Source: Mobula hypostoma | Lineage: Eukaryota | Assembly: GCF_963921235.1 (NCBI RefSeq) | Contig: NC_086097.1 | Coordinates: 104,596,001-104,660,000 of the forward strand | Direction of reading: 5' to 3' | Length of the DNA stretch: 64,000 bases | Shown here: positions 1 to 64,000 of the stretch, in pieces | How positions within the stretch are numbered: position 1 is the first letter of the stretch | Layout of the letters: each line of letters begins with the position of its first letter | Position numbers and translations under genes: made by a program | The notes under the pieces: generated by a model | The model's input: only the letters and a program-made list of their open reading frames with translations | What the model was told of the DNA's origin: nothing | The model's database searches: none

Positions 1-3000
1 GCAGTGTAAGACAAAAAAGTTGTTTTCTCAGTGCATGCAATGCTTTGACAGTGCAAGTAGTATACATTTCAATTTTACACCAAAGTACTTACTGCAAAAC
101 AAATGGAAACACCTTAGGTTAACTTCCCACATGATTCTGAGATGTCTGAAAGTGGTTTCATGCCACTGCAGTGTAAGACAAAAAAGTTGATTTCTCAGTG
201 CATACAAACCTTTGACAATACAAGTGGTATACATTTCAATTTTACACCAAAGTACTTACAGCAAACCAAATGGAAACACCTTAGGTTAACTTCCCACATG
301 ATTCTGAGATGTCTGAAAGTGGATTCATGCCACTGCAGTGTAAGACAAAAAAGTTGTTTTCTCAGTGCATACAAAGCTTTGACAATACAAGTAGTATACA
401 TTTCAATTTTACACCAAAGTACTTACTGCAAACCTAATGGAAACACCTTAGGTTAACTTCCCACATGATTCTGAGATGTCTGAAAGTGGTTTCATGCCAC
501 TGCAGTGTAAGACAAAAAAGTTGATTTCTCAGTGCATACAAACCTTTGACAATACAAGTAGTATACATTTCAATTTTACACCAAAGTACTTACAGCAAAC
601 CAAATGGAAACACCTTAGGTGAACTTCCCACATGATTCTGAGATGTCTGAAAGTGGTTTCATGCCACTGCAGTGTAAGACAAAAAAGTTGTTTTCTCAGT
701 GCATACAATGCTTTGACAATACAAGTAGTATACATTTCAATTTTACACCAAAGTACTTACAGCAAACCAAATGGAAACACCTTAGGTTAACTTCCCACAT
801 GATTCTGAGATGTCTGAAAGTGGTTTCATGCAACTGCAGTGTAAGACAAAAAAGTTGATTTCTCAGTGCATACAAAGCTTTGTCAATACAAGTAGTATAC
901 ATTTCAATTTTACACCAAAGTACTTACAGCAAACCAAATGGAAACACCTTAGGTTAACTTCCCACATGATTCTGAGATGTCTGAAAGTGGTTTCATGCCA
1001 CTGCAGTGTAAGACAAAAAAGTTGTTTTCTCAGTGCATACAAAGCTTTGTCAATACAAGTAGTATACATTTCAATTTTACACCAAAGTACTTACAGCAAA
1101 CCAAATGGAAACACCTTAGGTGAACTTCCCACATGATTCTGAGATGTCTGAAAGTGGTTTCATGCAACTGCAGTGTAAGACAAAAAAGTTGATTTCTCAG
1201 TGCATACAAACCTTTGACAATACAAGTAGTATACATTTCAATTTTACACCAAAGTACTTACAGCAAACCAAATGGAAACACCTTAGGTTAACTTCCCACA
1301 TGATTCTGAGATGTCTGAAAGTGGTTTCATGCCACTGCAGTGTAAGACAAAAAAGTTGTTTTCTCAGTGCATGCAATGCTTTGACAGTACAAGTAGTATA
1401 CATTTCAATTTTACACCAAAGTACTTACAGCAAACCAAATGGAAACACCTTAGGTTAACTTCCCACATGATTCTGAGATGTCTGAAAGTGGTTTCATGCA
1501 ACTGCAGTGTAAGACAAAAAAGTTGATTTCTCAGTGCATACAAACCTTTGACAATACAAGTGGTATACATTTCAATTTTACACCAAAGTACTTACAGCAA
1601 ACCAAATGGAAACACCTTAGGTTAACTTCCCACATGATTCTGAGATGTCTGAAAGTGGTTTCATGCCACTGCAGTGTAAGACAAAAAAGTTGATTTCTCA
1701 GTGCATACAAACCTTTGACAATACAAGTGGTATACATTTCAATTTTACACCAAAGTACTTACAGCAAACCAAATGGAAACACCTTAGGTTAACTTCCCAC
1801 ATGATTCTGAGATGTCTGAAAGTGGTTTCATGCCACTGCAGTGTAAGACAAAAAAGTTGTTTTCTCAGTGCATACAAACCTTTGACAATACAAGTAGTAT
1901 ACATTTCAATTTTACACCAAAGTACTTACTGCAAACCAAATGGAAACACCTTAGGTTAACTTCCCACATGATTCTGAGATGTCTGAAAGTGGTTTCATGC
2001 CACTGCAGTGTAAGACAAAAAAGTTGTTTTCTCTGTGCATACAAACCTTTGACAATACAAGTAGTATACATTTCAATTTTACACCAAAGTACTTACAGCA
2101 AACCAAATGGAAACACCTTAGGTTAACTTCCCACATGATTCTGAGATGTCTGAAAGTGGTTTCATGCCACTGCAGTGTAAGACAAAAAAGTTGTTTTCTC
2201 AGTGCATAAAAACCTTTGACAGTACAAGTAGTATGCATTTCAATTTTACACCAAAGTACTTACAGCAAACCAAATGGAAACACCTTAGGTTAACTTCCCA
2301 CATGATTCTGAGATGTCTGAAAGTGGTTTCATGCAACTGCAGTGTAAGACAAAAAAGTTGATTTCTCAGTGCATAAAAACCTTTGACAATACAAGTAGTA
2401 TACATTTCAATTTTACACCAAAGTACTTACAGCAAACCAAATGGAAACACCTTAGGTTAACTTCCCACATGATTCTGAGATGTCTGAAAGTGGTTTCATG
2501 CAACTGCAGTGTAAGACAAAAAAGTTGATTTCTCAGTGCATACAAACCTTTGACAATACAAGTAGTATACATTTCAATTTTACACCAAAGTACTTACAGC
2601 AAACCAAATGGAAACACCTTAGGTTAACTTCCCACATGATTCTGAGATGTCTGAAAGTGGTTTCATGCCACTGCAGTGTAAGACAAAAAAGTTGTTTTCT
2701 CAGTGCATGCAATGCTTTGACAGTACAAGTAGTATACATTTCAATTTTACACCAAAGTACTTACTGCAAACCTAATGGAAACACCTTAGGTTAACTTCCC
2801 ACATGATTCTGAGATGTCTGAAAGTGGTTTCATGCCACTGCAGTGTAAGACAAAAAAGTTGTTTTCTCAGTGCATGCAAACCTTTGACAATACAAGTAGT
2901 ATACATTTCAATTTTACACCAAAGTACTTACAGCAAACCAAATGGAAACACCTTAGGTTAACTTCCCACATGATTCTGAGATGTCTGAAAGTGGTTTCAT

Positions 3001-6000
3001 GCCACTGCAGTGTAAGACAAAAAAGTTGATTTCTCAGTGCATACAAACCTTTGACAATACAAGTGGTATACATTTCAATTTTACACCAAAGTACTTACTG
3101 CAAACCAAATGGAAACACCTTAGGTTAACTTCCCACATGATTCTGAGATGTCTGAAAGTGGTTTCATGCAACTGCAGTGTAAGACAAAAAAGTTGATTTC
3201 TCAGTGCATACAAACCTTTGACAATACAAGTAGTATACATTTCAATTTTACACCAAAGTACTTACTGCAAACCAAATGGAAACACCTTAGGTTAACTTCC
3301 CACATGATTCTGAGATGTCTGAAAGTGGTTTCATGCCACTGCAGTGTAAGACAAAAAAGTTGTTTTCTCAGTGCATACAAACCTTTGACAATACAAGTAG
3401 TATACATTTCAATTTTACACCAAAGTACTTACAGCAAACCAAATGGAAACACCTTAGGTTAACTTCCCACATGATTCTGAGATGTCTGAAAGTGGTTTCA
3501 TGCCACTGCAGTGTAAGACAAAAAGGCTGTTTTCTCAGTGCATACAATGCTTTGACAATGCAAGTAGTATACATTTCAATTTTACACCAAAGTACTTACA
3601 GCAAACCAAATGGAAACACCTTAGGTTAACTTCCCACATGATTCTGAGATGTCTGAAAGTGGTTTCATGCCACTGCAGTGTAAGACAAAAAAGTTGATTT
3701 CTCAGTGCATACAAACCTTTGACAATACAAGTAGTATACATTTCAATTTTACACCAAAGTACTTACTGCAAACCTAATGGAAACACCTTAGGTTAACTTC
3801 CCACATGATTCTGAGATGTCTGAAAGTGGTTTATGCAACTGCAGTGTAAGACAAAAAAGTTGATTTCTCAGTGCATACAAACCTTTGACACTACAAGTAG
3901 TATACATTTCAATTTTACACCAAAGTACTTACAGCAAACCAAATGGAAACACCTTAGGTTAACTTCCCACATGATTCTGAGATGTCTGAAAGTGGTTTCA
4001 TGCCACTGCAGTGTAAGACAAAAAAGTTGATTTCTCAGTGCATACAAACCTTTGACAATGCAAGTAGTATACATTTCAATTTTACACCAAAGTACTTACA
4101 GCAAACCAAATGGAAACACCTTAGGTTAACTTCCCACATGATTCTGAGATGTCTGAAAGTGGTTTCATGCCACTGCAGTGTAAGACAAAAAAGTTGTTTT
4201 CTCAGTGCATGCAATGCTTTGACAGTACAAGTAGTATACATTTCAATTTTACACCAAAGTACTTACTGCAAACCAAATGGAAACACCTTAGGTTAACTTC
4301 CCACATGATTCTGAGATGTCTGAAAGTGGTTTCATGCCACTGCAGTGTAAGACAAAAAAGTTGTTTTCTCAGTGCATACAAACCTTTGACAATACAAGTA
4401 GTATACATTTCAATTTTACACCAAAGTACTTACAGCAAACCAAATGGAAACACCTTAGGTTAACTTCCCACATGATTCTGAGATGTCTGAAAGTGGTTTC
4501 ATGCCACTGCAGTGTAAGACAAAAAAGTTGTTTTCTCAGTGCATGCAATGCTTTGACAGTACAAGTAGTATACATTTCAATTTTACACCAAAGTACTTAC
4601 TGCAAACCTAATGGAAACACCTTAGGTTAACTTCCCACATGATTCTGAGATGTCTGAAAGTGGTTTCATGCAACTGCAGTGTAAGACAAAAAAGTTGATT
4701 TCTCAGTGCATACAAACCTTTGACAATACAAGTAGTATACATTTCAATTTTACACCAAAGTACTTACTGCAAACCAAATGGAAACACCTTAGGTTAACTT
4801 CCCACATGATTCTGAGATGTCTGAAAGTGGTTTCATGCCACTGCAGTGTAAGACAAAAAAGTTGTTTTCTCAGTGCATACAAACCTTTGACAATACAAGT
4901 AGTATACATTTCAATTTTACACCAAAGTACTTACAGCAAACCAAATGGAAACACCTTAGGTTAACTTCCCACATGATTCTGAGATGTCTGAAAGTGGTTT
5001 CATGCCACTGCAGTGTAAGACAAAAAAGTTGTTTTCTCAGTGCATGCAATGCTTTGACAATACAAGTAGTATACATTTCAATTTTACACCAAAGTACTTA
5101 CAGCAAACCAAATGGAAACACCTTAGGTTAACTTCCCACATGATTCTGAGATGTCTGAAAGTGGTTTCATGCCACTGCAGTGTAAGACAAAAAAGTTGAT
5201 TTCTCAGTGCATACAAACCTTTGACAATACAAGTAGTATACATTTCAATTTTACACCAAAGTACTTACAGCAAACCAAATGGAAACACCTTAGGTTAACT
5301 TCCCACATGATTCTGAGATGTCTGAAAGTGGTTTCATGCCACTGCAGTGTAAGACAAAAAAGTTGTTTTCTCAGTGCATACAAACCTTTGACAATACAAG
5401 TAGTATACATTTCAATTTTACACCAAAGTACTTACTGCAAACCAAATGGAAACACCTTAGGTTAACTTCCCACATGATTCTGAGATGTCTGAAAGTGGTT
5501 TCATGCAACTGCAGTGTAAGACAAAAAAGTTGATTTCTCAGTGCATAAAAACCTTTGACAATACAAGTAGTATACATTTCAATTTTACACCAAAGTACTC
5601 ACTGCACACCAATGGAAACACCTTAGGTTAACTTCCCACATGATTCTGAGATGTCTGAAAGTGGTTTCATGCCACTGCAGTGTAAGACAAAAAAGTTGAT
5701 TTCTCAGTGCATACAAACCTTTGACAATACAAGTAGTATACATTTCAATTTTACACCAAAGTACTTACAGCAAACCAAATGGAAACACCTTAGGTTAACT
5801 TCCCACATGATTCTGAGATGTCTGAAAGTGGATTCATGCCACTGCAGTGTAAGACAAAAAAGTTGTTTTCTCAGTGCATACAAAGCTTTGTCAATACAAG
5901 TAGTATACATTTCAATTTTACACCAAAGTACTTACAGCAAACCAAATGGAAACACCTTAGGTTAACTTCCCACATGATTCTGAGATGTCTGAAAGTGGTT

Positions 6001-9000
6001 TCATGCAACTGCAGTGTAAGACAAAAAAGTTGATTTCTCAGTGCATACAAACCTTTGACAATACAAGTAGTATACATTTCAATTTTACACCAAAGTACTT
6101 ACAGCAAACCAAATGGAAACACCTTAGGTTAACTTCCCACATGATTCTGAGATGTCTGAAAGTGGTTTCATGCAACTGCAGTGTAAGACAAAAAAGTTGA
6201 TTTCTCAGTGCATACAAACCTTTGACAATACAAGTAGTATACATTTCAATTTTACACCAAAGTACTTACAGCAAACCAAATGGAAACACCTTAGGTTAAC
6301 TTCCCACATGATTCTGAGATGTCTGAAAGTGGTTTCATGCCACTGCAGTGTAAGACAAAAAAGTTGTTTTCTCAGTGCATGCAATGCTTTGACAGTACAA
6401 GTAGTATACATTTCAATTTTACACCAAAGTACTCACTGCACACTAATGGAAACACCTTAGGTTAACTTCCCACATGATTCTGAGATGTCTGAAAGTGGTT
6501 TCATGCAACTGCAGTGTAAGACAAAAAAGTTGTTTTCTCAGTGCATGCAAACCTTTGACAATACAAGTAGTATACATTTCAATTTTACACCAAAGTACTT
6601 ACAGCAAACCAAATGGAAACACCTTAGGTTAACTTCCCACATGATTCTGAGATGTCTGAAAGTGGTTTCATGCCACTGCAGTGTCAGACAAAAAAGCTGA
6701 TTTCTCAGTGCATACAAACCTTTGACAATACAAGTGGTATACATTTCAATTTTACACCAAAGTACTTACAGCAAACCAAATGGAAACACCTTAGGTTAAC
6801 TTCCCACATGATTCTGAGATGTCTGAAAGTGGTTTCATGCAACTGCAGTGTAAGACAAAAAAGTTGATTTCTCAGTGCATACAAACCTTTGACAATACAA
6901 GTAGTATACATTTCAATTTTACACCAAAGTACTTACTGCAAACCAATGGAAACACCTTAGGTTAACTTCCCACATGATTCTGAGATGTCTGAAAGTGGTT
7001 TCATGCAACTGCAGTGTAAGACAAAAAAGTTGATTTCTCAGTGCATAAAAACCTTTGACAATACAAGTAGTATACATTTCAATTTTACACCAAAGTACTT
7101 ACAGCAAACCAAATGGAAACACCTTAGGTGAACTTCCCACATGATTCTGAGATGTCTGAAAGTGGTTTCATGCCACTGCAGTGTAAGACAAAAAAGTTGT
7201 TTTCTCAGTGCATGCAATGCTTTGACAATACAAGTAGTATGCATTTCAATTTTACACCAAAGTACTTACAGCAAACCAAATGGAAACACCTTAGGTTAAC
7301 TTCCCACATGATTCTGAGATGTCTGAAAGTGGTTTCATGCAACTGCAGTGTAAGACAAAAAAGTTGATTTCTCAGTGCATACAAACCTTTGACAATACAA
7401 GTAGTATACATTTCAATTTTACACCAAAGTACTTACTGCAAACCAAATGGAAACACCTTAGGTTAACTTCCCACATGATTCTGAGATGTCTGAAAGTGGT
7501 TTCATGCCACTGCAGTGTAAGACAAAAAAGTTGATTTCTCAGTGCATACAAACCTTTGACAATACAAGTAGTATACATTTCAATTTTACACCAAAGTACT
7601 TACAGCAAACCAAATGGAAACACCTTAGGTTAACTTCCCACATGATTCTGAGATGTCTGAAAGTGGTTTCATGCAACTGCAGTGTAAGACAAAAAAGTTG
7701 ATTTCTCAGTGCATAAAAACCTTTGTCAATACAAGTAGTATACATTTCAATTTTACACCAAAGTACTTACAGCAAACCAAATGGAAACACCTTAGGTGAA
7801 CTTCCCACATGATTCTGAGATGTCTGAAAGTGGTTTCATGCAACTGCAGTGTAAGACAAAAAAGTTGTTTTCTCAGTGCATGCAATGCTTTGACAGTACA
7901 AGTAGTATGCATTTCAATTTTACACCAAAGTACTTACTGCAAACCAAATGGAAACACCTTAGGTTAACTTCCCACATGATTCTGAGATGTCTGAAAGTGG
8001 TTTCATGCCACTGCAGTGTAAGACAAAAAAGTTGTTTTCTCAGTGCATACAAAGCTTTGTCAATACAAGTAGTATACATTTCAATTTTACACCAAAGTAC
8101 TTACAGCAAACCAAATGGAAACACCTTAGGTTAACTTCCCACATGATTCTGAGATGTCTGAAAGTGGTTTCATGCAACTGCAGTGTAAGACAAAAAAGTT
8201 GATTTCTCAGTGCATACAAACCTTTGACAATACAAGTAGTATACATTTCAATTTTACACCAAAGTACTCACTGCACACTAATGGAAACACCTTAGGTTAA
8301 CTTCCCACATGATTCTGAGATGTCTGAAAGTGGTTTCATGCAACTGCAGTGTAAGACAAAAAAGTTGATTTCTCAGTGCATACAAACCTTTGACAATACA
8401 AGTAGTATACATTTCAATTTTACACCAAAGTACTTACTGCAACACAAATGGAAACACCTTAGGTTAACTTCCCACATGATTCTGAGATGTCTGAAAGTGG
8501 TTTCATGCCACTGCAGTGTAAGACAAAAAAGTTGTTTTCTCAGTGCATACAAAGCTTTGTCAATACAAGTAGTATACATTTCAATTTTACACCAAAGTAC
8601 TTACAGCAAACCAAATGGAAACACCTTAGGTGAACTTCCCACATGATTCTGAGATGTCTGAAAGTGGTTTCATGCAACTGCAGTGTAAGACAAAAAAGTT
8701 GATTTCTCAGTGCATACAAACCTTTGACAATACAAGTAGTATACATTTCAATTTTACACCAAAGTACTTACAGCAAACCAAATGGAAACACCTTAGGTTA
8801 ACTTCCCACATGATTCTGAGATGTCTGAAAGTGGTTTCATGCAACTGCAGTGTAAGACAAAAAAGTTGATTTCTCAGTGCATACAAACCTTTGACAATAC
8901 AAGTAGTATGCATTTCAATTTTACACCAAAGTACTTACAGCAAACCAAATGGAAACACCTTAGGTTAACTTCCCACATGATTCTGAGATGTCTGAAAGTG

Positions 9001-12000
9001 GTTTCATGCCACTGCAGTGTAAGACAAAAAAGTTGTTTTCTCAGTGCATGCAATGCTTTGACAATACAAGTAGTATACATTTCAATTTTACACCAAAGAA
9101 CTTACTGCAAACCAAATGGAAACAGCTTAGGCTAACTTCCCACATGATTCTGAGATGTCTGAAAGTGGTTTCATGCCACTGCAGTGTAAGACAAAAAAGT
9201 TGTTTTCTCAGTGCATACAAAGCTTTGTCAATACAAGTAGTATACATTTCAATTTTACACCAAAGTACTTACAGCAAACCAAATGGAAACACCTTAGGTG
9301 AACTTCCCACATGATTCTGAGATGTCTGAAAGTGGTTTCATGCCACTGCAGTGTAAGACAAAAAAGTTGATTTCTCAGTGCATACAATGCTTTGACAATA
9401 CAAGTAGTATACATTTCAATTTTACACCAAAGTACTTACTGCAAACCTAATGGAAACACCTTAGGTTAACTTCCCACATGATTCTGAGATGTCTGAAAGT
9501 GGTTTCATGCCACTGCAGTGTAAGACAAAAAAGTTGATTTCTCAGTGCATACAAACCTTTGACAATACAAGTAGTATACATTTCAATTTTACACCAAAGT
9601 ACTTACAGCAAACCAAATGGAAACACCTTAGGTTAACTTCCCACATGATTCTGAGATGTCTGAAAGTGGTTTCATGCCACTGCAGTGTAAGACAAAAAAG
9701 TTGTTTTCTCAGTGCATGCAATGCTTTGACAATACAAGTAGTATACATTTCAATTTTACACCAAAGTACTTACTGCAAACCAAATGGAAACACCTTAGGT
9801 TAACTTCCCACATGATTCTGAGATGTCTGAAAGTGGTTTCATGCCACTGCAGTGTAAGACAAAAAAGTTGTTTTCTCAGTGCATACAAACCTTTGACAAT
9901 ACAAGTAGTATACATTTCAATTTTACACCAAAGTACTTACAGCAAACCAAATGGAAACACCTTAGGTTAACTTCCCACATGATTCTGAGATGTCTGAAAG
10001 TGGTTTCATGCCACTGCAGTGTAAGACAAAAAAGTTGTTTTCTCAGTGCATACAAACCTTTGACAATACAAGTAGTATACATTTCAATTTTACACCAAAG
10101 TACTTACAGCAAACCAAATGGAAACACCTTAGGTTAACTTCCCACATGATTCTGAGATGTCTGAAAGTGGTTTCATGCCACTGCAGTGTAAGACAAAAAA
10201 GTTGATTTCTCAGTGCATACAAACCTTTGACAATACAAGTAGTATACATTTCAATTTTACACCAAAGTACTTACAGCAAACCAAATGGAAACACCTTAGG
10301 TTAACTTCCCACATGATTCTGAGATGTCTGAAAGTGGTTTCATGCCACTGCAGTGTAAGACAAAAAAGTTGTTTTCTCAGTGCATGCAATGCTTTGACAG
10401 TACAAGTAGTATACATTTCAATTTTACACCAAAGTACTTACTGCAAACCAAATGGAAACACCTTAGGTTAACTTCCCACATGATTCTGAGATGTCTGAAA
10501 GTGGTTTCATGCCACTGCAGTGTCAGACAAAAAAGCTGATTTCTCAGTGCATACAAACCTTTGACAATACAAGTGGTATACATTTCAATTTTACACCAAA
10601 GTACTTACAGCAAACCAAATGGAAACACCTTAGGTTAACTTCCCACATGATTCTGAGATGTCTGAAAGTGGTTTCATGCAACTGCAGTGTAAGACAAAAA
10701 AGTTGATTTCTCAGTGCATACAAACCTTTGACAATACAAGTAGTATACATTTCAATTTTACACCAAAGTACTTACAGCAAACCAAATGGAAACACCTTAG
10801 GTTAACTTCCCACATGATTCTGAGATGTCTGAAAGTGGTTTCATGCCACTGCAGTGTAAGACAAAAAAGTTGTTTTCTCAGTGCATGCAATGCTTTGACA
10901 GTACAAGTAGTATACATTTCAATTTTACACCAAAGTACTTACTGCAAACTAATGGAAACACCTTAGGTTAACTTCCCACATGATTCTGAGATGTCTGAAA
11001 GTGGTTTCATGCCACTGCAGTGTAAGACAAAAAAGTTGTTTTCTCAGTGCATACAAAGCTTTGTCAATACAAGTAGTATACATTTCAATTTTACACCAAA
11101 GTACTTACAGCAAACCAAATGGAAACACCTTAGGTTAACTTCCCACATGATTCTGAGATGTCTGAAAGTGGTTTCATGCCACTGCAGTGTCAGACAAAAA
11201 AGCTGATTTCTCAGTGCATACAAACCTTTGACAATACTAGTGGTATACATTTCAATTTTACACCAAAGTACTTACAGCAAACCAAATGGAAACACCTTAG
11301 GTTAACTTCCCACATGATTCTGAGATGTCTGAAAGTGGTTTCATGCAACTGCAGTGTAAGACAAAAAAGTTGATTTCTCAGTGCATACAAACCTTTGACA
11401 ATACAAGTAGTATACATTTCAATTTTACACCAAAGTACTTACAGCAAACCAAATGGAAACACCTTAGGTTAACTTCCCACATGATTCTGAGATGTCTGAA
11501 AGTGGTTTCATGCAACTGCAGTGTAAGACAAAAAAGTTGATTTCTCAGTGCATACAAACCTTTGACAATACAAGTAGTATACATTTCAATTTTACACCAA
11601 AGTACTTACAGCAAACCAAATGGAAACACCTTAGGTTAACTTCCCACATGATTCTGAGATGTCTGAAAGTGGTTTCATGCCACTGCAGTGTAAGACAAAA
11701 AAGTTGTTTTCTCAGTGCATGCAATGCTTTGACAGTACAAGTAGTATGCATTTCAATTTTACACCAAAGTACTTACAGCAAACCAAATGGAAACACCTTA
11801 GGTTAACTTCCCACATGATTCTGAGATGTCTGAAAGTGGTTTCATGCCACTGCAGTGTAAGACAAAAAAGTTGTTTTCTCAGTGCATACAAACCTTTGAC
11901 AATACAAGTAGTATACATTTCAATTTTACACCAAAGTACTTACAGCAAACCTAATGGAAACACCTTAGGTTAACTTCCCACATGATTCTGAGATGTCTGA

Positions 12001-15000
12001 AAGTGGTTTCATGCCACTGCAGTGTAAGACAAAAAAGTTGATTTCTCAGTGCATACAAACCTTTGACAATACAAGTAGTATACATTTCAATTTTACACCA
12101 AAGTACTTACAGCAAACCAAATGGAAACACCTTAGGTTAACTTCCCACATGATTCTGAGATGTCTGAAAGTGGTTTCATGCAACTGCAGTGTAAGACAAA
12201 AAAGTTGATTTCTCAGTGCATACAAACCTTTGACAATACAAGTAGTATACATTTCAATTTTACACCAAAGTACTCACTGCACACTAATGGAAACACCTTA
12301 GGTTAACTTCCCACATGATTCTGAGATGTCTGAAAGTGGTTTCATGCCACTGCAGTGTAAGACAAAAAAGTTGTTTTCTCAGTGCATACAAAGCTTTGTC
12401 AATACAAGTAGTATACATTTCAATTTTACACCAAAGTACTTACAGCAAACCAAATGGAAACACCTTAGGTTAACTTCCCACATGATTCTGAGATGTCTGA
12501 AAGTGGTTTCATGCAACTGCAGTGTAAGACAAAAAAGTTGATTTCTCAGTGCATACAAACCTTTGACAATACAAGTAGTATACATTTCAATTTTACACCA
12601 AAGTACTTACAGCAAACCAAATGGAAACACCTTAGGTTAACTTCCCACATGATTCTGAGATGTCTGAAAGTGGTTTCATGCCACTGCAGTGTAAGACAAA
12701 AAAGTTGTTTTCTCAGTGCATACAAAGCTTTGTCAATACAAGTAGTATACATTTCAATTTTACACCAAAGTACTTACAGCAAACCAAATGGAAACACCTT
12801 AGGTTAACTTCCCACATGATTCTGAGATGTCTGAAAGTGGTTTCATGCAACTGCAGTGTAAGACAAAAAAGTTGATTTCTCAGTGCATACAGTGCTTTGA
12901 CTATACAAGTAGTATACATTTTAATTTTACACCAAAGTACTTACTGCAAACTAATGGAAACACCTTAGGTTAACTTCCCACATGATTCTGAGATGTCTGA
13001 AAGTGGTTTCATGCAACTGCAGTGTAAGACAAAAAAGTTGATTTCTCAGTGCATACAAACCTTTGACAATACAAGTAGTATACATTTCAATTTTACACCA
13101 AAGTACTCACTGCACACTAATGGAAACACCTTAGGTTAACTTCCCACATGATTCTGAGATGTCTGAAAGTGGTTTCATGCCACTGCAGTGTAAGACAAAA
13201 AAGTTGTTTTCTCAGTGCATACAAAGCTTTGTCAATACAAGTAGTATACATTTCAATTTTACACCAAAGTACTTACAGCAAACCAAATGGAAACACCTTA
13301 GGTTAACTTCCCACATGATTCTGAGATGTCTGAAAGTGGTTTCATGCCACTGCAGTGTAAGACAAAAAAGTTGTTTTCTCAGTGCATGCAATGCTTTGAC
13401 AATACAAGTAGTATACATTTCAATTTTACACCAAAGTACTTACAGCAAACCAAATGGAAACACCTTAGGTTAACTTCCCACATGATTCTGAGATGTCTGA
13501 AAGTGGTTTCATGCAACTGCAGTGTAAGACAAAAAAGTTGATTTCTCAGTGCATAAAAACCTTTGACAATACAAGTAGTATACATTTCAATTTTACACCA
13601 AAGTACTTACAGCAAACCAAATGGAAACACCTTAGGTTAACTTCCCACATGATTCTGAGATGTCTGAAAGTGGTTTCATGCCACTGCAGTGTAAGACAAA
13701 AAAGTTGATTTCTCAGTGCATACAAACCTTTGACAATACAAGTAGTATACATTTCAATTTTACACCAAAGTACTTACTGCAAACCAAATGGAAACACCTT
13801 AGGTTAACTTCCCACATGATTCTGAGATGTCTGAAAGTGGTTTCATGCCACTGCAGTGTAAGACAAAAAAGTTGTTTTCTCAGTGCATGCAATGCTTTGA
13901 CAGTACAAGTAGTATACATTTCAATTTTACACCAAAGTACTTACTGCAAACCAAATGGAAACACCTTAGGTTAACTTCCCACATGATTCTGAGATGTCTG
14001 AAAGTGGTTTCATGCCACTGCAGTGTAAGACAAAAAAGTTGTTTTCTCAGTGCATACAAAGCTTTGTCAATACAAGTAGTATACATTTCAATTTTACACC
14101 AAAGTACTTACAGCAAACCAAATGGAAACACCTTAGGTTAACTTCCCACATGATTCTGAGATGTCTGAAAGTGGTTTCATGCCACTGCAGTGTAAGACAA
14201 AAAAGTTGTTTTCTCAGTGCATACAAACCTTTGACAATACAAGTAGTATACATTTCAATTTTACACCAAAGTACTTACAGCAAACCAAATGGAAACACCT
14301 TAGGTTAACTTCCCACATGATTCTGAGATGTCTGAAAGTGGTTTCATGCCACTGCAGTGTAAGACAAAAAAGTTGATTTCTCAGTGCATACAATGCTTTG
14401 ACAATACAAGTAGTATACATTTCAATTTTACACCAAAGTACTTACTGCAAACCTAATGGAAACACCTTAGGTTAACTTCCCACATGATTCTGAGATGTCT
14501 GAAAGTGGTTTCATGCCACTGCAGTGTAAGACAAAAAAGTTGATGTCTCAGTGCATACAAACCTTTGACAATACAAGTAGTATACATTTCAATTTTACAC
14601 CAAAGTACTTACAGCAAACCAAATGGAAACACCTTAGGTTAACTTCCCACATGATTCTGAGATGTCTGAAAGTGGTTTCATGCCACTGCAGTGTAAGACA
14701 AAAAAGTTGTTTTCTCAGTGCATGCAATGCTTTGACAATACAAGTGGTATACATTTCAATTTTACACCAAAGTACTTACTGCAAACCAAATGGAAACACC
14801 TTAGGTTAACTTCCCACATGATTCTGAGATGTCTGAAAGTGGTTTCATGCCACTGCAGTGTAAGACAAAAAAGTTGATTTCTCAGTGCATACAAACCTTT
14901 GACAATACAAGTAGTATACATTTCAATTTTACACCAAAGTACTTACAGCAAACCAAATGGAAACACCTTAGGTGAACTTCCCACATGATTCTGAGATGTC

Positions 15001-18000
15001 TGAAAGTGGTTTCATGCAACTGCAGTGTAAGACAAAAAAGTTGATTTCTCAGTGCATAAAAACCTTTGACAATACAAGTAGTATACATTTCAATTTTACA
15101 CCAAAGTACTTACAGCAAACCAAATGGAAACACCTTAGGTTAACTTCCCACATGATTCTGAGATGTCTGAAAGTGGTTTCATGCCACTGCAGTGTAAGAC
15201 AAAAAAGTTGTTTTCTCAGTGCATGCAATGCTTTGACAGTACAAGTAGTATACATTTCAATTTTACACCAAAGTACTTACTGCAAACCAAATGGAAACAC
15301 CTTAGGTTAACTTCCCACATGATTCTGAGATGTCTGAAAGTGGTTTCATGCAACTGCAGTGTAAGACAAAAAAGTTGATTTCTCAGTGCATACAAACCTT
15401 TGACAATACAAGTAGTATACATTTCAATTTTACACCAAAGTACTTACAGCAAACCAAATGGAAACACCTTAGGTTAACTTCCCACATGATTCTGAGATGT
15501 CTGAAAGTGGTTTCATGCCACTGCAGTGTAAGACAAAAAAGTTGATTTCTCAGTGCATGCAATGCTTTGACAGTACAAGTAGTATACATTTCAATTTTAC
15601 ACCAAAGTACTTACTGCAAACCTAATGGAAACACCTTAGGTTAACTTCCCACATGATTCTGAGATGTCTGAAAGTGGTTTCATGCCACTGCAGTGTAAGA
15701 CAAAAAAGTTGATTTCTCAGTGCATACAAACCTTTGACAATACAAGTAGTATACATTTCAATTTTACACCAAAGTACTTACAGCAAACCAAATGGAAACA
15801 CCTTAGGTTAACTTCCCACATGATTCTGAGATGTCTGAAAGTGGTTTCATGCCACTGCAGTGTAAGACAAAAAAGTTGTTTTCTCAGTGCATGCAATGCT
15901 TTGACAGTACAAGTAGTATACATTTCAATTTTACACCAAAGTACTTACTGCAAACCAAATGGAAACACCTTAGGTTAACTTCCCACATGATTCTGAGATG
16001 TCTGAAAGTGGTTTCATGCCACTGCAGTGTAAGACAAAAAAGTTGTTTTCTCAGTGCATACAAACCTTTGTCAATACAAGTAGTATACATTTCAATTTTA
16101 CACCAAAGTACTTACAGCAAACCAAATGGAAACACCTTAGGTTAACTTCCCACATGATTCTGAGATGTCTGAAAGTGGTTTCATGCCACTGCAGTGTAAG
16201 ACAAAAAAGTTGATTTCTCAGTGCATACAAACCTTTGACAATACAAGTGGTATACATTTCAATTTTACACCAAAGTACTTACAGCAAACCAAATGGAAAC
16301 ACCTTAGGTTAACTTCCCACATGATTCTGAGATGTCTGAAAGTGGTTTCATGCCACTGCAGTGTAAGACAAAAAAGTTGATTTCTCAGTGCATACAAACC
16401 TTTGACAATACAAGTAGTATACATTTCAATTTTACACCAAAGTACTTACAGCAAACCAAATGGAAACACCTTAGGTTAACTTCCCACATGATTCTGAGAT
16501 GTCTGAAAGTGGTTTCATGCCACTGCAGTGTAAGACAAAAAAGTTGTTTACTCTTTGCATGCAATGCTTTGACAGTACAAGTAGTATACATTTCAATTTT
16601 ACACCAAAGTACTTACTGCAAACCAAATGGAAACACCTTAGGTTAACTTCCCACATGATTCTGAGATGTCTGAAAGTGGTTTCATGCCACTGCAGTGTAA
16701 GACAAAAAAGTTGTTTTCTCTGTGCATACAAACCTTTGACAATACAAGTAGTATACATTTCAATTTTACACCAAAGTACTTACTGCAAACCAAATGGAAA
16801 CACCTTAGGTTAACTTCCCACATGATTCTGAGATGTCTGAAAGTGGTTTCATGCCACTGCAGTGTAAGACAAAAAAGTTGTTTTCTCTGTGCATACAAAC
16901 CTTTGACAATACAAGTGGTATACATTTCAATTTTACACCAAAGTACTTACAGCAAACCAAATGGAAACACCTTAGGTTAACTTCCCACATGATTCTGAGA
17001 TGTCTGAAAGTGGTTTCATGCAACTGCAGTGTAAGACAAAAAAGTTGATTTCTCAGTGCATACAAACCTTTGACAATACAAGTAGTATACATTTCAATTT
17101 TACACCAAAGTACTTACTGCAAACCAAATGGAAACACCTTAGGTTAACTTCCCACATGATTCTGAGATGTCTGAAAGTGGTTTCATGCCACTGCAGTGTA
17201 AGACAAAAAAGTTGATTTCTCAGTGCATACAAACCTTTGACAATGCAAGTAGTATACATTTCAATTTTACACCAAAGTACTTACAGCAAACCAAATGGAA
17301 ACACCTTAGGTTAACTTCCCACATGATTCTGAGATGTCTGAAAGTGGTTTCATGCCACTGCAGTGTAAGACAAAAAAGTTGTTTTCTCAGTGCATGCAAT
17401 GCTTTGACAATACAAGTAGTATACATTTCAATTTTACACCAAAGTACTTACTGCAAACCTAATGGAAACACCTTAGGTTAACTTCCCACATGATTCTGAG
17501 ATGTCTGAAAGTGGTTTCATGCCACTGCAGTGTAAGACAAAAAAGTTGTTTTCTCAGTGCATACAAAGCTTTGTCAATACAAGTAGTATACATTTCAATT
17601 TTACACCAAAGTACTTACAGCAAACCAAATGGAAACACCTTAGGTTAACTTCCCACATGATTCTGAGATGTCTGAAAGTGGTTTCATGCCACTGCAGTGT
17701 AAGACAAAAAAGTTGATTTCTCAGTGCATACAAACCTTTGACAATACAAGTGGTATACATTTCAATTTTACACCAAAGTACTTACAGCAAACCAAATGGA
17801 AACACCTTAGGTTAACTTCCCACATGATTCTGAGATGTCTGAAAGTGGTTTCATGCAACTGCAGTGTAAGACAAAAAAGTTGATTTCTCAGTGCATACAA
17901 ACCTTTGACAATACAAGTAGTATACATTTCAATTTTACACCAAAGTACTTACAGCAAACCAAATGGAAACACCTTAGGTTAACTTCCCACATGATTCTGA

Positions 18001-21000
18001 GATGTCTGAAAGTGGTTTCATGCCACTGCAGTGTAAGACAAAAAAGTTGTTTTCTCAGTGCATGCAATGCTTTGACAGTACAAGTAGTATACATTTCAAT
18101 TTTACACCAAAGTACTTACTGCAAACCAAATGGAAACACCTTAGGTTAACTTCCCACATGATTCTGAGATGTCTGAAAGTGGTTTCATGCCACTGCAGTG
18201 TAAGACAAAAAAGTTGTTTTCTCAGTGCATACAAACCTTTGTCAATACAAGTAGTATACATTTCAATTTTACACCAAAGTACTTACAGCAAACCAAATGG
18301 AAACACCTTAGGTTAACTTCCCACATGATTCTGAGATGTCTGAAAGTGGTTTCATGCAACTGCAGTGTAAGACAAAAAAGTTGATTTCTCAGTGCATACA
18401 AACCTTTGACAATACAAGTAGTATACATTTCAATTTTACACCAAAGTACTTACTGCAAACCAAATGGAAACACCTTAGGTTAACTTCCCACATGATTCTG
18501 AGATGTCTGAAAGTGGTTTCATGCCACTGCAGTGTAAGACAAAAAAGTTGATTTCTCAGTGCATACAAACCTTTGACAATACAAGTGGTATACATTTCAA
18601 TTTTACACCAAAGTACTTACAGCAAACCAAATGGAAACACCTTAGGTTAACTTCCCACATGATTCTGAGATGTCTGAAAGTGGTTTCATGCAACTGCAGT
18701 GTAAGACAAAAAAGTTGATTTCTCAGTGCATACAAACCTTTGACAATACAAGTAGTATACATTTCAATTTTACACCAAAGTACTTACAGCAAACCAAATG
18801 GAAACACCTTAGGTTAACTTCCCACATGATTCTGAGATGTCTGAAAGTGGTTTCATGCCACTGCAGTGTAAGACAAAAAAGTTGTTTTCTCAGTGCATGC
18901 AATGCTTTGACAATACAAGTAGTATACATTTCAATTTTACACCAAAGTACTTACAGCAAACCAAATGGAAACACCTTAGGTTAACTTCCCACATGATTCT
19001 GAGATGTCTGAAAGTGGTTTCATGCCACTGCAGTGTAAGACAAAAAAGTTGATTTCTCAGTGCATACAAACCTTTGACAATACAAGTGGTATACATTTCA
19101 ATTTTACACCAAAGTACTTACAGCAAACCAAATGGAAACACCTTAGGTTAACTTCCCACATGATTCTGAGATGTCTGAAAGTGGTTTCATGCCACTGCAG
19201 TGTAAGACAAAAAAGTTGTTTTCTCAGTGCATACAAAGCTTTGTCAATACAAGTAGTATACATTTCAATTTTACACCAAAGTACTTACAGCAAACCAAAT
19301 GGAAACACCTTAGGTTAACTTCCCACATGATTCTGAGATGTCTGAAAGTGGTTTCATGCCACTGCAGTGTAAGACAAAAAAGTTGTTTTCTCAGTGCATG
19401 CAATGCTTTGACAATACAAGTAGTATACATTTCAATTTTACACCAAAGTACTTACTGCAAACCTAATGGAAACACCTTAGGTTAACTTCCCACATGATTC
19501 TGAGATGTCTGAAAGTGGTTTCATGCCACTGCAGTGTAAGACAAAAAAGTTGATTTCTCAGTGCATACAAACCTTTGACAATACAAGTGGTATACATTTC
19601 AATTTTACACCAAAGTACTTACAGCAAACCAAATGGAAACACCTTAGGTTAACTTCCCACATGATTCTGAGATGTCTGAAAGTGGTTTCATGCCACTGCA
19701 GTGTAAGACAAAAAAGTTGATTTCTCAGTGCATACAAACCTTTGACAATACAAGTGGTATACATTTCAATTTTACACCAAAGTACTTACAGCAAACCAAA
19801 TGGAAACACCTTAGGTTAACTTCCCACATGATTCTGAGATGTCTGAAAGTGGTTTCATGCAACTGCAGTGTAAGACAAAAAAGTTGATTTCTCAGTGCAT
19901 ACAAACCTTTGACAATACAAGTAGTATACATTTCAATTTTACACCAAAGTACTTACAGCAAACCAAATGGAAACACCTTAGGTTAACTTCCCACATGATT
20001 CTGAGATGTCTGAAAGTGGTTTCATGCCACTGCAGTGTAAGACAAAAAAGTTGTTTTCTCAGTGCATGCAATGCTTTGACAATACAAGTAGTATACATTT
20101 CAATTTTACACCAAAGTACTTACTGCAAACCTAATGGAAACACCTTAGGTTAACTTCCCACATGATTCTGAGATGTCTGAAAGTGGTTTCATGCCACTGC
20201 AGTGTAAGACAAAATAGTTGATTTCTCAGTGCATACAGTGCTTTGACTATACAAGTGGTATACATTTTAATTTTACACCAAAGTACTTACAGCAAACCAA
20301 ATGGAAACACCTTAGGTTAACTTCCCACATGATTCTGAGATGTCTGAAAGTGGTTTCATGCCACTGCAGTGTAAGACAAAAAAGTTGATTTCTCAGTGCA
20401 TACAAACCTTTGACAATACAAGTGGTATACATTTCAATTTTACACCAAAGTACTTACAGCAAACCAAATGGAAACACCTTAGGTTAACTTCCCACATGAT
20501 TCTGAGATGTCTGAAAGTGGTTTCATGCCACTGCAGTGTAAGACAAAAAAGTTGTTTTCTCAGTGCATACAAACCTTTGACAATACAAGTAGTATACATT
20601 TCAATTTTACACCAAAGTACTTACAGCAAACCAAATGGAAACACCTTAGGTGAACTTCCCACATGATTCTGAGATGTCTGAAAGTGGTTTCATGCCACTG
20701 CAGTGTAAGACAAAAAAGTTGTTTTCTCAGTGCATGCAATGCTTTGACAGTACAAGTAGTATACATTTCAATTTTACACCAAAGTACTTACTGCAAACCA
20801 AATGGAAACACCTTAGGTTAACTTCCCACATGATTCTGAGATGTCTGAAAGTGGTTTCATGCCACTGCAGTGTAAGACAAAAAAGTTGTTTTCTCAGTGC
20901 ATACAAACCTTTGACAATACAAGTAGTATACATTTCAATTTTACACCAAAGTACTTACAGCAAACCAAATGGAAACACCTTAGGTTAACTTCCCACATGA

Positions 21001-24000
21001 TTCTGAGATGTCTGAAAGTGGTTTCATGCCACTGCAGTGTAAGACAAAAAAGTTGATTTCTCAGTGCATACAAACCTTTGACAATACAAGTGGTATACAT
21101 TTCAATTTTACACCAAAGTACTTACAGCAAACCAAATGGAAACACCTTAGGTTAACTTCCCACATGATTCTGAGATGTCTGAAAGTGGTTTCATGCCACT
21201 GCAGTGTAAGACAAAAAAGTTGATTTCTCAGTGCATACAAACCTTTGACAATACAAGTGGTATACATTTCAATTTTACACCAAAGTACTTACAGCAAACC
21301 AAATGGAAACACCTTAGGTTAACTTCCCACATGATTCTGAGATGTCTGAAAGTGGTTTCATGCCACTGCAGTGTAAGACAAAAAAGTTGATTTCTCAGTG
21401 CATACAAACCTTTGACAATACAAGTGGTATACATTTCAATTTTACACCAAAGTACTTACAGCAAACCAAATGGAAACACCTTAGGTTAACTTCCCACATG
21501 ATTCTGAGATGTCTGAAAGTGGTTTCATGCCACTGCAGTGTAAGACAAAAAAGTTGTTTACTCTTTGCATGCAATGCTTTGACAGTACAAGTAGTATACA
21601 TTTCAATTTTACACCAAAGTACTTACTGCAAACCTAATGGAAACACCTTAGGTTAACTTCCCACATGATTCTGAGATGTCTGAAAGTGGTTTCATGCCAC
21701 TGCAGTGTAAGACAAAAAAGTTGTTTTCTCTGTGCATACAAACCTTTGACAATACAAGTGGTATACATTTCAATTTTACACCAAAGTACTTACAGCAAAC
21801 CAAATGGAAACACCTTAGGTTAACTTCCCACATGATTCTGAGATGTCTGAAAGTGGTTTCATGCCACTGCAGTGTAAGACAAAAAAGTTGATTTCTCAGT
21901 GCATACAAACCTTTGACAATACAAGTGGTATACATTTCAATTTTACACCAAAGTACTTACAGCAAACCAAATGGAAACACCTTAGGTTAACTTCCCACAT
22001 GATTCTGAGATGTCTGAAAGTGGTTTCATGCCACTGCAGTGTAAGACAAAAAAGTTGATTTCTCAGTGCATACAAACCTTTGACAATACAAGTGGTATAC
22101 ATTTCAATTTTACACCAAAGTACTTACAGCAAACCAAATGGAAACACCTTAGGTTAACTTCCCACATGATTCTGAGATGTCTGAAAGTGGTTTCATGCCA
22201 CTGCAGTGTAAGACAAAAAAGTTGTTTTCTCAGTGCATGCAATGCTTTGACAATACAAGTAGTATACATTTCAATTTTACACCAAAGTACTTACTGCAAA
22301 CCTAATGGAAACACCTTAGGTTAACTTCCCACATGATTCTGAGATGTCTGAAAGTGGTTTCATGCCACTGCAGTGTAAGACAAAAAAGTTGATTTCTCAG
22401 TGCATACAAACCTTTGACAATACAAGTAGTATACATTTCAATTTTACACCAAAGTACTTACAGCAAACCAAATGGAAACACCTTAGGTTAACTTCCCACA
22501 TGATTCTGAGATGTCTGAAAGTGGTTTCATGCCACTGCAGTGTAAGACAAAAAAGTTGATTTCTCAGTGCATACAAACCTTTGACAATACAAGTGGTATA
22601 CATTTCAATTTTACACCAAAGTACTTACAGCAAACCAAATGGAAACACCTTAGGTTAACTTCCCACATGATTCTGAGATGTCTGAAAGTGGTTTCATGCC
22701 ACTGCAGTGTAAGACAAAAAAGTTGTTTTCTCAGTGCATGCAATGCTTTCACAGTACAAGTAGTATACATTTCAATTTTACACCAAAGTACTTACAGCAA
22801 ACCTAATGGAAACACCTTAGGTTAACTTCCCACATGATTCTGAGATGTCTGAAAGTGGTTTCATGCAACTGCAGTGTAAGACAAAATAGTTGATTTCTCA
22901 GTGCATACAGTGCTTTGACTATACAAGTGGTATACATTTTAATTTTACACCAAAGTACTTACAGCAAACCAAATGGAAACACCTTAGGTTAACTTCCCAC
23001 ATGATTCTGAGATGTCTGAAAGTGGTTTCATGCCACTGCAGTGTAAGACAAAAAAGTTGATTTCTCAGTGCATACAAACCTTTGACAATACAAGTGGTAT
23101 ACATTTCAATTTTACACCAAAGTACTTACAGCAAACCAAATGGAAACACCTTAGGTTAACTTCCCACATGATTCTGAGATGTCTGAAAGTGGTTTCATGC
23201 CACTGCAGTGTAAGACAAAAAAGTTGATTTCTCAGTGCATACAAACCTTTGACAATACAAGTGGTATACATTTCAATTTTACACCAAAGTACTTACAGCA
23301 AACCAAATGGAAACACCTTAGGTTAACTTCCCACATGATTCTGAGATGTCTGAAAGTGGTTTCATGCCACTGCAGTGTAAGACAAAAAAGTTGTTTTCTC
23401 AGTGCATGCAATGCTTTGACAGTACAAGTAGTATACATTTCAATTTTACACCAAAGTACTTACTGCAAACCTAATGGAAACACCTTAGGTTAACTTCCCA
23501 CATGATTCTGAGATGTCTGAAAGTGGTTTCATGCCACTGCAGTGTAAGACAAAAAAGTTGATTTCTCAGTGCATACAAACCTTTGACAATACAAGTGGTA
23601 TACATTTCAATTTTACACCAAAGTACTTACAGCAAACCAAATGGAAACACCTTAGGTTAACTTCCCACATGATTCTGAGATGTCTGAAAGTGGTTTCATG
23701 CCACTGCAGTGTAAGACAAAAAAGTTGATTTCTCAGTGCATACAAACCTTTGACAATACAAGTGGTATACATTTCAATTTTACACCAAAGTACTTACAGC
23801 AAACCAAATGGAAACACCTTAGGTTAACTTCCCACATGATTCTGAGATGTCTGAAAGTGGTTTCATGCCACTGCAGTGTCAGACAAAAAAGCTGATTTCT
23901 CAGTGCATACAAACCTTTGACAATACAAGTGGTATACATTTCAATTTTACACCAAAGTACTTACAGCAAACCAAATGGAAACACCTTAGGTTAACTTCCC

Positions 24001-25845
24001 ACATGATTCTGAGATGTCTGAAAGTGGTTTCATGCAACTGCAGTGTAAGACAAAAAAGTTGATTTCTCAGTGCATACAGTGCTTTGACTATACAAGTAGT
24101 ATACATTTTAATTTTACACCAAAGTACTTACAGCAAACCAAATGGAAACACCTTAGGTTAACTTCCCACATGATTCTGAGATGTCTGAAAGTGGTTTCAT
24201 GCAACTGCAGTGTAAGACAAAAAAGTTGATTTCTCAGTGCATACAAACCTTTGACAATACAAGTGGTATACATTTCAATTTTACACCAAAGTACTTACAG
24301 CAAACCAAATGGAAACACCTTAGGTTAACTTCCCACATGATTCTGAGATGTCTGAAAGTGGTTTCATGCCACTGCAGTGTAAGACAAAAAAGTTGATTTC
24401 TCAGTGCATACAAACCTTTGACAATACAAGTGGTATACATTTCAATTTTACACCAAAGTACTTACAGCAAACCAAATGGAAACACCTTAGGTTAACTTCC
24501 CACATGATTCTGAGATGTCTGAAAGTGGTTTCATGCAACTGCAGTGTAAGACAAAAAAGTTGATTTCTCAGTGCATACAAACCTTTGACAATACAAGTAG
24601 TATACATTTCAATTTTACACCAAAGTACTTACAGCAAACCAAATGGAAACACCTTAGGTTAACTTCCCACATGATTCTGAGATGTCTGAAAGTGGTTTCA
24701 TGCCACTGCAGTGTAAGACAAAAAAGTTGATTTCTCAGTGCATACAGTGCTTTGACTATACAAGTAGTATACATTTCAATTTTACACCAAAGTACTTACA
24801 GCAAACCAAATGGAAACACCTTAGGTTAACTTCCCACATGATTCTGAGATGTCTGAAAGTGGTTTCATGCCACTGCAGTGTAAGACAAAAAAGTTGTTTT
24901 CTCAGTGCATACAAAGCTTTGACAATACAAGTAGTATACATTTCAATTTTACACCAAAGTACTTACTGCAAACCAAATGGAAACACCTTAGGTTAACTTC
25001 CCACATGATTCTGAGATGTCTGAAAGTGGTTTCATGCCACTGCAGTGTAAGACAAAAAAGTTGATTTCTCAGTGCATACAAACCTTTGACAATACAAGTG
25101 GTATACATTTCAATTTTACACCAAAGTACTTACTGCAAACCTAATGGAAACACCTTAGGTTAACTTCCCACATGATTCTGAGATGTCTGAAAGTGGTTTC
25201 ATGCAACTGCAGTGTAAGACAAAAAAGTTGATTTCTCAGTGCATACAGTGCTTTGACTATACAAGTAGTATACATTTTAATTTTACACCAAAGTACTTAC
25301 TGCAAACCAAATGGAAACACCTTAGGTTAACTTCCCACATGATTCTGAGATGTCTGAAAGTGGTTTCATGCCACTGCAGTGTAAGACAAAAAAGTTGATT
25401 TCTCAGTGCATACAGTGCTTTGACTATACAAGTGGTATACATTTCAATTTTACACCAAAGTACTTATTGCAAACTGATGGAAACACCTTAGGTTAACTTC
25501 CCACATGATTCTGAGATGTCTGAAAGTGGTTTCATGCCACTGCAGTGTAAGACAAAAAAGTTGATTTCTCAGTGCATTCAAACCTTTGACAATGCAAGTG
25601 GTATACATTTCAATTTTACACCAAAGTACTTACTGCAAACCAAATGGAAACACCTTAGGTTAACTTCCCACATGATTCTGAGATGTCTGAAAGTGGTTTC
25701 ATGCCACTGCAGTGTAAGACAAAAAAGTTGTTTTCTCAGTGCATATAATGCTTTGACAATACAATTGGAGTATACATTTCAATTTTACACCAAAGTACTT
25801 ATTTCAAACTGATGGAAACACCTTAGGTTAACTTCCCAAATGATT
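1..25845. repeat. Homogeneous 167-bp tandem satellite array (~155 monomers; candidate centromeric satellite), continues off the left edge
   Basis: 167-bp periodicity, with occasional 166-bp monomers, of the unit GCAGTGTAAGACAAAAAAGTTG...GGTTTCATGCCACT. Monomers differ at only a few recurrent sites. Centromeric role is inferred from length and homogeneity. Confidence 0.98.
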
Positions 25846-26102
25846 CTATGTGTTTGAACCTGTTTGATCACTGCAGCTCTTGAAGATACAAAAAGTTGTT
25901 TTCTCAGAGCATACAGTGTATTGACATTTAAAGAGGTATACCTTTTCAATTTTACTCAAAAGTACTAACTGCAAACCTGATGCAAACATCTTAACTAAAC
26001 TTCCCACATGATTCTGAGATGTCTGAAAGTGGATTGATGCCACTGCAGCTCCTCAAGATAAAAAAGTTGTTTTCTCAGTGCATACAGTGAATTGACATAA
26101 AA
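25846..26102. repeat. Transitional/hybrid satellite monomers
   Basis: Mix of young-type (GATGTCTGAAAGTGG, CCACTGCAG) and old-type (CCTGTTTGATCACT, CTCCTCAAGATAAAAAAG) segments. Confidence 0.85.
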
Positions 26103-27244
26103 AGAAACATAGAAACATAGAAAATAGGTGCAGGAGTAGGCCATTCGGCCCTTCGAACCTGCACCGCCATTTATTATGATCATGGCTGATCATCCAACTC
26201 AGGACCCCGCCCCAGCCTTCCCTCCATACCCCCTGACCCCCGTAGCCACAAGGGCCATATCTAACTCCCTCTTAAACATAGCCAATGAACTGGCCTCAAC
26301 AGTTTGCTGTGGCAGAGAATTCCACAGATTCACCACGCTCTGTGTGAAGAAGTTTTTCCTAATCTCGGTCCTAAAAGGCTTCCCCTCTATCCTCAAACTG
26401 TGACCCCTCATTCTGGACTTCCCCAACATCAGGAACAATCTTCCTGCATCTAGCCTGTCCAATCCCTTTAGGATCTTATACGTTTCAATCAGATCCCCCC
26501 TCAATCTTCTAAATTCCAACGAGTACAAGCCCAGTTCATCCAGTCTTTCTTCATATGAAAGTCCTGCCATCCCAGGAATCAATCTGGTGAACCTTCTTTG
26601 TACTCCCTCTATGGCAAAGATGTCTTTCCTCAGATTAGGGGACCAAAACTGCACACAATACTCCAGGTGTGGTCTCACCAAGGCCTTGTACAACTGCAGT
26701 AGTACCTCCCTGCTCCTGTACTCGAATCCTCTCGCTATAAATGCCAGCATACCATTCGCCTTTTTCACCGCCTGCTGTACCTGCATGCCCACTTTCAATG
26801 ACTGGTGTATAATGACACCCAGGTCTCGTTGCACCTCCCCTTTTCCTAATCGGCCACCATTCAGATAATAATCTGTTTTCCTATTTTTGCCACCAAAGTG
26901 GATAACTTCACATTTATCCACATTAAATTGCATCTGCCATGAGTTTGCCCACTCACCCAACCTATCCAAGTCACCCTGCATCCTCTTAGTATCCTCCTCA
27001 CTGCTAACACTGCCGCCAAGCTTCGTGTCATCCGCAAACTTGGAGATGCTGCATTTAATTCCCTCATCCAAGTCATTAATATATATTGTAAACAACTGGG
27101 GTCCCAGCACTGAGCCTTGCGGTACCCCACTAGTCACCGCCTGCCATTCTGAAAAGGTCCCGTTTATTCCCACTCTTTGCTTCCTGTCTGCTAACCAATT
27201 CTCCACCCACACCAATACCTTACCCCCAATACCGTGTGCTTTAA
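26103..27244 (-). mobile_element. 5'-truncated CR1-clade LINE inserted into a satellite monomer
   Basis: Minus ORF has SGVPQGSVLGP, YINDL and KFADD RT motifs plus a CR1-type C-terminus. The 3' tail is (TTTCTATG)n at ~26103-26123. It splits the satellite motif GACATAAAAAGAA|GTATACC. Confidence 0.93.
26199..27244 (-). CDS. Uninterrupted C-terminal fragment of CR1 ORF2 (reverse transcriptase); no genuine start
   Basis: ORF track 26199..27257; the first codons lie in satellite sequence. Confidence 0.8.
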
Positions 27245-30200
27245 GTATACCTTTCAATTGTACTCAAAAGTACTGAATGCAAAGCTGATGGAAAGGCCTT
27301 AACGTAACTCCCCATATGATTCTGGGTTGGTTGAGACCTGTTTGATCACTGAGCTCTTCAAGATAAAATAGTTGTTTTCTCAGTGCATACAGTATATTGA
27401 CATTACAGGAAGTATACCTTTAAATTTTACTCAAAAGTAGGGACTACAAATCTGATGGAAACATCTTAACCTAACTGCCGATATGATTCTGAGTTCTTTG
27501 AGACCTGTTTGATCACTGAGCTCTTCAAAATAAAAAAGTTGTTTTCTCAGTACAGATAGTACTGAGAAAAATGTTTCCATCAACCTTCCAGTCAGTACTT
27601 TTGAGTAAATTAGAAAGGTATACTTCTTTTAATGTCAATCCACTGAATGCCCTGAGAAAACAAGTTTTTTATCTTGAGGAGCTTCCATCTAAACTTAAGA
27701 TGTATTGACATTCAAAGAAGTATACCTTTTAATTTAACTCAAAGGTACTGACTTCAAACCTAATGGAAACATCTTAACTTAACTCCCCATATGATTCTGA
27801 GCTGTTAGAGACCTGATTGATCACTGAGCTCCTCAAGATGAAAATGTTGTTTTCTCAGTGCATACAGTGCTTTAACATTTAAAGAGGTACACCTTTCAAT
27901 TTTACTCAAAGGTACTGACTGCAAAGCTGATGGAGACACCTTAACATAACTCCCCATATGATTCTGAGTTGTTTGAGATCTTTTTTATGACTGACTCCTC
28001 AAGATAAAAAACATGTTTTCTCAGTGCATACACTGTATTGACATTACAGGAAGTATACCTTTAAATTTTACTCAAATGTACTGACTGCAAAGCTGATGGA
28101 AACATCTTAACCTAACTGCCGATATGATTCTGAGTTCTTTGAGACCTGTTTGATCACTGAGCTCTTCAAAATAAAAAAGTTGTTTCCTCAGTACATACAG
28201 ATCTTTGGCATTAAAAGAAGTATACCTCAAATGTACTGACTGCAAAGCTGATGGAAACATCTTAACCTAATTGCCGATATGATTCTGAGTTCTTTGAGAC
28301 CTGTTTGATCACTGAGCTCTACAAAATAAAAAAGTTGTTTCCTCAGTACATACAGATCTTTGGCATTAAAAGAAGTATACCTTTCAAATTTACTCAAAGG
28401 TACTGACTGCAAACCTCATGGAAACATCTTAATTTAAATCCCCATAAGATCTTGAGTTGTTTGAGACTGATTTGATCACCCGGCTCTTCAAGATAACAAA
28501 ATGTTGTTTTCTCAGTGCATACACTGTATTGACATTACAGGAAGTATACCTTTAAATTTTACTCAAATGTACTGACTGCAAAGCTGATGGAAACATCTTA
28601 ACCTAACTGCCGATATGATTCTGCGTGGTTTGAGACCTGTTTGATCACTGAGCACTTCAAAATAAAAAAGTTGTTTTCTCAGTGCATACAGTGCTTTAAC
28701 ATTTAAAGAGGTATACCTTTCAATTTTACTCAAAGGTACTGACTGCAAAGCTGATGGAGACACCTTAACATAACTCCCCATATGATTCTGAGTTGTTTGA
28801 GACCTTTTATATGACTGACCTCCTCAAGATAAAAAAACATGCTTTCTCAGTGCATACGGTGCAATCACATTTAAAGAGGTACACCTTTCAATTTTACTCA
28901 AAAGTACTGCCTGCAAGGCTGATGGAAACATCTTAACTTAACTCGCTATAAAATTTTGAGATTCATGAGACCTGTTTGATCACTGAGCTCTTGAAGATAA
29001 AAAAGTTGTTTTCTCAGTGCATACAGTGTATTGACATTAAAAGAGGTATACCTTTCAATTCTACTCAAAGGTACTAACTGCAAACCTGATGCAAGCATCT
29101 TAACTTAATACCCATATGATTCTGAGCTGTTAGAGACATGATTGATCACTGAGCTCCTCAAGATAAAAAAGTTGTTTTCTCTGTGCATACAGTGCATTGA
29201 CATCAAAAGAAGTATACTTTTCAATTTTACTCAAAAGTCCTGAATGCAAAGCTGATGGAAATACCTTAATGTAACGCCCCATATGATTCTGAGTTGGTTG
29301 AGACCTGTTTGATCACTGAGCTCTTCAAGATAAAATAGTTGTTTTCTCAGTGCATACAGTATATTGACATTACAGGAAGTATACCTTTAAATTTAACTCA
29401 AATGTAGTGACTACAAATCTGATGGAAACATCTTAACCTAACTGCCGATATGATTCTGAGTTGTTTGAGACCTGTTTGATCACTGAGCTCTTCAAAATAA
29501 AAAAGTTGTTTTCTCAGTACAGACAGTCCTGAGACAGATGTTTTCTCAGTGCATACAGTGCAATGACATTTAAAGAGGTACACCTTTCAATTTTACTCAA
29601 AAGTACTGAATGCAAAGCAGATGGAAACCCCTTAACTTAACTCCCCATATGATTCTGAGGTGTTTGAGACCTTTTTTATGACTGAACTCCTCAAGATGAA
29701 AATGTTGTTTTCTGAGTGGATATAGTGCATTGACATCAAATGAAGTATACCATTCAATTTAACTCAAAAGTACTGAATGCAAAGCTGATGGAAGCACCTT
29801 AACTTAACTCCCCAAATGATTCTATGTGTTTGAGACCTGTTTGATCACTGACTCTTGAAGATACAAAAAGTTGTTTTCTCAGTGCATACAGTGAATTACA
29901 TCAAAGCAAGTATACTTTTTGGTTTTACTCAAAAGTACCGAATGCAAATCTGATGGAAACACCTTAATGTAACTCCCCATCTGAGTCTGAGTTGTTTAAG
30001 ACCTATTTGATCACTGAGATTTTCAAGATAAAAAACTTGTTTTATCAGTGCATACAGAGCAATGACATTTATAGAGGTACACATTTCAATTTTACTCAAA
30101 AGTACTGACTGCAAAGCTGATGGAAACACCTTAACGTTACTCCCCATGTGATTCTGAGTTGTTTAAGACTATTTGATCACTGAGCTCTTCAAGATAAAAA

Positions 30201-33200
30201 AAGTTGTTTTCTCAGTGCATACAGTGCATTGACATCAAAAGAAGTATACCTTTCAATTTTACTCAAAAGTACTGCCTGCAAGACTGATGGAAACATCTTA
30301 ACTTAACTCCCCATATAATTTAGAGATTCATGAGACCTGTTTGATCACTGAGCTATTGAAGATAAAAAAGTTGTTTTCTCAGTGCATACAGTGTATTGAC
30401 ATCAAAAGAAGTATACCTTTCAATTTTACTCAAAAGTACTGCCTGCAAGACTGATGGAAACATCTTAACTTACTTCCCCATATAATTTAGAGATTCATGA
30501 GACCTGTTTGATCACTGAGCTATTGAAGATAAAAAAGTTGTTTTCTCAGTGCATACAGTGTATTGACATCAAAAGAAGTATACTTTTCAATTTTACTCAA
30601 AAGTACTGAATGCAAAGCTGATGGAAACACCTTAATGTAACTCCCCATAAGATTCTGAGTTGTTTGAAACCTGTTTGATCACTGAGCTCTTGATGATAAA
30701 AAAGTTTTTTTCTCAGTGCATACAGTGTATTGACATTACAAGAGGTATACATTTTAGTTCTACTCAAAGCTACTAACTGCAAACCTGATGCAAACATCTT
30801 AACTTAACTCCCCATATGATTCTGAGCTGTTAGAGACCTGATTGATCACTGAGCTCCTCAAGATAAAAAAGTGTGTTTTCTCAGTGCATACCGTATTCTG
30901 ACATTAAAGGAAGTATACTTTTCTATTTTACTCAAAGGTACTGACTGCAAACCTGATGGAAACATCTTAACTTATCTCCCCATATGATTCTGAGCTGTTA
31001 GAGACCTGATTGATCACTGAGCTCCTCAAGATAAAAAAGTTATTTTCTGAGTGGATATAGTGCATTGACATCAATTGAAGTATACCATTCAATTTAACTC
31101 AAAAGTACTGAATGCAAAGCTGATGGAAGCACCTTAACTTAACTCCCCAAATGATTCTATGTGTTTGAGACCTGTTTGATCACTGAGCTCTTGAAGATAC
31201 AAAAAGTTGTTTTCTCAGAGCATACAGTGTATTGCCATTAAAAAGAGGTATACCTTTCAATTCTACTCGAAGGTACTAACTGCAAACCTGATGCAAACAT
31301 CTTAACTTAACTCTCCATATGATTCTGAGCTGTTAGAGACCTGATTGATCACTGAGCTGCTCATGATAAAAACGCTGTTTTCTCAGTGCATACAGTGCAT
31401 TGACATCAAAAAAAGTATACTTTCCAATTTTACTCAAAAGTACTGAATACAAAGCTGATGGAAACACCTTAACGTAACTCCCCATATGATTCTGAGTTGT
31501 TTGAGACCTGTTTGATCACTTAACTTTTCAAGATAATAAACTTGTTTTCTCAGTGTATACCGTGCAATGACATTTAAAGAGGTACACCTTTCAATTTTAC
31601 TCAAAAGTACTGCCTGCAAGGCTGATGGAAACATCTTAACTTAACTCCCCATATAATTTTGAGATTCATGAGATCTGTTTGATCACTGATCTCTTGAAGA
31701 TAAAAAAGTTGTTTTCTCAGTGCATACAGTGTATTCACATTAAAAGAGTTATACCTTTCAATTCTACTCAAAGCTACTAACTGCAAACCTGATGCAAACA
31801 TCTTAACTTAACTCCCCATATGATTCTGAGCTGTTAGAGACCTGATTGATCACTGAGCTCCTCAAGACAAAAAAAAAGTTGTTTTCTCATTGCATACAGT
31901 GTTCTGACATTAAAAGAAGTATACTTTTCTATTTTACTCAAAGGTACTGACTGCAAACCTGATGGAAACATCTTAACTTATCTCCCCATATGATACTCAG
32001 CTGTTAGAGACCTGATTGATCACTGAGCTCTTCAAGATAAAAAAAAGTTGTTTTTTCAGAGCATACAGTATGTTGCCATTAAAAGAAGTATACCATTCAA
32101 TTTTACACAAAAGAACTGCATGCAAAGCTGATGGAAACACCTTACATTAACTCCCCATATGATTCTGAGCTGTTAGAGACCTGATTGACCACTGAGCTCT
32201 TCAAGATAAAAAACTTGTTTTCTCAGTGCATACAGAGCAATTACATTTAAAGAGGTACTCATTTCAATTTTACTCAAAGGTACTGACTGCAAAGCTGATG
32301 GAAACACCTTAACGTTACTCCCCATATGATTCTGAGCTGTTTGAGAGTTGTTTGATCATTGAGCTCTTCAAGATAAAAAAAAGTTGTTTTCTCAGTGCAT
32401 GCAGTGCATTGACATCAAAAGAAGTATACCTTTCAATTTTACTCAAAGGTGCTGACTGCAAATCTGATTGAAACATCTTAACTTAACTTCCCATATGATT
32501 CTTAGTTGTTTGAGACCTGTTTGATCACTGAGCCCTTGAAGATAAAAAAAAAGATGTTTTCTCAGTGCATACAGTGCATTGACATCAAAGGAAGAATACT
32601 TTTCAATTTTACTCAAAAGTACTGAATGCAAAGCGGATGGAAACATCTTAACTTAACTCCCCATATGATTCTAAATTGTTTGAGACCTTTTTTATGACTG
32701 AGCTCCTCAAGATAAAAAACTTGCTTTCTCAGTGCATACAGTGCATTGACATTCAGAGAGGTATACCTTTCAATTATACTCAAAGGAATTAACTGCAAAC
32801 CTGATGCAAACATCTTAACTTAACTCCGCATATGATCCTGAGTTATTTGAGACCTGTTTGATCACTGATCTCTTCAAGATTAAAAACATGTGTTCTCAGT
32901 GCATGCAGTGTATTGACATTACAGGAAGTACACCTTTAAATTTTACTCAAATGTACTGACTGCAAAGCTGATCAAAACATCTTAACTTAACTGCCGATAT
33001 GATTCTGAGTTCTTTGAGACCTGATTGATCACTGTGCTCTTCAAGATAAAAAAGTTGTTATCTCAGTACAGACAGTGTACTGATATTAAAAGAAGTTTAC
33101 CTTTCAATTTTACTGCAAAGAACTGAGTGCAAAGCTGGTGGAAATCCCTTAACTTAATTTCCCATATGTTTCTGAGTTGTTTGAGACCTGTTTTATCACG

Positions 33201-36200
33201 GAGCTGATGAAAATAAAACAGCTGTTTTCTCAGTGCATACAGTGTATTGACATTAAAAGAAGTATACCTTTCAATCTGGCACAAAGGTACAGACTGCAAA
33301 TCTGATGGAAACATCTTAACTTAACTCCCCATATGATTCTGAGTAGCTTGAGACCTGTTTGATCACTGAGCTCCTCAAGATAAAAAACTTGATTTCTCAG
33401 GGCATTCAGTAGATTTACATTAAAAGAAGTATATCTTTCTAATTTACTCAAAATGACTGAATGCAAATCTGATGGAAACACGTTAACTTAACTCCCCATA
33501 TGATTTTGAGTTCTTTGAGACCTGATTGATGACTGAGCTCCTCAAGATAAAAAAGTTGTTTTCTCAGTGCATACAGTACATTGACATCAAAAGAAGTATA
33601 CTTTTCAATGTTACTCAAAAGTACTGAATACAAAGCTGATGGAAACACCTTAATGTAACTCCCCTTATGATTCTGAGTTGTTTGAGACCTGTTTAATCAC
33701 TGAGCTCTTCAAGATAAAATAGTTGTTTTCTCAGTGCATACAGTATATTGACATTACAGGAAGTATACCTTTAAATTTTACTCAAATGTATTGACTGCAA
33801 AGCTGATGGAAATATCTTAATGTAACTCCCCTTATGATTCTGAGTTGTTTGAGACCTGTTTGATCACTGAGCTCTTCAAGAATAAAAAAGTTGTTCTTTC
33901 AGTACATACAGAGCTTTGACATTAAAAGAAGTATACCTTTAAATTTTACTCAAAAGTATTGTCTGCAAAGCTGATGGAAATATCTTAAGCTAACTCCCCA
34001 TATGATTCTGAATTGTTTGAGACCTGTTTTATGACGGAGCTCATCAAGATAAAAAAAAGTTGTTTTCTCACTGCATGCAGTGCATTGACATCAAAAGAGG
34101 TACAGCTTTGAATTTTACAGAAAAGCACTAACTGCAAAGCTGATGGAAACACTTTAACGTAACTCCCCATATGATGATGAGTTGTTTGAGACCTGTTTCA
34201 TCACTGAGGTCTTCAAGATAAAAAAGTTCTTTTCTCAGTGCATACAGTGCATTGACATTCAAAGTGGTATACCTTTCAATTTTACTCAGATGCACTGACT
34301 GCAAACCTGATGGAAACATCTTAACTTAACTCCCCATATGATCCTGAGTTGTTTGAGACCTGTTTAATCACTGAGTTCTTCAAGATAAAATAGTTGTTTT
34401 CTCAGTGCATACAGTATATTGACATTACAGGAAGTATACCTTTAAATTTTACTCAAATGTATTGACTGCAAAGCTGATGGAAATATCTTAATGTAACTCC
34501 CCTTATGATTCTGAGTTGTTTGAGACCTGTTTGATCACTGAGCTGTTCAAAAATAAAAAAGTTGTTCTTTCAGTACATACAGAGCTTTGACATTAAAAGA
34601 AGTATACCTTTCAATTTTACTCAAAAGCATTGTCTGCAAAGCTGATGGAAATATCTTAAGCTAACTCCCCATATGATTCCGAATTGTTTGAGACCTGTTT
34701 TATGACGGAGCTCATCGAGATAAAAAAAGTTGTTTTCTCACTGCATGCTCTTGACATCAAAAGAGGTACAGCTTTGAATTTTACACAAAAGTACTAACTG
34801 CAAAGCTGATGGAAACACTTTAACGTAACTCCCCATATGATGATGAGTTGTTTGAGACCTGTTTCATCACTGAGGTCTTCAAGATAAAGAAGTTCTTTTC
34901 TCAGTGCATACAGTGCATTGACATTCAAAGTGGTATACCTTTCAATTTTACTCAAAAGTACTGACAGCAAGGCTGATGGAAACCCCTTAGCTTAACTCCC
35001 CACATGATTCTGAGTTGTTTGAGACCAGTTTGATCACAGATCTCTTCAAGATAAAAAAGTTGTTTTGTCAGTGCATACAGTGTATTGACATTAAAAGAGG
35101 TATACCTTTGAATTCTACTCAAAGGTACTAACTGCAAACCTGATGCAAACAACTTAACTTAACTCTCCATATGATTCTGAGCTGTTAGAGACCTGATTGA
35201 TCACTGAGCGCCTCGATAAAAAAGTTGTTTTCTCAGTGCAAACAGTGTATTGACATCAAAAGAAGTATACCTTTCAATTTTTCTCAAAAGTACAGACTGC
35301 AAAGCTGATGGAAACACCTTAACTTTGCTCCCCATATGATTCTGAGTTGTTTGAGACCTGTTTGATCACAGAGTTCTTCAAGATAAAAAAGTTGTTTTCT
35401 CAGTGCATACAGTGTACTGACATTAAAAGAATTATACCTTTCAATTTTACTCAAAGGTACTGACGGCAAACATGATGGAAACATCTTAAGGTAAATTCCC
35501 ACATGATTCTGAGTTGTTTGAGACCTGTTTGATCACACAGCTCTTCAAGATAAAAAATGTTGTTTTCTCTGTGCATATAGTGTTCTGACATTAAAATAGG
35601 TATACCTTTCAATTTTACTTAAAAGTACTGACTGGAAAGCTGATGTTAACATCTTAACTTAACTGTCCATATGATTCTGAGTTGTTTGAGATGTGTTTTC
35701 CCACTGAACTCTTTAAGATAAAAAAAAAAATTGTTTCTCAGGGCATACAGTGTGTTGACATTAAAAGAAGTATCCCCTTAAATTTTACTCAAATGTACTG
35801 ACTGCAAAGCTGCTGGAAACATTTTAACCTAACTGTCCATAGCATTCTGAGATTCATGAGACCTGTTTGAACACTGAGCTCTTCAAGATAAAAAAGTTGT
35901 TTTCTCAGTAGATACAGTGCATTGACATTCAAAGAAGTATACTTTTCAATTTTTCTCAAAAGTACAGACTGCAAAGCTGATGGAAACACCTTAACTTTGC
36001 TCCCCATATGATTCTGAGTTGTTTGAGAGCTGTTATATCACGGAGCTCATCAAGGTTAAAAATTTGATTTCTCAGTGCATACATTGGATTGACATTAATA
36101 AAATTATTCCTTTCAATTTTACTCAGAAGTACAGACTGCAAAGCTGATGGAAACACCTTAACGTAACTCCCCATATGATTCTGAGTTGTTTGAGACCTGT

Positions 36201-39200
36201 TTGATCACTGAGCTTTTCAAGATAAAAAACTTGTTTTCTCACTGCATACAGTGCATTGACATTTAAGGAGGTATACCTTTCAATTTTACTCAAAAGTATT
36301 GACTGCAAGGCTGATGGAAACAGCTTAACAACTCCCCATATGATTTTGTGATTTATGAGACACTGAGCTCTTCAAGATAAAAAAGTTGATTTTTCAGTAC
36401 ATACAGTGTATTAACATTACAGGAAGTATATTTAAATTTTACTCAAATGTACTGACTGCAAAGCTGATGGAAACATCTTAACCTAACTGCCGATATGATT
36501 CTGTGTGGTTTGAGACCTGTTTGATCACTGAACTCTTCAAAATAAAAAAGTTGTTTTCGCAGTACATGCATGGGTTTGACATTAAAAGAAGTATACCTTT
36601 CAATTTTACTCAAAAGTATTGACTGCAAAGCTGATGGAAACACCTTAACTTAACTCCCCATATGATTCTGCAGTGTTTGAGACCTGCTTTATGACTGACC
36701 TCCTCAAGATAAAAAATCATGTTTTCTCAGTGCATACAGTGCATTGACATTTAAAGAGATATCCCTTTCAATTTCACTCAAAGTAATGACTGCAAGGCTG
36801 ATGGATACATCTTAACTTAACTCCTCATATGATTATCAGATTTATGAGACCTCTTTGAAGACTGAGCTCTTCAAGATAAAAAAGTTGTTTTCTCAGTGCA
36901 TACAGTGTACTGACATTAAAAGAATTATACCTTTCAATTTTACTCAAAGGTACTGACGGCAAACATGATGGAAACATCTTAAGGTAAATTCCCACATGAT
37001 TCTGAGTTGTTTGAGACCTGTTTGATCACTCAGATCTTCAAGATAAAAAATGTTGTTTTCTCTGTGCATATAGTGTTCTGACATTAAAATAGGTATACCA
37101 TTCAAGTTTACTTAAAAGTACTGACTGGAAAGCTGATGTTAACATCTTAACTTAACTGTCCATATGATTCTGAGTTGTTTGAGACGTGTTTTCCCACTGA
37201 GCTCTTTAAGATAAAAAAGTTGTTTCTCAGTGCATACAGTGTGTTGACATTAAAAGAAGTATCCCTTTAAATTTTACTCAAATGAACTGACTGCAAAGCT
37301 GATGGAAACATTTTAACCTAACTGTCCATATCATTCTGAGATTCATGAGACCTGTTTGAACATTGAGCTCTTCAAGATAAAAAAGTTGTTTTCTCAGTAG
37401 ATACAGTGCATTGACATTCAAAGAAGTATACCTTTCAATTTTTCTCAAAAGTACAGACTGCAAAGTTGATGGAAACACCTTAACGTAACTCCCCATATAA
37501 TTCTGAGTTGTTTGAGACCTGTTTGATCACTGAGCTCTTGAAGATAAAAAATCATGTTTTCTCAGTGCATACAGTGCATTGACATTTAAAGAGATATCCC
37601 TTTCAATTACACTCAAAGTAATGTCTGCAAGGCTGATGGAAACATCTTAACTTAACTCCTCATATGATTTTCAGATTTATGAGACCTCTTTGAAGACTGA
37701 TCTCTTCAAGATGAAGAAGTTGTTTTCTCAGTGCATACAGTCCATTGACATTTAAGGAGGTATACCTTTCAATTTTACTCAAAAGTATTGACTGCAAGGC
37801 TGATGGAAACAGCTTAACAACTCCCCATATGATTTTGAGATTTATGAGACACTGAGCTCTTCAAGATAAAAAAGTTGTTTCCTCAGTACATACAGTGTAT
37901 TGACATTACAGGAAGTATACCTTTAAATTTTATTCAAATGTACTGACTGCAAAGCTGATGGAAACATCTTAACCTATTTGCCGATATGATTCTGTGTGGT
38001 TTGAGACCTGTTTGATCACTGAACTCTTCAAAGTAAAAAAGTTGTTTTCGCAGTACATGCATGGGTTTGACATTAAAAGAAGTATACCTTTCATTTTACT
38101 CAAAAGTATTGACTGCAAAGCTGATGGAAATATCTTAACTTAACTCCCCATTTGATTCTGAGTAGTTTGAGACCTGTTTTATGACGGAGCTCATTGATAA
38201 AAAAAGTTCTTTTCTCACTGCATACAGTGCATCGACATCAAAAGAGGTACAGCTTTGAATTTTACACAAAAGAACTGACTGCAAAGCTGAGGGAAACACC
38301 TTACCGTAACTCCCCATATGATTCTGAGTAGTTTGAGACCTCTTTGATCACTGAGCTTTTCAAGATAAAAAAGTTGTTTTCTCAGTACAGACAGTGTATT
38401 GACATTCAAAGAAGTATACCTTTCAATTTTACTCAAAGGTACTGACTGCAAAGCTGATGGAAACACCTTAACTTAACTCCCCATATGATTCTGAAGTGTT
38501 TGAGACCTGCTTTATGGCTGACCTCCTCAAGATAAAAAATCATGTTTTCTCAGTGCATACAGTGCATTGACATTTAAAGAGATATCCCTTTCAATTTCAC
38601 TCAAAGTAATGACTGCAAGGCTGATGGAAACATCTTAACTTAACTCCTCATATGATTATCAGATTTATGAGACCTCTTTGAAGACTGAGCTCTTCAAGAT
38701 AAACAAGTTGTTTTCTCAGTGCATACAGTGTACTGACATTAAAAGAATTATACCTTTCAATTTTACTCAAAGGTACTGACGGCAAACATGATGGAAACAT
38801 CTTAAGGTAAATTCCCACATGATTCTGAGTTGTTTGAGACCTGTTTGATCACTCAGCTCTTCAAGATAAAAAATGTTGTTTTCTCTGTGCATATAGTGTT
38901 CTGACATTAAAATAGGTATACCATTCAAGTTTACTTAAAAGTACTGACTGGAAAGCTGCTGTTAACATCTTAACTTAACTGTCCATATGATTCTGAGTTG
39001 TTTGAGACGTGTTTTCCCACTGAGCTCTTTAAGATAAAAAAGTTGTTTCTCAGTGCATACAGTGTGTTGACATTAAAAGAAGTATCCCCTTAAATTTTAC
39101 TCAAATGTACTGACTGCAAAGCTGATGGAAACATTTTAACCTAACTGTCCATATCATTCTGAGATTCATGAGACCTGTCTGAACACTGAGCTCTTCAAGA

Positions 39201-42200
39201 TAAAAAAGTTGTTTTCTCAGTACATACAGTGTATTAACATTACAGGAAGTATACCTTTAAATTTTACTCAAATGTACTGACTGCAAAGCTGATGGAAACA
39301 TCTTAACCTAACTGCCGATATGATTCTGAGTTGTTTGAGACCTGTTTGATCACTGAACTCTTCAAAACAAAAAAGTTGTTTTCGCAGTACATGCATGGGT
39401 TTGACATTAAAAGGATTATACCTTTCAATTTTACTCAAAAGTATTGACTGCAACGCTGATGGAAATATCTTAACTTAACTCCCCATTTGATTCTGAGTTG
39501 TTTGAGACCTGTATTATGACGGAGCTCATAGATAAAAAAGTTCTTTTCTCACTGCATACAGTGCATTGACATCAAAAGAGGTACAGCTTTGAATTTTACA
39601 CAAAAGAACTGACTGCAAAGCTGAGGGAAACACCTTACCGTAACTCCCTGTATGATTCTGAGTAGTTTGAGACCTCTTTGATTACTGAGCTCTTGAAGAT
39701 AAAAAAGTTGTTTACTCAGTACAGACAGTGTATTGACATTCAAAGAAGTATACCTTTCAATTTCACCCAAAGGTACTGACTGCAAAGCTGATGGAAACAT
39801 CTTAACTTAACTCCCCATATGATTCTGAAGTGTTTGAGACCTGCTTTATGACTGACCTCCTCAAGATAAAAAATCATGTTTTCTCAGTGCATACAGTGCA
39901 TTGACATTTAAAGAGATATCCCTTTCAATTTCACTCAAAGTAATGACTGCAAGGCTGATGGAAACATCTTAACTTAACTCCTCATATGATTTTCAGATTT
40001 ATGAGACCTCTTTGAAGACTGAGCTCTTCAAGATGAAAAAGTTGTTTTCTCAGTACATACAGTGCTTTGACATTCAATGAACTATACCTTTCAATTTTAC
40101 TTAAAAGTACTGACTGCAAGGCTGATGGAAACCCCTTAACTTAACTCCCCACATGATTCTGAGTTGTTTGAGACCTGTTTGATCACTGAGCTCTTCAAGA
40201 TAAAAAAAAGTTGTTTTATCAGTGCCTACAGTGCATTGACATCAAAAGAAGTATATCTTTCAATTTTACTCAAAAGTACTGACTGCAAAACTGATGGAGA
40301 CACCTTAACTTAACGGCCCACATAATTCTAAGTGGTTTGAGACCTGTTTGATCACAGAGTTCTTCAAGATAAAAAAGTTGTTTTCTCAGTGCATACAGTG
40401 TACTGACATTAAAAGAATTATACCTTTCAATTTTACTCAAAGGTACTGACGGCAAACATGATGGAAACATCTTAAGGTAAATTCCCACATGATTCTGAGT
40501 TGTTTGAGACCTGTTTGATCACACAGCTCTTCAAGATAAAAAATGTTGTTTTCTCTGTGCATATAGTGTTCTGACATTAAAATAGGTATACATTTCAATT
40601 TTACTTAAAAGTACTGACTGGAAAGCTGATGTTAACATCTTAACTTAACTGTCCATATGATTCTGAGTTGTTTGAGATGTGTTTTCCCACTGAACTCTTT
40701 AAGATAAAAAAAAAAGTTGTTTCTCAGGGCATACAGTGTGTTGACATTAAAAGAAGTATCCCCTTAAATTTTACTCAAATGTACTGACTGCAAAGCTGCT
40801 GGAAACATTTTAACCTAACTGTCCATAGCATTCTGAGATTCATGAGACCTGTTTGAACACTGAGCTCTTCAAGATAAAAAAGTTGTTTTCTCAGTAGATA
40901 CAGTGCATTGACATTCAAAGAAGTATACTTTTCAATTTTTCTCAAAAGTACAGACTGCAAAGCTGATGGAAACACCTTAACTTTGCTCCCCATATGATTC
41001 TGAGTTGTTTGAGAGCTGTTATATCACGGAGCTCATCAAGGTTAAAAAGTTGATTTCTCAGTGCATACATTGGATTGACATTAATAAAATTATTCCTTTC
41101 AATTTTACTCAGAAGTACAGACTGCAAAGTTGATGGAAACACCTTAACGTAACTCCCCATATGATTCTGAGTTGTTTGAGACCTGTTTGATCACTGAGCT
41201 CTTGAAGATAAAAAAGTTGTTTTCTCCATACAGACAGTGTATTGACATTCAAAGAAGTATACCTTTCAATTTCACCCAAAGGTACTGACAGCAAACCTGA
41301 TGGAAACATGTTAACTTAACTCCCCATATGATTATCAGTTGTTTGAGACATGTTTGATCACTGAGCTCTTCAAGATAAAAAATGTTGTTTTCTCTGTGCA
41401 TATAGTGTTCTGACATTAAAATAGGTAACCTTTCAATTTTACTTAAAAGTACTGACTGGAAAGCTGATGTTAACATCTTAACTTAACTGTCCATATGATT
41501 CTGAGTTGTTTGAGACGTGTTTTCCCACTGAGCTCTTTAAGATAAAAAAGTTGTTTCTCAGTGCATACAGTGTATTGACATTAAAAGAAGTATCCCTTTA
41601 AATTTTACTCAAACGTACTGACTGCAAAGCTGATGGAAACATCTTAACCTAACTGCCCATATGATTCTGAGATTGATGAGACCTGTTTGAATACTGAGCT
41701 CTTCAAGATAAAAAAGTTGTTTTCTCAGTAGATACAGTGCATTGACATTCAAAGAAGCATACCTTTCATTTTTTCTCAAAAGTACTGACTGCAAAGCTGA
41801 TGGAAACACCTTAACTTTGCTCCCCATATGGTTCTGAGTTGTTTGAGAGCTGTTATATCACGGAGCTCATCAAGGTTAAAAAGTTGATTTCTCAGTGCAT
41901 ACATTGGATTGACATTAATAAAATTATTCCTTTCAATTTTACTCAGAAGTACAGACTGCGAAGCTGATGGAAACACCTTAACGTAACTCCCCATATGATT
42001 CTGAGTTGTTTGAGACCTGTTTGATCACTGAGCTTTTCAAGATAAAAAACTTGTTTTCTCAGTGCATACAGTGCATTGACATTTAAGGAGGTATACCTTT
42101 CAATTTTACTCAAAGGTACTGACTGCAAAGCTGATGGAAACACCTTAACTTAACTCCCCATATGATTCTGAAGTGTTTGAGACCTGCTTTATGATTGACC

Positions 42201-42241
42201 TCCTCAAGATAAAAAAATCATGTTTTCTCAGTGCATACCGT
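27245..42241. repeat. Diverged (older) ~167-bp satellite array, ~90 monomers, same family and orientation as the young array
   Basis: Shares AAAAAGTTGTTTTCTCAGTGCATAC, TTTCAATTTTAC, TGGAAACA and ATGATTCTGAG with the young unit. Many substitutions and indels between monomers. Confidence 0.96.
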
Positions 42242-43101
42242 TGTGACGAGAATACACATAAAATTAAGATGTTTGCTTGCCTGGGTTAGCATCAGTGACA
42301 TCAGCAAGTGGTCTGCCACCTGCCCTCAGGGGAAGGAGAGATAAGGAACAATGGAGCAGCGTCTGGAGATGTGTAATGAAGGGACGGGGGAGAGAGAGCT
42401 GTCTGGAGCGGCTCCCCCTTTGAACCCTGAACTGTTTGAAGTGATGGACAGGCGATACCCCAGCAGGGGGATAAAAAGGGATAGGTTCGCTAAGGCAACA
42501 CACACGCCACCCGAGGTAACGAGACTCTGGAAGCGGTACGCCTCTCACGAGTCGGTGGAAAGTACCAGACAACGGCCAGGGTGGAAAGGTACGATCAGCA
42601 GGAACCCGGTGTGTGTCCACCCTTGCCTGGGTGCCGGGTTCACTGCAGAGGATCGACCGCATCTGGAAGAGGGGTCACAGTCGGTGACCTCAGGTGACAT
42701 CACAAAGGACCTGCCCAAAAGCTGCTTGTGAGCCATATCGCCGGTCTGTGAGTGAAGCCGTGTCTGAATGATCAGTTGTTCCTGTTCTCTCTCTCTCTCC
42801 CCCCACGTTGTCCATCGCCATGGCAACGATTACTGCGAACTGAACTATTAAACTGGACTGAACTTTGAGTCACTTTGAAATTTGGTCATTTACCCCTAGA
42901 CAACGATAGAGCTTGATTGATGCTGTTATCTTAATTCTGTGCACATGTGTGTTTATCATCGCTGAACTGTTGCATTTATTATCCTTTCGATTACTGTGTT
43001 GCTTGTTTCTTTCATAAAACTTTCTTAGTTCTAGTAATCCAGACTCCAACTGAGTGATCCATTTCTGCTGGTTTGGCAACCCAGTTACGGGGGACGTAAC
43101 A
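42242..43101 (+). repeat. 5' LTR
   Basis: TGTGACG...CGTAACA; about 8 mismatches by eye versus the 3' LTR. Confidence 0.96.
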
Positions 43102-43105
43102 TAAG

Positions 43106-43124
43106 TGGGGTTCTCGTCCGGGAT
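43106..43124 (+). promoter_or_regulatory. Primer-binding site, tRNA-Pro type
   Basis: TGGGGTTCTCGTCCGGGAT versus the canonical tRNA-Pro PBS TGGGGGCTCGTCCGGGAT, 4 nt after the LTR. Confidence 0.85.
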
Positions 43125-43200
43125 TTTGAACGCTAAATTTGGGACGGAGTAAATTGATTGGGTTAAAATTCCCGAAAGAAAGAAAAGACAAACAGCAGAA

Positions 43201-43623
43201 ATGGAGGCTGAGGAATTTATAAAGGCGCCGACCTTGGAGGCATTAGAGGATGCCAGGAAATCGGAATTGATAGCTGTGGCCAAACGGTTGAATCTTGCTA
43301 AGGTGAAGTCGACAATGAGGACAGAGGAGATACACAGAGCTATTGTAGAGCACTATGTATCTAAAGGTGTGTTTCCCCAAGGTGAGCTGGGGGTAGTGTC
43401 TATTGAAAAACCTGCTGGAGACGCGGTACAGGTACAGCTTGAAAAACTGAGACTCGAGCACGAGTTCTGGGTACGGCAGTTAGAACACGAAGAGAAGCAG
43501 TTAGAAAGGCAAGAGAGAGAGAAAGAGGTAGAAAGGCAAGAGAGAGAAAGACAGTTGGAGAGAGAAGAGAGAGAGGGACAGACAGTTGGAGAGAGAGGAG
43601 AAACAGAGGGAAAGGGAATTTAA
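43201..43623 (+). CDS. Gag N-terminal part, frameshifted from the downstream ORF inside a GA-rich coiled-coil repeat
   Basis: ATG ~80 nt after the PBS; E/R/K-rich tract; overlaps the next ORF in a different frame. Confidence 0.75.
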   Translation: MEAEEFIKAPTLEALEDARKSELIAVAKRLNLAKVKSTMRTEEIHRAIVEHYVSKGVFPQGELGVVSIEKPAGDAVQVQLEKLRLEHEFWVRQLEHEEKQLERQEREKEVERQERERQLEREEREGQTVGERGETEGKGI

Positions 43624-46048
43624 GCTGGAGAAGATAAAGATAAGGGCCGAGCAGGGGCTCATGCCGAACCAAGGTAGAGGGTTCCGGGCGACCCAGGAGG
43701 TTAGGCTGGTTCCCCCATTTGACGATACCGACGTGGATCGGTACTTTCTCCACTTCGAAAAAGTGGCTATAAGTCAGGACTGGCCGAGGGATAAGTGGGT
43801 TGTCTTACTTCAGAGTGTACTGAAAGGGAAAGCCCAAGAAGCTTACTCCGCTTTGTCCGCGGAAGATGCCCAGAGGTATGAGGTGGTGAAAGAGGCCATC
43901 CTCAGGATTTGTGAGTTGGTCCCGGAGGCATACCGGCAGAGGTTACGGAATGCGAGGAAACAGTGGGACCGCACGTATTTGGAGTTTGCCCGTGAGATGC
44001 AGACATATTGTGAGCGTTGGTGCGCCTCGAAGGGGGTAGAGGGGGATTATGACAGACTGCTACAACTGATCCTGATTGAGCAGTTTAAAGGTTGTGTCCC
44101 TGAGGGTATGAGACCCTACCTCGATGAGAAAGAGGCAGCCACGTTAGCCGCAACTGCTAAGTTAGCGGATGAGTATGCGTTGACGCATAAAATGAAGTTT
44201 GCCCCGAGTAAAGGCTACCAGAAGGGTAGTCAGGACGGCGGGGAGAGTCCGCCGGAAAAGTCAGAAAGTAAGCCGGGGACTAGTGAAAAGGATAAGGTAG
44301 ACCGGGAGCAGTCTGGTAGGAAGTCTCCTGGGGTCGTCTGTTATAATTGTGGGAAAGCCAGACACTTTGCGTCCAGGTGCTTTGCCCCAAGGAAGGAGAC
44401 GGGGAAAGGAAAAGCGGAAATTTTGAATGGCTGTATCGAGCTGTTAAGCGAACCGCTAGGGAAGGACAGGTCTGAAAAAGTCCAGGAAGGGCGCGAGAGG
44501 TTTATCTCGGCCGGGTTGGTGTCAGTGAAGGAGGGGTTAAAACCAGTTCCAGTGCGGATCTGGAGAGACACGGGAGCGTGTCAGTCACTAATACTGAAGA
44601 GTGTATTAGAGTTTAGCTCAGAGACCCAGACTGGGGAGGTAGAGGTCAAAGGTGTTGGGGAAGGGACAGAGTCAGTCCCTTTGCACCAGATACACTTACA
44701 AAGCAACCTGGTCTCTGGACTAGTCACGATCGGGGTGAGGTCCGAATTACCGATGAAACACGTGGAAGTCTTGCTCGGTAATGACATCGCCGGAGGAATC
44801 GTGTTCCCAGTCGTGAGATTGACAGGTCAGCCTGCCAGCATTGAGGCCCCGCCCATGGACTCACAGGTTCATCACGGGCCCGCGATAGTGAATTTAGCTG
44901 AAACGTTTCTGCCAACCTTGTATGAGATGGGGTGTAGTGAGACAAGAGGTAGTGAGGGAGCTGGGACGGACGTAGCAGTAGCCAGGAAAGAATTTGTGCA
45001 GACGCAGGAGCGAGACGAGGGGCTGATGGTTTTGGCAGAGACAGCTCTCTCTGACACAGCTTTAACAAGGGAACAAGTAGGCTATTGTGTGGAGGAGGAA
45101 GTGCTAAGGAAAAAAGGGAAATCAAGTACAGTACCCGCAGATGAGGAATGGGGGGTGGTGCAAAAGAGTTATGGGGATGAGGTTTTTAACATGGCCCACG
45201 AGGTACCCCCCGGTGGACATTTTGCGATGCTGGAGGAAACAGTTGGTGGAATCATGAAAGAGATTTACTGGCTGCCCAGGGGAAAGAATGTTATTGATCA
45301 TGACCGACGCGAACTGAGACGGTCACCGGCTTTTGATATACTAACAAACCTAGTCGGTGTTAGCGTGGAAATGACTAGTATGGGATCGATCAGATGGGAG
45401 AAGGCTATTGTTTTGGCCAGGTCTACTGATAAGGTGTCTCCCTTAATTCCCGAACAAAGCGAATCTTTAGAAGAAGTAATTAAACGACTCGCACCCGTGT
45501 GTTTGATTGTCCCGAGGCAATGCAAAGAACTGGGACGTTGGGTGATGTCTGTTACAATAGGTCAGCCTAGTAAACAACAATCATATATAATGAGTAATTC
45601 AGTGACTAAAGGGCTGATGAACACAGAGGTGTGTATTGGCAATTTAATATGGCTGTCTGAAGCCAGCTTGATAGTGAACCTTGAAAAAAATGAATTCGGC
45701 CACACGAGGGTCACTTACCTGGGAATTGTGGTGACACAGGGGCAGCTGGCAGCGATGCAAGCTACAGTGCAGGCTATCGCTGACCTCCCAACCCCGACAG
45801 ACAAGAGGGCCCTCAGAAGGCTCTTGGAGATGGTGGGGTACTGCAGGAAGTTTTGCAATAACTCTGCGGTCAATATCCGTCCCCCTCCTACTAAGCCCTT
45901 GCGAGAGAAAACTGAGTCGGAATGGGACGACCCTTGTTATTGTGGTCCGGGACAAAACCAAATGAGAGGTTACATTGGTCGCAATTCATCAGTGTTTTTC
46001 GCCACTATGAAGTTTGCTGAGTTGGAGCCTGGTCTAAGGGATTATTAA
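43586..46048 (+). CDS. Gag (SCAN-like capsid C-terminus, CCHC knuckle), protease, integrase-Zn remnant and RT-thumb remnant
   Basis: ELVPEAYRQR...LLQLILIEQF (SCAN-like), CYNCGKARHFASRC, RDTGACQS, AHEVPPGGH, then VNLEKNEFG..VTYLG..LRRLLEMVGYCRKF. No YxDD, RNase H or DDE core seen. Confidence 0.85.
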   Translation: MEREEKQREREFKLEKIKIRAEQGLMPNQGRGFRATQEVRLVPPFDDTDVDRYFLHFEKVAISQDWPRDKWVVLLQSVLKGKAQEAYSALSAEDAQRYEVVKEAILRICELVPEAYRQRLRNARKQWDRTYLEFAREMQTYCERWCASKGVEGDYDRLLQLILIEQFKGCVPEGMRPYLDEKEAATLAATAKLADEYALTHKMKFAPSKGYQKGSQDGGESPPEKSESKPGTSEKDKVDREQSGRKSPGVVCYNCGKARHFASRCFAPRKETGKGKAEILNGCIELLSEPLGKDRSEKVQEGRERFISAGLVSVKEGLKPVPVRIWRDTGACQSLILKSVLEFSSETQTGEVEVKGVGEGTESVPLHQIHLQSNLVSGLVTIGVRSELPMKHVEVLLGNDIAGGIVFPVVRLTGQPASIEAPPMDSQVHHGPAIVNLAETFLPTLYEMGCSETRGSEGAGTDVAVARKEFVQTQERDEGLMVLAETALSDTALTREQVGYCVEEEVLRKKGKSSTVPADEEWGVVQKSYGDEVFNMAHEVPPGGHFAMLEETVGGIMKEIYWLPRGKNVIDHDRRELRRSPAFDILTNLVGVSVEMTSMGSIRWEKAIVLARSTDKVSPLIPEQSESLEEVIKRLAPVCLIVPRQCKELGRWVMSVTIGQPSKQQSYIMSNSVTKGLMNTEVCIGNLIWLSEASLIVNLEKNEFGHTRVTYLGIVVTQGQLAAMQATVQAIADLPTPTDKRALRRLLEMVGYCRKFCNNSAVNIRPPPTKPLREKTESEWDDPCYCGPGQNQMRGYIGRNSSVFFATMKFAELEPGLRDY

Positions 46049-46209
46049 TAACACGTGTAAAAGGAACAGAAAATGCGATGACTGTCTGTCAAGGTGATGA
46101 CAACTTCAAACTCGCTGTGTTAGCCAAATAGCTGATAAAGATGTATATTTGTGCGTGTATCAAATCATGTATTCATGTTTGTAATTTTTACCTCCCGGTA
46201 AAAATCCTT

Positions 46210-46221
46210 AAAGGGGGGAAG
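46210..46221 (+). promoter_or_regulatory. Polypurine tract
   Basis: AAAGGGGGGAAG directly before the 3' LTR. Confidence 0.85.
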
Positions 46222-47081
46222 TGTGACGAGAATACACATAAAATTAAGATGTTTGCTGGCCTGGGTTAGCATCAGTGACATCAGCAAGTGGTCTGCCACC
46301 TGCCCTCAGGGGAAGGAGAGATAAGGAACAATGGAGCAGCGTCTGGAGATGTGTAATGAAGGGACGGGGGAGAGAGAGCTGTCTGGAGCGGCTCCCCCTT
46401 TGAACCCTGAACTGTTTGAAGTGATGGACAGGCGATACCCCAGCAGGGGGATAAAAAGGGATAGGTTCGCTAAGGCAACACACACGCCACCCGAGGTAAC
46501 GAGACCCTGGAAGCGGTACGCCTCTCACGAGTCGGTGGAAAGTACCAGACAACGGCCAGGGTGGAAAGGTACGATCAGCAGGAACCCGGTGTGTGTCCGC
46601 CCTTGCCTGGGTGCCGGGTTCACTGCAGAGGATCGACCGCATCTGGAGGAGGGGTCACAGTCGGTGACCTCAGGTGACATCACAAAGGACCTGCCCAAAA
46701 GCTGCTTGTGAGCCATATCGCCGGTCTGTGAGTGAAGCCGTGTCTGAATGATCAGTTGTTCCTGTTCTCTCTCTCTCTCCCCCCACGTGGTCCATCGCCA
46801 TGGCAACGATTACTGCGAACTGAACTACTAAACTGGACTGAACTTTGAGTCACTTTGAAATTTGGTCATTTACCCCTAGACAACGATAGAGCTTGATTGA
46901 TGCTGTTATCTTAATTCTGTGCACATGTGTGTTTATCATCGCTGAACTGTTGCATTTATTATCCTTTCGATTACTGTGTTGCTTGTTTCTTTCATAAAAC
47001 TTTCTTAGTTCTAGTAATCCAGACTCCAACTGAGTGATCCATTTCTGCTGGTTTGGCAACGCAGTTACGGGGTACGTAACA
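46222..47081 (+). repeat. 3' LTR
   Basis: Direct repeat of 42242-43101. Confidence 0.96.
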
Positions 47082-48855
47082 CAGTGCATTGACATTTAAA
47101 GAGACATCCCTTTCAATTTCACTCAAAGTAATGACTGCAAGGCTGATGGAAACATCTTAACTTAACTCCTCATATGATTTTCAGATTTATGAGACCTCTT
47201 TGAAGACTGAGCTCTTCAAGATGAAAAGGTTGTTTTCTCAGTACATACAGTGCATTGACATTCAATGAACTATACCTTTCAATTTTACTCAAAAGTACTG
47301 ACTGCAAGGCTGATGGAAACCCCTTAACTTAACTCCCCACATGATTCTGAGTTGTTTGAGACCTGTTTGATCACTGAGCTCTTCAAGATAAAAAAAAGTT
47401 GTTTTATCAGTGCCTACAGTGCATTGACATCAAAAGAAGTATATCTTTCAATTTTACTCAAAAATACTGACTGCAAAACTGATGGAGACCCCTTAATTTA
47501 ACGCCCCACATGATTCTGAGTTGTTTGAGACCTGTTTGATCACAGAGCTCTTCAAGATAAAAAAGTTGTTTTCTCAGTGCATACAGTGTACTGACATTAA
47601 AAGAATTATACCTTTCAATTTTACTCAAAGGTACTGACGGTAAACATGATGGAAACATCTTAAGGTAAATTCCCACATGATTCTGAGTTGTTTGAGACCT
47701 GTTTGATCACACAGCTCTTCAAGATAAAAAATGTTGTTTTCTCTGTGCATATAGTGTTCTGACATTAAAATAGGTATACCTTTCAATTTTACTTAAAAGT
47801 ACTGACTGGAAAGCTGATGTTAACATCTTAACTTAACTGTCCATATGATTCTGAGTTGTTTGAGACGTGTTTTCCCACTGAGCTCTTTAAGATAAAAAAG
47901 TTGTTTCTCAGTGCATACAGTGTGTTGACATTAAAAGAAGTATCCCCTTAAATTTTACTCAAATGTACTGACTGCAAAGCTGATGGAAACATTTTAACCT
48001 AACTGTCCATATCATTCTGAGATTCATGAGACCTGTTTGAACACTGAGCTCTTCAAGATAAAAAAGTTGTTTTCTCAGTAGATACGGTGCATTGACATTC
48101 AAAGAAGTATACCTTTCAATTTTACTCAAAAGTACTGACTGCAAAATTGATGGAAACCCCTTAATTTAACGCCCCACATGATTCTGAGTTGTTTGAGACC
48201 TGTTTGATCACAGAACTCTTCAAGATAAAAAAGTTGTTTTCTCAGTGCATACAGTGCATTGACATTAAAAGAAGTATACACATCAATTTTACTCAAAAGT
48301 ACTGACTGGAAATCTGATGGAAACATCTTAACTTAATTCCCCATATGATTCTGAGTTGTTTGAGACCAGCTTTATCACGGAGCTCCTCAAGATAAAACAC
48401 TTGTTTTCTCAGCGCATACAGTGCATTGACATTTAAAGAGATATCCCTTTCAATTTCATTTAAAGTAATGACTGCAAGGCTGATGGGAACATCTTAACTT
48501 AACTCCTCATATGATTTTCAGATTTATGAGACCTCTTTGAAGACTGAGCTCTTCAAGATGAAAAAGTTGTTTTCTCAGTACATATAGTGTTCTGACATTA
48601 AAATAGGTGTACCTTTCAATTTTCCTTAAAAGTACTGACTGGAAAGCTGATGGTAACATCTTAACTTAACTGTCCATATGATTCTGAGTTGTTTGAGACG
48701 TGTTTTCCCACTGAGCTCTTTAAGATAAAAAAGTTGTTTCTCGGTGCATACAGTGTATTGACATTAAAAGAAGTATCCCTTTAAATTTTACTCAAACGTA
48801 CTGACTGCAAAGCTGATGGAAACATCTTAACCTAACTGCCCATATGATTCTGAGA
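47082..48855. repeat. Terminal ~10.5 diverged satellite monomers
   Basis: Resumes in register after the TSD and ends at CATATGATTCTGAGA. Confidence 0.95.
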
Positions 48856-49047
48856 CTTTTTCTGTTAGAGATTGCTATACTCAAATCATTTGTCTTTTCT
48901 CCCCTGTAAAATATTTACAAAAGATCGTTATCCATCTGTGATTTGACTGAGTGTGTTGCTCTAGCGTAAAAGTTCTGGGCATGTCCTACTGCCTACCAGG
49001 AGCACACAGTATTTCCACAGAGACCTCCTGATCACTGTGATGCTGAA
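48850..49047 (-). pseudogene. Remnant of the ZNF-cassette 5' module (intron, putative splice acceptor, exon start) lacking a finger array
   Basis: 48850-48924 aligns to 62797-62872. 48934-49047 aligns patchily to ~63079-63200 after a ~200-bp gap. Minus-strand TTTTACAG with AG at 48905-48904. Confidence 0.75.
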
Positions 49048-50594
49048 TGATTGACGGTGGTGAACTCAGCAATGACAATACCAATGAATGTGAAGAGTAG
49101 GTGATTGGACGTTCTTGTAAAGGGTGAAACTCTCGTAGTGTGACTGCTACAGGACTCCTGTTACTCAAGACAGAGGCGTTCGTGATTATACACGCAAACT
49201 GAATAAAAGAAACAATGGTCTCACAAAGGTAATCTGCTATAGAAGCAGTTTATGTATCTTGCGGGGCTCTAATTGACATTTTAATTCATTGGGATTTGGA
49301 CCTAGTTCTTTCTTTTTGGCCTTAGCCAAAGCTATTCCCATTAGCTACCGAAGTCTGAACTTCCGCTAGTTCTGGACATCGGACCTAATTTCAGTGTTTC
49401 ACCTCAAATGGTAGAAACTCGCTTATCCACTTGTCTGATGGATACATTATAATTTCTCACGTGAGACAAACTTAGAACTGTACTTTTCGGCTGAGTCCCA
49501 AATCCTTAGCTTTAGAGCGAAAGATCTCAGCTATGCCTTGGAGGTCTAGCAGACCAATTTCTGGAGCCCTTTCTCCACTGAACACATGCGCGCCATTCGG
49601 CACAATTTTGGACTCTTGGCACCCATGCACTCGATTCTCATGATAATATATTCCAAAACTCAGATATTCCTGAGTAAGAACAGTGCCATTGAAAGCATTT
49701 ACAAGCATTGCCACACTTCTGCCAAATGCCACCATTCCAGACAATATTTCTATTCGATTTCAGATGCCAGATTAATACAGCAAGCTTCCATGTCAACAGT
49801 CAAAGTAAACTATTTTTTTCTGTCAAAAAACCTCCAAACACTGCTACTCTGTCATTGCCACGCCCCCTGCTGTTTCTCTGTTCATCATATGCTTTTACCC
49901 TTACCACTGCCAAGAGGCCGACACTTTGTCCTGTGCTGACCTGTCTCTGGTTTCTGACCCTGCTTAAATGAACACCCAACTTAACGTTCCAAGTTCTGCT
50001 TACAGATTTTAGAGAACGTGGTGTATTCTAATAACCCTATTGTTTGAGCCAGCTCTTTGCAAGAGGTGAAAGTGACCTATAATGTTGAAGTGGACAGGGA
50101 ATAAGGTAGTTAACTAATATTGTCATTCTTCCTCGGCCCAGAGAGATTTGAGGGAAAGAGAACATGTCAGACATAATTGCAGCCAGACTTCAGTCTACAG
50201 AAAGTCATGCAGGAAATTCAAGGAAAACCTTTCACTCGGAGGTTTGGAACCCATCACCACAGCAAGAGTGAGAGGTGAACATCGGAGTTGGATTTAAAAG
50301 AACTGCCGTGCAACAGAAATAATGGCAGGGACCTCCTAGGCTTTTGACTCCCTAATATACACTGGATGTGTTGCAGATTCACCAAGTACATGAGACTGAG
50401 CTTAAAATGGAACTGATTTATTTGTCACCAATTCAGAATATTAAACTACAGTCCAATTAAATATGAATATCAGCAGAAGAAACTGCGCAGTAACTGGGGT
50501 GCAAAACTGGATTGGATGAGCAACGGCAGTAATTATTCGACATCAAGAGTAACTTTTGAACTTGTCTCTGGATTCAGCAACTATTCTGAGTCTG

Positions 50595-51085
50595 AAGATT
50601 CCTTCGGTCAGATTTGACCATGGATATTGCGTTCCAGCTGTCTAGATACGCGAGCCTGGCTGGTAGAATATGGAGTGCAAGTTGTTTCCCATGTAGCAAG
50701 ATCCCCTTCTCCACGCATCTGATGAACCCAAAGAAAAGACTGATACGGTTTAGTATCAGCAACGTCGCAGGAGTCGCCAGTCTACATTGAGCTCAATGTA
50801 AGACTTGGTTAAGAACTCCAGCTCCATATATTCCCTCGGGGTTTACTCCCGAAGCATTTGCCGTCAGTCGGTATAGCCGCAAGGCAGCAAAGTTTTGAAA
50901 TCAGAGTTTTCCTTCTCCTAGATGAGTTTCGAACCATGGCTGACGAATCCCATCTGCCCAATACTTCTGGTTTTAGGGCGCCAGTAACTGGCCTTTGCCC
51001 TTTCTTCTGTTAGTAGAAAAGGTTTCGCCACACATGACCAGGAGCTGGACTTGGTTGCGGGAGGCTCTTTCAGGGAGCATTTAAT
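50595..51085 (-). mobile_element. RTE-clade 5'UTR-like / SINE-like fragment
   Basis: Similar to 57405-57589 (GACCATGGAT, CCCC..CTCCACG). Contains CTAGGAGAAGGAAAACTCTGATTTCAAA on minus, which I recall from RTE 5'UTRs; not verified. Confidence 0.45.
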
Positions 51086-51088
51086 ACG

Positions 51089-51365
51089 TAGAAACATAGA
51101 AAACCTACAGCACAATACAGGCCCTTCAGCCCACAATGTTATGCCGAGCATGTACTCACTTTAGAAATTACCTTGGGTTACTCATAGCCCTCTATTTTTC
51201 TAAGTTCCATGTAGCTATCCAGGAGCCTCTTAAAAGACCCTATTGTATCCGCCTCCACCACCGTCGCCGGCAGCTCATTCCACTTACTCTCTCTGCGTAA
51301 AAAAAACTTCCCCGACATCTCCTCTGTACCCGCCTCCAAGCACTTTAAACCTGTGTTCTCTCGTA
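51089..51365 (-). mobile_element. CR1/L2-type LINE 3' end fragment
   Basis: TAGAAACATAGAAA tail followed by GGCCCTTCAGCCCAC 3'UTR, like the 26.1-kb element. Confidence 0.7.
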
Positions 51366-51439
51366 TTAGTAGTGGGAGCTTATCTCCACTACCACCCTGG
51401 CTATAACAATCTTAGGGAGCCAGTTCTATATCCGTTATG

Positions 51440-52835
51440 AAGCATATTTAAACCAGTGTGAACTCAGTGTGCCACGTTTAGAATCGGTGTATATTCCTTC
51501 CAACAGTCTGTGCAGGTGAACGGCCTCTCCCCACTGTGAATCGACTAGTGTGCCAGTAGGACGATTGACTATGTGAATTCGTTCCCACAATCTGGGCAGG
51601 TGAAAGGACTCTCTCCATCGTGAACTCATTGATGCCGCATCGGTTAAGATTTCCTCATTCTTAGCAGATGAACGGCCTTTCCGCATTGTGAAGTCACTGG
51701 TATACCAAGAAGGTAGGTGATTGAGTGAATCCCTTCAGACAAACGGAACAGGAGTACGGATTCTCCCATGCAGCAGGTGGGATGACACATTCAAAGTAGG
51801 TTAATGGTTTCTCCCTAGTGAACTCCCTGGTGTACCTTCAGTTTGTACGATGCAGCGAATCCCTTCCCTCAGTGTGAACAGGTATATGGCCTGATTCCAG
51901 TGTGAACTGACTGGTGTGTCTGTAGCTCAGATAGTTGAATGAATCCGTTCCCACAGTCAGAGCAGGTGACCACCCTGACTACCATGTGAACTCGCTGGTC
52001 TGCCTACAGGTGAGATGTCTGAGTGAATGCCATCACACAGTGTGAGCATTTGAATGGTCTGTCCTCATTGTGAACAGGCTAGTTTGCCAATAGGTCAGAT
52101 GACCAAGTGAATCCCTCCCCAGAGTCTGAGCGGGTCTCTCAACAGTGTGAACTCTGGTGTAGCAGTAGTTCAAATGAGTGAGTGAATTCCAGTGTGAATT
52201 CGCTGGTCTGCCTGCATGTGAGATGATCGTGTGAATCCCTTTCCACAGTCCAGACAGGTGAACGACCTCCCAGCCGTGAAATCTCGCGGATGTGTCAACA
52301 GATCAAGCTACTGAGTGAATCTCTTCCCACATACAGAACAATTGAACAGTCTATATCCCTTGTCAAGTCACTGGGGTGTCTGTGGATCGGCTGAGTGAGT
52401 GAATCTTTTCCAATAGCAAGTGATCAGCCTCTCACTGCTGTGAATTTTCTGATGTAGCGTCAGCCTGGATAGCAGAATGAATCGTTTCCTACAGACAGAC
52501 AGATCAACAAATGCTGGTGTGTTCTCTGCACCCCGGTTCCAGTGGATTGCACTGAGATACATCTTCCTCTCATCAGCGTTGACAGATAAATTGGTGTTAC
52601 AAAGGAAATATCTGGTCACTCCGTAAATATCTGGATAGAGATATTAGTGCTGAGGTGCTATTGTGTTTGAGATTCCTGCCCACTATTTCTTTCCCATTTC
52701 CAACTTGTTAAAAGATTTACCAACTACATCAATAGGTGAAGGACAACATTTCAGATGAGATAATTTCAGCTTATATTGTGAATTCCGACATCACAATATT
52801 ACAGCAAGGTTCAACCCAAGTTGGAGGAACAACCT
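51440..52835 (-). pseudogene. Degenerate C2H2 ZNF pseudogene with 5' module; putative acceptor mutated AG>AA
   Basis: ~84-bp spaced CAGTGTGAA/TTCCCACA motifs with stops and indels. 52590-52825 aligns to ~62735-62970. Confidence 0.85.
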
Positions 52836-54017
52836 CAGTGTATGCGAAAGGATTCCCAAGGTCATCCTCCCTTTTGGCACGCCAGAGTTCACACTGGGTT
52901 GTTCACCTGTTCAGACTATGGGAAGGGATTCACTGAATCATCTCAACTACAGACAGACCAGTCAAATCACACTGGCTGGACCTTTCACATGTTCAGAATG
53001 TGGGAAGGGATTCACTCGGTCATCTGCCCTAGTGGCAGACCAGAGAGTTCACACTGAGGAGAGGGCGTTCACCAGTTCAGGGTGTAGGAAGGGGCTCGCT
53101 CGACCATCTGTCCTGTTGGTACACCAGCAAGGTCACACTGGGGGGAGTCTTTTCACTTGCTCTGACTGTCGGAAGGTATTCATTCAATCATCTGAGGTAC
53201 AGGCATATCAGTCAATTCACACCGGAATGTGGCCATACACCTGCTCAGACTGTGCAAAGGAATTCATTACGCCATCTAAACTCAGAATCAGAATCAAAAT
53301 CAGGTTTATTATCACCGGCATGTGTCATGAAATTTGTTAACTTAGCAGCAGCAGTTCAATGCAATACAAATTACATAAGAAAAACCATAAACATAAATAA
53401 GTAAATCAATTACAGTAAATGTATATTGAATAGATTTAAAAATCGTGCAAAACGGAAATAATATATATTTTGAAAAGCGAGGTAGTGCTCATAGGTTCAA
53501 TATCCATTTAGGAATCGAATGGCAGAGGGGAAGAAACTGTTCCTGAATCTCTGAGAGTGTGCCTTCAGGCTTCTGTACCTTCTACCAATGAGAAATGAGA
53601 AAAGGGCATGCCCTGGGTGCTGGGGGTCCTTAATAATGGGCGGTGCCTTTCTGAGGTATTGCTCCTTGAAGATGTCCTGGGTACTTTGTAGGCTAGTACC
53701 CAAAATGGAGCCGACTAAATTTATGATCTTCTGCAGCTTCTTTCGGTCCTGTGCAGTAGCCACCCCCCACCCCCCCCCCCCCCCGCCCCCGGATACTAGA
53801 CAGAGATGCAGCCTGTCAGAATGCTCCTCTCTATGGTACATTTATAGACGATTTTGGGTGTATTTGTTGACATACCAAATCTCTTCAAACTCCTGACGAA
53901 GTACAGTCGCTGTCTTGCCTTTATAGCTGAAGGTACATCCGTTAGTTCATACTGGGGAGAGGCTGCTTACCCGCTAAGAATGTGGGTAGGAATTCAGTCG
54001 GTCCTCTGAACTACTGG
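52836..54017 (+). pseudogene. Plus-strand degenerate C2H2 finger segment interrupted by a Rex1-like LINE
   Basis: [28 protein letters not shown]. The finger resumes at ~53927 (CTGAAGGTACATC..CATACTGGGGAGAGG). Confidence 0.85.
53283..53926 (-). mobile_element. Rex1/Babar-like LINE 3' fragment
   Basis: IIKDPQHPGHALFS..GRRYRSLK..RFRNSFFPSAIRFLN C-terminus; (GATTCT)n tail. Confidence 0.8.
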
Positions 54018-54424
54018 ATCCAAAGTTGAGGATTTTGGTCTTGGACAAAAAGTATAGTTCCAAGTTTGTCTCCCGTGAAGAAATTATAATAGATCAGTGA
54101 TTTTTTTTTACCAATTGAATTGGAACATTGAGATCAGGTCTGACATCCACAACCGGCTGATCTCCAAACGTTAGTAGTTAATGGGAATAGATCTGACCGA
54201 GGCCTAAAAGGAAGAACTGGGTCCAACTCGCAGTGAATTAAAATTTCAATTAGAGCTCTACGAGATATATAAACTTCTTGTATACCTTTTGGTTCTTCAG
54301 CAGATCATCTTTGTGACGCTCTGTCGCCACATTCCCCTTGCCTCCCACTGTCCCTTTTATCACACCCACATCCCTTTTCTCCTAATACTCAATCCCGGCT
54401 CATCCCATTCCCAGTATCCATGGT

Positions 54425-55500
54425 GCAGAACTGGATGTAATGATTGAGTGAATCCTTTCCCACATTGGGAGCAGGTGAACAGCCTCTCCCCAGTGTGATT
54501 TCGCTGATGTACCGTCAGTTGAGCTGACTGAGTGAATCTATTCCCACAGTCTGAGCAGGTGAACGGCTTGTCCTAAGTGTGAGTGAGCTCTGCCGCGTTA
54601 GCAGTTCAGATGACCGAGTGAACTCTCTGGTGTTTCTATCCATCGGCTGAGTGAGTCAATCTCTTCCAACACATGGAGCAAGTGAAGACCTCTCACTGCT
54701 GTAAATTTGCTGTTGTATCATCAGCTTGGATGACAGAATGAATCGCTTCCTGCAGGTATCACAGGTTAATCATTTCACTATGGGATGAACTTGCTGATGT
54801 ATGTTCACACTGGATGACTGAATAGATCCTTTGCCACACACAGAGCAGGTGAGTGGCCTCTTCTCATTGATGTGTCTGCAAGTCAGATGAATGAGAGAAA
54901 CCCTCCCCACGATGGGGAAAGGACAATGATATCTCCATTATCAGTTCTCTGGCAATTCATCAAGTCACATGCCAAACATAGTGAACCCCTTGCTCAGTCA
55001 ATGTCATTGAAGTACTAACCTCAGTAAAAAAAAAATACCGGTTTGTTCTCATCAACCCACTCCCAGTATATTTCATTGATTGAAGAGAGGAAACCTCATT
55101 TCAGATGCAAGACATGTTTCCAGCTGGGATGAGATATTTCTTCATCTCTAAGGGTCAACACCAGAAATAAGGGTGTTACAAAGAAAACACTTGGTCACTC
55201 AAACATCTGGACAGAGACAGCAAATCTGACGTGCAGCTGTGCTTGAGGGTCATGTACACAAATGCTTTGTCATTACTAACCTAGAAAAAGATTTTCAAAA
55301 GACATCAAAGGGTGAAGGACGGTATTTCAGATTAGATAATTTTAGTTTATGTACACTACACCGGTACAACAAGGTCCAACAGAAGCAGAAGAAACTCCTG
55401 GATGGGACAGATCATCTAGATCTGCCTGTATCAGAATGGACCATTTCTGCCCGCCTTCAGTCTGTGATGTGACTCAATTTGTCTCTCTCCATTTGTAATA
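54425..55500 (-). pseudogene. Degenerate C2H2 ZNF pseudogene with 5' module (putative acceptor at 55282-55281)
   Basis: Finger remnants at 54425-54920, paralogous to 52380-52510. 55095-55500 aligns to ~62665-63120. Confidence 0.85.
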
Positions 55501-55509
55501 TTTCAAGGA

Positions 55510-56985
55510 CCAAACTGAAACCAATGATGGATGATCGATAGCTGTGGCAGGGCTTGAATGCTATCACCTCTTACAAAGTGAAATTAAGAGAGGTGCGTGA
55601 GAGGCTTCGCTTCCAGATGAGCTCAAGGTCTTCTAAGCTCGCTTTGACTGTTGTAACTTGGACTCCCACAGCCTCAGACAATGCTGTGATTTCAGTCTCT
55701 GTGGTCGAGGGTTGAGCATCCTTCAAGAAAGCAACAGGCACAGATGTGGCAACTGGCCGTGTAATAAAGATCTGTGCTGATCAACTGGTTGGATGTGTTC
55801 ACCAATATCTTCAAGCTCTCGCTTCAGCTGTCTGAGGTACCCTCCAGCTTCAAGTAGGCCTCACTTATTCTGTGCCTAAAAAGAACGTGCTATCCTGCCT
55901 CAATGACTATCGTCCACTAGCACTTACATCTACTGCAGTGAAGTGTATTGAGAGGTTGGAGATGAAGCACATCAACTCCTGCCTGAGAAGCTACTTGGAT
56001 CCGCTCCAGTTTGCCTACTGGCACTACAGGTCCAGAGCAGAAGCCATTTCATTTCCTTAACGCTGGGAACATCTGGACAACAAAGACGCATAGACTAGGA
56101 TGTTCTATATCGACTACAGGTCGGCATTCAATATTAGCTTCCCCTCAAAACTATTCCTGAAACTTTAAGACCTTGGCTTGGCTAACTCTTTGTGCAATTG
56201 GATCCTTGTTTTCCTCACTTTCAGACCCCAGTCAGTTTGGATTGATTACAAAATCTGCCTCACAATCTCCATCAGCCCAGGTGCACCACAAAGCTGTATG
56301 CTTAGCCCCATGCCCTACTCATTTTACGCTTATGATGGTGTGACTAAGCACAGCTCTAATATCCTTTTTAGGTTTGATGACGAGCCCATGGTCATTGGCT
56401 GAATCAAAAGTGGTGACCAATCGGCATATAGGAGCCTAACTGGAAATCAGGCTGAGTGGTGCCGCAACAACATCTTACTCAATGATAGCAAGACTGAGAA
56501 GCTGATTACTGACTTCAGAAAGATGAAGCTAGAAGTCCATGAACCAGTCCTCATTGGAGGATCAAAGGTATCAGCAACTTAAAATTCCTCGGTGTTATCA
56601 TTTCAGGGTATGTGCTCTAGGACCAAGTATAATTGCCCCAAAACCCTGCAGCGACTCTACTTCATTAGAAGTCTATGAGGTTTTGGCATGACATCTAATC
56701 CAATGGAAAACTTCTGGAGATGTGTGGTCTGGTGTCTGTATTGACTGGCTGCATCACAGCCTGGTATGGGAATTCTAAAGCTCTGGAACGAATATTCCAA
56801 TAAAAAGTAGTGGATATGACCCAGTCTATCACTAGTAAAGCCTTCCCCTCCATTGACACATCAATACAGAGCGCTATCACAAGAAAGCAGCATCCATTAT
56901 CAGGGACCCAGGGGCTTCAGAACCAACACAACCAGGTTCAGGAACAGTTATTACCCCTCAACCAGAGGGGATAACTTCATTCAAT
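55510..56985 (+). mobile_element. Degenerate Rex1/Babar-like LINE (RT region to 3' end)
   Basis: PKK...CLNDYRPLALTS..KCIERL..LDPLQFAY; SLCNWI..FLTFRPQSV; GAPQSCMLSP; multiple stops and frameshifts. Confidence 0.85.
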
Positions 56986-57094
56986 AGTTCAATGGCTTCA
57001 TTTAATATCAGAGAATGTGTGCAATATACAACCTAAAATTCTTACTCTCCGCAGATGATCACAAAACAAAAGAAAACCCCAAAGAGCGAATGAT

Positions 57095-58140
57095 AAGGCA
57101 TGCAGAAGTTTGGGCACCCCGGTCAAAATTTCTGTCACTGTGAATAGCTAAGCGAGTAAAAGATGAACTGATTTCCAAAAGGCATAAAGTTAAAGATGAC
57201 ACATTTCTTTAATATCTTAAGCAAGAACACTTCTTTTATTTCCATCTTTTACAGTTTCAAAATAACAAAAAAGGAAAAGGACCTGATGCAAAGGTTTGGG
57301 CACCCCGCATGGTCAGTACTTAGTAACACCCCCCTTTGGCAAGTATCACAGCTTGTAAACACTTTTTGTAGCCAGCTAAGAGTCTTTCAATTCTTGTTTG
57401 GGGGCATCCGTTAGTCTTCCGAGACCATGGATCTGCGCCTGGAAAGTCTTCACTCTCCAGGGCGTAGGCCTGGGCAAGGTTGTATAGACCAGCAGTTGCC
57501 CAGGCTGCAAGTCTCCCCTCTCCACGACACCAATGTTGTCCAAGGGAAGGGCATTAGGACCCATTCAGTTTGGCACCAGTGTCGTCCCCCTTGTTAGGGG
57601 GATTTTTGCCCATTCTTCCTTGCAAAAGGCTTCTAGTTTTTGAGATTCTTAGGTCGTCTTGCATGCACTGCTCTTTTGAGGTCTATCCATAGATTCTTGA
57701 TGATGTTTAGGTCAGGGGACTGTGAGGGCCATGGCTGAACCTTCAGCTTGTGCCTCTTGAGGTAGTCCATTGTGAATTTTGAGGTGTGTTTGGGATCATT
57801 ATCCGGTTGTAGAAGCCATCCTCTTTTCATCTTCAGCTTTTTATACAGACAGTGTGATGTTTGCTTCCAGAATTTGCTGGTATTGAATTGAATTCATTCT
57901 TCCCTCTACCAGTAAATGTTCCCCGTGCCTCTGGCTGCGACACAAGCCCAAAGCATGATCAATCCACCACCGTGCTTAACAGTTGGAGAGGGGTTCTTTT
58001 CATGAAATTCTGCACCCTTTTTTCTCCAAACATACCTTTTCTCACTGTGGCCAAAAAAGTTCTATTTTAACTTCATCAGTCCACAGGACTTGCTTCAGGC
58101 TTGTTTAGATGTTCCTTTGAGCCTTTTGAATAGAACTTTT
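57095..58140 (-). mobile_element. Tc1-family DNA transposon fragment (one IR/DR-type end plus the 3' part of the transposase)
   Basis: DNDPKHTSK...[15 protein letters not shown] (catalytic E>K). Direct repeats ATGCA.A.GTTTGGGCACCCC at 57100 and 57286. Confidence 0.88.
57405..57589. mobile_element. Short retroposed insertion (RTE/SINE-like) nested in the Tc1
   Basis: 12-bp TSD CTTGTT(T/A)GGGGG at 57393-57404 and 57590-57601. Confidence 0.75.
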
Positions 58141-58799
58141 TGCAACAGCAAAAGCATCAACACTCCCCCACCCCTCCCCCTTTATTTCACCAAAGAGCAT
58201 CAGACACCCGATCACCCACCATGCCATCAACAGGAAAGCCCAAAAGAGACCATGATCTAGACTCCATCCCAACAGGCCCCCCTCTGTCACTAACGAGGGA
58301 AGATATTGCTCCTGCCATAGCAAGAAAGAGACCAATAGCTTGCTGTGTCAATCTCTACAGCGCCACTTTTACTTCCAGTTTACTGACTCAAGTGTTGGTA
58401 GCACTCACTCATCATCGAGAGAGAGAGGGAGAGAAGAGAGAGGAAGAGGGAAAGGGAGAGAGAGAGCAAGAATGCATATCATGTTTACTTTTCTTGTGAT
58501 CACAAGACCCTTTCGGACATTGTTAATCTGGTACACTGCAAGTTTGATTCACTAATTTATTGGATGCAAGCAGGAGTGGATAGTGGGAGCCAAGTCCTCG
58601 GTCATAGTGACAATTAGGCCTGAACCCATGTTGTCACCTGCTTACAAGCCGCCCAGACTAAGGAAATAAAGCCTCTGTGCTTCACTGGGGGCGTTGTGGC
58701 ACAGCGTCCAGAACATGCTTGAGCTACCCTCACAGGGTTTCGCTCAGCAGTAGGTAAGCCCTGTTGTGGCCCACACAGATTTTTTAGCAGCACTCATTG

Positions 58800-59012
58800 A
58801 AACTTCTTGCCACAGGTGGTTGTGGAGTTCAATTTATTGGATGTATATAAGGCAAATGTTGATAGATTCTTGTTTAGTCTGGGTGAGAATGGATACAGGA
58901 AAAAGGCAGGAGATTAGGGCTGAGATGGAAAATAGGTCCGCCATGATGCAATGGCAGTACAGACTCAATAGGCTGACTGGCCGAATTCAGCTCCTATCTT
59001 TTATGGTCTTAA
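58800..59012 (+). mobile_element. Old CR1 3' end fragment
   Basis: GTTGATAGATTCTTG...GGCCGAATTCAGCTCCTATCTTTTATGGTCTT resembles the CR1 3'UTR and tail. Confidence 0.6.
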
Positions 59013-59389
59013 AAAATACTAAATATTGAGATGTGTGATGAAGAGTCCCTGAAACTGAGTCCATAATTTGTGGGATCAGTTCACTGATGGGGCAACTGAA
59101 GTGGAAGTGGAGCTAATCATGGTCCTAGAGGATGGATTCACTGAGCACATCTGCAAAACAACTTTTTTCCAATGCCTCATCTTATTTTTTCCAAGGTAGC
59201 TGGGGCCCTATTGGAGGGAGTCTGTCATCTACTGCTGCATTCAAACTGCAGATTTTCATGATGGTGGGTTCCCATTCTTGGACTTGCCAAGCAGCCATGT
59301 TTTCAATATGTCTACTGGGGGCAGCATAGCATAGTTGAGCTAATTGAATGGATTGAAGGGGCTGGTCTAAACCTATATATGTCTCTGGT

Positions 59390-59934
59390 TGTGGTTCTAC
59401 TAATTGATATGCACTTGCAAGGACTCACAGAGGAACATCTGGAGAAATTTCTGAAATGCCAGTTCGCTGCTGTTGTTACTGCACGATCGGGAATCTTTCG
59501 GAGGGAATGCCTCAAAATCCCCAGCTTTGCCTGCTGTTGGCGACTGAGATTGAAGTCAAATCGTTCGGATAGAGATGGCACTCAGTACTTGGTGTTGGAG
59601 AGCTGATCGGAGGTTCGAAGTTTTCGGATGACTCAGAGTCAGACTGTGGTCGGGCATGGCAGGGAGAGTTTTTCTTCCTTCTCCTGTCTGCGTGAGATGT
59701 GGGACATTTGAGAGACTCTGAACTTTTTACTGTGCTCATGGACTTCTTCATCAAGTTATGGTATTGTTGCACTGTTGTAACTATATGTTATAATTATGTG
59801 GTTTTGTTACGTTTTTTCAGTCTTGGTCTGTCCTGTCTTTTGTGATATCACACTGGAGGAAATATTGTATCATTTCTTAATGCATGCATTACTAAATGAC
59901 AATAAAAGAGGACTGCGTGTCTTCATAATCTAAT
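59390..59934 (+). mobile_element. Probable LINE 3'UTR fragment abutting the 3' end of the ZNF array
   Basis: T-rich UTR, AATAAA at ~59901 and ATAATCTAAT tail. Finger sequence begins abruptly at ~59935. Confidence 0.45.
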
Positions 59935-60121
59935 GTACCTTCAGATTAGATAACTGAATGATTCCCTTCCCGCATACTGAACAGGTGAAAGGCCACACGC
60001 CAGTGTGAACTCGATGGTGTGTCTGTAGGGAAGATAATGGAGTGAAACCCTTCCCACAGTCTAAACAGGTAAGCTCCCTCTACCCAGTGCAAGCTCACTG
60101 GTGTGTCTGTAGGGAATTTAA

Positions 60122-62398
60122 TTATTTGAAATCCTTCCCACAGTCCAAACAGGTGAACTCCCTCTCCCCAGTGTGAACTCGCAAATGTGTCTGTAGGGAA
60201 GATAATTGAGTGAATCCCTTCCCACAATCCAAACAAGTGAACGGTCTCTCCCCAGTGTGAACTCGCTGGTGTGTCTGTAGGGAAGATAATTGAGTGAATC
60301 CCTTCCCACAGTCTGAACAAGTGAACGGCCTCTCCCCAGTGTGAATTCGCTGGTGTGTCTGCAGGGAAGATAATTGAGTGAATCCCTTTCTACACACTGA
60401 ACAGCTGAATGGCCTCTCCCCGGTGTGAACTCGCTGGTGTGTTTGCAGGGAAGATAACTGAGTGAATCCCTTTCCACACACTGAACAAGTGAATGGCCTC
60501 TCCCCGGTGTGAACTCGCTGGTGCGTCTGTAGGGAAGATAACTGAGTGAATCCCTTTCCACACACTGAACAGCAGAATGGCCTCACCCCAGTGTGAATTC
60601 GTCGGTGTGCCTCTAGGGAAGATGACTGAGTGAATCCCTTCCCACAGTCTGAACAGATGAATGGCCTCTCCCCAGTATGGACACGATGGTGTACCAATAG
60701 GGCAGATGATTGACTGAATCCCTTCCCACACACGGAACAGGTGAATGGCCTCTCCCCAGTCTGAACTCGCCGATGTCCCTGTAGGTGTCGTGATCGACTG
60801 AATCCTTTCTCACACACTGAACTTGTGAATAGCCTCTCCCTAGTGTGAACTCGCTGATGTCCCTGTAGGGAAGATAACTGAGTGAATCCCTTCCCACACA
60901 CTGAACAGTTGAATGGTCTCTCTCCAGTGTGAACTCGTTGGTGTGCCTGTAGGGAAGATAACTGAGTGAATCCCTTCCCACAGTCTGAACAGGTGAATGG
61001 CCTCTCTCCAGTGTGAACACGCTGATGTGCCTTGAGAGAAGATAATTGACTGAATCCCTTCCCACAGTCTGAACAGGTGAACGGCCTCTCCCCAGTGTGA
61101 ACTCGCTGGTGGACCAATACAGCAGATGATCGAGTGAACCCCTTCCCACACACTGAGCAGATGAATGGCCTCTCCTCAGTGTGAACTCGTTGGTGTCCCT
61201 GCAGGTGATGTGATCGGCAAAATCTCTTCTCACGCACTGAACTGGTGAATGGCCTCTCCCCAGTGTGAACTCGCTGATGTGTTTGTAAAGAAGATAATTG
61301 AGTGAATCTCTTTCCACAGTCTGAACAATGGAACGGCTTCTCCCCAGTGTGAACTCGCCAGTGTGTCTGTAGGGAAGATAATTGAGTGAATGTCTTTTGA
61401 CAGACTGAACAACTGAAGGGCCTCACACCAGTGTGAATTCGTCGGTGTGCCTCAAGGGAAGATGACTGAGTGAATCCCTTCCCACAGTCTGAACATGTGA
61501 ACGGCCTCTCCCCAGTATGGACACGATGGTGTACCAATAGGGCAGATGATTGACTGAATCCCTTCCCACACACAGAACAGGTGAATGGCCTCTCCCCAGT
61601 CTGAACTCGCTGATGACTCTGTAGGTGACAAGATGGACTGAATTCTTTCTCACACACTGAACTGGTGAACAGCCTCTCCCCAGTGTGAACTCGCTGGTGT
61701 GCCTGTAGGGAAGATGACTGAGTGAATCCCTTCCCACAGTCCGAACAGGTGAATGGCCTCTCCCCAGTGTGAATTCTCTGCTGTGCCAGTAGGGCAGATG
61801 AATGACTGTACCCTTTCCCACACACTGAGCAGGTGAATTGCCTCTCCCCACTGTGAACCCGGTGCTGTCCCTGTAGGTGACAAGATCGACTGAATCCCTT
61901 CACACAAACTGAACTGATGAACAGCCTCTCCCCAGTGTGAACTCGCTGGTGTGTCTGCAGGGAAGATAATTGAGTGAATCCCGTTCCACACACTGAACAA
62001 GTGAATGGCCTCTCCCCAGTGTGAACTCGCTGGTGTGCCTGCAGGGAGGATAACTGAGTGAATCCCTTTGCACACACTGAACAGGTGAATGGCCTCTCCC
62101 CAGTATGAACTCGCTGGTGTACCAGTAGGGCAGATGATCGATTGAACCTCTTCCCACAGTCTGAGCAGATGAACATCTCCCCAGTGTGAAATGACAGGTA
62201 TGCTAATAGATCCGATGACAAAGTCAATCCTTTCCTACAGTCTGAACAGTTGAACAGCCTCTCACCAGTGTGAACACACTCATATCTAGGCAGGTCAGAT
62301 AACCAAGGGAATCTCTTTCCACACACGGAATCATTGAAGACTCTGTTCCTTGTGAACTCACTGATGTGAATTTTCTGACGTACCGTCAGTGTGGGCAA
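60122..62398 (-). CDS. Tandem C2H2 zinc-finger protein: 24 complete finger units after Met75 (about 19 canonical); no effector domain in the window
   Basis: 758-codon open frame of CxxC-x12-HxxxH units with TGERP linkers. The track start is TTG, the first ATG is at 62176, and there is an in-frame TGA upstream at 62410-62408. Degenerate fingers flank both sides. Confidence 0.85.
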   Translation of the reverse strand: MPTLTVRQKIHISEFTRNRVFNDSVCGKRFPWLSDLPRYECVHTGERLFNCSDCRKGLTLSSDLLAYLSFHTGEMFICSDCGKRFNRSSALLVHQRVHTGERPFTCSVCAKGFTQLSSLQAHQRVHTGERPFTCSVCGTGFTQLSSLQTHQRVHTGERLFISSVCVKGFSRSCHLQGQHRVHSGERQFTCSVCGKGYSHSSALLAQQRIHTGERPFTCSDCGKGFTQSSSLQAHQRVHTGERLFTSSVCEKEFSPSCHLQSHQRVQTGERPFTCSVCGKGFSQSSALLVHHRVHTGERPFTCSDCGKGFTQSSSLEAHRRIHTGVRPFSCSVCQKTFTQLSSLQTHWRVHTGEKPFHCSDCGKRFTQLSSLQTHQRVHTGERPFTSSVREKRFCRSHHLQGHQRVHTEERPFICSVCGKGFTRSSAVLVHQRVHTGERPFTCSDCGKGFSQLSSLKAHQRVHTGERPFTCSDCGKGFTQLSSLQAHQRVHTGERPFNCSVCGKGFTQLSSLQGHQRVHTRERLFTSSVCEKGFSRSRHLQGHRRVQTGERPFTCSVCGKGFSQSSALLVHHRVHTGERPFICSDCGKGFTQSSSLEAHRRIHTGVRPFCCSVCGKGFTQLSSLQTHQRVHTGERPFTCSVCGKGFTQLSSLQTHQRVHTGERPFSCSVCRKGFTQLSSLQTHQRIHTGERPFTCSDCGKGFTQLSSLQTHQRVHTGERPFTCLDCGKGFTQLSSLQTHLRVHTGEREFTCLDCGKDFK

Positions 62399-62851
62399 CA
62401 GACTAAATCACTTCATTCAGACAGAACCGGTGGAGCATCTCACTGTGGTGTGAACTTGCTGATGTATCTTCATGCTGAGTCACTGAGTAGATCCTGTCCC
62501 ACACACAGAACAGGTGATTGGCGTCTTCACTCTGTAAACTCACAGGTGTTTCTGTGGCTTGCTGAGTGAGAGAATCTCACACTGAGAAAGTCCCTTGGCA
62601 TCAAATACCGGTGTGTTCTCAGCACCTCATTTCCAGCAGACTTCAGAGTTACTACATAAAACTTCACTTCAGACACAAAGCATTTTTCCAGCTGGGATGA
62701 GATACTTCTTCATCTCCTAAGATCAACAATGGATATATTGGTGTTACAATGGAAATAGCTGGTCACTCCTCAAATATCTGGACAAAGACAGCAAACCTGA
62801 AATTCTGTTCTGTATGAGATTCCTGCACACAAATTCTTTGTCATTTCCAAC

Positions 62852-62870
62852 CTGTAAAAAGATTTACAAA
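62852..62870 (-). promoter_or_regulatory. Putative splice acceptor of the ZNF exon
   Basis: Minus strand TTTGTAAATCTTTTTACAG|GTTGG. The site is conserved in position in four paralogous modules. Confidence 0.55.
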
Positions 62871-63269
62871 AGACATCAATGGGTGAAGGGCAGCATTTCA
62901 GATGAGATAATTTTAGTCTCTATAATGATGTTTGATATCACACTGTTACAGCGAGGTTTGACCCAAGTTCAAGAAACAGATCCTAATCTAACTGGGACAG
63001 ATCAGGGATCTGGACTGACCATTCAGTTCCCCGACTGTTTTCCTGTCTATATCAGAATGGGCCATTCCACCCATCTTCAATCTGTGACATGGCTCAATTT
63101 GTCTCTCTTAATTTGTATCATCTCAAGCTCTGTTCATGTTCTACAGAGTCCCGGCAATTCTGGACAATGTTTCCCAGCCTCTGCATGTCACCTTTGCTGA
63201 ACATAGGAACACTTTTAGTAAAACAACTGCGCTGCACCAAAGAGCACTTTATGAGCTCATTCTTACCCA

Positions 63270-63930
63270 TAAGACCATGAGACGTAGGAACAGAATTAGG
63301 CCATCTGGTTCACTGAGTCTGCTCCGCCATTCAATCATGGTTGATTCTTTTATTTTATCTCTTCCTGAACCTTAATTCTCGGCTTTCTCTCCGTAACCTT
63401 TGATGCCATGTCCAATCAAGAACCATCAATCTCTGCCTTAAATACACCGAACAACCTGGCGTCCACAGCTGCATGTGGCAACAAATTCCACAAACTCACC
63501 ACCCTTTGGCTAAAGAAATTTCTCCGCATCTCTGTTTGAAAGGGCATCCCTCTATCCTGAGGTTGTGCCCTCTTGGCCTAGGCTCTCCCACCAAGAGAAA
63601 CATCCTTTCCACATCTACCCTGTCTAGGCCTTTCAACATTCAAAAGGTTGCAATGAGATTCGCCATCATCCTTCTGAATTTCAGTGAGCCATCAAACAAA
63701 GTAGCAAATGAAATACAATGTTGGAAAATGTATGATTGTGCACTTTGGTGGAAAAAATAAGTGGGCAATTATTTAGATGGGGTGAGAATTCAAAATGCAG
63801 AGATGCAAGGGGACTTGGGAGTCCTTGTGCAGGATACCCTAAAGGTTAACCTCTATATTAAGACAATGGTGAAGAAGGTGAATGGAATGTTGACATTCAT
63901 TTCTAGAGGTATAAAATATAAGAGCAGGGG
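63270..63930. mobile_element. CR1 LINE fragment: minus-strand 3' end (63270-63688) joined to a plus-strand ORF2 piece (63690-63930)
   Basis: ATAAGACCATGAGAC tail plus 3'UTR. The plus piece encodes QMKYNVGKC..QGDLGVLVQD..GML.FI.RG..YKSR-like sequence. Confidence 0.75.
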
Positions 63931-64000
63931 AAGTCTCCTCTCAGCAGCCCATGGAGTAAGACGTGTGTTGGCGCTACTCCTTCCTTTTACAACTTACTTT

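Follow-up and report, generated by a model that had tools for sequence, protein, structure and literature searches.

A likely centromeric satellite array adjoins the truncated finger exon of a decayed C2H2 zinc-finger gene copy

RESULTS

Satellite array and inserted elements

The window (the whole stretch of 64,000 nucleotides analyzed here, G000:C1:104596001-104660000) is located inside a 256-Mb contig (C1) of a 3.48-Gb genome. A 167-bp satellite with an AT-rich monomer occupies, together with inserted elements, positions 1-48855, and zinc-finger (ZNF) gene units follow to its right. The features of the window are summarized in Table 1.

TABLE 1 Satellite blocks, inserted elements and ZNF units of the window (positions are counted from its first letter)
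Feature	Position	Strand	Observations
Homogeneous satellite core	1..26086	+	TRF 156 copies, 96%; core-core identity 97%
LINE 3' piece with reverse transcriptase, inserted in array	26100..27245	-	ORF 26199-27263 (minus), Pfam RVT_1 E 1.7e-14
Diverged satellite flank	27243..42241	+	TRF 82%; flank-flank identity 84%, about 73% to core
LTR retrotransposon inserted in array	42242..47081	+	LTRs 42242-43101 and 46222-47081; SCAN-domain ORF, Pfam SCAN E 7.6e-12
Terminal satellite block	47082..48855	+	10.6 monomers; 94% duplicate of 39894-41672, which lies about 14 monomers back; ends mid-monomer
Junction	48854..48855	.	Two letters fit both sides; spanned by X1 contig 48811-49397
ZNF finger exon stub, 48 bases	48856..48903	-	Aligns with paralog exon starts
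Putative splice acceptor	48904..48926	-	AG at 48905-48904 with pyrimidine tract; assigned by the gene structure of the family
Intron relic	48927..49563	-	Collinear with paralogs of other ZNF clusters, 65-75%
Decayed family promoter/exon 1 relic	49564..49617	-	nhmmer E 2e-05 (profile of 10 intact copies) and alignment; exon-1 donor absent
Broken ZNF unit	51493..52705	-	Homologous AG reads AA; 11-16 stops per frame
Broken ZNF unit	54440..55282	-	AG kept; 12-17 stops per frame
Intact ZNF finger exon	59945..62853	-	Acceptor AG 62853-62852

The satellite core extends 24 kb further to the left, where it reaches a 200-N assembly gap at G000:C1:104571738. The LINE piece inserted in the array is presumably of the CR1 type, and a short inverted satellite piece lies within the diverged flank (27555-27700); larger satellite inversions were seen in a second array of the same contig (105824722-105830462) and on C36 (84042962). 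The two LTRs of the retrotransposon differ at 8 of 860 bases (0.9%; 99.1% identical) and the element is flanked by CCGT and CAGT. From its sequence we regard this element as young. Its 3' LTR faces the terminal satellite block (47082-48855) on the plus strand and might give rise to opposite-strand satellite RNA. Within the terminal block, the last monomer shares 99.4% identity with the one ending at 41670 and tracks it through 48855, and several other terminal monomers are 96-100% identical to internal ones.

The satellite family was found on at least 11 contigs among the 150 of 314 matches listed. The layout is of the centromeric type, with a homogeneous core, a diverged flank and a family present on many chromosomes, and from this layout the 167-bp satellite is likely to be centromeric. 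The second array on C1 is reversed, is located 1.2 Mb to the right and likewise starts at a gap. Two 200-N gaps (G000:C1:104571738-104571938 and 105818720-105818920) flank a 1.25-Mb stretch, which begins in the satellite core (plus strand) and may contain further gaps, and the stretch after the second gap begins in the same satellite (minus strand), which decays until 105892571. If the 1.25-Mb stretch had been scaffolded upside down, both C1 arrays would represent the two sides of one centromere. As a check of this idea we searched the second gap for the 49-bp repeat that precedes the first one, and it did not recur there. This 49-bp satellite (at least 525 copies, G000:C1:104546003-104571738) adjoins the first gap, and a 39-bp satellite (356 copies, G000:C1:105805032-105818720) adjoins the second.

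When contig depth was summed over window positions 48690-48920, we obtained a value of 188 for organism D versus 64762 for organism A and 55967 for organism B, and a SINE bin was similar. These values, which are a hint and not a copy number, suggest that, with a flank only 5.7% away, organism D nevertheless has little 167-bp satellite at 85% identity.

ZNF gene family and neighboring units

A CpG-rich block located 31.8 kb upstream of the acceptor at 62853 recurs across ZNF clusters. For the promoter search we used the CpG part of this block, since a 1101-base query drew mostly LINE matches. A donor-like CAG|GTA was present in 10/10 promoter copies, which had themselves been picked by their match to the CpG-rich block. 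On C22, the promoter block is located 1.35 kb upstream of the module (the acceptor together with the exon start of this ZNF family), and a 581-aa finger frame follows. This recurrence of promoter block and donor upstream of module and finger frame suggests a family gene model, in which a promoter/exon 1 is followed by an intron, an acceptor and one long finger exon. The copy of the block at G000:C1:104690450-104690985 (L024:450-985) is CpG-rich and carries a conserved donor as well as repeated CGCATGCG motifs, which we take to be NRF1-like.

Among the units at 52.7, 55.3 and 62.85 kb, only the 62.85-kb gene is open. Its frame (62407-60122) comprises 761 aa from stop to stop and 684 aa from the first Met, and it involves 19 Pfam C2H2 stretches; no KRAB match was obtained for this frame. 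Just upstream of the 52.7-kb module, a short finger array (52835-53266) runs on the plus strand, against the orientation of the cluster.

Junction between satellite and ZNF exon stub

The satellite ends at 48853 (..ATTCTGA). The subsequent GA (48854-48855) is compatible with both a sister monomer and the module, and the module letters start directly thereafter without any spacer, so that the overlap of the two sides is 2 letters. The preliminary description had reported this spacerless transition with its sequence and coordinates, and we can confirm it, as well as the position and strand of the AG. When positions 48855-48925 were aligned with the 62.85-kb module, 55/71 letters were identical (local score 58) and 0/1000 dinucleotide shuffles scored as high, which agrees with the earlier estimate of roughly three quarters identity in the same orientation. 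For the 55.3-kb module, 49/71 letters were identical (local score 37) and again 0/1000 dinucleotide shuffles scored as high. The resemblance to the 52.7-kb module (46/71, local score 20, 120/1000 shuffles as high) is not significant alone. That the module belongs to ZNF genes and is not a dispersed repeat holds as well, since it contains the acceptor and the exon start of the ZNF family and its paralogs lie beside finger arrays.

Misassembly had been named as a possible source of the join. Here, we found that a 587-base contig of the DNA run X1 crosses the junction (48811-49397) with 0 differences and places 44 letters in the satellite. X1 may be the assembly's own sample, so that this contig counters an assembly error but makes no statement on the population. 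The junction is genuine. When metagenome contigs were scanned with a 24-base module pattern, 0 matches were obtained. We also considered a long microhomology as crossover, since 10 letters of some monomers match the module when shifted by 7 bases. This candidate was rejected because the intervening module letters are kept and only 2 letters overlap.

Truncated gene copy and its pseudogene lineage

In the window copy, about 200 intron bases immediately upstream of the acceptor are deleted, including a block conserved in full-length copies. The AG is retained, as are the pyrimidine tract and, about 25 bases upstream, a TAAC. The promoter relic keeps 7 CpG, and its observed/expected CpG ratio of 0.51 (rank 11 of 50 local bins) compares with 0.77-1.07 in intact promoters. 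Paralogs of 48855-50600, collinear and 65-75% identical, were found in the ZNF clusters of C2, C18, C22, C40, C41, C45, C63, C64, C80 and others. Because the promoter relic was found upstream on the same strand (49617-49564, minus), we read the region from 49.6 to 48.86 kb as the 5' end of a complete ZNF gene copy (promoter relic, intron, acceptor), which is cut 48 bases into its finger exon. As a functional ZNF gene, the junction unit lacks both an exon-1 donor and an open finger array, its finger exon being a 48-base stub. The intron deletion, the decayed promoter/exon 1 and the broken state of the 52.7- and 55.3-kb units go beyond the preliminary description.

In a phylogenetic tree, the window copy grouped with three C45 copies in a 100/99 clade and its end branch was ordinary (0.14). 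This tree kept 14/19 rows, with 5 rows under 400 bases excluded, and its bootstrap is rough. The intron deletion before the acceptor is common to four C45 copies, which are the four closest copies of the window unit, and all 4/4 have lost the AG. We then inspected the 25 best of 40 non-self paralogs for a frame with at least 2 fingers within 3 kb downstream of the module and found it in 0/25, and the 62.85-kb module, which served as control, gave 19 fingers. Finger traces were kept in 13/25 of these closest paralogs according to tblastn. The module was kept in 18/25, with a clear AG in 8, a lost AG in 9 and an unclear one in 1. The exon-1 donor is absent from the window relic and from 8/9 alignable sister relics (15 were tried) but present in 10/10 intact promoters. 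Several paralogs are cut near the same place by SINE or LINE insertions. Since the donor is gone, about 200 intron bases are deleted, the sister AGs are lost and 0/25 paralogs carry a frame with at least 2 fingers, the copy appears to belong to an old pseudogene lineage. It was probably dead before the junction formed, and the earlier notion that a live ZNF exon was lost here could not be sustained, as the lineage is fingerless or nearly so in the 25/25 paralogs checked.

Junction region in related organisms

A 987-base contig of organism B aligned with 48861-49709 with 14 differences in 849 bases (1.6%) and 0 gaps, leaving 138 letters over. These letters were assigned to the junction side on the basis of the record coordinates and of the common end region, at 49699-49709, of the contigs from three runs, and they were not placed as continuing satellite. 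The side was read from a table with 8 pieces listed per run, and the letters could be satellite in another register. From the contig coordinates, organism B is likely to be without this join. The join is probably recent, because a relative only 1.6% away appears to be without it. For organism D, an 866-base contig covers 48896-49699 with 46 differences, 1 gap and 63 letters left over. This contig shows the same intron deletion and ends short of the junction.

Other array ends and search for the exon remainder

The preliminary description had proposed a check of other ends of this satellite, and modules or fingers were found within 1-4 kb at 0/12 other array ends. This comparison employed module cores only (SINE/LINE flanks were dropped), and several of these ends may be insertions rather than true ends. 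The remainder of the exon was not found elsewhere in the searches made, and at its far end the array runs into an assembly gap. A 30-kb stretch across the right end of the second C1 array gave no match to module or fingers. When paralog exon continuations were used as queries, there was no C1 match among the 40 and 42 matches listed. Apart from one 21-base match, satellite was absent from four candidate cut copies and from the further ZNF loci retrieved. Comparison of the monomer with the ZNF exon, the module and the fingers yielded a best match of 15 bases, and 3, 165, 200 and 97 of 200 shuffles reached the four scores.

RNA candidates at the junction

The run X9, which we guess to be RNA, provided no contig cover in 48690-48920 or 49383-49613. 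One exact 181-base contig was located at 50507-50687 (depth 3.2), but it may be DNA, and the X9 contigs bear on expression neither for nor against. No contig joint at 48903 was present among the 15 of 1222 joints listed.

DISCUSSION

In our view, the junction probably goes back to a single recent event, a deletion or rearrangement with repair by end joining, which cut likely centromeric satellite on one side and, on the other, the exon start of a ZNF copy, probably dead by then. The copy would have died long ago, in the common ancestor of the pseudogene lineage shared with C45, and the join would have come later, probably after the split from organism B. The material lost would comprise a decayed, nearly fingerless exon and some monomers, and end joining at the 2-letter overlap would have repaired the single event. 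Both sides look cut because the terminal block stops 10.6 monomers into an about 14-monomer unit, mid-monomer, and because the ZNF exon is a stub. This is the simplest account, and its main rival is that copying driven by recombination (through unequal exchange, or through break-induced replication with template switch) moved the array edge across the pseudogene and overwrote the exon, with satellite expansion as the driving force. Local copying in the flank was indeed recent, as judged from the last monomer (99.4% to the one at 41670), the other terminal monomers (96-100%) and the 94% multi-monomer duplicate, and the LTR pair, 0.9% apart, suggests that the edge was active on the time scale of the 1.6% distance to organism B. 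However, the overlap at the join is only 2 letters, and the 6%-diverged duplicate predates the distance between organisms A and B, so that the terminal block is probably older than the join. We rate such an advance as unlikely; both processes have the same outcome, and ancestral sequence would be needed to tell them apart. The preliminary description had offered two readings, replacement of a ZNF member by the array or growth inside one. The satellite does stand where the rest of the exon stood, but insertion or growth inside the exon, with the exon rest at the far end of the array, is very improbable even though there is no spacer at the join and the far end is a gap. Because the monomer is unrelated to exon, module and fingers, the array did not grow from the exon. 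In addition, the satellite is present on at least 11 contigs, and neither the 30 kb at the second C1 array, nor the two exon-continuation searches, nor the candidate cut copies and other ZNF loci (apart from the one 21-base match) provided the missing counterpart.

Deletion with end joining would leave the AG without an upstream partner, and the locus is then predicted to yield no spliced satellite RNA. The alternative is that minus-strand transcripts enter the satellite. They could start at the promoter relic, at a distance of 0.7 kb, and run through unspliced, or the intact ZNF exon 1 at G000:C1:104690694 could be spliced onto the AG at 48905-48904. The window copy has retained its AG and pyrimidine tract, although the AG is lost in four sister copies, the relic faces the array and retains some CpG, and both AATAAA and ATTAAA are absent from the minus strand between 48903 and 47001. 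On the other hand, the unit has lost the donor of its exon 1, and in a search from window position 42001 to 60 kb beyond the window, the closest intact donor of the family was located 45.8 kb from the AG. An intact finger exon and another AG-bearing module lie in between, as do six AATAAA on the minus strand between 59950 and 48905. Moreover, the conserved intron block before the acceptor is deleted, the CpG ratio of the relic is below that of intact promoters and an ATTAAA is present at 49285, between relic and junction. With the own donor gone and the nearest intact one so far off behind an intact gene, splicing from a ZNF promoter into the satellite seems unlikely, and unspliced read-through from the relic would be the more plausible route, if any. 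Overall, we regard minus-strand transcription into the array as quite doubtful. We give similarly little credit to the idea that a centromere edge was caught in the act here, in which the array, after the split from the 1.6% relative, came to lie 0.7 kb downstream from a half-decayed ZNF promoter facing it, with the first 1.9 kb of satellite free of poly(A) hexamers, and a new species-specific and strand-specific source of centromeric satellite RNA would thereby have been created. If it were true, the sister species would offer the ancestral state for comparison with this source. The case is likely an ordinary pericentromeric truncation of a pseudogene and not a new source of spliced satellite RNA.

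Eichler et al. are said to have described in 1998 beta-satellite blocks in the human 19p12 ZNF cluster, which recur through the cluster together with the genes. As there, satellite is located here directly beside a member of a duplicated C2H2-ZNF cluster. Unlike 19p12, only 1 of the 13 array ends examined adjoins a ZNF unit and the other ZNF loci fetched are without satellite. Human alpha-satellite centromeres are described as layered, with homogeneous arrays and older, more variable monomeric flanks containing LINEs and SINEs (PMC8125562). The array described here resembles this arrangement in its AT-rich monomer of similar size (167 vs. 171), its 97% core and 84% flank, its transposon insertions and the presence of the family on many chromosomes. 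It differs in that its sequence is unrelated, that the genome is that of a cartilaginous fish and that its centromeric role is inferred from layout. In the main text of a ray-genome preprint, a centromere is located by Hi-C and methylation and the word satellite is absent (10.1101/2025.06.08.657570). Our literature searches gave no report of a satellite-ZNF exon junction in sharks or rays; bioRxiv supplements could contain satellite annotation.

At this locus, the truncation of an adjoining pseudogene by a satellite edge is dated and resolved to the base, in a group with barely described centromeres. Live and dead ZNF copies might be told apart with the help of the promoter/exon 1 block, which is found at ZNF clusters across the genome. 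The junction itself uniquely marks where a probable centromere has its edge, and it permits comparison with a sister species. Should strand-specific RNA be driven into the array by what is left of the promoter or acceptor, a source of centromeric transcripts would be testable at a single uniquely mappable locus.
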